From assembly GCF_035938995.1 (NCBI RefSeq), contig NZ_DASZGI010000329.1, positions 54,535 to 118,534 on the forward strand: DNA of 64,000 nt. Direction: 5' to 3'. The stretch comes from Actinocrinis sp. Lineage in GTDB: Bacteria > Actinomycetota > Actinomycetes > Streptomycetales > Catenulisporaceae. The position numbers and the translations under genes are program-made. Shown here piece after piece: positions 1-64,000 of the stretch. How positions within the stretch are numbered: the stretch's first letter is position 1; each line of letters begins with the position of its first letter. The notes beneath the pieces are model-generated. The model worked only from the letters and a program-made list of their open reading frames with translations. It was not told the origin of the DNA and ran no database searches.

Positions 1-8
1 GGACGAGG

Positions 9-1295
9 ATGCCGGGCGAACTGTTCGCACCGCTCAAGCTGCGGTCCGGGCTCACTCTGGGTAACCGGATCGCGAAGGCGGCCATGGAGGAGGGGATGGC
101 CGGACGTGCGCAACTGCCCGACGCGCGGCTGCTGGAGTTATACCGGCGCTGGGGCGCCGAGGGAGCGGGGCTGCTGATCACCGGCAACGTCATGGTCCAC
201 GCCCAGGCGCTGACCGGTCCCGGTGGCGTGCTGCTTGACGCCGCCGCGCCGCTGGAGCCGTTCGCGGCGTGGGCGCGGGCCGGCAAGTCCGGAGGCGCCG
301 CGATGTGGATGCAGATCAACCATCCCGGCCGCCAAGTGCAGGCCGAGATGCCCGGCGTCGTCTGGGCGCCATCCGGAGTGGGCGTCGAGGCGGGCAGACA
401 CAGCAAGCGGTTCGGCCGGCCGATCGCCATGACCCCGGAGCAGATCGCGGCCACGGTGACCCGATTCGCGGTGGCGGCGGAGCGTGCCGAGCGCGCGGGC
501 TTCGACGGTGTGGAGGTCCACGCGGCGCACGGCTACCTGCTCTCGCAGTTCCTGTCGCCGCTGGTGAACAAGCGAACCGACGAGTGGGGCGGCACACTGC
601 AGAACCGGGCCCGGCTGCTGCTCGACGTCGTGCGGGCGGTGCGTGCCGCGGTGTCGCCGATGTTCGCGGTCGCGGTGAAGCTGAACTCCGCCGACTTCCA
701 GCGCGGCGGATTCGACGCCGACGACGCGCGGCGCGTGATCGCGATGCTCGAGCCGCTCGGCGTGGACCTGGTGGAGTTGTCCGGCGGCAGTTATGAGAGC
801 CCTGCGATGGCGGGCCGCCCGGCCGACACGCGCACCCAGAAGCGTGAGGCGTACTTCCTCGACCTGGCGAGCGACTTGGCCGAAACCAGCCCGCTGCCGT
901 TGATGCTCACCGGCGGGATAACGCGCAGGGCGACGGCAGAGAAGGTCCTCGCCGGCGGTGTCGAGATGGTCGGCATCGGCACCGCTCTCGCCGCAACACC
1001 TGATCTTCCGAATCGGTGGCGAGAGCTCCAGGAAGCGGACGGCCAGCTGCGTCCGGTGGCCTGGTCGGACAGGATCCTCGCCTCGGCTGCGGGTATGGCG
1101 CTGGTCCGGCACCAGATGCGCCGGATGGCGCGTGGTCTCGACCCCGTCTTCGGCACGCGCCCCGCATACGCACTGGCATGCGACCAGTTCGTGCAGCGGC
1201 GGGCGCTGCGCCGTTACCGCGCCTGGCTAGGGCAGGCACCGGCTGCGCCTTTGCCTCCGCCGGGGCACGCCGCGCCAGCAGGTCAGCACGCGTGA
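9..1295 (+). CDS. NADH:flavin oxidoreductase, Old Yellow Enzyme / 2,4-dienoyl-CoA reductase-like family
   Basis: 428-aa ORF with high GC3. Motifs LFAPLKLRSGLTLGNRIAKAAM and VEVHAAHGYLLSQFLSP are typical of OYE TIM-barrel FMN enzymes. Confidence 0.85.
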   Translation: MPGELFAPLKLRSGLTLGNRIAKAAMEEGMAGRAQLPDARLLELYRRWGAEGAGLLITGNVMVHAQALTGPGGVLLDAAAPLEPFAAWARAGKSGGAAMWMQINHPGRQVQAEMPGVVWAPSGVGVEAGRHSKRFGRPIAMTPEQIAATVTRFAVAAERAERAGFDGVEVHAAHGYLLSQFLSPLVNKRTDEWGGTLQNRARLLLDVVRAVRAAVSPMFAVAVKLNSADFQRGGFDADDARRVIAMLEPLGVDLVELSGGSYESPAMAGRPADTRTQKREAYFLDLASDLAETSPLPLMLTGGITRRATAEKVLAGGVEMVGIGTALAATPDLPNRWRELQEADGQLRPVAWSDRILASAAGMALVRHQMRRMARGLDPVFGTRPAYALACDQFVQRRALRRYRAWLGQAPAAPLPPPGHAAPAGQHA

Positions 1296-1469
1296 CCCGG
1301 CGCGGGGGACCGGTCGGTGGAGTCAAGGCGCTGCGGATGATCCCGTAGTCGTAGGAGCCGTTGTACTGCTCGGGGTGGATCGGCGTCGGGTAGTGCGTCG
1401 GGCTCACTGGTATCCGCTCACCGGTCACCGTCGTCGCCCGACGGCGTCTGGCGAGGCGCTGTCTTCTGC

Positions 1470-3011
1470 TTACTGCCTGACCAGCTCCTCCTGCCCCGGC
1501 TCAGGCGCGCGGGCGACGAAGTCCTTGCGGCGGATGAGCGCGAGGGAGAGAACTCCGCCGACGAACGCGACGCACGCGGTGACGACCAGGAGGTTGTTCA
1601 GCGCGCCGCTGAAGCTTGACCGGATCGCCGTCTGCAGCGTCGCCCGTGCGGTCGGCGACAGGCCGGCGAATGCCGATCCCACCTGGCCCTGGCGGACGGC
1701 GGCGATGATCTGGCCGGCGTGTCCGGCCAGCTGCGGGGTGGGGGCCAGCGCGTGGGTCAGCTGTGTCCGGATCGAGCTGGAGAAGATCGACCCGAGCGCG
1801 GCGATGCTGGTCGCGATGCCGACCTGCCGGAAGGTGTTGTTGATTCCGGAGGCCATGCCGGAGCGCTCCGGCTCGACCACGCCGATCGCCGTGGACGCCA
1901 GCGGCGGGTTCACGAAGCCCGAGCCGATGCCCGAGACGATGAAGCCCGGAATCAGGTGTGTCCACTGGCTGTCCGCGTTCAGGCCGGCCATCAGCAGCAG
2001 GCCGATGCCGACGGCGATCAGTCCCGGTCCGATCAGCCAGCGCACCGGCACACGCTCGCTCAGCCGACCGGCGATGGTGGCCGCGAGCAGCATCGCACCG
2101 CTGGAGACCAGCAGGCGCGTACCGGCGGCGAGCGCCGAGTAGCCCAGCAGGTTCTGCAGGTAGAGGACCAGGTACAGCAGCATCGCGAACAGCGAGCCGT
2201 TCATCGTGAACGCCGCGGCCAGGCCGCCGACGAAGGTCGGCTTGCGGAACAGGCGCAGGTCGAACATCGGATCGGCGACCGTGAACTCGGCCGCGACGAA
2301 GCAGGCCAGCAGGACGCCGCCCACCACCAGGGCGGTGATCGCGCCGACGTCGCCCCAGCTGGTCTCCCCGGCCCGGATCAGTCCGTAGACCAGGCCGATC
2401 AGACCCGCGGTGAGCAGGATGAAACCGGCGAAGTCCGGCCTGCCGGGATGCGCGGCCCGCGACTCCTCCAGCCGCCACCGGGCCACGGCCAGCGCGCCGA
2501 TGCCGATGGGCACGTTGACTAGGAAGATTCCCCGCCAGCTGATCCCGGTGGTGATCAGCCCGCCGATGATCGGGCCGAGGGAGACCGCCACGCCCGTGAT
2601 CGCGCCCCACACCCCGAAGGCGACCCCGCGGTCGCGGCCGCGGAAGCTGTGGCCGAGCAGCGCCAGCGAGGTCGCGAACATGATCGCGCCGCCGATGCCC
2701 TGCCCGGCGCGGGAGAGGGTGAGCATCAGCGGTGTCTGCGCCAGGCCGCAGAGGAGCGAGCCGAGGGTGAAGATGATGAGGCCGATCGCGAACAGCTTGC
2801 GCCGTCCGTAGCGGTCGGCCAGCACGCCCGAGGTCAGCAGGACCGAGGCCAGCGCCAGCGCGTAGGCGTCGACCACCCATTGCACGTCGCCGAAGCTGGC
2901 GTGCAGGCCGCGCTGGATGTCGGGAAGCGCGACCACCACGATCGTGACGTCGAGCAGCAGCATGAACGTGCCGACGCACACCGCCAGCAGCGTCCACCAC
3001 TTCTTCTCCAC
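1470..3011 (-). CDS. MFS transporter, DHA2 (EmrB/QacA) drug:H+ antiporter family
   Basis: 513 aa and highly hydrophobic, about 14 TM segments. Has the N-terminal LLDVTIVVVALP motif and the GRRKLFAIGL loop motif of DHA2 MFS pumps. Confidence 0.85.
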   Translation of the reverse strand: MEKKWWTLLAVCVGTFMLLLDVTIVVVALPDIQRGLHASFGDVQWVVDAYALALASVLLTSGVLADRYGRRKLFAIGLIIFTLGSLLCGLAQTPLMLTLSRAGQGIGGAIMFATSLALLGHSFRGRDRGVAFGVWGAITGVAVSLGPIIGGLITTGISWRGIFLVNVPIGIGALAVARWRLEESRAAHPGRPDFAGFILLTAGLIGLVYGLIRAGETSWGDVGAITALVVGGVLLACFVAAEFTVADPMFDLRLFRKPTFVGGLAAAFTMNGSLFAMLLYLVLYLQNLLGYSALAAGTRLLVSSGAMLLAATIAGRLSERVPVRWLIGPGLIAVGIGLLLMAGLNADSQWTHLIPGFIVSGIGSGFVNPPLASTAIGVVEPERSGMASGINNTFRQVGIATSIAALGSIFSSSIRTQLTHALAPTPQLAGHAGQIIAAVRQGQVGSAFAGLSPTARATLQTAIRSSFSGALNNLLVVTACVAFVGGVLSLALIRRKDFVARAPEPGQEELVRQ

Positions 3012-3256
3012 GGATACAACCTCCTCGCCCTGCCGTCGCCCGCGGATCGAACCGCGTGAGCATGCGCGAATCGCACCGCGTACCCGAGGGTGGAGCGTTG
3101 ATGCGGCGACGAGCGCTACGGAACAGGCCCCGGTGTTGCCATTTCAGCACCTGGCGGCGGCATTCGCACGCGGGCGGCCGCCGAGCCGACGTTCTCGCAG
3201 GCTTGGCGGCCGCCCGACGTGGTGGGCGAGGTGTAGTTGTAGTTAAACCGGTGCGT

Positions 3257-4642
3257 TCAGCGGGCGAGGGCTGAAGCCGGTCGGAGCAGTGCGCGCCGCT
3301 GGTAGACCGTGTACGTCAGGCCGCCGAGAACGACATAGGCGGCGAGGAAGGTCGCATACGCGGCGGTGCCGGTGTGGTACGTCAGGAAGGATTCGCGGAA
3401 GGCCAGGTTGACCAGGACGCCGCCGAACGCGCCGATCGCGCCGGCGATGGCGATCAGGGCGCCCGCCAGGCTCTGCGCGCGCTCCTCGCCGAGGGTGGCG
3501 ACCCGCTCATGGAAGAGCCCTGGGATCATCTTGTAGACGGACCCGTTGCCTACGCCGCTGAGGGCGAACAACAGCACGAATCCTGTGACGAACATCGCGA
3601 GCGAGTGCTGTGCGGACGCGGCGAGGACGAGCGCCGCGCTCGCCGCCATGGCGGCGAAACTCCACACGGTCACCTGAGCACCGCCGTAGCGGTCCGCGAG
3701 CCTGCCGCCGACGGGCCGGGTGAACGAGCCGATCAGCGGGCCGAGGAAGGTCAGGTAGGCCGCGTCCACGGGGGTGGCGAACTGCGCCTTGAACTGGATC
3801 TGCAGCACCTGCCCGAAGGCGAAGCTGTAGCCGATGAACGATCCGAAGGTGCCGATGTAGAGCGCCGAGATCACCCACGTGTGCGGCTCGCGGCAGGCGG
3901 CGCGCACCGCCGGGAAGCGGTCGGCGGGCCGGGGCAGGTTGTCCATCCACAGCCCGGCACCCAGCGAGCCGAGGACGATGAGCGGCAGGTAGACCCCGGC
4001 CAGCAGCCGCGGGTGGCCGGACCCGGCCCACGCGAGCACCGCGAGCCCGGCAAGCTGCACGACCGCGACCCCGAGGTTTCCGCCGCCCGCGTTCAGGCCC
4101 AGCGCCCAACCCTTGAGGCGCTGCGGATAGAAGCCGTTGATGTTCGTCATCGAGGAGGCGAAGTTGCCGCCCCCGACGCCTGCGAGTGCGGCGAGCAGCA
4201 TCAGGGTGCTGTACGAGATGCCGGGGGTGATCAGGGTCGCGGCGAGGGCGCAGGGTACGAGCAGGAGCAGGGCGCTGATGACGGTCCAGGTACGTCCGCC
4301 GAAGCGCACGACGGCGATGCTGTAGGGCACCCGCATCGCCGCGCCGATGGCCGTCGGAACGGCGGTGAGCACGAACTTCCCCGCGGCGTCCACGTGGTAG
4401 GCCGGGCCGAGGAAGAGCACGAGCACCGACCACAGCGACCAGACGGAGAAGCCGATGTGCTCGGTGAGGATGGAGAACACCAGGTTGCGCCGGGCGACCC
4501 GGTCTCCGCCCGCGTCCCAGAACTCGGAGTCCTCAGGTCGCCAGTCGGTGATCGGGGTGCGGCTCAGGGGCGGGGCAGCGGGCACGGTGCGGTCACGCTC
4601 CGTTCTGGGTGGATTCGGCTGCGGCGACGTAGATGTGCCCAT
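3257..4642 (-). CDS. narK: MFS nitrate/nitrite transporter (NarK/NasA-type)
   Basis: 461-aa polytopic MFS protein with G-rich nitrate/nitrite porter-like motifs (AGGGNLG, GVGGGNFASS). Sits directly downstream of nirBD on the same strand. Start is ambiguous: ATG 4642 overlaps nirD by 50 nt, and GTG 4585 lies 8 nt after the nirD stop. Confidence 0.85.
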   Translation of the reverse strand: MGTSTSPQPNPPRTERDRTVPAAPPLSRTPITDWRPEDSEFWDAGGDRVARRNLVFSILTEHIGFSVWSLWSVLVLFLGPAYHVDAAGKFVLTAVPTAIGAAMRVPYSIAVVRFGGRTWTVISALLLLVPCALAATLITPGISYSTLMLLAALAGVGGGNFASSMTNINGFYPQRLKGWALGLNAGGGNLGVAVVQLAGLAVLAWAGSGHPRLLAGVYLPLIVLGSLGAGLWMDNLPRPADRFPAVRAACREPHTWVISALYIGTFGSFIGYSFAFGQVLQIQFKAQFATPVDAAYLTFLGPLIGSFTRPVGGRLADRYGGAQVTVWSFAAMAASAALVLAASAQHSLAMFVTGFVLLFALSGVGNGSVYKMIPGLFHERVATLGEERAQSLAGALIAIAGAIGAFGGVLVNLAFRESFLTYHTGTAAYATFLAAYVVLGGLTYTVYQRRALLRPASALAR

Positions 4643-5021
4643 CGACGCAGCGCACGGGGTATACAGGCAACGCCTCGGGCTGCGGGCCGGCCGGACCGTC
4701 CATGCACCGACCGGTGCGCAGGTCGAAGACGTGCTTGAGCATCGGCGACGCGACCGTGTGGGTCCCCTCGCGGGTGCCGATCAGGCCGCGGGAGATGACG
4801 CAGGCCCCGGTGAAGGGGTCGCGGTTGTCGACCGCGTACAGCTGTCCGGTTGAGGTGCGGAACACAGCGACCTGGATCTGCGGCTCGGCGCGGGTGCCGG
4901 GGTTCAGCAGGGCGGCCACGCCCCGGCCCGGGATCAGCTCGTCCACAGGGCAGATCGGGACCCACGCGGGGGCGATGGCGGCTGGGTGATGCTCGGCCGG
5001 GCTCTCGAGAGTGATGGTCAC
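4593..5021 (-). CDS. nirD: nitrite reductase small subunit (Rieske-like)
   Basis: This is the last 142 codons of the 544-aa ORF-track entry 4593..6227. Sequence WVPICPVDELIPGRGVAALL ... ASPMLKHVFDLRTGRC is NirD-like. GTG start at 5021 overlaps the nirB stop (GTGA). Confidence 0.85.
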   Translation of the reverse strand: MTITLESPAEHHPAAIAPAWVPICPVDELIPGRGVAALLNPGTRAEPQIQVAVFRTSTGQLYAVDNRDPFTGACVISRGLIGTREGTHTVASPMLKHVFDLRTGRCMDGPAGPQPEALPVYPVRCVDGHIYVAAAESTQNGA

Positions 5022-7561
5022 GGCGTGCTCACCAGTTCCTTGTCGTTGCGGTGCGGGGGCCTGCCGATCGCCAGCAGAGGTTTGATCTGTCCGCGCTCGG
5101 CGGTGAACTCGATCGACGCGTCCGGCTCGTCCGGCGCGTTGACGAAGGAGGCGAAGCGGCGCAGCGTCTCCGGATCCTCGATGGCCGCGCGCCACTCGTC
5201 GGCGTAGCCCGCCACGTGGGCGGTCATCAGCTCGTCCAGCTCGGCGCACAGCCCGAGGCTGTCGTCCAGCACGACGTCGCGCACATGCTCGAGCCCGCCC
5301 TCGATGCGCTCGATCCAGGTGGCCGTGCGCTCCAGCCGCTCGGCGGTGCGGATGTAGAACATCAGGAACCTGTCGATCGCCTGGATCAGCTCCGGCTCGC
5401 TCAGGTCCTTGGCGAACAGGTCCGCGTGCCGCGGCCGGAAGCCGCCGTTGCCGCCGACGTACAGGTTCCAGCCGTTCTCGGTGGCGATCACGCCGATGTC
5501 CTTGCCCTGCGCCTCGGCGCATTCGCGGGCGCAGCCGGAGACGGCGGCCTTGATCTTGTGCGGGGCGCGCAGTCCGCGGTAGCGCAGCTCGAGGTCGATG
5601 GCGAGACGGACCGAGTCCTGCACGCCGTACCGGCACCAAGTGGAGCCGACGCAGGACTTGACCGTGCGCACCGCCTTGCCATAGGCGTGTCCTGATTCGA
5701 AGCCCGCGTCCACCAGGCGGCGCCAGATCGCCGGGAGCTGTTCGACGCGGGCGCCGAGCAAGTCGATCCGCTGCCCGCCGGTGAGCTTCGTGTACAGGCC
5801 GAAGTCGCGGGCCACCTCGCCGATGACGATGAGTTTCTCCGGGGTGATCTCTCCGCCGGGGATCCGCGGGACGATCGAGTACGAGCCGTTGCGCTGGATG
5901 TTCGCCAGGAAGTGGTCGTTGGTGTCCTGCAGCGCGGCCTGCTCGCCGGTGAGGATGTGCGTGGGGCCGCCGAGCTTCCCGGCCAGCGAGGCGAAGATCG
6001 AGGCGACGGCCGGCTTGCAGATCTCGCAGCCCTCCTGGCTGACGCCGTGCTCGGCCAGCAGCCGGGCGAAGCTGTCGATCCGGCGCACCGACACGATCTC
6101 GTAGAGCTCCGCGCGGGTCTGCGGGAAGTGCGCGCACAGCGCGGTGGAGGCTTCGACACCGCACGAGGCGAGGAGCTTGCCGAGGAGCGGAACGCAGGAG
6201 CCGCAGCCGGTAGCCGCCTTCGTGCACTGCTTGAGCGCGCCTACGCTGTCGCAGCCTGCTTCGACGATCGCTCGGGTGAGGTCGCCCTTGGAGACGTTGT
6301 GGCAGCTGCAGATCGTGGCCGAATCCGGCAGTGCGCCGATGCCGAGGGCCGGGCCGCCGCCTTCCGCCGCGGGCAGCAGCAGCCGGATCGGCGCGATCGG
6401 CAGCTTGGTGCCGGTTCCGGCCAGCGGCTTGAGTGTGTCGTAGGCGGCGGCGTCGCCGACGAGGATTCCGCCGAGCAGTGCGCCCGCCTCGTCCACGACC
6501 AGCTTCTTGTAGACGCCCTCTGTGTCGTCGGCATAGTGGACGATGACGGCGCCGGGCGCGGCGGCGAAGGCGTCACCGAACGATGCGACGTCCACGCCGA
6601 GCAGCTTGAGCTTGGTGGACAGGTCGGCGCCGGTGAACGGTTTCGGGTCGCGGTCGACGATGTCCCGCGCGGCCGTCTCCGCCATCGCGTAGCCCGGGGC
6701 CACGAGTCCGTAAACCCGCCCGTCGACCGCGAGAGCGCACTCGCCGACCGCGTAGATGCGCGGGTCGGTCGTCCGACAGTGGTCATCGACGCGAATGCCG
6801 CCGCGCTCGCCGACCTCGAGGCCGCTTGCGCGGGCCAGGTCGTCGCACGGCCGCACGCCCGCCGCGAAGACGACCAGGTCGACCCCGAGATCACGCTTCT
6901 CGTCGCCGCAGGCCAGCACCATGCTCGCCGCCGCGCCGTCAGGTCCGGCGCACACGGCGTCGGTGCGGGTCGCGGCGTGCACGGCGACGCCCAGCTCCTC
7001 GATACGCCGCCGCAGCGCCCCGCCGCCGGCCTCGTCGACCTGCAGGGGCATCAGTCGCGGCGCGAACTCCACTACGTGCGTCTCGAGACCGAGCGAGCGC
7101 AGCGCCCCGGCGGCCTCCAGACCGAGCAGCCCGCCGCCGACCACCGCGCCGACGCGGCGCCCCGCCGCGTAACGCTTGATCGCGTCAACGTCCTCGACCG
7201 TGCGGTACACGAAGCAACCGGGCAGGTCGTGGCCGGGCACCGGCGGAACGAACGGGCGCGAGCCGGTGGCCAGGACGAGGAAGTCATAGTCGTATCGCTC
7301 GCCCGAGTCCGTGTGCACCGCCCGGGCCGCCCGGTCGATGCTCACGACCGTCCGGCCGAGCACCACCCGTACGCCCGCAGGCTCGGGATAGGTCAGATCC
7401 TCCGCGCTCGCGCCGTCGAACAACGACGTCAGGTGCACCCGGTCGTACGCCGGACGCGGCTCCTGGGCGAACACGGTGATCTCCGCCTGCGGAGCCAAGC
7501 CGGCGAGCAGCTCCGCGCAGCGGTGCCCGACCATCCCGTAGCCGGCGATCAAGATCCTCAT
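5018..7561 (-). CDS. nirB: NAD(P)H-dependent assimilatory nitrite reductase large subunit
   Basis: Has an N-terminal Rossmann motif (RILIAGYGMVGHR), a BFD-like CSCHNVSKG motif, and sirohaem/4Fe-4S cysteines (SCVGSTWCRYG, VSGCARECAEA). I prefer ATG 7561 (MRILIAGYG) over the ORF-track start at 7657. Confidence 0.9.
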   Translation of the reverse strand: MRILIAGYGMVGHRCAELLAGLAPQAEITVFAQEPRPAYDRVHLTSLFDGASAEDLTYPEPAGVRVVLGRTVVSIDRAARAVHTDSGERYDYDFLVLATGSRPFVPPVPGHDLPGCFVYRTVEDVDAIKRYAAGRRVGAVVGGGLLGLEAAGALRSLGLETHVVEFAPRLMPLQVDEAGGGALRRRIEELGVAVHAATRTDAVCAGPDGAAASMVLACGDEKRDLGVDLVVFAAGVRPCDDLARASGLEVGERGGIRVDDHCRTTDPRIYAVGECALAVDGRVYGLVAPGYAMAETAARDIVDRDPKPFTGADLSTKLKLLGVDVASFGDAFAAAPGAVIVHYADDTEGVYKKLVVDEAGALLGGILVGDAAAYDTLKPLAGTGTKLPIAPIRLLLPAAEGGGPALGIGALPDSATICSCHNVSKGDLTRAIVEAGCDSVGALKQCTKAATGCGSCVPLLGKLLASCGVEASTALCAHFPQTRAELYEIVSVRRIDSFARLLAEHGVSQEGCEICKPAVASIFASLAGKLGGPTHILTGEQAALQDTNDHFLANIQRNGSYSIVPRIPGGEITPEKLIVIGEVARDFGLYTKLTGGQRIDLLGARVEQLPAIWRRLVDAGFESGHAYGKAVRTVKSCVGSTWCRYGVQDSVRLAIDLELRYRGLRAPHKIKAAVSGCARECAEAQGKDIGVIATENGWNLYVGGNGGFRPRHADLFAKDLSEPELIQAIDRFLMFYIRTAERLERTATWIERIEGGLEHVRDVVLDDSLGLCAELDELMTAHVAGYADEWRAAIEDPETLRRFASFVNAPDEPDASIEFTAERGQIKPLLAIGRPPHRNDKELVSTP

Positions 7562-7641
7562 GCGTGCGTTACCGTCCTCGCTGGAAAAGAGTGGGACGAG
7601 AGCACGTTCGGCCATGCCCGTGACGCCGGTGCGTCGCGACT

Positions 7642-7657
7642 GTTTCCCGGTCGGCAC
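7642..7657 (-). promoter_or_regulatory. candidate GlnR-type box (GTGCC-N6-GAAAC on the minus strand) upstream of nirB
   Basis: Plus strand reads GTTTC ccggtc GGCAC. It lies 81-96 nt upstream of the nirB ATG, and a further GTTTC is at 7668-7672. Compared by eye with the published gTnAc-n6-GaAAc consensus. Confidence 0.3.
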
Positions 7658-7709
7658 AGGCTGATCAGTTTCCGCGGATCGCCCAAGTACGACGGTGGCT
7701 TACGGCGGC

Positions 7710-7736
7710 GTTTCCGCCGCGCAACAACCGCGAAAC
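7710..7736. promoter_or_regulatory. symmetric GTTTC-N6-GCAAC-N6-GAAAC element upstream of the nnaR-like gene
   Basis: Read directly from the sequence, 23-49 nt upstream of start 7759. It can be read as a GlnR-like a/b site pair on either strand. Confidence 0.3.
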
Positions 7737-7758
7737 ACAGTTCGCGCAACCTGCCGCC

Positions 7759-8973
7759 ATGTCGAGCGCGCAGCCCACCCCCAGGACCCCGGTGCTCGAG
7801 CCGGGTTTCGGGGATCAGCCGCTGCTGGGCTGCACCGTCGCGGTGACGGCTGACCGGCGGCGCGATGACATGGTCGCGCTGCTGCGTCGGCGCGGGGCCC
7901 GGGTGATCGAGGCGCCGACCCGCAAGCTGGTGCCGTTGGAGGACGACACCGAGGCGCGCGCCGCCACCGCCGAGTGCCTGCGGGCGCCGCTGGACTACGC
8001 CGTGGCCACCACCGGGCGCGGCTGGCGCGGCTGGATCTCCGCGGCCGAGGGCTGGGGCTGGGCGGAGGAGTTGCAGGCGACGCTGGCGCGAGCGACGGTC
8101 GTGTCGCGCGGGCCGAAGGCCACCGGCGCGGTGCGCGCCAGCGGCCTGCGCGAAGACTTCGCCGCCGCCTCCGAGCTGTGCAGCGAGGTGCTCGCATGGC
8201 TGCGCGCCCGGGAGATCGCGCGCAAGCGCATCGCCGTGCAGCAGTACGGCGCCACCGACCCGGCCATCGACTGCGACCTGGCCACCGAGCTGCGCGGTGA
8301 CGGTGCCGAAGTGATCGCCGTGCCGGTATACCGGTGGAATCCGCCGGAGGACCGGACCGCGGTCGGCCGGCTGATCAACACGATCGCCGCGCGCGAGGTG
8401 CACGCCGTCGCCTTCACCTCGGCGCCCGGGGCCGAGGCGCTCCTCGAGGCCGCGGCGGCGGCCGGCGAGGACGTCCTCGACCGAGTGTTGGAGGCGTTTC
8501 GCACCGACGTGATCGCCGCGTGCGTCGGTCCGGTGTGCGCGGGGCCGTTCGAAGCGGTGGACGTGCCGACTGTGCAGCCCGACCGCGCACGCCTCGGCGC
8601 GCTCGTCGCGGAGCTGTGCACGGCGATCCCGGCGCGGGTGCGCAGGAGCATCCCGACGGAGGACGGGCGCACGCTGGTGATCCAAGGCACCGCCGCGCTC
8701 GCCGGAGGGGAGCCGGTGCTGCTGCCGCCGGTGCTGGCCGCGGTGTTCGGGGAACTCGCCAGGCGGCCGGGGCTCGTGGTCTCGCGCAGCGACCTGCTGC
8801 GCCGCGCCTGGGGCACGCGGAACGCGGTGACGACGGCCGGCGGCCGGGACGAGCACGTGGTCGAGGCGACGATCGCGCGGCTGCGTACGGCGCTGGGCTC
8901 CGACGGCGACCTGATCCGCACCGTGACCAAGCGCGGCTACCGCCTCGCCGTCCGGCCGGACGTGGCCCAATGA
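7759..8973 (+). CDS. nnaR: NnaR-type regulator: uroporphyrinogen-III synthase (HemD)-like domain fused to a C-terminal OmpR/PhoB-type winged-helix DNA-binding domain
   Basis: 404 aa. The N-terminal roughly 270 aa are HemD-like. The C-terminus ([15 protein letters not shown] ... [13 protein letters not shown] ... [11 protein letters not shown]) is a trans_reg_C wHTH. It is divergent from nirBD and upstream of the nitrate reductase, as for Streptomyces NnaR. Confidence 0.75.
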
Positions 8974-9055
8974 CCGGCTGGATGGCGAGCGCAGTGACCG
9001 GCGCGCGGCGCGTCGGCCGCCGAACCGCGGCCGCCCTTCCGCTGATTGTCGCCGC

Positions 9056-12000
9056 GTGACCGTGGAGAAGACATCACCCGTGCTCCGCCTTGGGACCGGG
9101 GCCGACCAGACGAGCGCGGCGTGCTCATACTGCGGGGTCGGCTGCGGCGTCGTGCTCGACATCGCCGAAGACGCCCACGGACTCCGCCGCGTCGTCAAGG
9201 TCTCAGGAGACAAGGCCCACCCGGCCAACGCCGGCCGACTGTGCACCAAGGGAGCGACGAGCGCGGAGATGTTGGCCGTTGGCGGCCGGCTCACCGAACC
9301 GCTGATCCGCGCGGAACGCGGCGCGGCGCCCGCGCCGACCTCGATGGACGACGCAGTCGCCGAGAGCGCGCGACGGCTGCGCGCGATCCTGGCCGAGCAC
9401 GGACCGGACGCGCTGGCGTTCTACGTCTCCGGCCAGATGACGCTCGAGGCCCAGTACCTCGCGAACAAGCTGGCCAAGGGCTTCGTGCGGACCAACCAGA
9501 TCGAGTCCAACTCGCGGCTGTGCATGGCCAGCGCGGGCAGCGGATACAAGCTCTCGCTCGGCGCGGACGGCCCGCCGGGTTCCTACGAGGACTTCGATCA
9601 GGCGGAGCTGTTCCTCGTCATCGGCTCGAACATGGCCGACTGCCACCCGATCCTGTTCCTGCGGATGATGGAGCGGGTCAAGGCGGGCGCGAAACTCATC
9701 GTCGTCGACCCGCGGCGCACCGCGACCGCGGCCAAGGCAGACCTCTTCCTCCAGATAAAGCCGGGCACGGATCTCGCCCTCCTCAACGGCCTGCTTCACC
9801 TGCTGGTGGAGCAGGGCGTGATCGACCAGGCGTTCATTGAGGAGCACACAGAAGGCTGGGCGCAGATGCCCGGCTTCCTGGAGGACTATCAGCCCACGAT
9901 GGTCGCCGGGACCACAGGGCTCGATGAGGCCGGCATCAGGCAAGCGGCGCAGTGGATCGCCGACGCGGGCCGGCGCTGGATGAGCTGCTGGACCATGGGC
10001 CTGAACCAGTCCACACACGGCACCTGGAACACCAACACGCTGATCAACCTGCACCTGGCGACCGGCGCGATCTGCCGCCCCGGTGCGGGCCCGTTCTCCC
10101 TGACCGGCCAGCCGAACGCCATGGGCGGACGCGAGATGGGCTACATGGGGCCGGGCCTTCCCGGGCAGCGCTCGGTGCTCGACCCCGAAGACCGCGCCTT
10201 CACCGAAGCGCTCTGGGACCTGCCGCCGGGCACGCTGCGCACGGACGTCGGCCGCGGCACGATCGAGATGTTCGAGCGCATGGCCGCCGGGGAGATCAAG
10301 GCCTGCTGGATCATCTGCACCAACCCCGTCGCCTCCGTCGCCAACCGCAGAACCGTGATCGAAGGGCTCGAAGCCGCCGAGCTGGTGGTGACCCAGGACG
10401 CCTTTGCGGAAACCGAGACCAACGCATACGCCGACATCGCCCTGCCCGCGGCGCTGTGGACCGAGGCCGAGGGCGTCATGGTGAACTCCGAGCGGAACCT
10501 GACCCTGAATCGGCAGGCGGTCGATCCGCCCGGCGAGGCCCGCCCCGACTGGCGGATCATCGCCGACATCGCCTGCGCGATGGGCTTCGCCGAGGCGTTC
10601 ACGTACGAGAGCGCTACGGAGGTTTTCGAGGAGCTCAAGCGGGCCTGGAACCCGAAAACCGGCTGGGACCTGCGCGGCGTCACCTACCAGCGACTATGCC
10701 GTACCCCGGTGCAGTGGCCCGCCGCACGCGAGGACGGCCCGGCGCGCAATCCCGTGCGGTATCTGAACGACGGCGTCAGCCAGAAGCTGCTGGAACGACC
10801 GGACGGGACCCGGCCGCGCCTGGCGTTCCCGACCTTGAGCGGCCGCGCCGTCTTCCACGCGCGCCCGCACCTGCCCGCCGCCGAACTGCCGGACGACGAC
10901 CACCCGTTCGTGCTCAACACCGGCCGGCTGCCGCACCAGTGGCACACGATGACGAAGACCGGCAAGATCGACAAGCTCACGAAGCTCAATCCCGGCCCGT
11001 TCGTGGAGATCCACCCGCAGGACGCGCAGCGGCTCGGGATCGCCGAGGGTGACCAGATCGAGGTGGCCTCGCGCCGCGGCCGGGCGGTGCTGCCCGCGCG
11101 CATCACGGATCGGGTGCGGCCGGGGGACTGCTTCGCCCCGTTCCATTGGAACGACCTGTTCGGAGAGTACTTGAGCGTGAACGCGGTGACGAACGACGCC
11201 GTCGACCCCGTCTCGTTCCAACCGGAGTTCAAGCACTGCGCCGTCACGCTGACCAAGGTCCCGGCCCCTGCGGAGGCACAACCCGTCCCGCAGGGCGGGC
11301 AACCGCGGCCGGTCCCGGCGTCGGCGTTCGATCTCGCCTCTCACCTCGGCCTTTCCACGCCGGCCCCGCCGGACTTCAACCCGATCGAGCAGCGCTACCT
11401 GACCGGCTTCCTCGCCGGGCTCGCCGCGGCACCGGATGCCTCCTGCGTACCGACGCTGCCGGCGAACGCGCCGCTCCATCCCGACAACGCGCTATGGGTC
11501 AACGGCCTGCTCGCTGGGGTCTACTCGCGTACGCGCATCGCCGTCGACGCACCTGCGCAGGCTCCCGCGACCGACGGTGCGCAGCCGATGCGCACGATCG
11601 CCGTCCTCTGGGCCTCCCAGACCGGGAACGCCGAGGCGATTGCACAGAAGACCTCCAGCACTCTGACCGACCGCGGTTTCCGCGTCTCGCTGACCAGCAT
11701 GGAACGCATCACTCTGGCAGACATCCGCCAACTGACCGACGTACTCGTCGTCACGAGCACGTACGGGGACGGAGACGCCCCGGACAACGGCAGCGAGTTC
11801 TGGCACGCCCTCGCGGCCGAGAACGCGCCGCGTCTGGAGAGCCTGCGCTATGCCGTGCTGGCCCTCGGCGACTCCGGCTACGCCGAGTTCTGCGGCCATG
11901 GCCGACGCCTGGACCAGCGGCTTTTCGAGCTCGGCGCCGAACGCCTGACCGCGCGGGTGGACTGCGAACCCGACTACGAGCCGACCGCCACGCAGTGGCT

Positions 12001-13213
12001 TACGCGTGTGGTCAGCCTGCTGGCCGATCCCCGGCCCACGCCATCGGTCGCGAGCAGACCAGCCCGGCCGACACGCGCCGAGCCGTTCGCCGCCCGCCTC
12101 ACCGCCAACCGCCTCTTGAGCCGACCCGGCGCGACGAAGGAAGTGCGCCAGTTCACCCTCGACACCGGCGGCGGATCGCTGGAGTACGAGGCGGGCGACG
12201 CGCTCGGCGTGTGGCCTGCCAACCGCCCGGACCTGGTCGAAGAATGGCTCGCCGCCACCGCGGTCGCCGCCGACGCCGAGGTGATCGTCGCGAATCAGGA
12301 CATGGGCCAGACCGCGACTCCGAACCCGGTGCCCTTCGCCGAGGCGCTGCGCCGACACCTCGACATCACACGCATCACCCCGGACCTGCTCCGCCTCGCC
12401 CTCGACCGCACCGGCGACCACGGTCTCAAGCGCCTGCTGCGGCAGGGCAACAAGGCGGAGACGGCCAAGTGGGCCTGGGGCAGGCAGGCGGTCGACGTGG
12501 TCCGGGAGTTCGGGCCGCGCCTGAGCGCGCAGGAATGGGCCGATCTGCTCAAGCCCCTGCAACCTAGGTTTTACTCGATCTCCTCAAGCCCGCTGACCGA
12601 CCCGGACCACATCGACGTCACCGTGTCGGTCGTGCGCTACACGGGATATCAAGGTCGCGCGAGGACGGGCGTCGCGTCAGGCTTCCTCGCCGACCTTGAC
12701 GCCGAAGCCGAGGCGGTGCCCGTCTTCGTCCGCCAAGCCCCGCACTTCAAGCCGCCCGCGGACCCCGACACTCCCGCGATCATGATCGGCCCCGGCACCG
12801 GCGTCGCCCCCTTCCTCGGCTTCCTCCACGACCGCCGCGAACGCGACCACCACGCCCCCAACTGGCTCTTCTTCGGCGAGCAGCGCCGAGCCACCGACTT
12901 CTACTACCGCGAGGAGCTCGAAGAACTCCGGCGCCACGGCACGCTCACCCGCCTCGACCTCGCCTTCTCGCGCGACCAACGCGAAAAGGTCTACGTGCAG
13001 GACCGCATGCACGAACACGCCGCCCAACTCTGGGCCTGGATCAGAGACGGCGCCCACGTCTACGTGTGCGGCGACGCCAGCCGCATGGCCAAAGACGTCG
13101 ACCAGGCCCTGCGCGACATCGCCACAGCCCACGGCAACCTCGACGCCGAAGAAGCGGGCGTCTACCTCAAAACCCTCGCCTCCGAGCGCCGGTACGCCCG
13201 CGACGTCTACTGA
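9056..13213 (+). CDS. assimilatory nitrate reductase (Mo-bisMGD) fused to a CysJ/CPR-like FMN-FAD-NADPH flavoprotein
   Basis: 1385 aa. Has an N-terminal 4Fe-4S motif (CSYCGVGCG) and molybdopterin oxidoreductase body. The C-terminal half carries flavodoxin ([13 protein letters not shown]), FAD (RFYSISSSP) and NADPH (GPGTGVAPF) motifs. Confidence 0.9.
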
Positions 13214-13388
13214 GGCCGCGGCGCCGGGCACGGTCGCGCGGCTGCGCTTCGACCCGGTGGGCCCGTGACCCGATCGTGGCTGCAAACGCCCCGGAAGGCC
13301 CGAGGATTCATGCAAGAATCCCCCGTATCCGCTTCAGGCAGCCGGCGATCAAGCTCCGGCCGGAGGAACGCGAGGGGGCGACCGCGGA

Positions 13389-14663
13389 GTGGAGCTACGG
13401 CCATCCCTCGACGCGGCTGCCACCGAAGAGCTGGTTGGCCTGCGGCCGCCGGACGGCGGCCCGCTGGACTGGAACGACGATCTGTGGGCGGACACGCGGA
13501 ACGATCTGGTGCGCGTGCCTCCTCCAGGCGCGGAAGACGTCACGGTCGTCCTGCCGCGCATCACGGATGAGGAAGAACGGCGCCCGGCCCAGTCGTTCGG
13601 GCTCCGGGAAGCCCTCGTCCTGACCGCCGTCGCAGCGCTTCAAATCGCACTGGCCTGGCGTGTGGTCGGCACTGCCGCCGCCGATCAGGCGGCGATGGTG
13701 AAGGCGGGGCACCAGGAGATCGCCTACCTGCTCCACGGCCGGCACATCACCCGTTACGAGACCGTGCTGCCGGGCGCCCCGGTGCTCTATCCGGTCCTTG
13801 CTGCGGCGTTCGATGCGTTCGGCGGGGCCCACGCCGTGCACGCCGTCAACCTCTTGTTTGCCGTGCTCGCCAACGTCGGCGTGTACTGCACCGCGCGGCG
13901 CTTCGACGGACCGGTAGCGGGCACGCTCGCGGCACTGCTGTTCGCGCTGCTGAGCCCGACGCAGCACCTCAGTGGGGCAGGTACCTACGACGCTCCAGCG
14001 ACGTGCCTGCTGGTCTGGTCAGCGTGTTTCGCGGTGAGATTCGCCTTCGCCGACGGCCGCCACGCCGTGTGGCTCGCGCCGGTGCTGATGCTGGCGGCGA
14101 ACTGGACGTCGTATCTCACAGTGCTCTGGGATCCGGTGATCTTCGCACTCATCGCGTTCGCCGGGCCGGGCTACTCCGCCTGGAAGACTTCGCGGGCGTG
14201 GAACGCTCAGCGCGTCGCCCTGGTGGCGGGCGTCCTCGCGGAGATCACCCTTCTCATCGGCCGGGCGCCGTCCTTCACCGGGATCGCGGCGACCGTGATG
14301 GACCGGTCGGCGTCCCACTCGACCACGCGGATCGTCCTCACACACTGCGCGCAATGGCTCTGGCCGGTGCTGGTTCCGGCTCTGCTCGGGGTGATCACGG
14401 CGGCTTGGCGGCTACAGCGCGGGGCCGCGGCGCGTGCCGATGTGGCTGTTTGCGCGACGCTCCTGGCCGCGGGACTCCTCGCCCCTCTCAACCAGCTGCG
14501 ATGGCACTCGCTGGACGGCGGCCTGTCGCACTGCGCGATCAGCGCGGCCTTCGCTGCCGTCGCGGCCGGTGTGTTCCTCCGGCGGCTCTGCTCGGCGGTG
14601 CGCGGGCGGTTATTGCAGCGGCAGGACGACGAGTTTCATCGGCTCAATACCCAGGCGGAATGA
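13389..14663 (+). CDS. polytopic integral membrane protein of unknown function (possibly GT-C-like)
   Basis: 424 aa. A charged N-terminal tail is followed by about 10 hydrophobic segments, with high GC3. The 3' end overlaps the convergent GH26 gene by 54 nt. No motif was recognised with certainty. Confidence 0.5.
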   Translation: MELRPSLDAAATEELVGLRPPDGGPLDWNDDLWADTRNDLVRVPPPGAEDVTVVLPRITDEEERRPAQSFGLREALVLTAVAALQIALAWRVVGTAAADQAAMVKAGHQEIAYLLHGRHITRYETVLPGAPVLYPVLAAAFDAFGGAHAVHAVNLLFAVLANVGVYCTARRFDGPVAGTLAALLFALLSPTQHLSGAGTYDAPATCLLVWSACFAVRFAFADGRHAVWLAPVLMLAANWTSYLTVLWDPVIFALIAFAGPGYSAWKTSRAWNAQRVALVAGVLAEITLLIGRAPSFTGIAATVMDRSASHSTTRIVLTHCAQWLWPVLVPALLGVITAAWRLQRGAAARADVAVCATLLAAGLLAPLNQLRWHSLDGGLSHCAISAAFAAVAAGVFLRRLCSAVRGRLLQRQDDEFHRLNTQAE

Positions 14664-15713
14664 CGCGAGCGTAGACGTGTCCGCGTCGAAGCCCCAGTCG
14701 GTGCCCGCGCCCTCCGCCTTCGTGTACTCGAACCAGATGAACCCGATGACGCCGCTCTGCTTGGGCAGCCAGGTCAGGAAGTCGGTGGTCCAGGCCGCCT
14801 TGAACGAACCGGGCTGACTGCCGATCTCGGTGATCAGCATCGGCTTCGAGGTGAACTTGCGGATCTGCTGGAGCGTGGGGTCGATCAGCTGCGGGGCGGT
14901 GTGCTCGGTCACGTCGTACGCCGACAAGCCGACCCAGTCCACGTAGGCGTCTCCGGGGTAGAGCTCCTTGAGCGGCGTCTTGGCGCTGCGGATGATGTTC
15001 GGCGCCCAGACCCAGATGACGTTGTCGGCGTGTTCGCGGGTGAAGATGTCGTGGATGTGCCGCCAGGCTTGGGCGTACTGGCCGGTGGTGTTGCCGTTGA
15101 CGCCTTCGGCCCAGGGGTACCAGTTGCCGTTCATCTCGTGGGCGAAGCGGATCGCGACGACCCATTTCGCGTCGCGCACCGCGTCGGCGAATTTCGCGAT
15201 GTACGCGTCGTGCGAGCCGTCGATGATGGTGGACAGCTTGTACTCGGGAAAGTTCACCTGCGTCGTGCGGGCGTTGCCGCCGGGGGAGGGCTCCCAGGTC
15301 AGCACCGGGAGCATCCCTTGAGCGTAGGCGTCCTGCACCGGGACGACGCTGAAGTCCTGCGTCCAGTTGACGAAGTACTCGACCATGTCGGGCGGGGTGC
15401 CCGCGGTCTGCGCGATCTGCGAGCCGGCGTTCGCCGACCACGGCATGTCCGGCTCGGCGACCCCGAAGTACTTGCCGCTCGTCGCCATGATCTGCGCCTT
15501 GGACGGAACGTTCGCCGGGAGCGCCGCACCGCCCGGGACGTTGATCGCCGGACCCGCGGCGGTGGAGGCATGCCCGGTCGCTGCGTTGGCCGCGGCGGTA
15601 TCGAGGCGGCTCGAGGTGTGCATCACCAGCGCCGTGAGGGACGCGAGCAGGAACACGTTGACGAACATCCAGATCCTGACCCGCTTCTGGCCGTCGGTCC
15701 GCCGCCTAGACAC
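14610..15713 (-). CDS. glycoside hydrolase family 26-like (beta-mannanase/endoglucanase fold), N-terminally anchored or secreted
   Basis: 367 aa with an N-terminal hydrophobic anchor. FAHEMNGNWYPW (acid/base region) and MLITEIGS (nucleophile region) match GH26-type signatures. Overlaps the GT2 stop by 8 nt. Confidence 0.7.
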   Translation of the reverse strand: MSRRRTDGQKRVRIWMFVNVFLLASLTALVMHTSSRLDTAAANAATGHASTAAGPAINVPGGAALPANVPSKAQIMATSGKYFGVAEPDMPWSANAGSQIAQTAGTPPDMVEYFVNWTQDFSVVPVQDAYAQGMLPVLTWEPSPGGNARTTQVNFPEYKLSTIIDGSHDAYIAKFADAVRDAKWVVAIRFAHEMNGNWYPWAEGVNGNTTGQYAQAWRHIHDIFTREHADNVIWVWAPNIIRSAKTPLKELYPGDAYVDWVGLSAYDVTEHTAPQLIDPTLQQIRKFTSKPMLITEIGSQPGSFKAAWTTDFLTWLPKQSGVIGFIWFEYTKAEGAGTDWGFDADTSTLASFRLGIEPMKLVVLPLQ

Positions 15714-17028
15714 TGATGTACACCGCCAAGAACAGCAGGACGCTTCCGAGCAGATAGGGGATCGCGACCAGCGGGTTGCGCGCCCGTTCGCCGGCGAAGC
15801 TGTCGGCGCGGGTGCCCCAGCCCGCGTTGTGCGCGCAGCGGAAGAAGCCGACCAGCCGGACCGGCAGCAGGATCAGGGTATTGATCGCCATGAAGACGGG
15901 CAGGAACAGGATGTCGCCGGGCCGGTGGGCGAAGTGGCGGCCGAACCGGGTGGAGACGGACAGCAGCGACAGGATGCCCCCGAGCGTCAGGATGAAGATC
16001 AGCGAGCCGAGGCCGCCGCCGGAGAACGGCAGCAGGCCGTAGATCTGCGGGCGGCTGCTGCGGGTCAGCGCCGCGGCCACCCACGAGGCGAGCGTGCCGA
16101 GCAGCACGAACGGCACGAGGATGTCCACGCCGTAGAAGACCGCGAGGAACCGGGCTTCGCGCAGCATCCACGGCATCATCCGCAGCGTGTTGTACTGCGA
16201 GCCGCGGGCCCACCGGTACTGCTGCTTGACCAGCTTCCTTATCTTGAGCGGCGCGTCCGTGTAGACCAGCGAACTGGCCTGGTAGACGGTCTTGTATCCG
16301 GCCATGAGCGCGTAGTTGGTCAGCGTCCGGTCGTCGCTGACCTCGAGGAAGACGCCGAGGAACTTCTCGCTCAGGAACCGGTCCATGCAGTCGAGCAGGA
16401 TCCGCCTGCGGAACGCGATGGTCCGGCCGGGCAGGCAGCCGACGGTGCCCAGCACGCTCATCGCGGGCATCGAGTACTCGCAGCGCACGCTCTCGAGCCA
16501 GTCCGCCCACCGGGTCAGCACCGACCGCTCCGGATCGAGGATGCGCTGGCGCGTGGTCACCCCGCCGACCTGGGGGTGGCGGAAGGGTTTGACCAGCTCG
16601 AAAAGCGTGCCGGGGGTCCAGATCGTGTCCGAGTCGACCAGGACCGCGATCTCGCCGCGGGTCCGCTCCAGGCCGATGCGCAGCGCGTTGCGCTTGCCCG
16701 GTATCTCGGTCCAGACCCAGGTCACGCCGACCTCGTCGCAGATCCGCTCGAGCACCTCGTTGCGCCGCCCGTTGATCACGACGACGACCTCGGTCGGCCC
16801 CTGCCCCACGATGCGGGACAGCACGTCGCTGAACAGGTCTTCCGGCTCGTCGACCACGGGGATGATGACCGAGGTCGTCCCGGACCACGGTTGCAGCCAC
16901 GGCCGATAGCGGCGCCTGAGCACGACGCGGATGATCCAGAGCGTCCAGACCAGCAGCATGAAGGCTGCGAAGGGATAGAAGTCGCCGTCGAACCACCAGC
17001 GGCGCAACTCCAGCAGGAACGCGAGCAT
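15706..17028 (-). CDS. processive family-2 glycosyltransferase, hyaluronan/chitin-synthase-like
   Basis: 440 aa with multiple TM segments. Carries DSDT (DxD), SDDRTLTNY (GDDRxLT-like) and QQYRWARG (QxxRW) motifs. Confidence 0.85.
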   Translation of the reverse strand: MLAFLLELRRWWFDGDFYPFAAFMLLVWTLWIIRVVLRRRYRPWLQPWSGTTSVIIPVVDEPEDLFSDVLSRIVGQGPTEVVVVINGRRNEVLERICDEVGVTWVWTEIPGKRNALRIGLERTRGEIAVLVDSDTIWTPGTLFELVKPFRHPQVGGVTTRQRILDPERSVLTRWADWLESVRCEYSMPAMSVLGTVGCLPGRTIAFRRRILLDCMDRFLSEKFLGVFLEVSDDRTLTNYALMAGYKTVYQASSLVYTDAPLKIRKLVKQQYRWARGSQYNTLRMMPWMLREARFLAVFYGVDILVPFVLLGTLASWVAAALTRSSRPQIYGLLPFSGGGLGSLIFILTLGGILSLLSVSTRFGRHFAHRPGDILFLPVFMAINTLILLPVRLVGFFRCAHNAGWGTRADSFAGERARNPLVAIPYLLGSVLLFLAVYISV

Positions 17029-17035
17029 CGGACCG

Positions 17036-18199
17036 CTAGTCCGTCGTGGCCGGGGTCGCGGCGCGGGGCGTGGCCAGGTGGTCGGACAGCCACGCCAGGG
17101 CGGGTCCGATCTCCACGCTCCAGGTGGCGAAGTTGTGCCCGCCCTCCGGCTCGGCGAGCGTGCTCACTTGCATCGGCGCCTTCGCCAGCGCCGCGAACTG
17201 CATCGTCGGCTGGTAGTTCGCCTCGCCGGTCTTGCTGGTGGTCAGCAGGGCGCTGACGGGCGGCGGCGGCAGGTGCTCGATCCGCCACATCAGGTCGTTC
17301 TCGTCGCGTACGTCCTGGCTGTTGGCGTAGAGCGTGCCGGTGGTGTGGTCCTGCAACGCGTCGAAGTAGCCGGAGATGTCCGCGGCGGCGGCGAACCGGT
17401 CGGAGTCCATCATGGCCAGCTTCAGCGCGCAGTAGCCGCCGGTGGACACGCCGATCAGCCCCCACCCCTTGGTCCACGTCATGACCCGGTAGGTGGAGTC
17501 GACCGCGGTGGGCAGATCCTGCGCCCAGAAGGTCTCGGTCTGCGGACCGCCCGGAACGTCCGTGCACTCGGTGTCCAGGCCGCCGACGACCTCCGGGGAG
17601 ACCATGATCAGCACCATCGGCCCGGCCTGCTTGGCGCGCATTTCTGCCAGCAACTGCTTGGGGAAGCCGAGGCTCGAGGACAGTTCGTCCGGTGTGCCGG
17701 GATAACCGGCGATCACGATCGCTGCGGGGAACTGCGTCTTCGCATACGACCTCTGAAAGTACTGAGGAGGCAGATAAACCTGGGCGGATTCAGATAAGCC
17801 GGTTCGCAGGCCATGGATGGCGACGTACTGAATCTCGCCGTAGCGCGACGGATCGGAGCCGCCGACCAACGCCGAGCCGCCGGTGGCGTGCACCGAGATC
17901 TGCGGCCCGACGACGCCCGCGGCCGCCGCGGCCGGCGCCTGATCGGCCACGGTGGCGGTGCCGCCCTGGACCGTCCCGAGCAGGTCGTCCCAGTTGGTGT
18001 AGAACTCGAACTGCTTGTTGACGACCGCCGCGAAGGCCGCGAGCACCGACAGCTGCGTGGCCAGCAGCAGGCCTATTCGACCGGCGAGATGGTCGGCCGA
18101 CCGTTTCGCGAGCTTGGGCCACGCCCGCAGCGTGCCGGCGAAGAACGCGGCAGCCAGGGCGATCGTCACCACCACCAGTGCCGAGCTGTCCGGGTTCAT
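17036..18199 (-). CDS. membrane-anchored alpha/beta-hydrolase, esterase (esterase D / antigen-85-like) family
   Basis: About 387 aa counted from ATG 18199, which is preceded by AAGGAGAG. Has N-terminal TM helices followed by an esterase-like domain (GVSTGGYCALKLAM serine motif). Its stop lies 7 nt upstream of the GT2 start codon on the same strand. Confidence 0.7.
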   Translation of the reverse strand: MNPDSSALVVVTIALAAAFFAGTLRAWPKLAKRSADHLAGRIGLLLATQLSVLAAFAAVVNKQFEFYTNWDDLLGTVQGGTATVADQAPAAAAAGVVGPQISVHATGGSALVGGSDPSRYGEIQYVAIHGLRTGLSESAQVYLPPQYFQRSYAKTQFPAAIVIAGYPGTPDELSSSLGFPKQLLAEMRAKQAGPMVLIMVSPEVVGGLDTECTDVPGGPQTETFWAQDLPTAVDSTYRVMTWTKGWGLIGVSTGGYCALKLAMMDSDRFAAAADISGYFDALQDHTTGTLYANSQDVRDENDLMWRIEHLPPPPVSALLTTSKTGEANYQPTMQFAALAKAPMQVSTLAEPEGGHNFATWSVEIGPALAWLSDHLATPRAATPATTD

Positions 18200-18426
18200 C
18201 GTTTGTGCGCTCTCCTTCGCCGACACAGAGCGCACCGAGACGCGGGAACCCCCACGGGTCGGCTGGGAAGACGGATGTTGCGCTCACGTCGTCTCAGGGC
18301 ACAAAACGGGAGCAGATTCGTATATTGCGTTTCGCCTTGCATGCCCTTGACCCCCTCAGCCGTTCACTGACGAGGAAGAGGCGCATCGCGCGGCGTATCC
18401 GTTACGCCGCCCAGGCTGCGGCACGG

Positions 18427-18456
18427 GGAGCCGGCGGCCACAGGACCGCCGGCTCC
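18427..18456 (-). terminator. hairpin terminator after the acyl-CoA dehydrogenase gene
   Basis: GGAGCCGGCGG - 8-nt loop - CCGCCGGCTCC, an 11-bp perfect stem that starts 8 nt past the stop at 18465. Confidence 0.55.
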
Positions 18457-18464
18457 TCGCGCCA

Positions 18465-20519
18465 CTACACCTCTGTCGGCGGCACGATGCGGCGCTGGTC
18501 TTCGCGGGTGCTCGGGCCGGGGGTGGCGTCGGCGATCCAGGGGCCGTCGATGGACGGGTCGAGGATGCCGCGCTCGAGCCAGGTGTACCGGTTGGCGAGG
18601 AGCTGTTTGGCGATCTGGCGGTCGTGGTCGTCGGTGTTGTTCCAGAGCCGGCCGAACAGCTCCTCGACCCGCAGGCGCGATTGGCGGCAGAAGTTGTCGG
18701 CGAGTTCTGCCGCGCCGGCGGCCTCGGTGTCGCCTTTCTCGCTGGACTCGGCTCTCAGGGTCTTCGCGTAGACGCAGGCGGCGGACATCGCGTACAGCTC
18801 GGCGCCGATATCCACGATGCGGCCGAGGAAGAGTTGCCGGTATTCCAGTCCTGCTCGCCAGCGGGCCATGCCGTAGAAGGTGTTGCGGGCCAGCCTGCGT
18901 GCCGCGCGCTCCACGAAGCGCAGGTGTTCGGCCAGCGGGCCGTACGCGGCGAAGCCGGTCGGCGACAGTCCCTCGCCGACCACCAGGCCGGGAAGCCACC
19001 GTGCGTAAAAGCCTCCGGCACGGGCGGCGGCGCGGGCCTTTTGGCTGGTGTCTGCCTTGGGATCCACTATTTCGCCCGCGACGGACAAGTGCGCGTCTAC
19101 TGCTTCACGGGCGATCAGCAGCCGCATGATCTCGCTGGAGCCCTCGAAGATGCGGTTGATCCGCACATCGCGCAGCACCTGCTCGGCCGGCACGCCGCGC
19201 TCCCCGCGCGCGGCCAGCGACTCGGCCGTCTCGAAGCCTCGGCCGCCGCGAATCTGCACCAGTTCGTCGGCGATGAGCCACGCCTGCTCGGAGCCGTACA
19301 GTTTGGCGAGCGCGGCCTCGATGCGGATGTCGTGCCGGTCGGCGTCGGCCAGCCGGCCGGAGACCTCGAGGACCGCCTCCAGGGCGAACGCCGTCGAGGC
19401 GATGTAGGCGAGCTTGCCGGCGACCGCCTCGTGCCCGCCGATCGGCCCGCCCCACTGCTCCCGCGCGTTGGACCACTCGCGGGCGATCTTCAGGCTCCAC
19501 TTGGCGGCGGCCGCGCACACCGCGGGCAGCGCGAGACGGCCGGTGTTCAGCGTGGTCAGCGCGATCTTCAGGCCCTCGCCCTCGCGCCCGATCCGGTTGG
19601 CCGCGGGCACCTCCACCTGGTGCAAGCGGGTCACGCCGTTCTCGATGCCGCGCAGCCCCATGAAGGCATTGCGATTCTCGACCGTGATGCCCGGCGAACG
19701 CGCCTCGACCACGAACGCGGTGATGCCGCCGCGGTGCCCCTCGCTGCGCGGCACCCGGGCCATCACCACGAGCAGGTCGGCGAGCACGCCGTTGGTCGTC
19801 CACAGCTTGACGCCGTCGAGTACGTAGGTCTGCCCGTCGTCGCTGGGCACCGCGGTGGTGGCCAGCCGTGCCGGGTCGCTTCCGACGTCGGGCTCGGTCA
19901 GCAGGAACGCGGTGATCTCGCGCACGCACCGGGGCAGGAACAGCTTGCGCTGCTCGTCGTTGCCGAAGAGCTTGACCGGCTGCGGCACGCCGATCGACTG
20001 GTGCGCCGAGAGCAGGGCGCCGATCGACGGATGCACCGTGCTGACCAGCATCAGGGCCCGGTGGTAGTAGACCGCGGGCAGGCCGAGTCCGCCGTACTCG
20101 CGCGGGATCTTCATGCCGAACGCGCCGAGGTCCTTGAGCCCGTTGATCAGCTCGTCCGGGATCCGGGACTCGCGCTCGATCAACCGGCCGTCCGCCTCGG
20201 CCTCGCAGAACTCGCGCAGCCGGGCCAGGAACTCCTCACCGCGCCGGCTCTCCTCCGGGTCGACCGGCGGAAGCGGATCGATCAGGTCGAGGCGCAGGTG
20301 GCCGAGGAACAACTCCCGCCCGAAGCTCGGCCGGTCCCATCGGCTCTCCCGGGCCTCTTCGGCTACCTGCCGGGCTTGTTCGGCGCCGGACGGGGTGGGG
20401 GTCGAGGGAGAGATGGTGTCAGGGGAAGGGGAGGTCTCGGGAGAAGGGGCAGCGGCGGTGGATGGGGTGGGGTCGGAAGAAGGGGTGGGCTCGGTGCGGC
20501 CGGAATCCAGGTCGGTCAT
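18465..20519 (-). CDS. acyl-CoA dehydrogenase (long form) with a Pro/Ser/Thr-rich N-terminal extension
   Basis: ACAD-like body (TEPDVGSDP, GGRGFET motifs). ATG 20519 is preceded by GGGAG. The upstream 36 codons of the ORF-track entry are probably not translated. Confidence 0.85.
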   Translation of the reverse strand: MTDLDSGRTEPTPSSDPTPSTAAAPSPETSPSPDTISPSTPTPSGAEQARQVAEEARESRWDRPSFGRELFLGHLRLDLIDPLPPVDPEESRRGEEFLARLREFCEAEADGRLIERESRIPDELINGLKDLGAFGMKIPREYGGLGLPAVYYHRALMLVSTVHPSIGALLSAHQSIGVPQPVKLFGNDEQRKLFLPRCVREITAFLLTEPDVGSDPARLATTAVPSDDGQTYVLDGVKLWTTNGVLADLLVVMARVPRSEGHRGGITAFVVEARSPGITVENRNAFMGLRGIENGVTRLHQVEVPAANRIGREGEGLKIALTTLNTGRLALPAVCAAAAKWSLKIAREWSNAREQWGGPIGGHEAVAGKLAYIASTAFALEAVLEVSGRLADADRHDIRIEAALAKLYGSEQAWLIADELVQIRGGRGFETAESLAARGERGVPAEQVLRDVRINRIFEGSSEIMRLLIAREAVDAHLSVAGEIVDPKADTSQKARAAARAGGFYARWLPGLVVGEGLSPTGFAAYGPLAEHLRFVERAARRLARNTFYGMARWRAGLEYRQLFLGRIVDIGAELYAMSAACVYAKTLRAESSEKGDTEAAGAAELADNFCRQSRLRVEELFGRLWNNTDDHDRQIAKQLLANRYTWLERGILDPSIDGPWIADATPGPSTREDQRRIVPPTEV

Positions 20520-20703
20520 CTCGGCTCCCAACGTCGGCCGTGGGTTCGAGGGGGACTGCATCCGGCTTACCACGCTACTACCGGGCGGTAACTTCGCCGA
20601 GACGCAGAGGCCGGGAGACGGGTGCATTCATCCATGCGAACTACACACACCCGTACACCCGGCCTCCGCGTCGTGACTTTCAGCCCGGGGGACCGCGGCT
20701 ACG

Positions 20704-22149
20704 TCAGGAGAACTGGATGATCACGGCGCTCCCCGCCTGCACGGTCACGGTGGCGACCCCGTGGTGGACGTGCACGGTGGTGGACTGCGGCGGCGCGAAG
20801 GCTCCGTGCGGGCCGACCTGCTGCCCGCCGAGCGTGATGCCGGTCGTGGCCGAGAGGCCCGCGGAGGAGGAGGTCGCCAGGGCGATCGAGCTTCCGCTGC
20901 GCAGGCCGCTGCCCAGGTTGAGGCTGATCTTGGTCGCGCGGTTCGAGGCCGGGTCCTGAACGTCGTCCAACACGACGGTCAGGTGGTCGCCGTTCTTCAC
21001 GGCATAGGCGCGTATGTTGGCGGAGTCGGAGTTGTCCAGCGCCACGAAGTTGCCGGTGCCGACGAGTTCGGTGGCGAGCATGCCGTAGTACAGCGGACGC
21101 GGCGTCAGGTCGCCGGTGGTCGGGCACAGCGGCGTGTAGGGGTCGCAGGCGCCAGAGGCGGTCGTACCGCTCATGAAGTTCTCGCTCGCGATTCCGTCCT
21201 GCGCGAGCAGGAGGCTGTAGTCCAGGGACCACAACGCCGCGGCGAAGACGTCGCTGACGCCCGCCATGCCGGCGCAGACGGTCGAGTTGGTCTCGGTCAT
21301 CGCGGCCGGGACGTGCAGCTGCGCGGCCGCGGCCAGCGCCGCCTGCGCGTTGGCGGTCTCGTACTGCACCGAGCCGGTACCCAGCAGCTCCGGGATGGTC
21401 GCGGTCGAACTGCCGCAGGCGCTGGTCGGGTAGGTGTGGTCGGTCACCTCGTAGACGTCCGGGTGCGCGGCGTCGTCGGCGGCGAACCCGCCGAGCCACG
21501 AACTGTGGTTCGTCTCGGCGTCGGGCGCGGTGAGGCCGATGCCCGGCACGGCCGCCTTGATGGCCGCCGCGTAAGTCTCGAACTCGGCGTAGTACGCGTT
21601 GACGTCGCTGAAGTAGAAGTTGGGCTCGTTGCCGACCTCGATCGCCAGCAGGGAGCTGCCGAAGATCTGCTGTGCGTAGTGCGCTTCGTCGGCGGCCCTG
21701 GCCGGGTCCGGGTGCTTGAGGTTGACCGCGAGGATGACCTTCCAGCCGACGGACTGGACGAGCGTGGCGAGGTGCTGCAGCTTGTCCGGGGTGATCACGC
21801 CGCTGGTCGCCCAGCTCGGCGCGGGCTCGCCGGTCGAGGTCCAGAAGGTCGCGTCGCCGGAGTTGCCGCCGACCCGGATCACCCCGGTCGGGCCGAGCGT
21901 CTTGAGGAAGCCGGCGAAGTCGGTCGTGGCGTAGTTGTCGGCCGCGACGGTGGCGGCCCCGAAGGAGAACCCGACGAAACCGGAATGCAGCGGATTGCCG
22001 ACCTGGTCGGGGTGCACGGTGATCGACAGGCTCGCGTGCTTCGCGGGCTGAGCCTGGCCACCGGTCGCCTGTGCCGTCCCTACGCCGATCAATGTCGCGG
22101 CGGTGACACCGAGGGCGACGGCGGCGCGCGCGCGTACGGAACTTCTCAT
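20704..22149 (-). CDS. secreted glycoside hydrolase, GH79-like (beta-glucuronidase/heparanase fold)
   Basis: Signal peptide MRSSVRARAAVALGVTAATLIGVGTAQA. Has EVGNEPN (acid/base) and MTETNS (nucleophile) motifs plus ALWSLDY. ATG 22149 was chosen as the start. Confidence 0.65.
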   Translation of the reverse strand: MRSSVRARAAVALGVTAATLIGVGTAQATGGQAQPAKHASLSITVHPDQVGNPLHSGFVGFSFGAATVAADNYATTDFAGFLKTLGPTGVIRVGGNSGDATFWTSTGEPAPSWATSGVITPDKLQHLATLVQSVGWKVILAVNLKHPDPARAADEAHYAQQIFGSSLLAIEVGNEPNFYFSDVNAYYAEFETYAAAIKAAVPGIGLTAPDAETNHSSWLGGFAADDAAHPDVYEVTDHTYPTSACGSSTATIPELLGTGSVQYETANAQAALAAAAQLHVPAAMTETNSTVCAGMAGVSDVFAAALWSLDYSLLLAQDGIASENFMSGTTASGACDPYTPLCPTTGDLTPRPLYYGMLATELVGTGNFVALDNSDSANIRAYAVKNGDHLTVVLDDVQDPASNRATKISLNLGSGLRSGSSIALATSSSAGLSATTGITLGGQQVGPHGAFAPPQSTTVHVHHGVATVTVQAGSAVIIQFS

Positions 22150-22356
22150 GATTGTTTCTCTGACTCCTGCCTTCGACGCTGAGCACGATGAGGAAGGAGC
22201 ACAGTGTTTCCGCCGTACACGGTGCTCATGCGCTGCGTCTCGGACGGCCAAGGCGCTCGCCGAAGCCTGAGATCCGCACACGCACGGTCCACAATGTCGT
22301 CGGTGTTACGAGCCGCCGCAAGCATGTGTGAGGCAAAATTTCAGATAAGCGATTAA

Positions 22357-22374
22357 TGTTCACAACGGTGAACA
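22357..22374 (-). terminator. 18-bp perfect palindrome TGTTCAC-aacg-GTGAACA just after the GPP methyltransferase stop
   Basis: Lies 11 nt past the stop at 22385 in a locally AT-richer stretch. On the transcribed strand it is followed by a T-rich run. It could alternatively be an operator for the GH79 gene about 210 nt downstream. Confidence 0.4.
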
Positions 22375-22384
22375 GCTAATTCAG

Positions 22385-23290
22385 TTATACGCGGTCCGCT
22401 GCGATCAATAGATAGTGGAAGCTGCCTTCGCGGTACGCGGTCAAGAAGGCCTCTTCGATACCCGTGGCCACCGAGGACTGCGCCCGCAGCTCCCAGTAGG
22501 GGATCGTCGCGGGCGTCAGGTCCAGTACGGTGATCGGCGTCAGGCCGTTGGCGGCCAGCGCGCGGAAGTAGGCGCTGCGCGGGTGGATGTTGCACGTGTA
22601 GTGCTCGTCTATCCGGCTTACCGCCTTGGACCGCAGGCCCGTGACGTCGTTGGAACACCCGGTGATGCAGACGTACCGGCCGCCGTGGGGGAGCAGCCGG
22701 GCGAATTCCGCGTAGAGCTCGTTCAGGTCGACGTACATCGTCGTCTCGTTGGTCCAGATGCCGCGCTTCGAGCCGGACTCGAATCCGGTGTCGAGCATGT
22801 TGCGGAAGTGGAAGCGCACCACGTCGCTCACGCCGCGCTCGACGGCCCGGTCGTTGGCGAAACCGGCCTGGTACTCGGAGATGGTGACCCCGTCGACGCG
22901 GCAGCCGAACCGGTAGTGCGCCATCAGGCTGGTGCCGCCGCGGCCGCAGCCCGCGTCGAGCAGCCGGTCGCCCGGTCCCACCACGCCGAGGTTGTCGAGC
23001 AGGACGTCGGCCTGCGCGCTCTCCAGCCGGTGCAGCTCCTCGATGATCCGCTGGTCGCGCTCGTCCGGCGACACTTCCAGGACGGCCGGGTCGTAGTCGC
23101 CGAGGCCGTAATGGTGGTGGTAGAACCCGTCCACCTCGCCGAGCCGCAGATTGACCGGGTCCTGCGTGTGCGTGTCCCAGTACTGCGCGACAGCCCGCTG
23201 ATACGCGGTGCGCAGCACCGGGGAGAGCTGAGACAGGGACTGCGTCACGGGCTGCGTCACGGGCTGCGTGTCGGGCGGGGACTGCGTCAT
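22385..23290 (-). CDS. geranyl diphosphate 2-C-methyltransferase (2-methylisoborneol pathway)
   Basis: 301 aa from ATG 23290. SAM motif LLDAGCGRGG. Recognisable along the whole length as a GPPMT (SCO7701-type): YWDTHT, FYHHHYG, IWTNETTMY. The start overlaps the MIB synthase stop (ATGA). Confidence 0.9.
   Translation of the reverse strand: MTQSPPDTQPVTQPVTQSLSQLSPVLRTAYQRAVAQYWDTHTQDPVNLRLGEVDGFYHHHYGLGDYDPAVLEVSPDERDQRIIEELHRLESAQADVLLDNLGVVGPGDRLLDAGCGRGGTSLMAHYRFGCRVDGVTISEYQAGFANDRAVERGVSDVVRFHFRNMLDTGFESGSKRGIWTNETTMYVDLNELYAEFARLLPHGGRYVCITGCSNDVTGLRSKAVSRIDEHYTCNIHPRSAYFRALAANGLTPITVLDLTPATIPYWELRAQSSVATGIEEAFLTAYREGSFHYLLIAADRV
23240..23275 (-). repeat. 12-bp tandem repeat (CTGCGTCACGGG x3, third copy degenerate) at the 5' end of the methyltransferase gene
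   Basis: Read directly from the sequence. It encodes TQPVTQPVTQS, and a fourth partial copy includes the ATG. Confidence 0.8.
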
Positions 23291-24522
23291 CGGGTCGACT
23301 CCTTTTCGCGGGCCGTCGCGTAGTGGGCGGTGGTGCGGTGCCATTCGTGGTTGCCGCCGAGCCAGGCCCACACCCCGGCCAGGAACCGAGCCAGCGCGGG
23401 CGAGCCGGCGGCGGCCAGCGCGGCGGCTTCATGCTCGTAGGTGCGGACCAGCTCGTCGTGCAGCGCTGCGGCGCGCCGCACTGCCTCGCCGGGCGAGCAC
23501 TGCTCCTCGGCGGCGATCAGCGTGGGCAGGTTGTAGTCGTACTGGGCGCCGCGCTGCTCCTTGCTCATCGAATACAGGTCGTTGACGAGCGTGGTGGCCA
23601 GGCCCGCCATCAGCACCGCCCGGCGCACCGGGGGAGCGCCGTACTCGGTCGCTGACAAGTGATAGCCGCCGACGACATCGATCACGGCGATGGTTGGCAT
23701 GAAGCTGTTCTGCTGGCGTTCGGCGAGGTACTGCCACACGGGTGGGACGAAGTCGGTGCGGCGCCAGGACCCCTCGGTGTTGTAGCCGTTGAACAGCGCG
23801 GCCAGTTCGAGACGCAGCCGGTCGACCTGTCCAGGGGTCGCGTACCGCGCGAGATGCCCGAGCGCGGAACCCAGCGCGACACGAACCGGGTCCTCGCGCA
23901 ACGCCGCGTCCAGCGCCGGCTGACGCTGCGCCCCGATCACCGGCGGATCGATAGTCGCGTACGCCAAGCCGAGCCGGGCGCCCAGCAGGTCGGGCCGGGC
24001 GCCCTCGGACTCGTCATCGCAGTACGCGTCGTCGGTAGCCCACTCGGCGAGCGCGCATTTGGCGGCGGCCAGCAGCCGGTCCGGGTCCTCGCTCTCGGGG
24101 TGGACGAGCATGATGAAGCGGCCGAAGTTCGCCTCCCGGACGTGGTCGAGGCTGTCCGGGTAGAGGCCGATCTCCTTGGCCCACGCGAGGAGCCGCTCGT
24201 TGACCAGCTCGCCGAGCGCCGGGTCGTCGCGCAGCGCGGGCGGGGAGTAGAGCTCGGGCACTGTTCCGTTCTGGCTGGCTCCGTTCTGCGCGGCCTGGTC
24301 AGGCTGCGCGCCGCCGGTGCCGGGCCGACCGAGCGGGGCGCGGTCGGCCCGAGGTGGAACGGGACGCAGCGACGAGGTGCCCAAGCCGCGCGGCCCGCCG
24401 AGGACCGGCTTCGCGGGCCGAAGTGAGGCCGGTGCCGAGGGCGGCGCGGCGAGCAGGGCGGCGGCCAGCGCGGCGGCTTCGTGCCGCGCGGGAGGCGCGG
24501 CCACACGGTTCAACAGGGACAT
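23287..24522 (-). CDS. 2-methylisoborneol synthase (class I terpene cyclase) with a disordered N-terminal extension
   Basis: 411 aa. Has the Asp-rich motif DDAYCDDE and the NSE triad NDLYSMSKE. The first 88 or so residues are an Ala/Pro/Gly/Arg-rich low-complexity tail. Confidence 0.9.
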   Translation of the reverse strand: MSLLNRVAAPPARHEAAALAAALLAAPPSAPASLRPAKPVLGGPRGLGTSSLRPVPPRADRAPLGRPGTGGAQPDQAAQNGASQNGTVPELYSPPALRDDPALGELVNERLLAWAKEIGLYPDSLDHVREANFGRFIMLVHPESEDPDRLLAAAKCALAEWATDDAYCDDESEGARPDLLGARLGLAYATIDPPVIGAQRQPALDAALREDPVRVALGSALGHLARYATPGQVDRLRLELAALFNGYNTEGSWRRTDFVPPVWQYLAERQQNSFMPTIAVIDVVGGYHLSATEYGAPPVRRAVLMAGLATTLVNDLYSMSKEQRGAQYDYNLPTLIAAEEQCSPGEAVRRAAALHDELVRTYEHEAAALAAAGSPALARFLAGVWAWLGGNHEWHRTTAHYATAREKESTR

Positions 24523-24595
24523 GGCGACCTGAAGTTCCTCTCCTGAAGATGAACGCCGTGCGCGAGCGCATCGGAACCTGCGTCAAGCGGCTGGA

Positions 24596-26014
<1,419 letters not shown>

Positions 26015-26120
26015 GTAAGGCCGCCTCCGAAACGGATCGAATTGCGCATCGTGCCTCTGCCTCCTAAGCAAAACGGGGCAGCAGGCGATCGCCAATGGCG
26101 CCCAGGGAGCACTTATGGCG

Positions 26121-26146
26121 CTCAGTAATCACAAAGTGACTCTGAG
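26121..26146. promoter_or_regulatory. imperfect 26-bp palindrome with a perfect TCAC-AAA-GTGA core, upstream of the encapsulin/MIB operon
   Basis: Sequence CTCAGtaaTCACaaaGTGActCTGAG. The core at 26129-26139 lies 115 nt upstream of the start at 26014. Confidence 0.35.
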
Positions 26147-26725
26147 TAACGCTAACGGGGGATTGATCAGCTCGACTGAGTCCGTGTCATGCACATACGG
26201 CATCTGACATGCCATTGGTAAAGAAATGCCAGCTCAACCACACTTTCGCGTGGTTTGGATCACCTTCGCCGACTATAGCAGGGGTCACCTACTACCTTCC
26301 ATAGGCATGCGGCGAGCTTCTCCGGCCACGGATATCCCGGGGCGAACCCGTATCGCACTGTCGTTCGCCTGCTCGAAGTCGGCGGTGGGCTCAGCGTTTT
26401 CGGCGTGCTTCCGGGCTCTTACCCGGCACGGCTGTCAGCGTCCGGATACGACTCACCCGCCTGGCCGTCAGCGTCAGCCGGGCTGCACGACGATCCTCGT
26501 CTACACCCTGAACAACCGTTCGCCCCGGGGCCTCGGTGCCAGAGACAGCGGCTTCACCGCCCGTTTCCGTCAGCCCGACCGCTTGGCGGCGCGCCAGGTG
26601 GAGGCGCCGGGTGCGCTGCGGAAAAACACAGCCACGCTGCTTATCGGCCTTATCGGGCTCGGATGCCTGTTGTTCGCCTCATTCATGATCGCCTTCGCGC
26701 GCTGACCGCACGCGCCTTTCGTCAG

Positions 26726-26914
26726 CTACCTCTTCGACTTCTTCGCCTCGATCGGCATGGGCTCAGCGAACGCCTGCTCGGCCTGCTCCACCTGGCGACC
26801 GGCGGCTGGCTGACGTATCTGGCGTACGCGGTCTTCGTCGACTTCGCGGTCGGCCACGGCGTCGGAGGTCAGGGCCGCCGTTTCGGCGGGCGTCATCGTG
26901 CTCGTGTCGATCAC
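26726..26914 (-). CDS. small acidic hypothetical protein (56-62 aa)
   Basis: GC3-rich ORF (MTPAETAALTSDAVADREVDEDRVRQ...). It lies in the same reading frame as the upstream dehydratase gene, and that frame has no stop between the dehydratase TGA and this ORF. No family was recognised. Confidence 0.25.
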   Translation of the reverse strand: MIDTSTMTPAETAALTSDAVADREVDEDRVRQIRQPAAGRQVEQAEQAFAEPMPIEAKKSKR

Positions 26915-27016
26915 CTGCGCCGTGCGGCTGAGCCAGGGCAGTGCCTCCCGGACCTCGCGAGGCAGGCGATCGACGAGCTGACCGGCGCGCTCGCGGGGAC
27001 GTTCGTCCGCTGGCGA

Positions 27017-28378
27017 TCAGGGGGCGTCGAGACTGCCGTCGGGACGGCGGACCCCCGCCGACCAGCGCTCGTGCAGAAACTTGGTGGGCGGGAAGGCCGC
27101 GGCGGCCTTCTCGTCGAGGTCCACGCCCCAGCCGGGTGCGTCGGACGGGTAGAGGTGGCCCTCGCGCACGACCGGGGTTCCAGGGAAGACCTCGTGCGTG
27201 GCGTCGTTGTAGGTGTGCGATTCCTGATATCCGAAGGCGGGAGTCGAGACATCGACAGCCAGGTTCGCGGCGACGCCGATCGGCGAGATGTCGCCGGGGG
27301 AGTGGAAAGCGGTGCGCACGGCGAGCAGTTCGGCGAGGGCGACCAGCTTGCGGGTGGGGGTCAGGCCGCCGACCGAGGAGGTGTGCAGCCGCAGCAGATC
27401 CACGCCGCCGTCACGGATGAGGCGGACGGCGTCGGGCAGTGAGCCCAGCTGTTCGCCGATGGCGATGGGCACCGGCGAGGCCGCACGGACTTCGGGCAGC
27501 CGATCGTAGTATTCGGGCGCGATGACATCCTCGAGGAACGAGAGCTGATACGGCTCGAGAGCGCGGGCGAGCACCACGGCCTGTTTGGGTGTCAGCCTGC
27601 TGTGCACGTCGTGCATGAGGTTCACACCGAGCCCGAGGCGTTCCCGCGCCGCCGCGAACAGCGCGGGCGTGGTGCGCAGATATCGCTCGGGGTCCCAGCC
27701 GTCGGGGTGCGGGGAGCGAGGGTAGCCGCCGAGGGTGCCTGGTGCTCCATAGGTACCGATCCCCGGACCGCCGACCTGGAGGCGCACGCTTCGGTACCCC
27801 TCGCCGATGAACTGCTCCGCCCGGGCGAGCGTTTCGTCGATCGTCGCCCCGGCCGCGTGCGTGTAGACCTCGACTCCGGCCCTGCTGCGCCCGCCCAGTA
27901 GCTCGTAGACCGGCATCCCGGCCCGCTTGCCGGCGATGTCCCACAAGGCTTGATCGATCCCTGACAGGGCATTGTTCAGTACCGGGCCGTTGCGCCAGTA
28001 CGCCGAGTAGTGGATCAGCCTTGTGATGTCCTCGATGTCGGCCGGGTGGCGGCCGACGACCAGCGGCCCCACGTGCTCGTCCACCGCCGCTGCCACGGCC
28101 GCGTACCTCTGGGTAAAGGTCGCGCAGCCGAGACCGTAGAGCCCTAGCTCGGACGTCTCCACCCGCACCACGACCAGCGGCGTGCCCTCCGGTGCTGTCA
28201 CGAACGTACGGACGTTGGTGACGCGCAGCTTGTCACGGCTCGGCCACGGGGGCATGGCTTGGGGGAGGGCGCCGGTCGCGTTCAGCAGGCGGTTCGGATC
28301 GTGGCCGTCGCCGTTCGTCGCCACGGTCCTGCTGCCTTGGGCCGCCACGTCGGCGGACGCCGCCCCAGCATTTGGCAT
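27017..28378 (-). CDS. enolase-superfamily sugar-acid dehydratase, D-mannonate dehydratase (ManD)/RspA-like subgroup
   Basis: 453 aa. GLYGLGCATFTQR, YWRNGPVLNNALSGIDQALWDIAGK and the MR/MLE C-terminal barrel are present. ATG 28378 has GGGAGG 6 nt upstream. Confidence 0.85.
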   Translation of the reverse strand: MPNAGAASADVAAQGSRTVATNGDGHDPNRLLNATGALPQAMPPWPSRDKLRVTNVRTFVTAPEGTPLVVVRVETSELGLYGLGCATFTQRYAAVAAAVDEHVGPLVVGRHPADIEDITRLIHYSAYWRNGPVLNNALSGIDQALWDIAGKRAGMPVYELLGGRSRAGVEVYTHAAGATIDETLARAEQFIGEGYRSVRLQVGGPGIGTYGAPGTLGGYPRSPHPDGWDPERYLRTTPALFAAARERLGLGVNLMHDVHSRLTPKQAVVLARALEPYQLSFLEDVIAPEYYDRLPEVRAASPVPIAIGEQLGSLPDAVRLIRDGGVDLLRLHTSSVGGLTPTRKLVALAELLAVRTAFHSPGDISPIGVAANLAVDVSTPAFGYQESHTYNDATHEVFPGTPVVREGHLYPSDAPGWGVDLDEKAAAAFPPTKFLHERWSAGVRRPDGSLDAP

Positions 28379-28414
28379 GTCAAACCTCCCGCGCGTTCGT
28401 CGGCGTCGGCCCCG

Positions 28415-29575
28415 TCACCGGGCCTGCCTCTCCTTCTGCTCGGCCCGAGTCGCGACCTGCCGCCCGACCACGCGCAGGTGGCCGACCGACGACTGGCGTG
28501 TCTGAACGCTGATCGGCAGCACCACCAACTCCGGCTCGGATGCGCCGGGCTCGGTGATCCGCCGGTGCAGCAGCCGCATCGCCCGGCGCCCCATCTCCCG
28601 GGACGGCAGCGAGATCGCGGCCGCCGTCAGGGGGAGCACGTCGAAGGGTCCTGCGTCGTCCATTCCGGCCAGGTCGATGTCGCCGGGGATCTCCAGGCCG
28701 AGCGCGACCAGGTCCTCGGCGGCCGTCGCCAGTACGTAGCCGTTGGCGCACAACAGCACGGTCGGCGGGTGCGGCCCGCGCAGCAGCTCGGCGAGCAGGG
28801 CGCGGCGCGCCTCATGGGACTGGACGCTGTACGGGCGCAGCACCATCAGGTCCGGACGCGCCGCGATGCCGTGCTCTCGCAGCGCCTGGATATGCCCGGC
28901 GAGCCGGTCGCGCACGCTGGTCACGTCGATCTCGTCCCACAGCGTCGCGATGATCCGGTGTCCGGCGCCGATCAGCGCGGTGGTCAGGTCCCGGCCGGCC
29001 GCGAAGTTGTCCGCGATGACTGCGTCAGTGGCCAGGTCGGGTCGGTAGCGGTCGACCATGACCAGCGGCACCCCGCGTCGGCGCGCTTCGGCGTAGGGGG
29101 CGAGCACCCCGGAACCCTCCGTCGGGTACACGATCACGCCGTCCACGCCGTGGTCCAGCGCCCGCGTGAGCGCTTGCTCCTCCCGCGCCGGGTCGCCCTC
29201 GCAGTGATTGAGGAAGAGCCGGTAGCCCAGCTGCGCGCACACCTCCTCGATCCCGGCGAGGAGCCGTCCGACATGCGGCCCCTGATACTGCAGCACGCAG
29301 GCGATGGTCCCGTCGGCATCGCGGGCGGTCTGCTCGGGCGGCCGCTCGGCGACGAAGGTGCCCTGGCCGCGCTTGCGCACCACGTGCCCCTCGGCGGCCA
29401 GGTCGTTCAGCGCCCGCACGGCGGTGGCGTGGCTGACGTTGAAGCGCTCGCAGATCTCCCGCTGGGTGACGAACGGCCGTCCGGGGGCGTACTCGCCGGC
29501 CGCGATGGCGGCCAGCAGGTCCCGCTTGACCTGCTGGTAGAGCGGAACCTTCGGCGCGCCGGGCTCCACCGACAT
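28415..29575 (-). CDS. transcriptional regulator: GntR-type wHTH fused to a LacI/PBP1-type sugar-binding domain
   Basis: The N-terminus (PLYQQVKRDLLAAIAAGEYAPGRPFVTQREICERFNVSHATAVRALNDL) is a GntR HTH. The remaining 300 or so aa resemble a periplasmic-binding-protein type 1 fold. Confidence 0.85.
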   Translation of the reverse strand: MSVEPGAPKVPLYQQVKRDLLAAIAAGEYAPGRPFVTQREICERFNVSHATAVRALNDLAAEGHVVRKRGQGTFVAERPPEQTARDADGTIACVLQYQGPHVGRLLAGIEEVCAQLGYRLFLNHCEGDPAREEQALTRALDHGVDGVIVYPTEGSGVLAPYAEARRRGVPLVMVDRYRPDLATDAVIADNFAAGRDLTTALIGAGHRIIATLWDEIDVTSVRDRLAGHIQALREHGIAARPDLMVLRPYSVQSHEARRALLAELLRGPHPPTVLLCANGYVLATAAEDLVALGLEIPGDIDLAGMDDAGPFDVLPLTAAAISLPSREMGRRAMRLLHRRITEPGASEPELVVLPISVQTRQSSVGHLRVVGRQVATRAEQKERQAR

Positions 29576-29638
29576 GGACGGAAATCCTTCCTCGACTCGG
29601 TGCGCTGGGCACGGTCTCGGGGCAAGAGATGAGCCAAC

Positions 29639-29713
29639 TTAACATGACAAGCTTGCGCTGAGGGGTCAAACATCCGCCGCGAGCAAAGAGTCTTTGCTCT
29701 ATTGACATGTTAA
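29639..29713. promoter_or_regulatory. inverted pair of 12-bp boxes (TTAACATGACAA / TTGACATGTTAA) flanking a GAGCAAAG-agt-CTTTGCTC palindrome
   Basis: Boxes at 29639-29650 and 29702-29713 are reverse complements with one mismatch. The palindrome is at 29681-29699. All lie in the divergent regulator/ABC intergenic region. Confidence 0.45.
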
Positions 29714-29731
29714 ACGCTCCGCTCCTATGTT
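29702..29731 (+). promoter_or_regulatory. near-consensus sigma-70-type promoter for the ABC sugar operon
   Basis: -35 TTGACA (29702-29707), an 18-nt spacer, then -10 TATGTT (29726-29731). The -35 is embedded in the right-hand operator box. Confidence 0.45.
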
Positions 29732-29804
29732 CACAGCGCCGGACTGCCGGGGGAGACGGGCCGGCCGACCGAGCGTGATCAAGGTGCTGTCAAGGGAGGA
29801 CGGC

Positions 29805-31181
29805 GTGGGCATAGCGCGGCGCAAAGGGCTGAACCTGTGCGCGTTCGCCGCCGCGGTGGCGCTGGCGGCCGGGACCACCGCGTGCGGCGGAAGCGGCGGC
29901 GGGTCGGGGAGCGACAAGACTCTGACGATGTGGACGTTCAAGCAGACCCATGTCAAGGCTCTGGAGGAGGCCGCGGCCGCCTTCAAGGCGAAGACCGGGA
30001 TCACCGTGAACATCACGGCCTTCACCCCGGACGCGACCTTCACCAGCAAGGTCCAGAGCGCGGCGGCCACCCACACCGTCGCCGACGTGATCGAGGACCA
30101 CGCGGGCGGCGAGGACTTCGTCTTCGGCGGAGCCGGCATCCTCACCGACCTCTCCTCCAGCGTGGACGCCGCGTGGAAGGCCCGCTTCCTCAACGGCACC
30201 GCGGACACCGGCCTGGTGACAGACAACGTGTATCAGGCTTCGCTCAAGCCGAAGGCCACCGACCCCGGGGTGAAGAAGGGCCAGCTGTTCAGCGTCCCGT
30301 TCACCGCGGGCACCTTCGGCATCATCTACGCCAACAAGACAGAACTCCGGGCCGCCGGGATCGACCCGACCACGCCCCCGAAGACCTGGGAAGGCCTGAT
30401 CTCCTGGATCAAGGCCACGCACGACAAGGACCCGCAGGCCGGCGGCATCACGCTGGGCCTGAACGTCTCCTCCACCGGGCTGGACTGGGCGCTCGAACCG
30501 CTCGCCTACGCCTACCTCGGCAAGAGCGCGTACCAGGCGCTCTTCGGCAAGGACGCCTCGGTCGCTTGGGGCAGCCCGAACGGCCAGAAGGCGCTCGAGC
30601 TCTACAACGATCTGACTCCGTACTGGACGCCGGGCAGCCAGACCCTCGGCATCGACGACGCGGACCGCGCGTTCGCCCAGGGCAAATCGGCCTTCGACAT
30701 CGGCGGCACGTTCACCATGGCCGCGATCCAGCAGGACGGCATGAGCCCGGGCAACATCGTGGCCTTCGGCATCCCGGCACCCGGCGACGGAGCCGTCAGC
30801 GAGCTGAAACTCGCCCCGATCGCGCTGACCGGGCTGTCGATCTCGTCGCAGTCCAAGAACCAGTCCGCCGACCTGCAGTGGATCGACTTCCTGACCACTC
30901 AAGCCCAGGCCGGCGCGTTCGCCCAGGCCTCATACGACCTGCCGGCCACCGACCTGGGCGCGAACTCGGCCACGCTGGTCGGGCCGAATCTCAGCTCCCT
31001 GGAGGCCGTCTTCGGCACCGGCGACACCGCCTACAACCCCGGCGACACCACCTTCATGGGCCCGACCTGGGACATCACACAGGCGGGCGACCTCGTCGTG
31101 CAGATGTCCCCGCTCAAACAGCAGAGCCCTGCGTCCACCAACGCGAAGCTCGGCGCGTTCACAGCCAACACCTGGAAGTGA
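29805..31181 (+). CDS. ABC sugar transporter substrate-binding lipoprotein (family 1 SBP)
   Basis: GTG 29805 is preceded by AGGGAGGA. Lipoprotein signal LCAFAAAVALAAGTTAC. The body is typical of a carbohydrate SBP. Confidence 0.85.
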   Translation: MGIARRKGLNLCAFAAAVALAAGTTACGGSGGGSGSDKTLTMWTFKQTHVKALEEAAAAFKAKTGITVNITAFTPDATFTSKVQSAAATHTVADVIEDHAGGEDFVFGGAGILTDLSSSVDAAWKARFLNGTADTGLVTDNVYQASLKPKATDPGVKKGQLFSVPFTAGTFGIIYANKTELRAAGIDPTTPPKTWEGLISWIKATHDKDPQAGGITLGLNVSSTGLDWALEPLAYAYLGKSAYQALFGKDASVAWGSPNGQKALELYNDLTPYWTPGSQTLGIDDADRAFAQGKSAFDIGGTFTMAAIQQDGMSPGNIVAFGIPAPGDGAVSELKLAPIALTGLSISSQSKNQSADLQWIDFLTTQAQAGAFAQASYDLPATDLGANSATLVGPNLSSLEAVFGTGDTAYNPGDTTFMGPTWDITQAGDLVVQMSPLKQQSPASTNAKLGAFTANTWK

Positions 31182-31182
31182 C

Positions 31183-31257
31183 GCTGTGCTGCATGTGGCT
31201 GTGCTGTATCTGACTGCGCTGCATGTGACTGCGCTGCACCTGCCTGTGTTGGACGTG
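31183..31257 (+). repeat. five tandem 15-bp units in the SBP-permease intergenic spacer
   Basis: Units are GCTGTGCTGCATGTG, GCTGTGCTGTATCTG, ACTGCGCTGCATGTG, ACTGCGCTGCACCTG and CCTGTGTTGGACGTG. The array starts 2 nt after the SBP stop and ends 5 nt before the permease start. Confidence 0.85.
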
Positions 31258-31262
31258 GCGCG

Positions 31263-32240
31263 GTGACGTCGGCCACCGTCACCGCTCCCGCCCCGCAGGA
31301 CAAGCCGGAATCGTCCGCCGCTGCCGCCTCAGGGCGTCGGCGGCGGAGGACGCGGGAGGCGCTGACCGGATACGCGTTCGTCCTGCCGGCCGTCGCCCTG
31401 TTCGCTGTCATGGGTCTGTACACCGTCGGCTACGGCCTCGCGCTCAGCTTCGCCCGGTGGAACGGGTTCACCCCGAACTGGACCTGGGTCGGTGTCGGCA
31501 ACTACCTCGACCTGCTCTACCGCGACCCGATCCTGGCCCCCGAGACCCGCGACGACGCCGTGCGCACCCTCGTGGTGATGGTCGCGGTGCCGGCGCTGAC
31601 GATCCTCGGCGGCTTCCCGCTCGCGGTCGCCCTGCACCGCATCAGGTTCCTGCGCTCGATGTTCCGCACGGTGTTCTTCCTGCCGAACGTGACCGCGGGC
31701 ATCGCGGTGTTCTACGCCTGGACCTACGTCCTGCAGCCGAGCGGATCGCTCAACTACATCCTGCGGCACCTCGGGCTCGGATCCCTCGCCCAGCCGCAGG
31801 GATTCCTGGGCAACCCGGCCACCGCGCTGCCGACGCTGATCGTGGTGATGGCCTGGAGTGCGATCCCGGTCGCGATGATCCTCTATCTGACCGGGATCCA
31901 GGCGATCGACCCGTCACTGCTCGACGCGGCGCGCACCGACGGCGCGGGCGAACTGCGCACGATGACCGCGGTCGTCTGGCCGCTGCTGCGCCCGATCACC
32001 GCCGCCGTGATCCTGCTGAACATGCGCGACGCGCTGCAGGGCTTCCAGATCTTCCTGATCATGACGAACGGCGGCCCCGGCGGACACACCGAGGTGCTCG
32101 GACTCGAGGCCTACAACCTGGCCTTCTTCGACGGCCTCAAGCCCACGCTCGGGCTGTCCAGCGCCCTGGGCTGGATGCTGTTCGTGGTGGCGCTGCTGCT
32201 CGCGGGCGTCAACATCAGGATGCTGCGGAGCCGCACGTGA
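31263..32240 (+). CDS. carbohydrate ABC transporter permease (MalF-like)
   Basis: 325 aa with 6 TM segments and an EAA-loop region (DAARTDGAGELRTMTAVVWPLLRP). Confidence 0.85.
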   Translation: MTSATVTAPAPQDKPESSAAAASGRRRRRTREALTGYAFVLPAVALFAVMGLYTVGYGLALSFARWNGFTPNWTWVGVGNYLDLLYRDPILAPETRDDAVRTLVVMVAVPALTILGGFPLAVALHRIRFLRSMFRTVFFLPNVTAGIAVFYAWTYVLQPSGSLNYILRHLGLGSLAQPQGFLGNPATALPTLIVVMAWSAIPVAMILYLTGIQAIDPSLLDAARTDGAGELRTMTAVVWPLLRPITAAVILLNMRDALQGFQIFLIMTNGGPGGHTEVLGLEAYNLAFFDGLKPTLGLSSALGWMLFVVALLLAGVNIRMLRSRT

Positions 32241-33142
32241 CCGCCTCGACCTCGACCCTCGCCGGTACGGCCGCGACGCTGGGGGACCGCACCGTGCGCC
32301 GTGCTCCGCTTGTGCGCAGTGCCCCCGGCCGGACCGCCCGCACCATCACCTACCTCATGCTGGCCGTCTACGCGGTGATCAGCCTTTATCCGTTCGCGCT
32401 GATGGTCTCCGGCGCGCTCAAGGACGACAAGGAGATCCTGCTCGACGGACACCTGATCCCGCACCATCCGACGCTCTCGACACTCGGCCGCACCTGGAGC
32501 GAGCTGGACTTCCTTCGGTACTTCGGCAACAGCTTGGAGGTCACCGGGTTCACCACGCTCGGCGTCGTGGCGATCTACTCGCTGGCCGGCTACGCGTTCG
32601 CCGTGCTGCGTTTCCCCGGCCGCAGAGCGCTGTACGGGCTCTTCATCTCGCTGCTGTTCGTCCCCGGCATCACGGTCCTGCTGCCAGTGGTCATCCTTCA
32701 GCAGAAGCTCGGCATCCTCGGCACGCACCTGGGCATCATCCTGCCCTTCATCAACGGCACCGCTCCGCTGTCGATCCTCCTGCTCACCAACGCCTTCCGC
32801 AGCGTGCCGACGGAACTGCGCGAGTCGGCACGCTGCGACGGCGCCGGGGAACTGCGCACCTTCCGGTCGATCTACCTGCCCGCGTGCCGCCCGGCCCTCG
32901 TCGCCGTCAGCCTGCTGACGGCGATCCCGACGTGGAACGAGTACGTGCTCACCCGGGTCTCGCTGAACGATCCGAGCACGTACACGCTGCCGATCGCGTT
33001 GCAGAACCTGAATTCGACCGTCTCGCCGCAGCAGAACGTGCTCATGGCGGCATCGCTGATCATCGTGATCCCGGTGGTGATCCTTTTCGTGCTACTCCAA
33101 CGCTACTTCGTCAACGGCCTGCAGGGCGCGGTGAAGGGATGA
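32237..33142 (+). CDS. carbohydrate ABC transporter permease (MalG-like)
   Basis: GTG 32237 overlaps the upstream stop (GTGA). EAA loop ESARCDGAGELRTFRSIYLPACRP. This is the in-frame tail of ORF-track entry 31457..33142. Confidence 0.85.
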   Translation: MTASTSTLAGTAATLGDRTVRRAPLVRSAPGRTARTITYLMLAVYAVISLYPFALMVSGALKDDKEILLDGHLIPHHPTLSTLGRTWSELDFLRYFGNSLEVTGFTTLGVVAIYSLAGYAFAVLRFPGRRALYGLFISLLFVPGITVLLPVVILQQKLGILGTHLGIILPFINGTAPLSILLLTNAFRSVPTELRESARCDGAGELRTFRSIYLPACRPALVAVSLLTAIPTWNEYVLTRVSLNDPSTYTLPIALQNLNSTVSPQQNVLMAASLIIVIPVVILFVLLQRYFVNGLQGAVKG

Positions 33143-33146
33143 GGGC

Positions 33147-34016
33147 GTGAAGGTACTGGTCACCGGCGCGGGCGGGGTGCTCGGGCGCGAGGTGGTGGCG
33201 CGACTGGCCGCCGACGGCCACGCGGTGCGCGCGCACGACCGCGTCACCCTGCCGCGGCAGGCCGCGGACCTGGCCAGCGAGGTCGTCGTCGGCGACCTGC
33301 GCGACGGCGGCGCGCTGGAGGAAGCGCTCACGGGCGTCGACGCCGTCGTCCACGCCGCGGCCTATCCCTCGCCGAACGCGGCGTCCGAGGCGGACGTGTT
33401 CGCCAACAACGTCGAAGCCTCCTACCAGGTGCTCGGCGCCGCGGGGTTGGCCGGGATCGGGCGCGTCGTCAACATCTCGAGCCTTTCCGCGGTGGGCCTG
33501 GCCTGGTCCCAGCACGATTCATCGCCGCTCAGCGTGCCGCTCACCGAGGAGCATCCTTACATCGGCGATGATGTCTACGGCCTGTCGAAGTACGTCGGCG
33601 AGCAGATCGCGGCGACCGCGAGCAGGCGCTGGCGGATGACGGTGGTGAGCCTGCGCTTCCCTTTTCTTGGAACCGGCCAGCGGCTGCGCACTCACCTGTC
33701 GTTCATCCACGCGGACCCCGGCCGGGACCGCGGGTCGCTGTGGGGCTGGCTTGACTCGCGCGACGCGGCGCGGGCCGTCGAGGCCTCGCTGACGTGCGAG
33801 CTGTCCGGCCACGTCCTGCTCAACGTCGCCGCCCCGGATACGACGTCGCTGGTACCGACCGCGGAGCTGCTGCGCCGGTACCACCCCAGCACCCGGATCG
33901 ACATGCCGCTGGACGGTTTCGCGACTCCGATCTCGACCCGCCGCAGCACCGAGTTGCTCGGCTTCACCCCGATCCACACGTGGCGCAGCCCGGAGGCGAG
34001 CGATGACGGACGCTGA
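33147..34016 (+). CDS. NAD(P)-dependent epimerase/dehydratase (extended SDR)
   Basis: VLVTGAGGVLG Rossmann motif and the YGLSK catalytic motif. Confidence 0.8.
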   Translation: MKVLVTGAGGVLGREVVARLAADGHAVRAHDRVTLPRQAADLASEVVVGDLRDGGALEEALTGVDAVVHAAAYPSPNAASEADVFANNVEASYQVLGAAGLAGIGRVVNISSLSAVGLAWSQHDSSPLSVPLTEEHPYIGDDVYGLSKYVGEQIAATASRRWRMTVVSLRFPFLGTGQRLRTHLSFIHADPGRDRGSLWGWLDSRDAARAVEASLTCELSGHVLLNVAAPDTTSLVPTAELLRRYHPSTRIDMPLDGFATPISTRRSTELLGFTPIHTWRSPEASDDGR

Positions 34017-34737
34017 CTTTGTCGCGGATGCGGACATTGACACTCTTCCCGACACCGAAGGCGCTGAATTGGCCATCCCGCGCGGCAAGACCGCGCTCGT
34101 GGTGCGCGGTGGCTGGGAAGGCCACAGCCCCGTCGCCGCGAGCGACCGCTACGCCGCCGAACTCGAGAAGCTCGGCTACCAGGTCACCACGTCGCAGGCC
34201 CTGGACAGCTACCTCGACGCCGCAGCGCTCGCCCGAACGGACCTGATCGTGCAGTGCTGGACCCAGGGCACGATCACCAACGAGCAGCTGGCCGGGCTTT
34301 GGGCCGCCGTGCGCGCGGGCACCGGACTCGCCGGGTGGCATGGCGGGATCGTGGACTCGTTCCGTACCGCGCCCCGCTACCAGCTGATCACCGGCGGCCA
34401 GTTCGTCCACCATCCGCGTGAGTTCGTCGAGTACACGGTCCGCCCCGCGCCCGGGCGGGAAGCGCATCCCATCGTCGCCGGCCTGACCGCATACCGCGCG
34501 CACACCGAGCAGTACTACGTCCACGTCGACCCCACCGTCGACGTGCTCGCCGTCACGGACTTCGTGGAGGACCCCGAGATGCCGGAAGCCGTGGGCAAGG
34601 TGATGCCGGTGGTCTGGACCCGTGAGTGGGGCGCCGGTCGTGTCTTTGTCACCACCCTTGGGCACAAGCTGGACGACCTGGAAGTGCCGCAAACCCACGA
34701 GACAATAATGCGGGGGCTGATATGGGCGACGCGCTGA
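34003..34737 (+). CDS. ThuA-domain protein (trehalose-utilisation-like, class I glutamine amidotransferase-like fold)
   Basis: 244 aa. ThuA-like motifs WHGG, QFVHHP and VWTREWGAGRVFVTTLGH. Confidence 0.8.
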   Translation: MTDADFVADADIDTLPDTEGAELAIPRGKTALVVRGGWEGHSPVAASDRYAAELEKLGYQVTTSQALDSYLDAAALARTDLIVQCWTQGTITNEQLAGLWAAVRAGTGLAGWHGGIVDSFRTAPRYQLITGGQFVHHPREFVEYTVRPAPGREAHPIVAGLTAYRAHTEQYYVHVDPTVDVLAVTDFVEDPEMPEAVGKVMPVVWTREWGAGRVFVTTLGHKLDDLEVPQTHETIMRGLIWATR

Positions 34738-35822
34738 GGGTGGGCCTGGTCGGTGCGGGTCAGATCAGCGGCGCCTATCTGAGTACCCTGCCGCGACTCC
34801 CAGGCGTCGTGCTGACGAAGGTCGCCGACCTCGACTCAGATCGGGCCGTGGCCGCCGCCGCACGAGTCCCGGAGGCCGTGGCGGTCACTCCAGATGAGCT
34901 GTTCGCCGCCGACGACGTGGACCTGGTCCTCAATCTGACGGTTCCGAAGGCCCATGCACAGGTCGCACTTGCCGCGATCGCCGAGGGCAAGCACGTGTAT
35001 GGCGAGAAACCGCTCGCCGCCGACACCGGCCAGGCCAAGGCTCTGCTGAACGCGGCCGGTCAGGCGGGCGTGCGCATCGGGTGCGCGCCGGACACAGTGC
35101 TGGGCACTGGGATCCAGACCGCGCGGGCCGCTCTCGATGCGGGCGAGATCGGCCGCCCCGTCGCCGCGACCGCCTTCATGACGACGCCGGGACACGAGCG
35201 TTGGCACCCGGCACCGGAGTTCTACTACCGGTCCGGCGGCGGCCCGCTGCTGGATATGGGCCCTTACTACTTGACCGCGCTCGTCACCCTGCTGGGTCCG
35301 GTGCGCCGGGTCGTCGGCATGTCCGCGGCGCCGCAGAAGACACGCGTGATCGGCAGCGGAGCGCGTGCGGGAACCCGCTTCCCCGTGGAGGTGGACACCC
35401 ACGTGACCGGCGTCTTCGAACACGCCGACGGTGTTCTCTGTACCTTGATGATGAGCTTCGACGTCTGGCAGGCGAATCTGCCCCGCATCGAGGTCTACGG
35501 CACCCACGGCAGCCTCTCCGTCCCCGACCCGAACGGGTTCGACGGCACGGTGGCGATCTCGCACCCGGGCCGCGACGGATGGACCGAGCTGCCCAAGTAC
35601 GGCGGATACGCAGACGCGGCCCGCGGCTTCGGCCTGGCGGACATGGCGCGGGCGATCGCCGACGGCACCGCCCACCGCGCAAACGGCGAACTCGCCTACC
35701 ACGTGCTCGACGTGATGGAATCCCTGCTGGTCTCGGCGCAAGTCGGTTTAGCCGTGGACGTCGCAAGCACCTGCGCCCGGCCAGCCCCCGTACCGCTGGG
35801 TGCCCGGCCTGACGAAGCCTAA
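34722..35822 (+). CDS. Gfo/Idh/MocA family oxidoreductase
   Basis: ATG 34722 (MGDALRVGLVGAGQISGAYL), an N-terminal Rossmann fold, and the EKPLA motif. Overlaps the ThuA gene end. Confidence 0.85.
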   Translation: MGDALRVGLVGAGQISGAYLSTLPRLPGVVLTKVADLDSDRAVAAAARVPEAVAVTPDELFAADDVDLVLNLTVPKAHAQVALAAIAEGKHVYGEKPLAADTGQAKALLNAAGQAGVRIGCAPDTVLGTGIQTARAALDAGEIGRPVAATAFMTTPGHERWHPAPEFYYRSGGGPLLDMGPYYLTALVTLLGPVRRVVGMSAAPQKTRVIGSGARAGTRFPVEVDTHVTGVFEHADGVLCTLMMSFDVWQANLPRIEVYGTHGSLSVPDPNGFDGTVAISHPGRDGWTELPKYGGYADAARGFGLADMARAIADGTAHRANGELAYHVLDVMESLLVSAQVGLAVDVASTCARPAPVPLGARPDEA

Positions 35823-35959
35823 GCCGTCGCCCCCAGGCGGAGCCCACGCCTAGAATGAAATAAGGCCCCTGCTGCCGCGCTACCCGGCCGCGACTTCGAC
35901 TTGGGCACCGGCATCGCCGAGCGAGTCCGGCATGATGTGTCCCGGAGCGGTCTTTGGGG

Positions 35960-36703
35960 CTACGCGTCTCCGGCGAGGATGCGCTCCTGAAGATCGCGTA
36001 GCTCAGGCCCCGGCTCGATGCCCAGCTGGCCGACCAGCACCTGGCGCGCGTCGTGATAGGCCGCCAACGCCTCGGCCCGGCGGCCGGTGCCGGCCAGAGC
36101 CAGCATCAGCTGGGCGTGGAAGCGTTCGCGCAGGGGGTGCTCGCCGACGAGGGCGCGGAGTTCCGGGACCAGCTGGTCGTGGCGCTGCATCTGCAGGTTG
36201 GCCTCGATGAGCCATTCGAGTACTTGTATCCGCTCTTGTTCGAGACGTGGAATCCATGCGTCCCGCAGTCCTTCGCTGCGCACGTCCACCAGCGGCGTGC
36301 CGCGCCATAGGGCCAGCGCCTCGGATGCGGTTCTCGCGGCGTCCGGCCAGGCTTGGTTGCGGATCGCGGCGCCGCAGTTGTGGCGCAGCGCCTGGAACTC
36401 GAGCACGTCGAGCTCCGATGACGCGATCTTGATCAAGTAGCCCGGATCACGCACGGTGATGCGGGTCCCGGCATCGGGCTCCAGCGTGCGGCGCAGGCGC
36501 AGCACGTGGCCGCGAAGCGTCGTCGGCGCACCCGGTGGGGGTGCGCCGTCCCATACCGCGTCGGCCAACGCGTCGAGCGAGACCGGTTCGTTGGCGCGCA
36601 GCAGGAGCGCGGCCAGCAACGCTCGAAGACGCGCGCCGCCGACGGCCACCTGTTTGCCCGCGTCGCGCACGAAAACCAGCGGACCCAAAAGTGCAAACCG
36701 CAT
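35960..36703 (-). CDS. small SARP-family transcriptional activator (OmpR-type wHTH + BTAD domain)
   Basis: 247 aa. Begins MRFALLGPL...VGGARLRALLAALLL and has BTAD helices (EALALWRG, LIEANLQMQRHDQLVPEL, AYHDARQVLVGQLGIEPGPELRDL). Confidence 0.85.
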   Translation of the reverse strand: MRFALLGPLVFVRDAGKQVAVGGARLRALLAALLLRANEPVSLDALADAVWDGAPPPGAPTTLRGHVLRLRRTLEPDAGTRITVRDPGYLIKIASSELDVLEFQALRHNCGAAIRNQAWPDAARTASEALALWRGTPLVDVRSEGLRDAWIPRLEQERIQVLEWLIEANLQMQRHDQLVPELRALVGEHPLRERFHAQLMLALAGTGRRAEALAAYHDARQVLVGQLGIEPGPELRDLQERILAGDA

Positions 36704-36788
36704 GTTTCACCCCGTATCGGACCATCCCCGAACCTGTCGAAGAGCTCGATGACAGGTGGCCCTGGACCGATGCTACGCGATCGCACGG

Positions 36789-36810
36789 GAATAGAACGCG
36801 AATCGAACGC
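36789..36810 (+). promoter_or_regulatory. two tandem 11-bp direct repeats (GAATAGAACGC GAATCGAACGC), a SARP-box-like site upstream of the ChW gene
   Basis: Heptamers TAGAACG and TCGAACG sit at 11-nt spacing. The 3' repeat ends 8 nt before the -10-like CAGAGT (36819-36824). The site is about 112-133 nt upstream of ATG 36922. Confidence 0.45.
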
Positions 36811-36921
36811 CGGTGCCGCAGAGTTCTGACGCGGTCCCCGGGGATGCGAGCGGCGGTCGTCGCTCGATCGTCGGGGTCGCCGCAGGAACTCAGGCAAGCA
36901 CGGAACAGGAAGGCATTCCTC

Positions 36922-37527
36922 ATGAAGCTGGGCCGTATCGCGGCGCCGATGGCCGCACTGGTCACCGCCGCCGCCGGGTCTCTCGCCGTCATCCCCGCCG
37001 CTTCCGCCGACAGCGTCTCGGCAGCGCAGCCCACCGCGCAGCACGCGGTCGCGCATGTCGGAAACCTGACCGCGCCCGCGGTCACTCCGGCCGTCAAGGC
37101 CAAGCTCGCCGCCGGCAGGAGCATCTGTTACGCCGCGCACGTGCAGAACATCGGCTGGCAGAGCTGGGTGTGTGACGGCCAGATCGCCGGCACCACCGGT
37201 CAGAGCCTGCGCATGGAGGCGCTCGCCATCATCACCTCCGGCACCGGCGGCATCTGCGCACAAGCGCACGTGCAGAACATCGGCTGGATGGGCGTGGACT
37301 GCGAGCCCGACGGTTCCGAAGCCCTCGTCGGCACCACCGGTGAGAGCCTGCGCATGGAGGCGCTGTTCCTGGCGCCCAACACGTCCCCGGGTTCGATCTG
37401 CGCGGACGCGCACGTGCAGAACATCGGCTGGCAGGGAGTGGTCTGCAACGACGGCGCCTGGGGCGGGCTCGAAGTCGGCACCACCGGTCAGAGCCTGCGT
37501 ATGGAAGCCATCACCATCACCGTCTGA
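36922..37527 (+). CDS. secreted ChW-repeat protein (three clostridial-hydrophobic-W repeats)
   Basis: Signal peptide MKLGRIAAPMAALVTAAAGSLAVIPAASA. Three copies of AHVQNIGWx...GTTGxSLRMEA. Confidence 0.75.
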   Translation: MKLGRIAAPMAALVTAAAGSLAVIPAASADSVSAAQPTAQHAVAHVGNLTAPAVTPAVKAKLAAGRSICYAAHVQNIGWQSWVCDGQIAGTTGQSLRMEALAIITSGTGGICAQAHVQNIGWMGVDCEPDGSEALVGTTGESLRMEALFLAPNTSPGSICADAHVQNIGWQGVVCNDGAWGGLEVGTTGQSLRMEAITITV

Positions 37528-37583
37528 TCCGCTGAGCGTCGCGTCTGGCGTCACCGCGCCGGGTCGCAATGTGCGGATCTCAT

Positions 37584-37631
37584 AAAGTGGCTTGCGCGTT
37601 CTCGATCTTCTGAGAACGCGCAAGCCACTTT
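37584..37631 (+). terminator. strong hairpin terminator after the ChW gene
   Basis: 20-bp perfect stem AAAGTGGCTTGCGCGTTCTC / GAGAACGCGCAAGCCACTTT with an 8-nt loop, starting 57 nt after the stop. Confidence 0.7.
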
Positions 37632-37803
37632 GCTGCGGCACACGCTGGATCTCGCGGGTGCGAGACCTGAGACACCGGCCCGAACGGCACCGACGGCCGA
37701 CGCCAACCGCTCACTGCGATCGGCGCCGGCCCGTCGTGCTGTCCGCATGATGAATCCTGCCGTCTTCACAAACGCGGCTAGAGGAACCACCGCCCTCGGT
37801 GCT

Positions 37804-37820
37804 GCGTGCACGTTGCACGC
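37804..37820. promoter_or_regulatory. palindrome GCGTGCA-cgt-TGCACGC upstream of the XRE-STAND gene
   Basis: 7-3-7 perfect inverted repeat about 100 nt upstream of ATG 37918. Confidence 0.3.
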
Positions 37821-37917
37821 TCGTTGCCGCCTATGTCTGCGATCTCAACTACTATCGCTGCTCGGGCAAACTCGACGGCGGACCCGCCTCGCCGTTGCAC
37901 ACTCGCGGGGGTCAGCG

Positions 37918-40719
37918 ATGATCGACGACAACGGGGGATTCGGGGTCCGGTTGCGCGCGTTGCGCTTGGCGGCCGGGATCTCGCAGCAGGAACTCGCGGA
38001 GCGCTCGGGGCTGAGCATCCGCGCCATCAGCAATCTGGAACGGGGACGCACACGCTGGCCGTACCGCCATTCGCTCAAGCGACTGGCGGATTCGCTCGGC
38101 CTCGCCGGTGCGGAACGGGAGGCGTTCATCGCCGCCGGCCGCCGGCCTGTCGCCGTGGCTGACACACCGGGCGACGACCCTCCCCCTGACGCTGGTGCTG
38201 ACGCGATCGAGCAGCCACAACAGAGTTCGAACCCGCCGCTGCGGATGCGGCCCGTCGTGCCTTGCCACCTGCCCGCACCCGTGCCCGGCTTTGTCGGCCG
38301 CGAGGACACGATGGCGGAGCTCACACACCTCCTGCCGCCGCGGGGCTCGGTGCCAGTCGCGGCGATCAGCGGCACCGCGGGCGTGGGTAAGACGGCGCTG
38401 GCCGTGCGCTGGGCGTGGCAGTCAGCCGAGTCGTTTCCGGACGGTCAGCTGTATGTGAACCTGCGCGGATACGACTCCGGCCCGCCGCGGTCCGCGAGCG
38501 ATGCGCTGGCTTGGCTGCTTCGCGCGCTCGGCATGGACGCGAACCGCATCCCGGCCGACGAGGACGAGCGCGCCGCCGTGTATCGCAGCACCCTGGCTTC
38601 CCGCCGGGTTCTCCTGCTGCTCGACAACGCGCGCGACGCCGCACAGGTTCGCCCCCTGCTTCCCGGAACGCCGGGCAGCGCAGTCCTGGTCACCAGCCGG
38701 GACGCCCTCGCCGGGCTCATCGCCCGGGACGGCGCGGAGCGGATCGAGCTCGAGCTGCTGCCGGAAGACGACGCCCAGAACCTCCTGCACAACCTGATCG
38801 GCACACGCGCGCAGGCGGAACCGGTCGCGATCAGCGCTCTCATCTCGCAGTGCTGCCAGCTTCCGCTCGCGTTGCGCGTCGCGGCCGAACTCGCCGCCTC
38901 GCGTCCGGGCGCCGTGCTCGGCGAGCTGGTCGCCGAACTGGCCGATCTGCGCGGCCGCCTCGACGTCCTGTCGGCGGGCGGCGACTCGGGCACTGCGGTG
39001 CGTGCGGTGTTGTCCTGGTCGTATCAGCAGCTGACGCCCGCGGACCGGCGTGCCCTGCGTCTGTTGTCGCTGCACCCGGGAGCCGACTTCGAGCTCTACG
39101 CCGCGGCCGCGCTCACCGGCGCGGATCTGCAGACGGCACACCGGACGCTCGAACGTCTGGCTCGGGCCTACCTCGTCCACCCCCATGGTCCGAAGCGCTT
39201 CGAGTTGCACGACCTGCTGCGTGGATTCGCGCGCGAGCTGACCGAGACGGAGGACGAACCGGGCGTCAGGCGGGGAGCTCTGGCCGCCCTGTTCGAGTAC
39301 TACCTGCACACCTCCTCGGCGGCCATGAACGTGCTGTTCCCCGCCGAGGCGGGGCGCCGCCCCCGGCTTGGCGCCCCGCCGGCACGCGTCACACCGATCG
39401 AGGGCATTGATGCGGCCCGCGGATGGCTCGACGCGGAGCGGGCGAATCTGACCGCGCTCGTCGCGTTCGGCGCCCAAGGAGAGTCCGGGACGAGCGGGTC
39501 CGCGCAGTACCCTCCGAACGCGGACCGCTATCTCGCCGCGCGCGCCATCGAACTGGCATCTACGGTCGATCGCTACCTCATCTTCGGGCAGCACAGGGCC
39601 GAGGCGAACTCCGTGCATATGAGCGCTCTGAAGGCAGCCCGACGCGAGGGCGACCGACGGGCCGAGGCTATGGCGCTCACGCACCTCGGCTACATCGAGA
39701 GGACCCTCGGCAGATACGGCTCATCGGTCGCGTATCAGCAGCAGGCTCTGGCGATCTTCACAGAGCTCGACGACAAGGTGGGCAAGGCGCGCGTGCTGCA
39801 CCGGCTGTCGCTGGTCGAGCGGCTCACGGGCAAACTCGACGCGGCGCAAGCACACGCACTGGAGGTGATCGACCTCTGCCGACAGGTCGGCGAGCGGCTC
39901 GGCGAGGCACGCGCGTCGCATGCGCTCGGTGCGGTGAACATAGAGCGCGGCCGCTATTCGCAAGCCGCCGGATACCTGCACCGCACGCTCGAACTCCTGG
40001 ACGCGGCGAAGGACCGCTCAAGCCGCTCGGTGACCGTGAAAGAGCTCGGAGTCATCGAACTGCGCTACGGTCGCCTCGATGCCGCCGCCGAGCTGTTCGC
40101 GCAGGCACAGGCGCTGTGTCGGGAGGCGGCGAACGTCAGCGGCGAGGCGGAGGTCATCTCCCAGCAGGGACTGACGGAGACGCTGGCGGGCAGGCCAGAG
40201 GAAGGCGCTGTCCTGTACAAGCGCGCGGTCTCCATGAATCGCGAAGTCGAGGACTTGGACGGGGAAGGATGGGCGCTGGCCCGCGCAGTACAGACAGAGC
40301 TCAGCGTCGGCCGGGCGCAGAGCGCGGCGGACCTGGCCGAGCAGGCGCTTCAGATCACGAACATCCTCGGTGCGGACTCGCTACGGGCATACGCCCTCAA
40401 CATGCTGGGCGTGGCTCTCACCGTCGGCGGTCATCCCGACCGCGCCCCCGCGCGTCACCTCGCCGCACTCGATCTCGCCGAGTCGATGGGCGCCGAGCAC
40501 GAGCGGGCGAACGCGCACCACGGCCTCGCGCAAGCACACGCAGCGCTCGGTCACGACCAAACGGCCCTCGACCACGCCCGCGCCGCGTACGCCTGGTACG
40601 CGCAGGCCGGAGTGCCGGAAGCCGCGCAGATCTGGGCCCGATTCCCCGCACTCGCACGGCCTGATCCGGCAGGGCGGCGACCCGGCGGCGAAGGCACGTG
40701 CCGCATGGCATTGGCCTGA
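37918..40719 (+). CDS. STAND-type regulator: XRE-family HTH + NB-ARC ATPase + TPR repeats
   Basis: ATG 37918. HTH LRALRLAAGISQQELAERSGLSIRAISNLERG, Walker A GTAGVGKTALA, Walker B VLLLLDNA, and a C-terminal 450 or so aa of TPR-like repeats. Confidence 0.8.
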   Translation: MIDDNGGFGVRLRALRLAAGISQQELAERSGLSIRAISNLERGRTRWPYRHSLKRLADSLGLAGAEREAFIAAGRRPVAVADTPGDDPPPDAGADAIEQPQQSSNPPLRMRPVVPCHLPAPVPGFVGREDTMAELTHLLPPRGSVPVAAISGTAGVGKTALAVRWAWQSAESFPDGQLYVNLRGYDSGPPRSASDALAWLLRALGMDANRIPADEDERAAVYRSTLASRRVLLLLDNARDAAQVRPLLPGTPGSAVLVTSRDALAGLIARDGAERIELELLPEDDAQNLLHNLIGTRAQAEPVAISALISQCCQLPLALRVAAELAASRPGAVLGELVAELADLRGRLDVLSAGGDSGTAVRAVLSWSYQQLTPADRRALRLLSLHPGADFELYAAAALTGADLQTAHRTLERLARAYLVHPHGPKRFELHDLLRGFARELTETEDEPGVRRGALAALFEYYLHTSSAAMNVLFPAEAGRRPRLGAPPARVTPIEGIDAARGWLDAERANLTALVAFGAQGESGTSGSAQYPPNADRYLAARAIELASTVDRYLIFGQHRAEANSVHMSALKAARREGDRRAEAMALTHLGYIERTLGRYGSSVAYQQQALAIFTELDDKVGKARVLHRLSLVERLTGKLDAAQAHALEVIDLCRQVGERLGEARASHALGAVNIERGRYSQAAGYLHRTLELLDAAKDRSSRSVTVKELGVIELRYGRLDAAAELFAQAQALCREAANVSGEAEVISQQGLTETLAGRPEEGAVLYKRAVSMNREVEDLDGEGWALARAVQTELSVGRAQSAADLAEQALQITNILGADSLRAYALNMLGVALTVGGHPDRAPARHLAALDLAESMGAEHERANAHHGLAQAHAALGHDQTALDHARAAYAWYAQAGVPEAAQIWARFPALARPDPAGRRPGGEGTCRMALA

Positions 40720-40759
40720 GTTGCGGCCGCAGCTACGGCCTCGGCTGCGAAAACGCTGA

Positions 40760-40793
40760 GGGGCGAGTCCTCCCCTCCGGGTGGACTCGCCCC
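40760..40793. terminator. hairpin between convergent STAND and secreted-protein genes
   Basis: GGGGCGAGTCC - 12-nt loop - GGACTCGCCCC, an 11-bp stem. Confidence 0.5.
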
Positions 40794-40842
40794 ACTCCTC
40801 TTTCCGCATGGCCGGGTCGGCGAGGCACAGGAACGTGCATGC

Positions 40843-41850
40843 CTACCAGTCAGAGGCGGGAGCGGCGACTGTCTGAGCCGTCCCCATGAAGAACCTCGAG
40901 CAGTTGCCGTAGTGGCTGGCGTCCCACGGCGAGGCGCAGATCGCCTGCGCGGTGGTGGACGGGGAGTCCGACGCCCTCAGGTCACTGACGACCCCCGGGT
41001 AGAGGCCGTTGTTGAGCGTGTCGACGACGTACTGCGCCGCCGCGAACAGGTTCGGGCAGGTCCCCAGCACCCCACCGCACCCGTATCCGTTGTTCAGCGG
41101 GTTGTTGTCGTGGAACCAGTCGGTGGGCGGTTCCTCGGAGGTGGTCCACTCGGTGAGGACCTTGACGTTGTTGGCGCTGACCGGCCAGCCGCCGTCGTGC
41201 AGGACCCACGTCGCCCAGTCGTAGTTCGTGGCCTCGTACAGGCCGAAGTCCCACGTCGGGCAGCCGGAGGCGGTGTCGAGGTTCAGCGTGATGGTCCCGC
41301 CGTTCGACGCGGCACCCGACATACACGAGGCGTCGGCGCCGTGCTGGTCCTGGTTGCTCCAGTACAGGTTGATCAGGTAACCGCCGTGGTCGACGAAGAT
41401 CGTGCCGTTGGATCCCCCGTTACCGCTCGACGTGTTGTTGCACGTGCCGAGCACCGGGTTAGCGCTTGAATCCGTGGCGACACACTTGCCGTTGGGCAGA
41501 TAGACGAGCTGGACGATCGGGAAGCCCGCATAGCGCGCGTCGAACGTCGTGTTCGCGAAGGGACACGTGCTGGTCACCTTCCCGCCGCAGCGCCCGTCGA
41601 CGGGCTGTGCCACGAAGGTCTCGTTGCCGACGCCGCCCTGGTACATCTTCACGGCCTGATTGCTGCCGTTCCAGTCGTTGAGGCAGTAGCCGCCGTTCGA
41701 CGTCTGACAGAACTGCGCCACCAGAGGTCCTCCGGCGGCGAGGGCCGGCGCGGCGCCGAGGCCCAGGACCACCGCGAGCGCACCGATGATCGCCGCAATG
41801 CCCGCGAAGGCGGGTCTGGCCCGGCGCAGCCGATACCGGATGGCTTTCAT
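40843..41850 (-). CDS. secreted protein: Cys-rich N-terminal module (paralogous to 42359..43402) + unassigned C-terminal domain
   Basis: 335 aa. ATG 41850 is preceded by GGGAGAG. Signal peptide ...GLGAAPALAAGG. The N-module FCQTSNGGYCLNDWNGSNQAVKMYQGGVGNE... is shared with the neighbouring gene. Confidence 0.65.
   Translation of the reverse strand: MKAIRYRLRRARPAFAGIAAIIGALAVVLGLGAAPALAAGGPLVAQFCQTSNGGYCLNDWNGSNQAVKMYQGGVGNETFVAQPVDGRCGGKVTSTCPFANTTFDARYAGFPIVQLVYLPNGKCVATDSSANPVLGTCNNTSSGNGGSNGTIFVDHGGYLINLYWSNQDQHGADASCMSGAASNGGTITLNLDTASGCPTWDFGLYEATNYDWATWVLHDGGWPVSANNVKVLTEWTTSEEPPTDWFHDNNPLNNGYGCGGVLGTCPNLFAAAQYVVDTLNNGLYPGVVSDLRASDSPSTTAQAICASPWDASHYGNCSRFFMGTAQTVAAPASDW
41236..41724 (-). 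repeat. inverted gene-segment duplication, copy A (Cys-rich module)
   Basis: Encodes the roughly 160-aa module that is also encoded at 42488..42958 on the opposite strand. Long runs are near-identical at the DNA level (for example CTCAACGACTGGAACGGCAGCAA(T/C)CAGGCCGTGAAGATGTACCAGGG). Confidence 0.75.
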
Positions 41851-42135
41851 ATCTCTCCCTCATTCCGCACAGTGCATTCGTGGTCTGACGCGCTGTGACC
41901 GGAGGGATGTTCTCATCGTGCGCCCGCGCGAGGACAGGAAGAGTCACCGGCACTCTTCCCGGCACACCTTCCTTCCCTGCTCAGGCAGGTGAAACCAGCT
42001 ACACCAGCGTATATCGGCATGGAGAGAATGCCGGTCGGAGTTCCTGTCCCGGCGCGACACAGGCTCCGTACTCTCTGCCCTGCGCGACCCGCGAAGACGT
42101 CGCGGGCGCTCGATCTCGAGCGGAGGTGTGCGCAT

Positions 42136-42294
42136 GTGGTTTACAAACACAGGCTCGTCGCGCTGACGGCGGTGGTCGGCCTGGCCTGCGCTGTCGGTGT
42201 GTCGGCCGGGAGCACGCCGCACTCGCTGGCCAGCAGCAGATCTGCAGCACGGCATGGGGCATGGACCGGAGATGTCCCGCCGGCTGGCTCGTGA
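42136..42294 (+). CDS. candidate small secreted peptide (52 aa)
   Basis: GTG 42136 has GGAGG 9 nt upstream. VVYKHRLVALTAVVGLACAVGVSAGSTPHSLA looks like a Sec signal and would leave a mature part of about 20 aa. No homolog was recognised. Confidence 0.25.
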   Translation: MVYKHRLVALTAVVGLACAVGVSAGSTPHSLASSRSAARHGAWTGDVPPAGS

Positions 42295-42358
42295 CCAGTA
42301 GTGAATCGCCGAATGTCAGCAACCGAGCTCAGTCATGTCTAGAGGAGGAGAACGAGAA

Positions 42359-43402
42359 GTGTCAGCAGTCCTGCAGCGCTTGCGCCGGGTCCGTCCCGTC
42401 ACGGCGATTCTGCTTGTGGCGGGCGGGCTCAGCATAGGAGTCGCTGCTGCCCCGGCGAACGCCGCAAGCTCCCTCGGTACGGCGAACTTCTGCCAGACCT
42501 CCAGCGGCAACTTCTGCCTCAACGACTGGAACGGCAGCAACCAGGCCGTGAAGATGTACCAGGGTGGCGTCGGCAACGAGGACTTCGTGGCGGAGAACGT
42601 ACCCGGGCGCTGCGGCGGCGGGAAGGTCACCAGCAACTGCCCCTTCGCCAACACGACCTTCGATTCGCGCTATGAGGGCTACCCGATCGTCCAGCTCGTC
42701 TACGAACCCGACGGCCGGTGCCTCGGCACGCAATCGGCCACGAACTCGAGCGCGTACCTCGGCGGGTGCAACAGCACCTCGAGCGGGGATGGCGGAGCCG
42801 ACGGCACGATCTTCGTCGACCACGACGGATACCTGATCAACCTGTTCTGGACCAACAAGGGCCAGTTCGGCGACAACGCCGCGTGTATGTCAGGCGGCGC
42901 GTCGAACGGCGGGGCCATCACCCTCGACCTCGAGACGGCATCAGGCTGCCCCCGATGGGCCATCGGCGCGTCGTCGGTCGTCTCCTACGCTCAGGCCATT
43001 GAGAACGGCGATCCCGAGGTCGGCTGGCGGGGCGGCGACGTGCCGTACATCTGGGGCGGCGGCCACGAGTCGACCCCCGGCCCGTCGGTCACCGACTCCA
43101 ACGGCGCGCCTGGCGTGGGGCTCGACTGCTCCGGCTTCTCCCGCTGGGTCTACGCCCTGGCCTACGGCAGCGACGTCCTCGGCTCCGGCAGCACCGTCAA
43201 TCAGGACGAGGAGATGACGCGGGTCAGTTCACCGGTCCCCGGCAACCTCGTCTTCTTCGGTGGCAGCCTGAGCACCTCCGTCCACGTCGGCGTTTACATC
43301 GGCAACAACCAGATGATCGACGAGCCTGCCCCCGGCGACGTCGTCCGGACCGACACCATCTCAAGCGCCTTCGGCAACATCCTCGGGTACTTCAAGCTCT
43401 AG
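42359..43402 (+). CDS. secreted protein: Cys-rich N-terminal module + C-terminal NlpC/P60 cysteine peptidase
   Basis: GTG 42359 is preceded by AGAGGAGGAG. Signal peptide ends AAPANA. The C-terminus has NlpC/P60 hallmarks (GLDCSGFSRWVY, HVGVYIG). Confidence 0.8.
   Translation: MSAVLQRLRRVRPVTAILLVAGGLSIGVAAAPANAASSLGTANFCQTSSGNFCLNDWNGSNQAVKMYQGGVGNEDFVAENVPGRCGGGKVTSNCPFANTTFDSRYEGYPIVQLVYEPDGRCLGTQSATNSSAYLGGCNSTSSGDGGADGTIFVDHDGYLINLFWTNKGQFGDNAACMSGGASNGGAITLDLETASGCPRWAIGASSVVSYAQAIENGDPEVGWRGGDVPYIWGGGHESTPGPSVTDSNGAPGVGLDCSGFSRWVYALAYGSDVLGSGSTVNQDEEMTRVSSPVPGNLVFFGGSLSTSVHVGVYIGNNQMIDEPAPGDVVRTDTISSAFGNILGYFKL
42488..42958 (+). repeat. inverted gene-segment duplication, copy B (Cys-rich module)
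   Basis: Partner of 41236..41724. All eight cysteines are conserved between the copies. Confidence 0.75.
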
Positions 43403-43439
43403 TAGGTCCCGACTCCTGTAAAGGGTCTGGGCGGCTTGC

Positions 43440-43476
43440 GCGGGGCGGCGGATGGGCGAACCATCCGCCGCCCCGC
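43440..43476. terminator. strong bidirectional hairpin between the NlpC/P60 gene and vapC
   Basis: 16-bp perfect GC-rich stem GCGGGGCGGCGGATGG / CCATCCGCCGCCCCGC with a 5-nt loop. Confidence 0.7.
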
Positions 43477-43521
43477 ACGCTTGCGCTGCGATGTTCGCGC
43501 AAATCGGGCCGCACTACGCTC

Positions 43522-43965
43522 TCAAGCCTCATCGCTCACAGTGCTGACATACGGCCCATCGCCGACGCGGCGTTCGTCGAGTTCCGCGATCACCCGGCCG
43601 ACAGCCTCGAAGTCGCGGTCGTCGTGGAGAACGATCAGTCCTCGGTCTACAGCCGTGGCCGCTACGAGCAGGTCCACCACGCCCGCTCCGCGATGCTGGC
43701 TGAGCGCCGTCAGCCGTTCCTGGGCCGCGTCGATCCACGGCCACGGGTCCTTGCTGACCGGAGCGGGGGTGAACGCGGCGTCCAGCAGTTCTCGCATCTG
43801 GCGGCGTTCGGCTGGGCTGCGTGCGCTGCGCAGTACCTCAACGCGAGTGGCCTCGCACAGGCACACCGTGCCTTCGGTGATCTCTTGTCCCCATGCGGCC
43901 CAGGACTCGGGTTCTCGGCGAAAGCGCCAGTAGGCGCTCGCGTCGAGCAGGTAAGTCCCGATCAT
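43522..43965 (-). CDS. vapC: type II toxin, PIN-domain ribonuclease
   Basis: 147 aa. Begins MIGTYLLDASAY (first acidic residue) and has later D/E residues (DLLVAATAV, LHDDRDF). Overlaps the antitoxin stop by 4 nt. Confidence 0.85.
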   Translation of the reverse strand: MIGTYLLDASAYWRFRREPESWAAWGQEITEGTVCLCEATRVEVLRSARSPAERRQMRELLDAAFTPAPVSKDPWPWIDAAQERLTALSQHRGAGVVDLLVAATAVDRGLIVLHDDRDFEAVGRVIAELDERRVGDGPYVSTVSDEA

Positions 43966-44198
43966 GCGTCGGTGTCGTGCCCACTCCGCGGGGCGGGGTC
44001 CTTGCGTTCGAGCCAGGTCCGGTAGCCGGACTCCGCGTCGCCGAGCTGCATGAGCCGTTCAAAGGCGCGCAGGCGGGTGCGCCGCTCGGCGACCTCGCGC
44101 AGCGCCTGGTTGACGGTGTCCTTCTTGGTGGTGGTGCCCAGTTCGGCCATCGCCCCGGCGAGGGCCTCGTCGTCGAGGTCGATCGGTGTCACCGTCAT
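43962..44198 (-). CDS. vapB: type II antitoxin (VapB-type)
   Basis: 78 aa. MTVTPIDLDDEALAGAMAELGTTTKKDTVNQALREV is typical of the small VapB family encoded upstream of PIN toxins. Confidence 0.8.
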   Translation of the reverse strand: MTVTPIDLDDEALAGAMAELGTTTKKDTVNQALREVAERRTRLRAFERLMQLGDAESGYRTWLERKDPAPRSGHDTDA

Positions 44199-44267
44199 CG
44201 GTCCACCCCTTCCCGAACGCCATATACATAACCTCGACGACCATTGTACATTGCCGCCGCTCGCCGG

Positions 44268-44452
44268 CTAGCTGCGGAGGTCCCGTTGCTGCAGCTCAGG
44301 CAGAACGGCGGCGACGATGGCGTAGTCGTTGTCCACGTGCAGGACGATCAGGTCGTGGTGGACGGCGGTCGCGCATACAAGCAGGTCAGGGGAGCCTGCG
44401 GAGCGGTGCTGGTGTCTTCAAGTACGCCGCGCGCCGCACGAACGTCGTCTAG
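44268..44452 (-). pseudogene. relic of a second PIN-domain toxin gene (C-terminal roughly 50-60 codons, frameshifted, no start)
   Basis: Minus-strand translation HQHRSAGSPDLLVCATAVHHDLIVLHVDNDYAIVAAVLPELQQRDLRS* aligns with SQHRGAGVVDLLVAATAVDRGLIVLHDDRDFEAVGRVIAELDERRV of the adjacent vapC. An in-frame TGA sits at 44418-44420, and weak similarity continues in another frame. Confidence 0.6.
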
Positions 44453-44490
44453 CCAGCCTCGGAGACGGCCCCGCTGCTAGCTTCAGGAGC

Positions 44491-44985
44491 GTGAGCGAAC
44501 CGATCGCCTCCAGGCCCTACATGCCTGGCTACGGCACGCTGCCCCCAGACGAGGGGCGCGGGCTTCTCCCGTGGTCGTGGGCGGAGGATAGGTTGGTCCG
44601 CTCGCACGACTTCTGGCTGGCCACGGCCACGCCCGGCGGAGCGCCGCATCTGATGCCGGTATGGGCGGTCTGGCGCGAAGGCATGCTGTGGTTCAGCAGT
44701 TCGAACGGCTCGCGCAAGGCGCGCAATCTGGGCGCCGAATCCCGCTGCACCATGTCCACCGACGATCCCCGCGAACCTGTCGTCGTCCAGGGACAGGCTC
44801 GACGGATTACGGATCCTGACGCGCTTGCCGCCATGCTCGAGGCCGAAAACGCGAAGTACGGCACCGCGTACGGCATGGACACGGTGGATCCGGCATCGAA
44901 CACCGTCTTCGCCTTGGCGCCGGAGTGGGTGTTCGCCTTGGATTCCCGTGACTTCACCGGCTCGCCGACGAGGTTTGTCTTCTAG
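44491..44985 (+). CDS. pyridoxamine 5'-phosphate oxidase family (PPOX-class, possibly F420-dependent) protein
   Basis: 164 aa from GTG 44491. SRPYMPGYG..LLPWSWAEDRL..FWLATATPGGAPHLMPVWAVW is typical of this split-barrel family. Confidence 0.8.
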   Translation: MSEPIASRPYMPGYGTLPPDEGRGLLPWSWAEDRLVRSHDFWLATATPGGAPHLMPVWAVWREGMLWFSSSNGSRKARNLGAESRCTMSTDDPREPVVVQGQARRITDPDALAAMLEAENAKYGTAYGMDTVDPASNTVFALAPEWVFALDSRDFTGSPTRFVF

Positions 44986-45046
44986 CTGTCATGAGATGCA
45001 GGCCGCGCTCAGACTCACGGAACAGGGTCAGCGGCCTTGAGTCGGT

Positions 45047-47368
45047 TTAGTTGGCCACCCAGGTCGCGATCTGCGTTCTGGTGCGGAAACCGAGCTTGTT
45101 CAGGATGCTGCGAACGTGGCTGTCGACGGTGCGCTCGGAGATGAACAGGCGCGTGGCGATCTGCTTGTTGGTGAGCCCTTCGGCGATCAGCCGCGCGACC
45201 TCGGCTTCGCGCTTACCCAGCGGGCTCACATCGGCGTCGCCACCGCCACCGCCACCGGCTTCGCTTTGGTCGCCCTGACCGGCCCTGGCTTCGTCCGGGG
45301 ATTCGCCGAGCGCGAGGCGGATCGCCGCGTCCCGCTGGAGGTTCTTCCCGGCTTCGAACTCTGTCTTGAAGCGCGCTTCACCGAGCATCGCAGCCGCCGC
45401 CTGCTCGGCCTGGGCGAACTGCGTGGAAAGGATCGGCATGACGTTCGCGCCGGCTTCGACTCGCACCGTCTCCGCGGCGCCGAACATGGCTGCCGCCCAC
45501 AGCGCGTTGCCGGAGAGAGTGGCGTGGCAGGCGTGCGCGGCCAGCAGGTAGAACTGCGCGACCCGGTCGTCAATGCGGTGCGCGGTCGCCAACGCTTCGG
45601 CGAGCAGCGGCTCCGCCTCGGCGAGCTCCCCGGCCATCAACGCGGCGGAGCCGAGGTTCAGCAGCATGATCTCGAGCGTGTAGAAGTCGCCGATCTCCCT
45701 GGACAGGCGCACACCCTCGGTCGCGCCCGCCCTGATCGTGGCGAGATCGGCCTCGAAGAACGCGTTGAACACCCGGGCCTGCAGGACCGCGAGCCTGCCG
45801 TGCACGTAGTCGATGCCTGCGACCGCCTTCTGGGCCTCGGCGAGCAGACGCGCGGCGGCCGGGCCGTCGCCGGCGATGGCCTCGGCGACCGACGCCATCG
45901 ACAGCGCATCGCAGAGCAGGTCCTGCTGGCCGTTGCGCCGTGCCGCCGCCGCCGCTGCCTCGAGCTCCGGTTTGGCGACCGCCGGTTCCGCCTTCAGCAC
46001 GGCCAGGAAACCGCGGATGAAGGTGGCCCAGGCACGTAGCTGCGGATCGCCGCCCTCCATCGCGAGGAACCCGCCGAGCCACCGCATGCCCTCGGTCGTC
46101 GCACGGGTGATCCAGAACCAACTCAGGGACAGGGCAAGCTCGATGCCGCGGGAGGTGTCCCCCTGTGTCAGGCATCGACTGAGCACGGCCCGGATGTTGT
46201 CGATCTCGAGGTCCGCCCAGGGAAGCCACTCGAGAAGGCGGACGCGCACCGCCTGTCCGGGCTCGACCTTCGACCGGAAGTACTCCGTGCAGGCGAGCTC
46301 GACTGAATCCCGCTCGCCAGCCTCGTCGATCTTGAGTCGTGCGTACTCGCGCATCGTCTCGTGCAGGCGATAGCACGGCAGGCCATGGGCTTCCTCGCGG
46401 ACCACCAAGGACTTGTCAATGAGCGACGACATCAGGTCCAGCGCCTGCGCGGGCGGTGTGCCCTCAGGCATGCAGACCGCTTCCGCGTCGTCCAGCGTGA
46501 ATCTGCCCGCGAACACGCATGCCCGTCGCAGGACCGCGCGCTCGCCGTCGGTCAGCAGGTCGTGGCTCCACTCGATCGTGGTCCGCAGGGTCTGGTGGCG
46601 CGGCAGGGCGGCGCGGCTGCCTCCTGTCAGCAGGCTGAAACGGTCGGACAGGCGGTCGAGGATCTGCTCGGCCGCGAGGACCCTCGTCCGGACCGCGGCG
46701 AGCTCGATCGCCAAGGGCAGCCCGTCAAGCCGTCGGCACAGCTCTACCACCGTCGCCCGGTTGGCCGCCATCAGCTCGAACACCCCGGACGCCGCCTCAG
46801 CCCGCTCGACGAAGAGAGCCACCGCCTCGTTCTGCCGCAGCCGGACCAGGGACTCCGTCGGGTCCGGCGAAGGCAGCTCGAGAGGCGTCACGGGGACGAT
46901 GTGCTCGCCCGCGGCGGCGAGCGGCTCCCGGCTGGTGGCGATCACCCGCACGTCCGGTGCGGCTTTCAGCACATCGGTGACGACCCGCGCGGCTGTTTCG
47001 AGCAAGTGCTCGCAGTTGTCCACGACCAGGAGCAGTTCCTTCTCCCGCAGGTAAGACAGGATCAGCGCTAGAGGCTCGGTCGAGGCCTGGTCGCGCAGAC
47101 CCAAGGCCGCCATGACCGCGCTGCCGACGAGCGCCGGGTCCTGCAGGTCCGCGAGTTCGACCAGCCAGGCGCCGTCGCGGAACCCGCGTCCGAGATCGGC
47201 GGCGGCGCGCACCGCCAGCCGGGTCTTGCCGACGCCGCCCGGCCCGACCAGACTGATCAGCCGCGCCTGCGTGAGTTTCTTCCTGATCTCCGCGAGTTCG
47301 CGGCGGCGGCCGACGAAGCTGGTCGTCTCGGCCGGAAGGCTGCCAGTGCGCCGGGTGGGCCTCGCCAT
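45047..47368 (-). CDS. LAL-type regulator: AAA/STAND ATPase + TPR-like region + C-terminal LuxR HTH
   Basis: 773 aa. Walker A GPGGVGKTRLA, Walker B LLLVVDNCEH, and a C-terminal LuxR HTH (REAEVARLIAEGLTNKQIATRLFISERTVDSHV). Confidence 0.85.
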   Translation of the reverse strand: MARPTRRTGSLPAETTSFVGRRRELAEIRKKLTQARLISLVGPGGVGKTRLAVRAAADLGRGFRDGAWLVELADLQDPALVGSAVMAALGLRDQASTEPLALILSYLREKELLLVVDNCEHLLETAARVVTDVLKAAPDVRVIATSREPLAAAGEHIVPVTPLELPSPDPTESLVRLRQNEAVALFVERAEAASGVFELMAANRATVVELCRRLDGLPLAIELAAVRTRVLAAEQILDRLSDRFSLLTGGSRAALPRHQTLRTTIEWSHDLLTDGERAVLRRACVFAGRFTLDDAEAVCMPEGTPPAQALDLMSSLIDKSLVVREEAHGLPCYRLHETMREYARLKIDEAGERDSVELACTEYFRSKVEPGQAVRVRLLEWLPWADLEIDNIRAVLSRCLTQGDTSRGIELALSLSWFWITRATTEGMRWLGGFLAMEGGDPQLRAWATFIRGFLAVLKAEPAVAKPELEAAAAAARRNGQQDLLCDALSMASVAEAIAGDGPAAARLLAEAQKAVAGIDYVHGRLAVLQARVFNAFFEADLATIRAGATEGVRLSREIGDFYTLEIMLLNLGSAALMAGELAEAEPLLAEALATAHRIDDRVAQFYLLAAHACHATLSGNALWAAAMFGAAETVRVEAGANVMPILSTQFAQAEQAAAAMLGEARFKTEFEAGKNLQRDAAIRLALGESPDEARAGQGDQSEAGGGGGGDADVSPLGKREAEVARLIAEGLTNKQIATRLFISERTVDSHVRSILNKLGFRTRTQIATWVAN

Positions 47369-47492
47369 GGCAGGACGGTATTACATGCGCAGCCCACTGC
47401 GCTCGCCGGAAGCGCTGTGCTTACCGGAATCGGTGCCCGCTCGGTAATTCCACGGATATCGGCGCTCGTAGCGCCGCTCTTAGCGTGAAGAC

Positions 47493-47714
47493 ATGCCTGA
47501 GGAGCTGTCGATCCGCCGCGTGGAGGTCAGTTTCGTCGGCGCCGTCCCGGCCCGGCAGGTTGAACGCGCATCGGGCGTCAGCGACGTCCAGAGCGACGGC
47601 AGTGTCCTGCGATGCCTCGTCCGCGGCAGCTTCCAGCCCTTCCTCGAGGCGCTGCGCGGCTACGAAGTCATCGTTCTGAATTCGACGTCGATACCCGCCG
47701 AAGGATCGTCCTGA
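47493..47714 (+). pseudogene. stand-alone C-terminal fragment of a DrrA-type ABC ATPase (DUF4162-like region)
   Basis: 73 aa. RRVEVSFVGAVPARQVERASGVSDVQSDGSVLRCLVRGSFQPFLEALRGYEVIVLNS resembles the extreme C-terminal domain of ABC-2 ATPases. No Walker motifs lie upstream. GC3 is still high. Confidence 0.4.
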
Positions 47715-47741
47715 GGCCGGTCGACAAGGGGGAGAGGGAAC

Positions 47742-50042
47742 ATGTCGGGGTTCTTCGCCGCCGCCGGGCGGTTCGCGGTCCGATTCCGCTGGGCGGTGAT
47801 CGCGGCCTGGGTCGTCGCGACCGTCCTGGCCAACCTGTACCTTCCGTCGCTGAACAGCGTAGCCAAGGGCAGCAACAGCGACTATCTGCCGCCGGGCAGT
47901 CCCAGCCGGCAGGCCGCCCAGTTGGCGGTCCCCTTCCAAAGCCCGAACCAGGCGGCCATCCCGGTCCTCGTCGCCCGCGATGGCGGCGCGTTGACCGCCG
48001 CGGACCGCGCCGCCATCGTGCGGCTGGACTCCGGTCTCGACCGGGTCGCCAACGTGCAGAAGGTCAACGATCTCGGTGTCAGCCGTGACGGCCGCGTCGA
48101 TGAATCACAGGTCCTTGCGACACTGGACCTCAGCACCCTGGGCCCGTTGGAGGACCTCGACAACGGTTTGCGCGCCGAAATCCGGTCGGCCGGCCTGCCC
48201 GGTGATCTGACCGCCCATCTCGCCGGGCCGCTGGCCGCTCAGGCCGACGCCGCCCAAAGCTCCCAGCAGGCCGGAAACGTCGGCGAGGACTTGTCCATCC
48301 TGTTCATCCTCGTGCTGCTGTTCGTCGTCTTCCGGTCCATCCTCGCCCCGCTCCTCACGCTCGCGCCCGCGGTCCTCGTCACCCAGCTCGCCGGTCCGGT
48401 GATCGGCGCGGCGGGCAAGGCCGGCCTCCCGGTCTCGTCGCTCACCGGGATCCTGCTGATCGTCCTGGCGCTCGGCGCGGGCACGGACTACGGCCTCTTC
48501 CTCGTCTTCCGGGTCCGGGAGGAACTGCGCGACGGCGTGTCCCCGCGCGACGCGGTCGTGCGCGCGCTTTCGCGGGTCGGCGAATCGATCACCTTCTCCG
48601 CCGTGACCGTCATCGCCGCGTTGCTCACGCTGCTGCTGGCTTCCCTCGGGCTGTATTCGAGCCTCGGCGCGCCGCTGGCGATCGCCGTCGCGCTGATGCT
48701 GCTGGCAGGCCTGACACTGATGCCGGCTCTGCTGGCCGTCTTCGGGCGGGCGGCGTTCTGGCCATCGAAGACGACGCGCAGCGCGCGACGCCCCGGCTGG
48801 TGGGGTCGCACCGCCGGGCGCATCGTGCGCCGACCGGCCACCACGCTCGTCCTCGGGCTGCTCGGATTCGGGGCGCTGGCGATCGCAGCGATCGCATACG
48901 TCCCGGGCGGCTTCGGCAGCGGGCCGGCCGCGCCTACGGGCTCCGACTCGGCCGCGGGCAACGCGCTGCTCGCCGCCCACTTCCCGACCGCCAGCCGCAA
49001 CCCGACCGGCGTGCTGCTGCGCTTCCCCGACTCGGTCTGGACCGACCCGGCCCCCGTCGCCCGGGCCCAGCGCCTGCTCGCGGCATCCCCGCAGTTCAAC
49101 AGCGTCGTCGGCCCCTTCGACTCCGGCCAGGTCACGCTCGCCGCCGACCAGCTGACGTCCCTGCACGCGACTCTCGGCGATCCCGCGGCGTTGCCCGCGG
49201 TTCCGCCGCCCGGCAGTGGCGTCCAGGACGCCGAGTGGGCCGCCTACCGCGCGGAAAGCCAGTTCATCAGCCCAGACGGCCGTACGGTTCAGTTCGAAGT
49301 CGGCCTGACCGCCGGAGCCGCGGATTCGAATGCCGCGGCCCATCAGATCCCGGCCATCCGCGCCGCCGTCGCCGCCTTCGCCCGCGAGGCCGGCGCCACC
49401 GCGAACGGCGTCACCGGCCAGGCGGCCAGCGTCTACGACGTGGGTCAGACCTCTGACGGGGACCTGCTGCGCATCTTCCCGGTCGCCGTTCTCGCGATCG
49501 CGATCCTGCTCGCGCTCGTGCTGCGCAGCCTGATCGCGCCGCTCTACCTCATCGCGTCGGTGGCGGTCAGCTATCTGGCCGCGTTCGGTCTGTCCGTGCT
49601 GCTCTTCCAGCACGCGAACGGCGGCTCGCTGCCGTACTTCGTGCCGTTCCTGATGTTCCTGTTCCTGCTGGCCCTCGGCGAGGACTACAACATCCTCGTC
49701 ATGACCCGGATCCGCGAGGAGGCGGGCGACATTCCGCTGCGGGAGGCGGTTCCCCACGCCTTGGAGCACACCGGCTCGACCATCAGCTCGGCCGGACTCG
49801 TCCTCGCGGGAACCTTCGGGGTCTTCGCCTTTGTCGAGAACGGGCAGCCCGGCGGGGGCGTCTACCGGGACATCCTGGCCTCCCTCGCGATCGGCATCCT
49901 GATGGACGCCTTCCTCGTGCGCACCCTGCTCGTCCCGGCGACGGTCGCGCTCCTCGGCCGGTGGAACTGGTGGCCGTCGGCGCACGGCAGACCGGTGGAG
50001 GCCGAGCGGAGCCCGGCCCCCACGCCGACGGCCGTCCGATGA
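47742..50042 (+). CDS. MMPL-family (RND superfamily) transporter
   Basis: 766 aa. ATG is preceded by GGGGGAGAGGGAA. Has two 6-TM bundles, each with a large extracytoplasmic loop, and GTDYGLFLV / GEDYNILVM motifs. Confidence 0.9.
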   Translation: MSGFFAAAGRFAVRFRWAVIAAWVVATVLANLYLPSLNSVAKGSNSDYLPPGSPSRQAAQLAVPFQSPNQAAIPVLVARDGGALTAADRAAIVRLDSGLDRVANVQKVNDLGVSRDGRVDESQVLATLDLSTLGPLEDLDNGLRAEIRSAGLPGDLTAHLAGPLAAQADAAQSSQQAGNVGEDLSILFILVLLFVVFRSILAPLLTLAPAVLVTQLAGPVIGAAGKAGLPVSSLTGILLIVLALGAGTDYGLFLVFRVREELRDGVSPRDAVVRALSRVGESITFSAVTVIAALLTLLLASLGLYSSLGAPLAIAVALMLLAGLTLMPALLAVFGRAAFWPSKTTRSARRPGWWGRTAGRIVRRPATTLVLGLLGFGALAIAAIAYVPGGFGSGPAAPTGSDSAAGNALLAAHFPTASRNPTGVLLRFPDSVWTDPAPVARAQRLLAASPQFNSVVGPFDSGQVTLAADQLTSLHATLGDPAALPAVPPPGSGVQDAEWAAYRAESQFISPDGRTVQFEVGLTAGAADSNAAAHQIPAIRAAVAAFAREAGATANGVTGQAASVYDVGQTSDGDLLRIFPVAVLAIAILLALVLRSLIAPLYLIASVAVSYLAAFGLSVLLFQHANGGSLPYFVPFLMFLFLLALGEDYNILVMTRIREEAGDIPLREAVPHALEHTGSTISSAGLVLAGTFGVFAFVENGQPGGGVYRDILASLAIGILMDAFLVRTLLVPATVALLGRWNWWPSAHGRPVEAERSPAPTPTAVR

Positions 50043-51577
50043 GGCGCGCCGCCGCGGCCGCGGTCCCCGCTCTGGACCGCGGTCGCGGCCGCGTGTGCAT
50101 CGTCGGCGCCGGGTCATCGGGAATCGCCGCCTGCCAGGCCCTCCACGCTCGTGGGATACCGTTCGACTGCTTCGAGGCAGGTACGGAGGTGGGCGGCAAC
50201 TGGCGGTACCCCAGTGACAACGGGATGTCGTCCGCCTACCGATCGCTGCACGCGAAGTCGTCCCGGAAGGGCATGCAGTACGCGACCTTCCCTATCCCAG
50301 ACGATTATCCGAATTACCTGAGCCACACCGCGGTCGCAAAGTACCTTGACGACTACGTCGACCACTTCGGCTTCCGCGGGAGCATCAGATTCCAGACGAG
50401 CGTCGTCTGGGCCGAACCGGGGTGGGAAGGCGGCTGGGACGTCACGATAAGGCGCCGCCACACCACAGAGGAACGCACCGAGCGATACGCCGCGGTGATC
50501 GTCGCCAACGGTCACCACTGGGCCCCTAAGTATCCGGAGCCGACCTTTCCCGGTGCGGATACCTTTACCGGCGAGCAGTTCCACTCGCACGACTACCGCA
50601 CACCTGAGCCCTACGCCGACAAACGTGTCCTGATCCTCGGCATCGGCAACTCCGCATGCGACATCGCGACGGATTGCTCACAGGTCGCCGCCCGCACCCT
50701 GATCGCGATGCGGCGCGGTGCCCACATCGTGCCGAAATACCTCTTCGGCACCCCTATCGATCACCTGACACTTATGCGCTTAGGCACGCGGACCCCGCGC
50801 TGTCTCCAAAACGGAGCAGCCGGGATGCTCATGCGCATCGCCCAGGGCAACGTCACGGCGTACGGGCTGCCCAAGCCCGATCACAAGCTGCTGTCAATGC
50901 CCCCGACGGTGTCGGACAGCCTGCTCAGCCGGGTCGATCACGGCGACATCATCGTCAAGCCGACCATCGACCGACTCGACGGTGACCGCGTTCATTTCAC
51001 CGACGGCAGCTGCGAAAAGGTCGACACGGTCATCTACTGCACCGGGTACAGAATTCGCCATCCGTTCCTCGACGAGGCGGCGGTGCTCGGCGAGGGCGGA
51101 AGCAGCGGCCAACCGCGTCTGTACCGACGCGTCATCCCGCCCCACCTGCCCGGGCTGTATTTCATCGGCCTGGTCCAACCGCTCGGCGCCATCATGCCGA
51201 TCGCGGAAGCCCAGGCGCAGTGGGCGGCCGATCTCCTCGAAGGCCAGGCGACACTGCCACAGCCAGCGCAAATGAACCGCGAAATCGACAGGCATCGTGC
51301 CGTGGCTGCCCGCCGATACGACCCTGCGGCCCAACCCGGTATCCGTGTGGATTTCCTCCCGTACCTGCGAGAGATCCACCGAGAGCGGATGGCGGGCGCC
51401 AAGCGCGCACGAGCCGCGGGTGTGGGATGGCTCCGGTCGCCAAGTGCGGGATGGCTCCGGTTGTCGAAGGCGTCGTCGACCACGACGACCGCTGGCCCTC
51501 CGCCATCCCGCGCGCTTACAGACACTGCCCCCGCAGACCGCTACGTCCACGCCAGCCGCGATCTGTCCGCCCAGTAA
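50039..51577 (+). CDS. flavin-containing monooxygenase (class B FMO/BVMO-like)
   Basis: ATG 50039 overlaps the MMPL stop (ATGA). FAD motif IVGAGSSG, FMO motif FTGEQFHSHDY, NADPH motif LGIGNSACD. Confidence 0.85.
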   Translation: MRRAAAAAVPALDRGRGRVCIVGAGSSGIAACQALHARGIPFDCFEAGTEVGGNWRYPSDNGMSSAYRSLHAKSSRKGMQYATFPIPDDYPNYLSHTAVAKYLDDYVDHFGFRGSIRFQTSVVWAEPGWEGGWDVTIRRRHTTEERTERYAAVIVANGHHWAPKYPEPTFPGADTFTGEQFHSHDYRTPEPYADKRVLILGIGNSACDIATDCSQVAARTLIAMRRGAHIVPKYLFGTPIDHLTLMRLGTRTPRCLQNGAAGMLMRIAQGNVTAYGLPKPDHKLLSMPPTVSDSLLSRVDHGDIIVKPTIDRLDGDRVHFTDGSCEKVDTVIYCTGYRIRHPFLDEAAVLGEGGSSGQPRLYRRVIPPHLPGLYFIGLVQPLGAIMPIAEAQAQWAADLLEGQATLPQPAQMNREIDRHRAVAARRYDPAAQPGIRVDFLPYLREIHRERMAGAKRARAAGVGWLRSPSAGWLRLSKASSTTTTAGPPPSRALTDTAPADRYVHASRDLSAQ

Positions 51578-51578
51578 G

Positions 51579-51608
51579 CGCTGGCCGCCACAGACAATGC
51601 GGCCAGCG
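51579..51608 (+). terminator. hairpin directly after the FMO stop
   Basis: CGCTGGCCGC - 10-nt loop - GCGGCCAGCG, a 10-bp stem starting 2 nt after the TAA. Confidence 0.45.
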
Positions 51609-51659
51609 ACTCCAGCTGATCGGCCGTAAGACGCATGTCACTCGACACCGCTCCGGTGT

Positions 51660-51676
51660 GCGACTAAAATAGTCGC
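51660..51676 (+). promoter_or_regulatory. palindrome GCGACTA-aaa-TAGTCGC containing the -10-like TAAAAT, abutting the antitoxin ATG (leaderless promoter/operator candidate)
   Basis: TAAAAT at 51665-51670 lies 6 nt upstream of the A of ATG 51677. No SD sequence is present. Confidence 0.45.
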
Positions 51677-51913
51677 ATGAGCGTGAGCCTTTACATCCGA
51701 GACATGCCGGAAGAGCTACGTGATCGTGTCAAGCAGCGCGCCGCTGCTAACCGGCAGTCGATCAACTCCTTCCTGCTCGACCTGATCGAGCGGGAGATGC
51801 AGTTGCCGACCCTCGATGAATGGCTCGATGGGCTCGACGACCTGCCGAAGGTCCCCGACGTGACCACGGGTGAGATCGTGGAGGTCATTCGAGATGTCCG
51901 GGAATCGTCGTGA
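51677..51913 (+). CDS. vapB: type II antitoxin (FitA/VapB-like ribbon-helix-helix)
   Basis: 78 aa. LYIRDMPEELRDRVKQRAAANRQSINSFLLDLI is an RHH antitoxin signature. Overlaps the toxin start by 4 nt. Confidence 0.8.
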   Translation: MSVSLYIRDMPEELRDRVKQRAAANRQSINSFLLDLIEREMQLPTLDEWLDGLDDLPKVPDVTTGEIVEVIRDVRESS

Positions 51914-52314
51914 GTGAGGGCTTGGCCGTCATCGACGCATCCTGCATCGTGCGCATCCTGACCTCGTCCGACGAGGTGGCGTCGGTCGTTAAATCCTTCT
52001 TGCGCGGCAAGGCCCTGTACGCACCTACGCTGGTGGACTACGAGGTGACATCTGCGCTGCGCGGTCTTGCACGCAAGCGCCCGGAAGTCGAACAGGCCGC
52101 CGGCGCCTATCTGCGCTACGTGGCGGCCATGCCGATCCGCCGCGAGAGCGCGCAGCCGTTGATCGCCAGGGTGTGGAGTCTGCGGCACAACTACGCGGCG
52201 TACGACGCTTCTTATGTAGCTCTCGCCGAGGCACTTGACGCGACGCTGGTCACCTGCGATGAGAAGTTCGCCCGCGCGGGCGCCGCGCGCTGCCCGATCG
52301 AGACGATCGGCTGA
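51910..52314 (+). CDS. vapC: type II toxin, PIN-domain ribonuclease
   Basis: 134 aa. Contains VIDASCIV, YDASYVALAEAL and LVTCDEKF. Confidence 0.85.
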   Translation: MSEGLAVIDASCIVRILTSSDEVASVVKSFLRGKALYAPTLVDYEVTSALRGLARKRPEVEQAAGAYLRYVAAMPIRRESAQPLIARVWSLRHNYAAYDASYVALAEALDATLVTCDEKFARAGAARCPIETIG

Positions 52315-52344
52315 AGCGTCCACAGCACTCGATTAGCCGTTGTT

Positions 52345-52537
52345 GTGATGCACGCCCGCGTCTGCGATCGCGACCTGCTCAGCCGATGCCTGGATGGGTC
52401 GTCTCCTCCATCGAGGCGCGGCAACGGGCGGCGATGGCCGAGCTGGCGGCGTCGACCGACGGCCCGGAGGAGGCGATGCGCGCGCTGTGGGAGCGGCTCA
52501 GCACGCCTGAGCTGCGCCCGTTCGTCCGGCTCTTCTT
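52345..52537 (+). pseudogene. relic of a TetR-family regulator gene (C-terminal ligand-domain fragment only)
   Basis: IEARQRAAMAELAASTDGPEEAMRALWERLSTPELRPFVRLFF resembles the TetR C-terminal region. No HTH is encoded upstream, and the frame runs into the antisense of the CMD gene. Confidence 0.35.
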
Positions 52538-53107
52538 TTACCGCACGACGTTGTTGTCCTCCGGAGCGTACGCCGCCAACGGCTCGTCAAGCGGGGCGCG
52601 CGTCATTCGGTTGGCGAGCGTGGACATCGTGTAGGCACCGATACCCAACACCACTTCGAGGGCGTTCTGCGCCGTGTAGCCGTGACCCATGAAGGTCTCG
52701 AGTGTTTCCGCGCTGACCGCCCCCGCGTCGTCGATCACCTGATGCGTGAAGCGGCGTATCGCTTCCAGGCGCGGATCGTCCAGCTCTTGTCGGCCTCGCA
52801 ATGCATTGATGATTTCTGTGGTCGCACCCAGCGCGTGCAGCCTGGCGGTGTGCATGGCGATGCAGATGTGGCAGCCGTTGCGAGTCGCGATCGTCATGAT
52901 GAGCACCTCGCGGGACAGCGGGTCGAGCGTCGTCCTCTCGAACAGCGCGCTCGCCTTCAAGAAGCCTTCGAGCAGGTGCGGCGAGGTGGCCAGCAGGCCC
53001 ACGCCGGACGGCAGGTAACCCAGGTGCTCGATCGTGGAGCGCATGGCGCCGCGAGACCCCTGCGGCGCCGATTCGAGCGTGTGACAGACAAACGGAGCGT
53101 GAGACAC
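52538..53107 (-). CDS. carboxymuconolactone decarboxylase (AhpD-like) family protein
   Basis: 189 aa. CxxC-type motif NGCHICIAMH in a CMD helix bundle. Confidence 0.85.
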   Translation of the reverse strand: MSHAPFVCHTLESAPQGSRGAMRSTIEHLGYLPSGVGLLATSPHLLEGFLKASALFERTTLDPLSREVLIMTIATRNGCHICIAMHTARLHALGATTEIINALRGRQELDDPRLEAIRRFTHQVIDDAGAVSAETLETFMGHGYTAQNALEVVLGIGAYTMSTLANRMTRAPLDEPLAAYAPEDNNVVR

Positions 53108-53151
53108 GCGTCCCCCTCTGCAGGCGTCGGCCTTCGGCCACGCCTATAATC

Positions 53152-53166
53152 GACAATGTGGTTGTC
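53152..53166. promoter_or_regulatory. GACAA-tgtgg-TTGTC palindrome between TATAAT (53145-53150) and TATAAC in the CMD/MarR divergent region
   Basis: Read directly from the sequence. GGTTGTC recurs at 53181-53187. Confidence 0.35.
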
Positions 53167-53182
53167 TATAACGTAAACCAGG

Positions 53183-53689
53183 TTGTCGGATTCCGCAATG
53201 GCTGAGCTCCGCGCAGCGCGTCCGCCCGCCGCCGTTCCGGGCTACGAGCTCCCGCTGCTGCTGTTCGCGAACTTCCGCGGCATAATCGACGAGCTGCACG
53301 CCGAACTGGCCCGCCAGGGACACCCAGACGTGCGCCCCGCCTACGGCTTCGCCATGCAGGCCATCGGCCGCGACGGCGCGACGGCGAGCGAACTCGGGCG
53401 CCGACTTGGTGTGTCGAAGCAAGCCGCGGGCAAGACGGTGGACCGGCTCGAACACCTCGGCTATGCGGAGCGCATCGACGACGCCGCGGACGCCAGGCGC
53501 AAGCTCGTCCGGCTTACGCCCCGGGGTATCGACTCCCTGATGCGCTCAGCCGCGATCTTCGATGAGCTCCGTGCGCGCTGGGCTGCCAATCTCGGTGCCG
53601 AACGTCTCGAAAGCGTCGAGGACGCCCTGCGTGTTATGGCTCCTGCGAGCGGCTTCCGTCTTGACGTCGCCGGTTGGTTCGGCGGGTAG
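53183..53689 (+). CDS. MarR-family transcriptional regulator
   Basis: wHTH region ASELGRRLGVSKQAAGKTVDRLEHLGYAER..DARRKLVRLTPRG. ATG 53198 is an alternative to TTG 53183. Confidence 0.85.
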   Translation: MSDSAMAELRAARPPAAVPGYELPLLLFANFRGIIDELHAELARQGHPDVRPAYGFAMQAIGRDGATASELGRRLGVSKQAAGKTVDRLEHLGYAERIDDAADARRKLVRLTPRGIDSLMRSAAIFDELRARWAANLGAERLESVEDALRVMAPASGFRLDVAGWFGG

Positions 53690-53828
53690 TGTTCCAGGCG
53701 TCGCAGCTGCCAATAACAGGTCTACAGGAAGGGCGGGGAGTTTGGGGGTGAGCGTCTGAGCTGGGATGGGCTGGCAGACGAACTCCAGTGGTGCGCGGGC
53801 GAGGACTGATGCGCCGTTGTGTGAACGC

Positions 53829-53834
53829 TAGAGT
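53829..53834 (+). promoter_or_regulatory. -10-like TAGAGT 6 nt upstream of GTG 53841 (leaderless start candidate)
   Basis: The context gcTAGAGTGCTCAGgtg has no SD sequence. The same AGAGTGCTC 9-mer recurs at 54728-54736. Confidence 0.35.
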
Positions 53835-53840
53835 GCTCAG

Positions 53841-54698
53841 GTGATCTCGAACTCGCACGCGGGGGAGCGCTGGGTGGAGGACTCGTCCGAGCCCGAGATC
53901 CCGTTGCTTGGCGGGGACGTGACCGAGGGCGTCGTGCGCGTGGGAACGACCGTGCGTCGGCCGATGGGTCGCAACGCGCCGTTCATCCACGCCCTGTTGC
54001 AGCATCTTGAGACGGTTGGCTTCGACGGCGCGCCACGGTATCTGGGCGTGGACGCGGCTGGGCGCGAGGTGCTCACCTTCGTGGACGGCGAGGTCGCGGG
54101 ACGGCCGTACCCGGCGTGGATCGCCGACGAGCGCAGGCTCGCCTCCGTCGGTAGGCTGCTGCGACGCTACGACGACGCCGCGGTGAGCTTCGTCGAACCC
54201 GAAGACGTGACGTTCGTCCTGCCTTCGGACCCGCCCGAGTTGCCTCCGGCTCCTGCTCACGAGAGCGAGCTGATCGGGCACCTCGACGTCACGCCGGAAA
54301 ACGTGGTCTTCCGTGACGCAGCGGCCTACGCGCTGATCGACTTCGACCTGGTGCGACCGGCGGCCCGTGTCGACGAGTTGTACAACGCGATGCTCTACTG
54401 GGCGCCGCTCAACGATCCGCGAGACGTCGACCCCATGCTCCGCGAACTCGACGCACCGAGGCGCTGCCGTATCCTCGCCGATGCCTACGGGATGTCCGAC
54501 CGGGATCGGGGCAGACTCGTGGAGGTCGCGGTACTGCGCACCCGCCGCTCGTGGCATCTGATGAAGCACCGCGCCGAAGTGGATGGCGGCGGGTGGCAGC
54601 GCATGTGGGACGAGGGGGTGGGGGACGTGATCAAGCGGCGCGAGGCCTGGCTCGACCGCAACGGCGCTGCGATCGAGGCCGCTCTGACCGCAGCTTGA
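53841..54698 (+). CDS. aminoglycoside/choline-kinase-like phosphotransferase (APH family)
   Basis: 285 aa. Catalytic loop HLDVTPENVVF and the IDFD motif. Confidence 0.8.
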   Translation: MISNSHAGERWVEDSSEPEIPLLGGDVTEGVVRVGTTVRRPMGRNAPFIHALLQHLETVGFDGAPRYLGVDAAGREVLTFVDGEVAGRPYPAWIADERRLASVGRLLRRYDDAAVSFVEPEDVTFVLPSDPPELPPAPAHESELIGHLDVTPENVVFRDAAAYALIDFDLVRPAARVDELYNAMLYWAPLNDPRDVDPMLRELDAPRRCRILADAYGMSDRDRGRLVEVAVLRTRRSWHLMKHRAEVDGGGWQRMWDEGVGDVIKRREAWLDRNGAAIEAALTAA

Positions 54699-54726
54699 CC
54701 TCGAACCTAAGCCACCGCGATTGTGC

Positions 54727-54732
54727 CAGAGT
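54727..54732 (+). promoter_or_regulatory. -10-like CAGAGT 6 nt upstream of ATG 54739 (leaderless start candidate)
   Basis: Context gcCAGAGTGCTCTCatg. Confidence 0.3.
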
Positions 54733-54738
54733 GCTCTC

Positions 54739-55254
54739 ATGCTGATCGTGATGGCGGGCCTGCCCGGGGCCGGAAAGAGCACCGTCGCCGAACGACTCGG
54801 ACGGACGCTGCCCGCGCCCGTGGTGTCGGTCGACCCCATCGAGGCGGCGATGTGGCGTGCGGGCGTGGCCCGTGACCAGCCCACCGGGTTAGCCGCCTAT
54901 GTCGTGGCAGAGGCGGTGGCCGACGGCATGCTCGCGCTGGGCCAGGACGTGATCATCGACGCGGTCAACGCAGTCGAGCCGGCCCGCCGGCAATGGCGGA
55001 GCCTGGCAGAACGGCGCGGCGTACCGGTGGCGTTCATCGAAGTAGTCTGCTCCGACCCGCGGGTGCACCGCCAACGCTTGGAACATCGCTCCCGAGACGT
55101 CGAGGGCTTCGACGAGCCGAGCTGGCAAGCCGTCCAACAGCGACAGACCGAGTTCGAACCCTGGACCGAGTACCGGCTGGTACTCGACTCGATCGCCGAC
55201 CTGGACTCGAATCTGGCAGAGGCCCTGGAATTCCTGTCGAAGTACGGGTCCTAA
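54739..55254 (+). CDS. P-loop kinase-like ATPase (AAA_33 / zeta-toxin-like fold)
   Basis: MLIVMAGLPGAGKSTVAERL is a Walker A motif at the extreme N-terminus. About 171 aa. Confidence 0.75.
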   Translation: MLIVMAGLPGAGKSTVAERLGRTLPAPVVSVDPIEAAMWRAGVARDQPTGLAAYVVAEAVADGMLALGQDVIIDAVNAVEPARRQWRSLAERRGVPVAFIEVVCSDPRVHRQRLEHRSRDVEGFDEPSWQAVQQRQTEFEPWTEYRLVLDSIADLDSNLAEALEFLSKYGS

Positions 55255-55342
55255 TAGGGAGAGTGCATCGGACCGCGGAGCTGGACTCTGCGTCCAGCAT
55301 TGCGCCGCGGACTTTGGCTTCACTCTCCTCAGGGGCGTCGAG

Positions 55343-56128
55343 TCAGCTGCGTCGTTCGTCGCGGGTGCGGGGGCGGTTGCCTGGTATGACGAGGCCTGAT
55401 TCGTAGGCGGCGATGACTGCCTGGGTTCGATCGCGCAGGCCGAGTTTGCTCAGGATCCTGCTTACGTGCGTCTTGACGGTCTCTTCGGTGACGACGAGGC
55501 GGGTGGCGATCTCCGGGTTGGACATGCCCTCGGCGACCAGGCGCAGGACCTGCGTCTCGCGGGGGGTGAGCGCGGCGAACGCCATCTCGGCGGTGGTGCC
55601 CGGAGCGGGGGTCGAGGTGCTGGCGCGCAGCTGGGCGAACTCGCTGATGAGGCGGCGCGTGACGGTGGGGGCGAGCAGCGCGTTTCCGGCCGCCACCACC
55701 CTTACCGCATCGAAGAGTCGTTCTGCCGTGACGTCTTTGAGTAGGAAGCCGCTGGCGCCGGCGCGGAGCGCGTCGTAGACGTATTCGTCGAGGTCGAAGG
55801 TCGTCAGGATGAGGACGCGCGGCCTCGTGTGCGTGTGGGTGTCCGTGTCCTGGCTCGCATCCTTGCTCGTGTTCGTGCCCGAGCGCGGGGCGGGCTCCAG
55901 CAGTTGCCTGGTGGCCTCAATGCCGTCGGTCTCCGGCATCCGCACGTCCATGAGGATCACGTCGGGGTGTGCGTTTCGGCAGAGTTTGATCGCCTCAGCG
56001 CCGTTGCTCGCCGTGCCGACGACGGTGAAGTCCGGCTGGGTGTCGAGCAGTGCGGAGTAGCCGGTGCGCACCACTTGGTGGTCGTCTGCGATGACGACGC
56101 GGATCGGGGTCGGTGTGCTGCTGCTCAT
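55343..56128 (-). CDS. two-component response regulator, NarL/LuxR family, with an inserted low-complexity loop
   Basis: Receiver domain (VVIADDHQVVR, DVILMDVRMP) plus a LuxR HTH (LTPRETQVLRLVAEGMSNPEIA). A roughly 25-aa insert (PAPRSGTNTSKDASQDTDTHTHTRPR) precedes LILTTFD. Confidence 0.9.
   Translation of the reverse strand: MSSSTPTPIRVVIADDHQVVRTGYSALLDTQPDFTVVGTASNGAEAIKLCRNAHPDVILMDVRMPETDGIEATRQLLEPAPRSGTNTSKDASQDTDTHTHTRPRVLILTTFDLDEYVYDALRAGASGFLLKDVTAERLFDAVRVVAAGNALLAPTVTRRLISEFAQLRASTSTPAPGTTAEMAFAALTPRETQVLRLVAEGMSNPEIATRLVVTEETVKTHVSRILSKLGLRDRTQAVIAAYESGLVIPGNRPRTRDERRS
55826..55849 (-). repeat. hexanucleotide (GACACS/CACACR) x4 microrepeat encoding DTDTHTHT
   Basis: Plus strand reads CGTGTGCGTGTGGGTGTCCGTGTC. 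It lies within the response regulator insert. Confidence 0.7.
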
Positions 56129-57447
56129 GCGATGCCCTCTGCCTTAGCGGGCAGGGTGGCCTCGACGAGGTAGCCGCCTAGGTCTGCCGGGCCGGTGCGA
56201 AGGCGTCCGCCGACGGCCGCGGCGCGCTCGCGCATTCCGAGCAGACCGTGGCCGCCTACCGGTGCCATGGCAGGGGCTCCCGGTCCGTTGTCGCGCACGC
56301 GCAGGCGGAGCGTGTCGGGGTCATAGTGCAGTTCCACGTCGACGGCGGTGCCTGGGGCGTGGCGGCGTGCATTGGTCAGGGCCTCCTGGATGATGCGGTA
56401 GGCGGCGAGCTCGACGCCGGGGTCGAGGGCGGCGGGGGAGCCGGAGATGATCAGGCGCACCCCGGTTCCCGATGCGCTCCTGGCCTCGTCGAGCAGTTCA
56501 TTGAGCTGCTCCAGGCCAGGCTGGGGCCGACGTTTGGCGGTTGGCTCGTCGATGGGTTGGCGGGTGGGCGCCGTGTCGCGGGCGTCCTCACGCAGGACGC
56601 CGAGCAGGCGCCGCATCTCGGTGAGCGCGGCGCGCGCGGTGTCGCCGATCTCCAGCAGCCGGCGCGCCCCGGTGTCGGGCATTCCGGGAGTGGCCACTCG
56701 GGCCGTCTCGGCTTGGACCGCGATCATCGAGATGTGGTGGGCGACGACGTCGTGCAGTTCGCGGGCGATGCGGGCGCGTTCGCCGCGGGCGGTGTGCTCG
56801 AGCAGGGTGGTGGCGATGGCCTCCTGCGCCGCGCTGTGCGCGAGGGTTTCGCTGAGCGCGCGCCGCGCCAGCCCGGTGAGGGCTGCCGCGGGGGCCAACG
56901 ACGCCATCAGGACGGTCAGCACGCCCGCTTCGGAGCTGGGCGGGTTCGGGGCGGCGAGTGCGATCACCAGGAAGGGGAGGCCGAGGCCTGGTGCCAGCAG
57001 CCGCGATCCGGTCAGCCCGAGCCGGTACAGCGCGATGATTTGCCCGCAGCAACCGGCGAGGGTGAGGGTGTGGAAGAGCCCGACGGAGAGCAGGTTCGCC
57101 GCACAGACGACGACGGCGGCCGTGGTCGGGGGTAAGACCGCAGGCGTCAGGGTTGCCGCCAGCGCGAACACGTAGACGAGGATCACGCCCTGAGGACTCA
57201 CTGCGGTGTTCCCGATTTGGAGCACCTGGTTCGGCGTGTTCGGGCCTTGGCCTGGGCTTAGCCCGGCACGCATCGTGCTCGTCACGGTTGTGCGTGTGGC
57301 GAGTTCGAGCAGCGCGGCGAGCCCCAGAAGCACTGCGGCGAGGAAAGGCATCCGTGGAGCGGTGACCAGGCCGCGGCCTGTCTGCTCCCATCGGGAACGC
57401 CGAACTCCCGCTGCGCTCACTTGGCTCCTTAGCTCGTGTGCCGTCAA
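56125..57447 (-). CDS. sensor histidine kinase (HisKA_3 / NarX-DesK-like)
   Basis: Multi-TM N-terminus, H-box ELHDVVAHHIS, and an HATPase_c C-terminus. Overlaps the response regulator start by 4 nt. Confidence 0.85.
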   Translation of the reverse strand: MTAHELRSQVSAAGVRRSRWEQTGRGLVTAPRMPFLAAVLLGLAALLELATRTTVTSTMRAGLSPGQGPNTPNQVLQIGNTAVSPQGVILVYVFALAATLTPAVLPPTTAAVVVCAANLLSVGLFHTLTLAGCCGQIIALYRLGLTGSRLLAPGLGLPFLVIALAAPNPPSSEAGVLTVLMASLAPAAALTGLARRALSETLAHSAAQEAIATTLLEHTARGERARIARELHDVVAHHISMIAVQAETARVATPGMPDTGARRLLEIGDTARAALTEMRRLLGVLREDARDTAPTRQPIDEPTAKRRPQPGLEQLNELLDEARSASGTGVRLIISGSPAALDPGVELAAYRIIQEALTNARRHAPGTAVDVELHYDPDTLRLRVRDNGPGAPAMAPVGGHGLLGMRERAAAVGGRLRTGPADLGGYLVEATLPAKAEGIA

Positions 57448-57521
57448 ATCTCACCCGTGATCCGCCATGGCTATTGTCGGCGCTGGTGGGCGCCTTGCCA
57501 TCCCTGCTGGAAGCGACGCGT

Positions 57522-57565
57522 CCGTCCCTCGTGCGGGGGAGGGCCGGCCGTCGCCGTCCCTCGCG
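57522..57565. promoter_or_regulatory. direct repeat CCGTCCCTCGYG x2 (32-bp spacing) in the TCS/ABC divergent region
   Basis: Copies at 57522-57533 and 57554-57565, 68-111 nt upstream of the ABC ATPase ATG 57633. Confidence 0.3.
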
Positions 57566-57632
57566 TGAGCTACGGCGATGACTGCTCTGTGGCGTGACGA
57601 TCCGGGCACGACCTGGCGCCTAGCCTGCGGGC

Positions 57633-58577
57633 ATGGAAGCAACCATCGAAGTGAGCGGCCTGCGCAAGCGGTTCGGGCCGACCACGGCTCTGGACGGGAT
57701 GTCCTTCACCGTCGAGCCGGGGCAGGTCACCGGGTTCGTCGGCCCGAACGGCGCCGGCAAGTCCACCACCATGCGGGTGATCCTCGGTCTCGACGCCGCG
57801 GACGAGGGCACCGCGCTGATCGGCGGACGGCCCTATCGCGATCTGCGCCACCCGCTAAGCCACGTCGGATCGCTTTTGGACGCCGCTGCGCTGCAGCCGA
57901 GCCGTACCGCCCGCAACCATCTGCTCTGGCTCGCTCACTCCCAGGGTCTGTCGGCGCGCAGGGTGGACGAGGTCGTCGAGCAGGCCGGCCTCGGCACGGT
58001 GATCCGCCGCAAGGCCGGTGGCTACTCCCTAGGCATGCGTCAGCGCTTAGGCATCGCCGCGGCACTGCTCGGCGACCCGCCCGTGCTCATGCTCGACGAG
58101 CCGTTCAACGGCATGGATCCCGAAGGCATTGTGTGGGTGCGCGGCTTCCTGAGATCGCTGGCCGCGCAAGGCCGGGCGGTGCTGGTCTCCAGCCATCTGA
58201 TGAGCGAACTGGAGGACGCCGCGGACCACCTGGTCGTGGTCGGGCGCGGCAAAGTCATCGCCGATGCCGGCGTCGCGGACCTGATCGCAGCAGCGTCCGG
58301 CGACCGGGTCACCGTGCGCACCACCGCGCGCACACCGGCGATGACGGCCCTGGCGAACGCGGGGGCGACGGTCGCGGTCACCGGACCCGACACGCTGACG
58401 GTGTCCGGGCTCGCCGCACAAGACGTCGTCACGCACCTGAACTCGAGCGCGGTGCCCTTCTCCGAGATCTCGGCACATCGCGCGACGCTGGAAGAGGCCT
58501 ACATGGAGCTGACCCGCGAAGCTGTCGAGTTCCGCGCGGCGACGGTCGGCGAGGGCGCCGAGGAGGTGTCCCGGTGA
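57633..58577 (+). CDS. ABC transporter ATP-binding protein (ABC-2/DrrA-like)
   Basis: Walker A GPNGAGKST, signature YSLGMRQR, Walker B VLMLDEP. Confidence 0.9.
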   Translation: MEATIEVSGLRKRFGPTTALDGMSFTVEPGQVTGFVGPNGAGKSTTMRVILGLDAADEGTALIGGRPYRDLRHPLSHVGSLLDAAALQPSRTARNHLLWLAHSQGLSARRVDEVVEQAGLGTVIRRKAGGYSLGMRQRLGIAAALLGDPPVLMLDEPFNGMDPEGIVWVRGFLRSLAAQGRAVLVSSHLMSELEDAADHLVVVGRGKVIADAGVADLIAAASGDRVTVRTTARTPAMTALANAGATVAVTGPDTLTVSGLAAQDVVTHLNSSAVPFSEISAHRATLEEAYMELTREAVEFRAATVGEGAEEVSR

Positions 58578-60187
58578 GCACGACCACGGTCACCCCCTAC
58601 CGCTCCGCCGTGCACGTCGGGCGCGACGGGTTCGCGCAGTTGCTGCGAGCCGAATGGACCAAGGTTCGAACCGTCCGTGGTTGGAGCATCGGGCTCGTCC
58701 TCGCGGCGTTGCTCACGGTGCTTTTCGGGGTCCTGGCCGCGGTGGGCGGTCAAATCTCGTGTGGTGGCGGCCCGGACGGGTCGGGCTCGAAGAGCGGCGC
58801 AGCCTGTCGTCAGGTTCCGCCGCTGGGACCGGACGGGGAGGCCGTGTCCGACAGCTTCTACTTCGCGCACCAGACCTTGGCCGGAGACGGGAGCATCACC
58901 GCCCGGGTGACCTCCCTCACCGGTCTGTACTCCACGCACGGTGGCATCGAGGTGGACGCGGGCACCGCGGGGATGACCCCTGGCACCCAGCCGTGGTCCA
59001 AGGCCGGGATCATCGTCAAGGAGAACACGACGCAGGGCTCGCCGTATGCGGCGATGATGACGACGGGTAGCAACGGTGTGCGGATGCAGTACAACTACAC
59101 CCGCGACATCGCCGGTGAGCCTGGTATGGCCTCAGCGGCCTCTCCGCAGTGGCTGCGGTTGACCCGCTCCGGCGACACAGTCACCGGCTACGACTCGGTG
59201 GACGGGGTTCACTGGACCGAGGTCGGGACCGCGGTTCTGCCTGGAGCGTCTTCGACCGTGCAGGTCGGGATGTTCGCGGCAGCGCCGAACTACACGGTCA
59301 CGAGCCAGGGGTTCGGCACCGCCAGCGCGGTCGGCGGCCCGACCCTGACCACCGGCACGTTCGACGACGTCTCGCTCCAGGGCGCGTCGGCCGCCGGGAC
59401 CTGGACCGGCACGGCCATCGGAAGCGACAGCCCGCGGGGCCAGTTGTTGGCGCAGGCCGAACAGGTTCAGCAGTCTGACGGTGCGTTCAGCCTGACCGGG
59501 ACCGGCGACATCGCGCCCGCGTCCGGCCAGGGCTCGGGACGGCCTGTCGAGCAGAGCCTGGTCGGCGCGTTCGCCGGGCTGATCGCGATCATCGTCGTGG
59601 CCGCGATGTTCGTCACGGCCGAGTATCGGCGGGGTCTGATCCGCCTGACCCTGGCCGCGAGCCCCAGGCGCGGCCGGGTGCTGGCGGCGAAGGTCGTCGT
59701 GATCGGCGTAGTCGCCTTCGTGGTCGGGCTCGTCGCGGCCGCCGTCGCGCTCCCGCTCGGCGACCATCTGGCCTACAACCACGGCAGCTACCTCCTGCCG
59801 GTCTCGTCCCTCACGAAGGCGCGGCTGATCGTGGGCACTGCGGCCCTCTTCGCCGTCGTCGCCGTGCTCGCGGTGGCCGTGGGCACCCTGCTACGGCGCA
59901 GCGCCGCGACGGTCACCCTCGTGATCGTGGCGATCGTGCTGCCCTACATACTCGCGGTCGCGTCCGTGCTGCCTTCAGGCGTCGCGGAATGGCTTACCCG
60001 GCTCACCCCGGCCGCCGCGTTCGCGATCCAGCAGAGCCTGGTCGCCTATCCGCAGGTCACGGCAAACTACACGCCCGCAAACGGCTACTTCCCGCTCTCC
60101 CCATGGGCAGGCTTCGCGGTGCTGTGTGCCTATGCGGCACTTGCTCTAGGGCTGGCGGTCTACCAATTGCGTCGGCGGGACGCGTGA
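58574..60187 (+). CDS. ABC-2 permease with a roughly 270-aa extracytoplasmic ConA/LamG-like (DUF1349-like) domain between TM1 and TM2
   Basis: GTG 58574 overlaps the ATPase stop. TM1 is followed by GDGSITARVTS...WSKAGIIVKENTTQGSPYAAMM...VRMQYNY...PQWLRLTRSGDTVTGYDSVDGVHWTEVG, then 5 TM segments. This is the in-frame tail of ORF-track entry 57578..60187. Confidence 0.75.
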   Translation: MSTTTVTPYRSAVHVGRDGFAQLLRAEWTKVRTVRGWSIGLVLAALLTVLFGVLAAVGGQISCGGGPDGSGSKSGAACRQVPPLGPDGEAVSDSFYFAHQTLAGDGSITARVTSLTGLYSTHGGIEVDAGTAGMTPGTQPWSKAGIIVKENTTQGSPYAAMMTTGSNGVRMQYNYTRDIAGEPGMASAASPQWLRLTRSGDTVTGYDSVDGVHWTEVGTAVLPGASSTVQVGMFAAAPNYTVTSQGFGTASAVGGPTLTTGTFDDVSLQGASAAGTWTGTAIGSDSPRGQLLAQAEQVQQSDGAFSLTGTGDIAPASGQGSGRPVEQSLVGAFAGLIAIIVVAAMFVTAEYRRGLIRLTLAASPRRGRVLAAKVVVIGVVAFVVGLVAAAVALPLGDHLAYNHGSYLLPVSSLTKARLIVGTAALFAVVAVLAVAVGTLLRRSAATVTLVIVAIVLPYILAVASVLPSGVAEWLTRLTPAAAFAIQQSLVAYPQVTANYTPANGYFPLSPWAGFAVLCAYAALALGLAVYQLRRRDA

Positions 60188-61065
60188 GCCGGGCCATGAG
60201 CCAGGCGCCGTCTGTCGAGCCGCGAGCACTGACGACGTCGACACGGCGCGCGGATCTTGACCGAGAACCGTGCGCCGGACGGACACGCTGGCGGGAGACA
60301 CTGCACGCAGAGTGGACCAAGCTGCGTACCCTGCCCGGCACGATCTGGCTGGTGCTGGCCATCACTGTGCTGACGCTCGCAGTGAGCGCGGCGGCGTCCT
60401 CCTCTGTCACCTGCCCGACCGTCGACTGCAACCAGGACCCTGGCAAGATCAGCCTCGCCGGCGTCGAGCTCGGCCAAGCGGTCGCGGCGATCCTGGCTGT
60501 CCTCGCGGTCAGTGGCGAATACAGCACCGGGATGATCCGTGTCACCTTCACGGCGATGCCGCGCCGCACGACAGTGCTGGCTGCGAAGGCAGCGTTGGTC
60601 AGTGGCTTTACGCTGATTGCGGGTTCGGTCGCGGTGCTCGGATCTGTGCTCGTCGCACGGCTTGTCATGCCAGGCCACGGCTTCACCGCAGCACACGGAT
60701 ATCGGCTGCTCTCGCCCACCGACGGCGCCGTGCTCCGCGCCGCCGCGGGTTCGGTTCTCTACCTCGCGTTGATCGCGTTGCTCAGCCTCGGCATCGCAGC
60801 ACTCGTACGGGACTCCGCCGTGGCCATCGGGCTCGTGCTCGGCCTGCTCTACCTTTCGCCGATCATCGCCGGAGTCGTCACCGACCCGCACTGGCACAGC
60901 CGCATCGAGCGCTACGCACCGATGAGCGCCGGTCTTGCCATCCAGGCCACGAGGAACCTCGCGGCGCTACCGATCGGCCCCTGGGAAGGCCTCGGCGTTC
61001 TCGCCGCCTGGGCCGCCGCAGCACTCCTCACCGGCGGCGCTGTTCTCCGCCTGCGGGATGCGTGA
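60184..61065 (+). CDS. ABC-2 family permease
   Basis: GTG 60184 (alternative ATG 60196). HAEWTKLRTLPGT parallels RAEWTKVRTVRGW of the preceding permease. 6 TM segments. Confidence 0.8.
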   Translation: MSRAMSQAPSVEPRALTTSTRRADLDREPCAGRTRWRETLHAEWTKLRTLPGTIWLVLAITVLTLAVSAAASSSVTCPTVDCNQDPGKISLAGVELGQAVAAILAVLAVSGEYSTGMIRVTFTAMPRRTTVLAAKAALVSGFTLIAGSVAVLGSVLVARLVMPGHGFTAAHGYRLLSPTDGAVLRAAAGSVLYLALIALLSLGIAALVRDSAVAIGLVLGLLYLSPIIAGVVTDPHWHSRIERYAPMSAGLAIQATRNLAALPIGPWEGLGVLAAWAAAALLTGGAVLRLRDA

Positions 61066-61092
61066 GGCGGGCGGGCGCACTCCACGACGTAT

Positions 61093-61126
61093 GCCGCTGG
61101 TGATGCGCAGGGGCATCACCAGCGGC
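61093..61126. terminator. bidirectional hairpin between convergent ABC operons
   Basis: 14-bp perfect stem GCCGCTGGTGATGC / GCATCACCAGCGGC with a 6-nt loop. Confidence 0.65.
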
Positions 61127-61152
61127 AACGTCCGGGGTTGACCGGTTTGCCG

Positions 61153-62196
61153 TTATCCGCGAAGTCGGCGGACGCGCCAGAAGCAGGCGGCGGCGAGCAG
61201 TGCGGCCAGGACGGCGTAAACGGCTGTCTCGAGCCACTGCAGCGGCCAGTAGCGGCCGGCGGGCTGGTAGGTGATGTCGACGTGCAGGTCGAGTGGCGCG
61301 AGGCAGGTCCCGAGGGAGCCGAACCCCGATGATGCGCCCTTGAACGCGGGCGGGCCTTGGGCGAGCATCTGGCTCCAGCAGTTGAGGATCTCGCTGGTCT
61401 GGATCGGTTGGCCGGCGCTGTTGAGGGCCGGGGTCTGAGACAGGGCCCAGGCGCCCGGCGGCGCGGGCAGGTCGATGGTGACGGGGCCGGTCACCGCTTC
61501 GGAGCGGTCGAACCTCTCGGCCTGACTCATAGTGGTCTGGTTGATCGGTACGGTGGTCGTCGTCGCGGGCAGCAGGTTCGGCCGGACGGCCGCGGTCATC
61601 AGGACCTGGACCGCGATGAAGACCGCGAGGGTGGCGGCCATGGCGGGCACGGTGCGCCGGAGCAGCAGTCCGAGCGTGACCCCGAGCGCGAAGGCGAAGA
61701 CGGCATAGCCGAGCGGCGCGATGTCGCGGGCGTTGAAGGCCCTGGTGCCCCACCGGTTGCCCGCGATGGTGTCGAGCGGGCTGGCCCACCAGGTGATCAG
61801 GAGGCTGAGCAGGCCGGCGGTCACGACGGACACGAGCGCGAGGGCGGCGAGCTTGACCGCGAGCCAGCGGGTGCGGGTCACGGACTGGTTCCAGACCATG
61901 TGATGGGTGCCGCGCTCGAGTTCCCCGGCGATCAGCGGGGCGCCCCAGAAGATCCCGATCAGGGCCGGCGCGGCCATCACGAAGAATTCGGCGAGAAACT
62001 GCGGGCCGCTGTACTGGTCTTGGAGCGCGTTCAGCAGCCCGAGGCAGCTGTTCTGCGGCTGACAGCTGGCCAGGTCGGTGGTGTAGGAGTGCCGCAGCTG
62101 CGTCCCCGTGATCAGCAGGTAGACAGCTGCTGCGGCGAGGATGGCCACGACCGCAAAGGTCTGGGTGCGAAACTGACGCCAGGTCAGCCAGATCAT
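61153..62196 (-). CDS. ABC transporter permease (ABC-2-like, YtrC/D-type context)
   Basis: 347 aa. Begins MIWLTWRQFRTQTFAVVAILAAAAVYLL. Has 6 TM segments with a large loop. The start overlaps the ATPase stop (ATGA). Confidence 0.75.
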   Translation of the reverse strand: MIWLTWRQFRTQTFAVVAILAAAAVYLLITGTQLRHSYTTDLASCQPQNSCLGLLNALQDQYSGPQFLAEFFVMAAPALIGIFWGAPLIAGELERGTHHMVWNQSVTRTRWLAVKLAALALVSVVTAGLLSLLITWWASPLDTIAGNRWGTRAFNARDIAPLGYAVFAFALGVTLGLLLRRTVPAMAATLAVFIAVQVLMTAAVRPNLLPATTTTVPINQTTMSQAERFDRSEAVTGPVTIDLPAPPGAWALSQTPALNSAGQPIQTSEILNCWSQMLAQGPPAFKGASSGFGSLGTCLAPLDLHVDITYQPAGRYWPLQWLETAVYAVLAALLAAACFWRVRRLRG

Positions 62197-63182
62197 CGCC
62201 CTGCCTCCTTATTCGACGCAGCCTTATTCGACGCTGCCTTATTCGAGACAGCCTCGTTCAACACAGCCTCATTCGACGCAGCGTCATTCAATACAGCCTC
62301 CGAAACCGGCGTCGCCGGACGGTGGCCGGGGCCGCCGGTCTCCATGTAGGTGAGTACGAGGTCTTCCATGCTCATCGGTTCTGCGGCCCAGTCCCCGGCC
62401 GGCAGCGGAGCGTCGGTGCGCACGACGAACGTGCTCTGCCGGTCGGTGTGCTCGGCCGAGACCACTTCCAGCCCGGCCGGGAGCGTGTCTGGCTCGCGTC
62501 GGGTGCACACGATCCGGTGGTGGGCGGCGATGAGCTGATCGACCTCGCCGGCCAGCCGCACCCGCGAGGTGACGAGCACGATCAGGTAGTCGCAGACCCG
62601 TTCGAGGTCGGAGATCAGGTGCGAGGAGAGGATTACGCTGCTGCCGTTCTCCACGACGGATTCCATCAGGTACTTGAGGAACTCGCGGCGGGCGAGCGGG
62701 TCGAGGCTGGCGACCGGCTCATCGAGCAGGAGCAGTTCGGGCATCTTCCCGGCGGCCACCGTCAGGGCGAGTTGGGCGCGCTGACCGCCGGAGAGTTTCC
62801 CGGCCTTCTGCGCCGGGTCCAGGTCGAGCTGAGCGATCCGTCGCGCAGCGAACTCCTGATTCCAGCGCGGGTTGAGGTGCGCGCCGAGCCGCAGGTGGTC
62901 GGCGACGGACAGGTTCGGATACACGGGCGCGTCCTGGGCGAGGAAGCCGACGCGGGCGAGTTGCGCAGGGCCCGAACCCGGGGCGTCGCCGAGCACGCTG
63001 ATGCTGCCCGAGGTCGGGCTCAGCAAGCCGCTGGCAAGCTTGAGCAGCGTGGACTTGCCGGCGCCGTTCGGGCCGACGAGGCCCACCACGTGCCCGGACG
63101 GGATGTCCAACGTGCAGTCCGTGAGCGCCCGGCGTCGCCCGTATTGCATGCCCAGTGCGTGGGCTTCCAAGATCGTGGTCAT
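62193..63182 (-). CDS. ABC transporter ATP-binding protein with a C-terminal pentapeptide-repeat tail
   Basis: ATG 63182 (MTTILEAHALGMQYG) overlaps the GntR stop. Walker A GPNGAGKST, signature LSGGQRAQ, Walker B LLLLDEP. Tail is EAVLNDAASNEAVLNEAVSNKAASNKAASNKEAGR. Confidence 0.9.
   Translation of the reverse strand: MTTILEAHALGMQYGRRRALTDCTLDIPSGHVVGLVGPNGAGKSTLLKLASGLLSPTSGSISVLGDAPGSGPAQLARVGFLAQDAPVYPNLSVADHLRLGAHLNPRWNQEFAARRIAQLDLDPAQKAGKLSGGQRAQLALTVAAGKMPELLLLDEPVASLDPLARREFLKYLMESVVENGSSVILSSHLISDLERVCDYLIVLVTSRVRLAGEVDQLIAAHHRIVCTRREPDTLPAGLEVVSAEHTDRQSTFVVRTDAPLPAGDWAAEPMSMEDLVLTYMETGGPGHRPATPVSEAVLNDAASNEAVLNEAVSNKAASNKAASNKEAGR
62206..62300 (-). repeat. about six tandem 15-bp units at the 3' end of the ABC ATPase gene
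   Basis: Plus-strand units are TCCTTATTCGACGCA, GCCTTATTCGACGCT, GCCTTATTCGAGACA, GCCTCGTTCAACACA, GCCTCATTCGACGCA and GCGTCATTCAATACA. Confidence 0.85.
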
Positions 63183-63568
63183 CTCTCCTCTTCGACGGAG
63201 ACGCGGAACGTGCTGTGGATCAGGGCCTCGATCTCGGCCTCGGTCAGGCCCGCGGTGCGGGCCCGAGTCAGCCAAGCCTCGAGGTCGCGGCGCAGCGGTT
63301 CGTGTTCGGTGAGCGAGGCCTGGCCCAGGGTTTTCGTGACGAAGGTGCCCACCCCGGGCTTCGGCGAGACCAGGCCCTCGCGCTCGAGCTCCCGGTAGGC
63401 CTTGAGCACGGTGTTCGGGTTGATCGCGACTTTCATCACGACCTGCTTGACCGTAGGCAGCTGGTCGCCCTCGGACAGCAGGCCCAGCAGCAGCGCCTGG
63501 CGTACCTGTTGGACGATCTGCAGGTATGGGGCGACGCCGGAGCGTGTGTCCAGGTGGAACTCGATCAC
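63179..63568 (-). CDS. GntR-family transcriptional regulator, YtrA subfamily
   Basis: 129 aa from GTG 63568. PYLQIVQQVRQALLLGLLSEGDQLPTVKQVVMKVAINPNTVLKAYRELEREGLV, with a short C-terminal helical tail. Confidence 0.9.
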   Translation of the reverse strand: MIEFHLDTRSGVAPYLQIVQQVRQALLLGLLSEGDQLPTVKQVVMKVAINPNTVLKAYRELEREGLVSPKPGVGTFVTKTLGQASLTEHEPLRRDLEAWLTRARTAGLTEAEIEALIHSTFRVSVEEER

Positions 63569-63573
63569 CAGTT

Positions 63574-63607
63574 CCTCTATTCATCTAGTTCCCTAGCACA
63601 ATAGAGG
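63574..63607. promoter_or_regulatory. 34-bp imperfect palindrome CCTCTATTcatCTAGtt/ccCTAGcacAATAGAGG immediately upstream of the YtrA-type gene
   Basis: Outer 8-bp arms are perfect and an inner CTAG pair is also symmetric. It overlaps the probable RBS. Confidence 0.4.
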
Positions 63608-63738
63608 AAGGATGGGGCACGGTGTCAATACGCGGCGTCAATGCGCGCTGTCAGTACGCCGGGGCTCGGACGGTGGTCGCCGACAGAACTCAGCGGCGGC
63701 GAGACCGGCGGTCCGGCTGCCGGATGGCCGGAATGAGC

Positions 63739-63768
63739 AGAGCGGGCCGCAGATCAGCGGCCCGCTCT
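63739..63768 (-). terminator. hairpin after the amidohydrolase gene
   Basis: 12-bp perfect stem AGAGCGGGCCGC / GCGGCCCGCTCT with a 6-nt loop, about 50 nt past the stop at 63820. Confidence 0.5.
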
Positions 63769-63819
63769 CATGGTCGGGAGCGGCTCAGCGGGGTGCTTCC
63801 CGCATGCGGGCCGGCGCGG

Positions 63820-64000
63820 TCAGACGACGACCTTTCCGCGCAGGATGACGCGCTTCGGGTGGGCGAGCACGGAGACGTCGAGTGTCGGGTCGGTGTCGTA
63901 GGCCACCAGGTCGGCCGGGGCGCCGTCGGCGAGGCCGGGCAGCCCGAGCCAGGAACGGGCGATCCAGGAAGCGCCACCGACCGCGGCCTCTGGCGGAAGC
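63820..64000 (-). CDS. amidohydrolase-family protein, C-terminal 60 codons only (truncated by the window edge)
   Basis: Minus-strand translation ...LGLPGLADGAPADLVAYDTDPTLDVSVLAHPKRVILRGKVVV* is a typical metal-dependent amidohydrolase C-terminus. Confidence 0.6.
   Translation of the reverse strand, partial: LPPEAAVGGASWIARSWLGLPGLADGAPADLVAYDTDPTLDVSVLAHPKRVILRGKVVV

Follow-up and report, generated by a model that had tools for sequence, protein, structure and literature searches.

The window, by which we mean the whole stretch of 64,000 nucleotides of Actinocrinis sp. DNA analysed here, carries three neighbouring genes that all lie on the minus strand and that encode, in the order of reading, an encapsulin shell protein of Family 2B, a terpene cyclase and a geranyl diphosphate 2-C-methyltransferase (Table 1). 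The shell gene matches the NCBI model NF041163 with 744 bits (cut-off 400), and its product combines an SrpI-like domain (PF19307) with an inserted cNMP-binding domain (PF00027). In its longest form the shell ORF would begin with TTG at 26095, the most upstream possible start; the NF041163 match, however, begins only at residue 48 of this form, and the ATG at 26014 yields a protein of 472 amino acids, which is the usual size. Within the 73 nt that separate shell and cyclase, a Shine-Dalgarno-like sequence (GGAGAGGA, 24536-24543) is located ahead of the cyclase ATG. At the other end of the cyclase gene, the longest methyltransferase ORF begins with GTG at 23371 and overlaps the cyclase by 85 nt, which is probably not the real start of this gene. 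Its likely start is the ATG at 23290, where an ATGA (23287-23290) joins the cyclase stop codon to the methyltransferase start codon, an arrangement that suggests translational coupling.

Table 1. Features of the shell-cyclase-methyltransferase locus, given as positions in the window.
Feature	Position	Strand	Details
Geranyl diphosphate 2-C-methyltransferase gene	22385..23290	minus	NF041943, 505 bits (cut-off 400)
Terpene cyclase ORF	23287-24522	minus	411 aa
Class I terpene cyclase core	23287..24258	minus	residues 89-411 and stop codon
Hypervariable Pro/Gly/Gln/Ala-rich linker	24259..24363	minus	residues 54-88
Motif block VLGGPRGLGTSSLR	24364..24405	minus	residues 40-53
First SLRP segment, ASLRPAKP	24406..24429	minus	residues 32-39
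Tail block 1 MSLLNRVAAPPARHEAAALAAALLA	24448..24522	minus	residues 1-25
Shell-cyclase spacer	24523..24595	minus	73 nt, read from sequence
Family 2B encapsulin shell gene (EshA/Sg Enc-like)	24596..26014	minus	472 aa from ATG

The gene content of the locus is not constant among its nearest relatives. In the closest public relatives, L135 (NCBI MAG GCA_037025045.1, with a cyclase that is 87% identical) and L134, no methyltransferase gene follows the cyclase. A GH79-like gene, which comes after the methyltransferase in the window, directly follows the cyclase in L135, and the shell protein of L135 lacks ~90 residues of the metal-binding/cNMP-domain region. These losses could reflect decay of the cluster or an artefact of assembly.

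The cyclase itself is recognised by NF041167, the model for a 'family 2 encapsulin nanocompartment cargo protein terpene cyclase', with 483.3 bits (cut-off 400); the match spans residues 43-401 of 411 and thus starts at the GPRGLGT motif discussed below. Its core belongs to PF19086 (E 5e-27) and forms a single class I terpene cyclase domain, in which the Asp-rich motif DDAYCDDE (164-171) and the NSE motif NDLYSMSKE (314-322), both metal-binding, align with those of the S. coelicolor 2-MIB synthase. Compared with the structure of the latter (3v1x), the core scores E 3e-70 at ~45% identity. With ~45% core identity to characterised 2-MIB synthases, the enzyme is presumed to make 2-MIB or another C11 terpenoid, and the adjacent methyltransferase argues, as genomic context, for 2-MIB. 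Public relatives have been named 2-MIB synthase in some cases and camphene synthase in others, and most of the named relatives already carry the NCBI encapsulin-cargo name.

The cyclase core is preceded by a tail that corresponds exactly to codons 1-88 of the 411-aa enzyme (24259-24522, minus strand). An earlier, sequence-only reading of this region had described a disordered, Ala/Pro/Gly/Arg-rich N-terminal extension of roughly 88 residues and had placed the start of the conserved core at its end, and our analysis agrees with this description. Alanine (20), proline (14), glycine (10) and arginine (8) together make up 59% of the tail vs 38% of the core, and aromatic residues (F, W or Y), of which the core has 27, are absent from the tail. 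When the cyclase was modelled with AlphaFold2 using an alignment of 121 sequences, mean pLDDT values for consecutive blocks of ten residues were 60, 54, 56, 41, 38, 40, 45, 49 and 64 across residues 1-90, and at least 91 in nearly every later block, with dips (69, 68, 57) at one loop and at the C-terminal end. Given the jump in pLDDT after residue 90, we place the beginning of the fold at approximately residue 89 (PELYSPPALRDDP; boundary PELYSPP). Only weak helices, at residues 3-8 and 15-25 (pLDDT 54-60), were predicted within the tail. GC content at third codon positions is 0.82 in the tail, and GC by codon position does not single out a reading frame there; that the tail is translated is therefore concluded from conservation at the protein level. 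No other start codon lies between the upstream stop and the ATG at 24522, and M1, S2, L4 and R6 are conserved in homologues that start at the same position.

Alignments of 24 and of 121 homologues resolve the tail into two conserved blocks with hypervariable, indel-rich sequence between and after them. The second of these blocks contains GPRGLGTSSLR (residues 43-53). In the 24-sequence alignment, P44, G46, G48 and T49 are invariant and G43, S50 and R53 are at least 90% conserved; among the 121 homologues, all positions of GPRGLGTSSL (43-52) are invariant or nearly so. A consensus derived from 90 tails that were collected independently from genomes reads [LIV]LxGPxGLGT[SA]xLR, and the window sequence fits it at every conserved position. 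The pattern GP.G.GT occurred in 0.05% of shuffled tails (chance 5e-4), and the 6.7 Mb genome, when translated in all six frames, contains only six matches to GP.GLGT, three of which fall into terpene cyclases. The motif has been described by Andreas and Giessen (2021, 2024): GPTGLGT has been proposed as a targeting sequence of 2-MIBS-like cyclases and GPTGLGTSAAR as one of geosmin-synthase-like cyclases (PMC8346489), and the forms GPxGLGT and GPxGxGTxxL were described subsequently (PMC11550324). The same genome also contains GYDGPTGLGTP in two ORFs that have no relationship to terpene cyclases and are each longer than 1300 aa (G000:C70:65298 and C237:3187). There, GPTGLGT appears to be part of a folded domain, and its context should therefore be considered before the motif is taken for a cargo tag. 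Following the second block, the linker (residues 54-88) has accumulated many insertions and deletions and is unconserved even in close relatives; its pLDDT is 40-49 at residues 51-80 and 64 at residues 81-90.

The sequence-only reading had instead drawn attention to two similar S-L-R-P-x-x-P segments. Both are present, ASLRPAKP as listed in Table 1 and SSLRPVPP at residues 50-57, but the beginning of the latter is the end of the canonical motif, and the former survives, in the form [ST]L[RH]P, in relatives at 78-89% identity alone and becomes unalignable beyond them (its equivalent at locus L043 is ASLHLQRT). Neither does the repetition exceed chance: some repeated XXXX..X pattern was found in 5.6% and some repeated 4-mer in 39% of shuffled tails. 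We therefore rejected the pair as a meaningful repeat. Judged by these alignments, it is GPRGLGTSSLR, not the SLRPxxP pair, that is the conserved determinant of the tail.

The first conserved block comprises residues 1-25. Among the 24 homologues, it does not vary at S2 and R6 and is at least 90% conserved at M1, L4, A9, P10, A17 and L24, and MS[LM][LM]xR opens at least 90 of 120 homologue clusters, to which further clusters with GTG or shifted starts can be added. Its consensus can be written as MSLLxRxxAPxAxH[ED]xAxLxxALL. When cyclases were compared at their genomic loci, block 1 was present in 22 of the 40 enzymes with at least 49% core identity to the window enzyme vs none of the 63 more distant ones, and it was not found in the coelicolor/griseus-type tails of our survey. 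Several close homologues have short tails in which only GPTGLGT is kept and block 1 is missing, from which we conclude that the block is dispensable in some lineages. By conservation and predicted structure, residues 1-25 are a clade-specific, conserved and helix-prone block rather than low-complexity sequence.

If the tail is a cargo tag, its partner should be the shell protein encoded upstream. The best match of this protein among solved structures is 9bhu (E 3.8e-183 over 450 residues), a chain that is labelled only 'Nucleotide-binding protein'. We regard it as the S. griseus shell, given that it has L, L, F and Y at positions 264, 285, 430 and 441, exactly as reported for Sg Enc, in which L264, L285, F430 and Y441 form a hydrophobic pocket at the three-fold axis underneath the density assigned to the cargo-loading domain (CLD; PMC11550324). 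The corresponding residues of the window shell are L293, L314, F459 and Y470, and thus all four are identical.

To learn how regularly such tails accompany shells, we ran two NCBIfam models against 301 genomes from the window's order and 401 from its class and extracted regions of ~17 kb for 100 cyclase genes, which together with four further loci gave 103 uncut cyclases. Tail lengths were bounded by the stop codon of the upstream shell gene, as lengths counted from the first start codon in these high-GC frames were overestimates. A shell gene lies directly upstream and on the same strand in 87 cases, and 77 of these cyclases carry a motif of the GPxGLGT type; the ten that do not have mostly tails of ~30 residues of an LPGPP type, and short tails of this kind have also been described in the 2024 paper (PMC11550324). 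Eight further cyclases have a shell 2.3-2.8 kb away (two with the motif and six without), and in the remaining eight no shell was found within 8 kb, yet every one of them carries the motif. In all eight of the latter, the genome encodes a Family 2B shell elsewhere, and four of the eight are second copies in genomes whose first copy adjoins a shell. The tail is thus conserved in other shell-linked cyclases, in line with what the sequence-only reading had expected of a loading domain. At the level of genomes, 175 are cyclase-positive and nine are without a shell match, with no overlap between the two. Since 292 of the order's 301 genomes have a shell, co-occurrence at this level discriminates poorly, and since no cyclase-positive, shell-negative genome was found among the 301 searched, a comparison of tails with and without shells has no true negative set.

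A separate variation on this arrangement was seen in a genus of the window's own family (g176; L045 and L047-L051, for example L051:4264-8975), in which the order is shell, degenerate cyclase paralogue, GPP methyltransferase and intact cyclase. The degenerate paralogue keeps an RPHGLGTSAA motif in its tail, and in L051 its Asp-rich and NSE motifs are replaced by 'HLIETATLP' and 'RDLARPRPA'. The intact cyclase of these loci is without GPxGLGT; its tail is conserved as well but reads PPWEQxSPHW...WGDG[ST]H. It may be that the dead paralogue serves as an adaptor for loading.

The Actinocrinis genome itself encodes additional candidates for loading. We found one Family 2B shell gene in its assembly of 422 contigs vs three motif-bearing cyclases. 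One of the two other cyclases (L005; G000:C149:426-1634) is cut at its 5' end on a contig of 1.6 kb and shares 49% identity with the window enzyme; it appears as a second C11-type cyclase with GPGGLGTTAVR and its own methyltransferase downstream. The other (C304; L009/L011) is a two-domain, geosmin-synthase-like ORF of 776 aa that contains GGPTGLGTVTAG between its domains and EGPTGIGTGAS at the C-terminus. Because the assembly is so fragmented, a second shell gene may be missing from it.

Tail-driven encapsulation is known only for two terpene cyclases, the 2-MIB synthase of S. griseus and GeoA of M. xanthus (PMC11550324, PMC13739066), and the closest counterpart of the locus is the former together with its shell Sg Enc (EshA; Andreas and Giessen, Nat Commun 2024, PMC11550324). 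Both loci follow the same operon logic of shell, cyclase and GPP methyltransferase, both cyclases have a disordered, A/P/G-rich tail at the N-terminus with a GPxGxGTxxL motif, and the four pocket residues are the same in the window shell and in the S. griseus shell structures (9bhu/9bhv/9bi0, identified as such from these residues). The two differ in the length of the tail (88 residues in the window enzyme vs ~120 in S. griseus) and in ancestry, as the window cyclase, unlike the S. griseus enzyme, falls into a divergent 'branch 3'-like group. In addition, the window tail has the MSLLxR...ALL block, whereas the S. griseus CLD is described as conserved in the motif alone (PMC11550324). The 2-methylisoborneol synthase SCO7700 of S. 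coelicolor (3v1v/3v1x) shares the class I core with its Asp-rich and NSE motifs, and its alignment pairs GPRGLGTSSLRP of the window with S. coelicolor GPTGPGTTSLAP.

More distant systems show how the same theme can vary. In the geosmin synthase/MxEnc1/2 system of M. xanthus (Adv Sci 2026, PMC13739066), the targeting peptides are found in the stretch that joins the two cyclase domains and also at the C-terminal end, and the shell is built from two components, whereas the window has a single N-terminal copy and a single shell gene. Family 2A SrpI shells (Synechococcus elongatus, PDB 6x8m; Acinetobacter baumannii) have PF19307 in common with the window shell (E 4e-82 for 6x8m) but are without the cNMP-binding-domain insertion, and their cargo is a cysteine desulfurase whose N-terminal domain has a different set of motifs.

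Taken together, the upstream Family 2B shell, the predicted disorder, the canonical motif, the conserved pocket and the recurrence of this arrangement in ~90% of the shell-adjacent cyclases surveyed indicate that residues 1-88 are very probably the CLD of a Family 2B encapsulin system, as the sequence-only reading had proposed. [quoted passage not shown] The main contact would in all likelihood be made by GPRGLGTSSLR on the hydrophobic three-fold pocket of the upstream-encoded shell (L293, L314, F459 and Y470), with the A/P/G-rich remainder, and possibly the MSLLxR helix block as well, adding weak and redundant contacts, and the variable linker of 35 residues would keep the folded cyclase tethered in the lumen. 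2-Methyl-GPP would be provided by the neighbouring methyltransferase, and the enclosed cyclase would convert it to 2-methylisoborneol or a related C11 terpenoid.

This analogy is built on published experiments. In S. griseus, deletion of the CLD abolishes loading of 2-MIBS and a CLD-mNeonGreen fusion is loaded, and density for the CLD has been observed at the interior three-fold axis over F430, Y441, L285 and L264 (PMC11550324). In M. xanthus, loading of a GPTGLGTS peptide in vitro gave density at the three-fold pocket (PMC13739066). The segment containing the motif improves loading in S. griseus but is not strictly required (PMC11550324), which suggests several redundant binding modes driven by flexibility and hydrophobicity; to regard the motif as 'the' determinant of loading would therefore be too simple.

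We considered three other explanations of the tail, which even together we regard as improbable. It could serve as a solubility or stability element, or as a flexible spacer, of a free cytosolic cyclase, with loading into the shell being incidental or absent. Motif-bearing cyclases that reside away from any shell gene would fit this idea; however, a short and specific motif that several families have in common, although the remainder of the tail changes freely, is better explained by a binding site, the shell gene is directly upstream with its pocket residues conserved, and the experimental precedent in homologues supports loading (PMC11550324, PMC13739066). We therefore think such a role very unlikely. 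Less probable still is a regulatory role, in which the tail would not be a loading tag but would tune or inhibit the cyclase to which it belongs, for example by folding over the active site or through control of dimerisation. The conserved and helix-prone block 1 could be taken to point in this direction, but AlphaFold2 placed the tail with low confidence and so offers no sign that it contacts the core stably, several close homologues with short tails manage with GPTGLGT and without block 1, and encapsulation of the S. griseus enzyme did not significantly change its activity or product distribution (PMC11550324).

The tail might, finally, not exist as such, that is, it might be an artefact of annotation with the true start further downstream, or it might be a secretion signal. 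Long open frames do arise by chance in high-GC DNA, where the GC3 value of the tail is not discriminating, and an N-terminus rich in alanine and leucine superficially resembles a signal peptide. Yet more than 100 homologue clusters share the start position and conserve M1, S2, L4, R6 and the motif at the protein level, the ATG is preceded by the Shine-Dalgarno-like sequence, a twin-arginine motif is absent, and the would-be hydrophobic core is interrupted by R13, H14 and E15 and carries still more charges in homologues. On the strength of N-terminal conservation and the shared start position we rejected both the wrong-start and the signal-peptide readings, and we assign this explanation the lowest probability of the three.

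The cargo-loading reading accordingly places the tail within known biology: it is an ordinary example of a published cargo tag, for which the idea, the motif and the experimental proof have already appeared (2021-2026), and cargo-tag biology is already built into the annotation models of NCBI. What the locus illustrates is that an encapsulin cargo tag is a real functional element that can be recovered from raw sequence. Block 1 is a small addition to this knowledge and a candidate for a second loading determinant. It is conceivable, if rather doubtful at present, that block 1 constitutes a second, clade-specific element for shell binding or assembly, forming a bipartite tag with GPxGLGT, and that a single shell loads the three motif-bearing cyclases in trans. 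The Actinocrinis genome also offers a case in which one shell may serve several terpene cyclases.

Follow-up and report, generated by a model that had tools for sequence, protein, structure and literature searches.

A divergent gene pair in Actinocrinis sp. predicted to encode secreted peptidoglycan enzymes with a shared eight-cysteine β-trefoil

Two adjacent, divergently transcribed genes of Actinocrinis sp., a soil actinomycete, encode predicted secreted proteins that begin alike and end differently, which raises the question of what function a common N-terminal module could serve on two unrelated C-terminal domains. Both lie in the window, the whole stretch of 64,000 nucleotides that we analysed. 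Gene A (40843..41850, minus strand) encodes a protein of 335 aa with a putative signal peptide, an eight-cysteine β-trefoil module and a helical C-terminal domain; its product is a 100% match to a database entry (P0157, 'hypothetical protein VGZ32_23705 [Actinocrinis sp.]'), and the gene is called identically on 12 contigs. Gene B (42335..43402, plus strand) encodes a putative signal peptide, the same eight-cysteine module and an NlpC/P60 peptidase. Its product is 355 aa long from the ATG at 42335, 347 aa from the GTG at 42359 and 340 aa from the TTG at 42380; gene callers reported 340 or 347 aa on 12 independent contigs and an orthologue (P0010) has 347 aa, so that the true start of B is probably 42359 or 42380 rather than the ATG at 42335. 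Coding bias is strong in both reading frames, with GC3 values of 0.91 (A) and 0.88 (B) against GC2 values of 0.54 and 0.53, respectively.

The leaders, read by eye from the translations, have a basic RLRRxRP n-region and a hydrophobic core of about 20 residues, followed by a cleavage site between ALA and AG in A and between ANA and AS in B. In A the predicted signal peptide comprises aa 1-38 (41737..41850, minus strand; n-region RLRRARP), and leaders of about 30 aa are the rule throughout the module family. Both proteins are thus predicted to be secreted through the Sec pathway.

Comparison of A with B by BLASTP gave 61% identity across 216 aa (E = 4e-86) and the mature modules are 71-73% identical, in agreement with the sequence-only reading of this locus, which had proposed paralogous modules with roughly two-thirds or more of positions identical. 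The eight cysteines that it regarded as conserved all align (48/56/88/96/123/137/176/197 in A; 53/61/93/102/129/145/184/205 in B). Its description of long near-identical DNA runs in inverted orientation was accurate as to orientation but overstated the similarity: the alignment has three collinear arms, with 86% identity over 138 nt, 79% over 137 nt and 82% over 210 nt. Identity is 0.82 at the first codon position, 0.84 at the second and lowest, 0.77, at the third, which indicates that A and B are under purifying selection and are neither a recent duplication nor an assembly artefact.

A second lineage (L002) has both genes as well: a B-type gene comes immediately after one of A type, and its product shares 58% identity with B along the whole of its length. 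The sequences do not support a recent conversion event between the two genes of the window, as those of the second lineage are 57% identical to each other in the module, which is lower than the 66% shared by its B-type gene and B of the window.

The shared eight-cysteine module

The fold of the module was examined in an AF2 model of A, for which a natural alignment of 142 rows was used; an alignment of six module sequences had reached a pLDDT of only 31. The model has a pLDDT of 89.5 and a pTM of 0.72, with pLDDT values of 87-98 over the module (41251..41721, minus strand; aa ~44-200), in which DSSP assigned 12 strands grouped 4+4+4. A cysteine-rich insertion of 27 residues with two short helices lies between strands 4 and 5. 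The module of B (42482..42958, plus strand; aa ~50-208 in the numbering from the ATG at 42335) is assigned to the same fold by its identity to that of A. In a Foldseek search of the PDB with the two-domain model as query, the well-aligned structures among the 50 matches listed were all β-trefoils. These included FGF-1 (TMt 0.62, probability 1.00), actinohivin (0.68, 1.00) and the designed protein Symfoil (0.63), which were matched at probabilities of 0.99-1.00 but with weak E-values (1e-3 to 2e-2) and identities of 8-13%, and further CdtA, HA33, Tpp80 and the carbohydrate-binding module of a Streptomyces glycosidase. Trefoil matches to the module in BFVD were ricin-B lectins of giant viruses. 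On the basis of this model we are confident that the shared module is a β-trefoil, as are ricin-type lectins, FGF and actinohivin. As this fold is well known, the module represents a new sequence family and not a new kind of domain. The β-trefoil is a classic lectin and carbohydrate-binding scaffold, though protease inhibitors and cytokines also adopt it, and sugar binding is therefore not proven by the fold.

Searches of Pfam, NCBIfam, PHROGs and PDB sequences, with single sequences as well as profiles, gave no family match to the module, and the earlier statement that it could not be assigned to a named family stands. Ricin-type and CBM13 trefoils are commonly attached to secreted actinomycete enzymes. 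In comparison with these domains, as found in actinohivin and in the binding domains of Streptomyces glycosidases, the module adopts the same 12-strand fold (TM-score to target of 0.62-0.68) but has no significant sequence similarity to them, and it has eight conserved cysteines and the cysteine-rich insertion. Neither A nor B matched the Pfam models for ricin-type lectins and CBM13 (PF00652, PF14200); within the module family, 3 of 141 members weakly matched PF14200 (RicinB_lectin_2; best E = 0.17). QxW repeats are lacking, and alignment of the module profile with itself by hhalign revealed no detectable three-fold internal repeat. Comparison with a true ricin lectin encoded at another locus (L001) gave an hhalign probability of 0.3%, and thus no significant relationship.

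The module family comprises about 400 clusters at 50% identity, was previously unannotated and consists almost entirely of metagenomic members; it occurs in both Actinomycetota and Saccharimonadales. A scan of genome contigs with a single narrow peptide pattern found two loci, a result that says little about distribution. Most full-length members (108 of 114) are standalone secreted proteins of about 200 aa, so that fusion to enzymes, and with it any swapping between effectors, is confined to one small clade. No conserved neighbour genes accompany the standalone modules at the four loci that were examined. A module found mostly alone and without conserved neighbours must have some independent function, which need not be targeting.

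The NlpC/P60 peptidase and the helical domain

The catalytic domain of B (43040..43366, plus strand; aa 236-344) belongs to the NlpC/P60 family, matching PF00877 with 59.5 bits (cut-off 23; E = 3.7e-16). Its catalytic motifs are intact, with Cys265 in DCSG and His317 in HVGVY; the third polar residue is Asp329 or Glu330 of the MIDE motif, assigned by motif alone, and the five B-type relatives that were read all have Glu330. Partial NCBIfam matches were to models of the RipA/RipB type and PHROG matches were to phage tail lysins, so that, by sequence comparison, wall endopeptidases and phage tail lysins are the closest models to this domain. We consider B most likely to be a D,L-endopeptidase that cuts peptide stems. 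The C-terminal ~130 aa of A are unrelated to NlpC/P60 by BLASTP of A against B and by Pfam, as the sequence-only reading had correctly recognized.

Wall-binding NlpC/P60 hydrolases with LysM, SH3b or PG_binding_1 domains are represented by mycobacterial RipA/RipB and Listeria p60. B likewise has a predicted signal peptide, a non-catalytic N-terminal domain and an intact NlpC/P60 domain, and PG_binding_1 repeats are attached to a close homologue of its catalytic domain. What distinguishes B from these enzymes is its N-terminal domain, a disulfide-rich β-trefoil whose family lacks annotation and which is duplicated in the adjacent gene on a predicted second, non-peptidase enzyme. The close homologue is a metagenomic protein (P0245) that consists of three PG_binding_1 repeats (3.8e-46), an NlpC/P60 domain 58% identical to that of B (9e-53) and a C-terminal domain 63% identical to that of A (2e-50). 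Because both putative enzyme domains are united in this protein with PG_binding_1 repeats, both are tied to peptidoglycan, and because the repeats are present instead of the module, the trefoil takes the place of a wall-binding domain in A and B. The fold and this position together lead us to predict that the trefoil binds the wall or a glycan.

The C-terminal domain of A (40846..41244, minus strand; aa 203-335) forms six helices in the AF2 model. Its family, likewise without annotation, counts more than 190 clusters at 90% identity and includes more than 100 standalone, membrane-anchored copies in Agromyces and other Microbacteriaceae. The invariant features of the domain include several tryptophans, an NNPLNNG loop and two acidic residues, D9 and E37, which correspond to Asp211 and Glu239 of the precursor, and the domain has four additional cysteines (258/265/305/317). 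Asp211 and Glu239 remain invariant, and the Asn/Gly loop strict, across about 45% sequence divergence. Glu239 is the final residue of helix 2 (187-200, model numbering) and is followed by the loop; enzymes of the lysozyme superfamily usually have their catalytic glutamate at such a helix end.

Sequence searches with the domain, profiles included, gave no Pfam match at E <= 10, no NCBIfam family and no relevant PDB match, and no lysozyme-type structure was among the 50 PDB fold matches listed for the two-domain model. A match of the model of A to a 'FlgJ muramidase' in BFVD was marginal (probability 0.35), and the best BFVD match of the C-terminal domain was a Caudovirales protein of 627 aa (122 columns, 29% identity, RMSD 3.6 Å). 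A weak PHROG match was to phrog_30434, of unknown function. Three tblastn queries found no relatives of the domain in 50,697 annotated phage records, and IMG/VR contained one standalone copy, on a viral contig outside any evident lysis cassette. As no lysozyme-like match was obtained in sequence or among the fold matches listed, the proposal that this domain cleaves glycan derives solely from the fusion and from the placement of these residues.

It is conceivable, if unlikely, that A is no enzyme but an adhesin or scaffold with two heads that recruits or regulates B, in which the C-terminal domain would serve as a second wall-binding or protein-interaction domain. This would account for the lack of resemblance to known hydrolases in sequence or among the PDB fold matches listed, and it would agree with the membrane anchoring of the standalone copies in Microbacteriaceae and with the small size (~130 aa) and all-helical make-up of the domain, which several wall-binding domains share. 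Since the metagenomic fusion already has three binding repeats, however, a second activity is a more economical addition to it than a fourth binding domain, and the invariant Asp211 and Glu239 with the strict Asn/Gly loop have more the character of an active site.

Proposed function of the pair

We propose, with moderate confidence, that A and B are secreted peptidoglycan enzymes brought to the same site on the bacterial wall by a shared lectin-like trefoil. The trefoil, stabilized by about four disulfides, would deliver both proteins to this site and so play the role that the PG_binding_1 repeats have in the metagenomic fusion. B, as a papain-like NlpC/P60 peptidase, would cut the peptide stems, and the helical domain of A may provide a second wall-cleaving activity alongside it. 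The most likely form of this activity would be that of a lysozyme-like or lytic-transglycosylase-like glycan cleaver with Glu239 and the nearby invariant Asp211 as candidate residues. The target could be the wall of the producer, in which case the pair would act in remodelling, or that of another bacterium, in which case it would act in antagonism. The earlier suggestion of a putative binding module shared by different effector domains is supported by the trefoil fold, the slot in the fusion protein and the pair in the second lineage; exchange between effectors is limited to the small clade described above.

Cooperating pairs and bifunctional lysins are known, such as mycobacterial RipA-RpfB and the phage lysins that join CHAP or NlpC/P60 to a lysozyme or transglycosylase. 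The proteins described here similarly pair a peptidase with another small domain, either in adjacent genes (the window and the second lineage) or in one fused protein, and the closest structural relatives of the helical domain are large Caudovirales proteins; in contrast to those systems, the helical domain has no recognizable Rpf, SLT, lysozyme or glucosaminidase match in sequence or among the fold matches listed. The combination of a binding module with a wall hydrolase is a sensible and unsurprising design for secreted cell-wall enzymes, and because the principle is well established the gain lies in annotation and not in concept. Our analysis gives a first testable assignment to two unannotated domain families, the β-trefoil and the helical domain. 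If the helical domain cleaves the wall, one more family would join the peptidoglycan hydrolases, which are a source of enzybiotics and a reference for the annotation of autolysins and phage lysins. Should a wall polymer prove to be the ligand of the trefoil, engineered lysins would gain a new domain for targeting, and the result could hint at how Saccharibacteria recognize their hosts.

A more ambitious version of this proposal, which we think quite unlikely as a whole, is that the helical domain founds a new structural family of peptidoglycan cleavers and that the eight-cysteine trefoil is, in addition, a new family of lectins for an envelope glycan of Actinomycetota. The helical domain would then be a housekeeping wall enzyme in Microbacteriaceae that is also used by some phages and by these secreted proteins. 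Recognition of such a glycan would explain the occurrence of the trefoil in both Actinomycetota and Saccharimonadales, as the cultured relatives of the latter live attached to actinobacterial hosts.

The trefoil might alternatively be an inhibitory or latency domain that silences the attached enzyme until it is removed, with the standalone family members acting as secreted protease inhibitors. β-Trefoil inhibitors of the Kunitz-STI and mycocypin types block papain-like cysteine peptidases. NlpC/P60 is itself papain-like (PMC10318531), the module is N-terminal as pro-domains are, and the prevalence of standalone secreted proteins in the family would fit inhibitors. We nevertheless consider this very unlikely: A carries the same module on a helical domain that is not a peptidase, peptidoglycan-binding repeats fill the equivalent N-terminal slot in the metagenomic fusion, and no inhibitor structure was among the PDB matches listed, the best-aligned of which (TMt 0.5-0.7) were lectins, FGF and a designed trefoil.

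A search of the literature for a trefoil joined to NlpC/P60, or for a trefoil family in Saccharibacteria, found only a survey of the papain superfamily (PMC10318531). In the fungal chimerolectins described there (PF18021, PF18022), a β-trefoil lectin is followed by a papain-like cysteine peptidase. B shares this domain order with MOA and PSL1a, although those proteins are cytoplasmic and fungal, have a peptidase of another family and act on eukaryotic targets, whereas B combines a bacterial NlpC/P60 wall enzyme with a predicted signal peptide. That A and B are lectin-guided toxins against eukaryotes (fungi, amoebae or nematodes), in the manner of MOA or of the trefoil subunits of AB toxins, is most improbable, since the catalytic domain of B resembles bacterial wall endopeptidases and phage tail lysins and a close relative of it is joined to three peptidoglycan-binding repeats, even though this idea would suit the domain order, the toxin components CdtA, HA33 and Tpp80 among the fold matches, the sporadic and largely metagenomic distribution of the family and the kinds of genes that lie around the locus.

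Intergenic elements and neighbouring genes

The divergent intergenic region between A and B (41851..42358, ~500 bp) presumably holds both promoters. It gave no Rfam match at E <= 1, including the cyclic-di-AMP (ydaO) riboswitch, and no sigma-70-type consensus, the latter being uninformative in an actinomycete of 68% GC; a weak inverted repeat of 32 nt is present at 41925-42056. A scan for terminator consensus sequences found nothing. A perfect, GC-rich 16-bp hairpin lies between the stop of B and that of a convergent vapC gene (43440..43476; GCGGGGCGGCGGATGG, 5 nt, CCATCCGCCGCCCCGC) and is likely to be the stem of a bidirectional terminator. An inverted repeat of 26 nt with a 4-nt loop (40749..40804), likely also a terminator stem, separates the stop of gene A from that of a STAND regulator.

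The locus is surrounded by toxin-antitoxin and STAND genes. The STAND regulator (37918..40719, plus strand; gene call of 933 aa), which is convergent with A, has HTH_XRE, NB-ARC and TPR domains by Pfam. Of the adjacent STAND and SARP proteins that the earlier reading had named as candidate regulators, the HTH-STAND regulator recurs next to an orthologue and the SARP does not; the STAND protein in the window is 34% identical (E = 9e-27) to the neighbour of an A-type orthologue at the locus that also encodes the true ricin lectin (L001).

Paralogous genes and their shared module

Gene A (40843-41850, minus strand; 335 aa) and the divergent gene B (42335-43402, plus strand) lie in a window of 67-73% GC and have GC3 values of 0.91 and 0.88, which identifies both as real genes. 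Protein A matches 'hypothetical protein VGZ32_23705 [Actinocrinis sp.]' (P0157) at 100% identity, an entry from a genus placed in the Actinospicaceae, order Catenulisporales, and 12 metagenomic contigs, drawn from several samples, carry the locus with its gene order unchanged. The start of B is placed by gene callers at GTG 42359 (347 aa) or TTG 42380 (340 aa), in agreement with orthologue lengths. The sequence-only reading had proposed that the two genes are paralogues sharing a module with eight conserved cysteines and, by eye, roughly two-thirds or more identity, and this is borne out: the proteins share 61% identity across 216 aligned aa (E = 4e-86), a figure that rises to 71-73% between the mature modules, and 8/8 cysteines align. 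Its long, near-identical inverted DNA runs survive in orientation, as three collinear inverted arms, but not in degree, the arms being 79-86% identical. Divergence is greatest at third codon positions, and on this sequence evidence the modules are old, selected paralogous copies and not the products of a recent duplication; comparing modules revealed no trace of recent exchange between adjacent copies.

That reading could not assign the module to a named family, and neither single-protein nor profile queries found a sequence match in Pfam, NCBIfam, PHROGs or the PDB. A word-indexed search of 5.8 billion clusters returned four relatives, and an exhaustive search with a profile, run over 1.84 billion representatives, returned 400, 248 of them with E <= 1e-10. 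The 114 members with a full-length module usually consist of a leader (~30 aa) and the module (~160 aa), after which the protein ends; eight cysteines are present in 94, and a C-terminal domain follows in only six, namely A, B and four relatives. Structure prediction, which had been suggested as a check, gave a pLDDT of 31 from six sequences, and a pLDDT of 89.5 with a pTM of 0.72 when mature A, with both domains, was modelled by AlphaFold from a 142-row natural-sequence alignment. The modelled module consists of exactly twelve strands that form three four-membered groups, with a Cys-rich insertion between strands 4 and 5. Among the 50 PDB fold matches listed, all of the well-aligned ones are β-trefoils (FGF-1, Symfoil, actinohivin, CdtA, botulinum HA33, Tpp80, the RyR/IP3R N-terminal domains and the binding domain of a Streptomyces lacto-N-biosidase), with target TM-scores of 0.62-0.68, probabilities up to 1.00, identities of 8-13% and E of ~1e-3 to 2e-2, and in a viral structure library the trefoil part matched giant-virus ricin-B lectins and baculovirus FGFs. 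Ricin-type membership fails by sequence: no internal repeat is detectable at that level, hhalign against a genuine ricin lectin gave a probability of 0.3%, and a member-by-member Pfam scan found RicinB_lectin_2 marginally in 3 of 141 members (best E = 0.17). As judged from these searches and the model, the module forms a new sequence family, rich in disulfides, whose predicted fold is well known.

The C-terminal domain of gene A

The two proteins diverge after the module as originally described, B continuing into an NlpC/P60 peptidase (E = 3.7e-16, with Cys265 and His317 intact) and A into an unrelated domain of ~130 aa (aa 203-335). The latter is modelled as six helices, with a 28-residue Asn/Gly-rich loop following helix 2. 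It had no Pfam match even at E <= 10 and no meaningful match to PDB sequences, and none of the 50 PDB fold matches listed for the model shows a hydrolase fold. An initial search found five relatives, mostly from Agromyces, and a two-domain profile, in which diverse modules were joined to known C-domains purely as a search device, found 192 proteins. More than 100 of these are proteins of 180-270 aa from Agromyces and other Microbacteriaceae, all annotated 'hypothetical', in which an N-terminal membrane anchor or leader and a linker precede the C-domain. Asp211, Glu239, six Trp/Tyr, an NNPLNNG loop and an SPW..HY motif remain invariant at ~45% divergence. The best viral-library match covers this domain and not the trefoil, and is an uncharacterised 627-aa Caudovirales protein (122 columns, 29% identity, RMSD 3.6 Å, E = 2e-4); a PHROG of unknown function weakly matches 14 of 31 members. 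Neither the module family nor the C-domain family is represented in Pfam (2025 copy), NCBIfam (2026) or the PDB, and no description of either was found in the searchable literature, coverage of which is incomplete and does not prove absence.

In Agromyces protaetiae (CP035491.1), a standalone C-domain gene (6001-6729 of that locus) has a ClpS/DUF2017 cluster on one side and the hspR-dnaJ-grpE-dnaK operon on the other, and is adjoined by two unannotated genes (383 and 424 aa). One 111-kb IMG/VR contig also encodes a standalone, membrane-anchored copy, flanked by three ORFs (7255-7788, 8614-9009 and 10324-11994) whose translations suggest a macro-domain gene, an HNH endonuclease and a TROVE/vWA (Ro-like) gene; on the same reading, the surroundings are an accessory region with no lysis cassette.

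A probable wall-directed pair

The strongest evidence for function comes from P0245, a 512-aa protein from a JGI metagenome, in which three PG_binding_1 repeats (E = 3.8e-46) precede an NlpC/P60 domain sharing 58% identity with that of B (E = 9e-53) and then a C-domain sharing 63% with that of A (E = 2e-50). This order unites relatives of both effector domains in one polypeptide, and the N-terminal slot held by the trefoil in A and B is occupied by a recognised peptidoglycan-binding domain. These homologies suggest peptidoglycan as the target of both A and B, and a role for the trefoil as a wall-directed binding module. Both proteins would be exported (leaders assigned by eye) and oxidized, with about four disulfides in the trefoil and two further likely ones in the C-domain of A. 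The trefoil would then dock them on a cell-wall ligand, where B would cut peptide stems and A would probably complement it with a different cleavage, the most plausible target being the glycan strand and the catalytic acid Glu239. Known peptidase-plus-glycan-cleaver pairs work in a comparable way, as do bifunctional lysins; the design itself, a binding module joined to a wall hydrolase, is a known one, here duplicated onto two activities. The wall attacked may be the producer's own or a competitor's. A sporadic, mostly metagenomic distribution and a setting among toxin-antitoxin and STAND-regulator genes point to an accessory or antagonistic role, and the housekeeping-like presence of the C-domain family in Microbacteriaceae, once near the dnaK operon, points to a general wall function for that family.

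We consider it unlikely that A is a non-enzymatic adhesin or scaffold. Two facts weaken the case for an inhibitory pro-domain role of the trefoil: in A it is joined to a domain that is not a peptidase, and in P0245 PG_binding_1 repeats take its place. Lectin-guided toxicity towards eukaryotic cells, for which the MOA-type chimerolectins (PMC10318531) are the model, is likewise weakened by the wall-enzyme affinities of the B domain. The module occurs in loci of 65-72% GC and in one Saccharimonadales MAG of 35% GC, which would fit a lectin family common to Actinomycetota and Saccharimonadales epibionts; that it is such a family and that the C-domain is also a new peptidoglycan-hydrolase fold we regard as a long shot.

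Conservation and genomic neighbourhood

A-type orthologues form six 90% clusters among the matches listed (P0011, P0157-P0160, P0171), and B-type relatives include P0010, P0013 and P0017. In one locus (L002) a B-type gene, 58% identical to B along its entire length, directly follows an A-type gene on the same strand; the genes stay paired there, without the divergent orientation seen in the window. The A-type gene of another locus (L001) is flanked on both sides by HTH-STAND regulator genes, one of which is 34% identical (E = 9e-27) to the HTH_XRE + NB-ARC + TPR regulator of the window (37918-40719, plus). With a SARP (BTAD + Trans_reg_C; 35960-36703, minus) and an NB-ARC/nSTAND + LuxR regulator (45047-47368, minus), this makes three signal-transduction regulators within 12 kb. 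A VapB-VapC (PIN domain) toxin-antitoxin pair (43522-44198, minus) lies immediately downstream of B, convergent with it, and is present in 4/4 source contigs listed.

An Rfam scan of the 500-bp A-B intergenic region found no element, including the cyclic-di-AMP riboswitch that lies upstream of many actinomycete wall-hydrolase genes. GC-rich hairpins follow both stop codons; a 16-bp perfect GC-only stem with a 5-nt loop at 43440-43476 probably serves as a bidirectional terminator that lacks a T-run, and on each strand it drew spurious sub-threshold Rfam matches to a microRNA model. Between the SARP and STAND regulator genes sits a gene (36922-37527, plus), recognised via source-contig gene calls and missed by the GC3 filter, whose 201-aa product contains three clostridial hydrophobic W repeats (PF07538, E = 1.7e-39) and adds a second small and probably extracellular repeat protein to this regulator-rich cluster. 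In L001, a secreted true ricin-type lectin (2491-3033, plus; 180 aa; PF14200, E = 2.5e-6; QxW motifs) adjoins the A-type orthologue and has no sequence relationship with the 8-Cys module, placing two different trefoil lectins in one small locus. In the Saccharimonadales MAG, a 777-aa protein (8045-10378, minus) with repeated PA14-like units, RHS/YD repeats and a C-terminal extension, encoded ~2.5 kb from the standalone module gene and not in one operon with it, looks like a polymorphic toxin.
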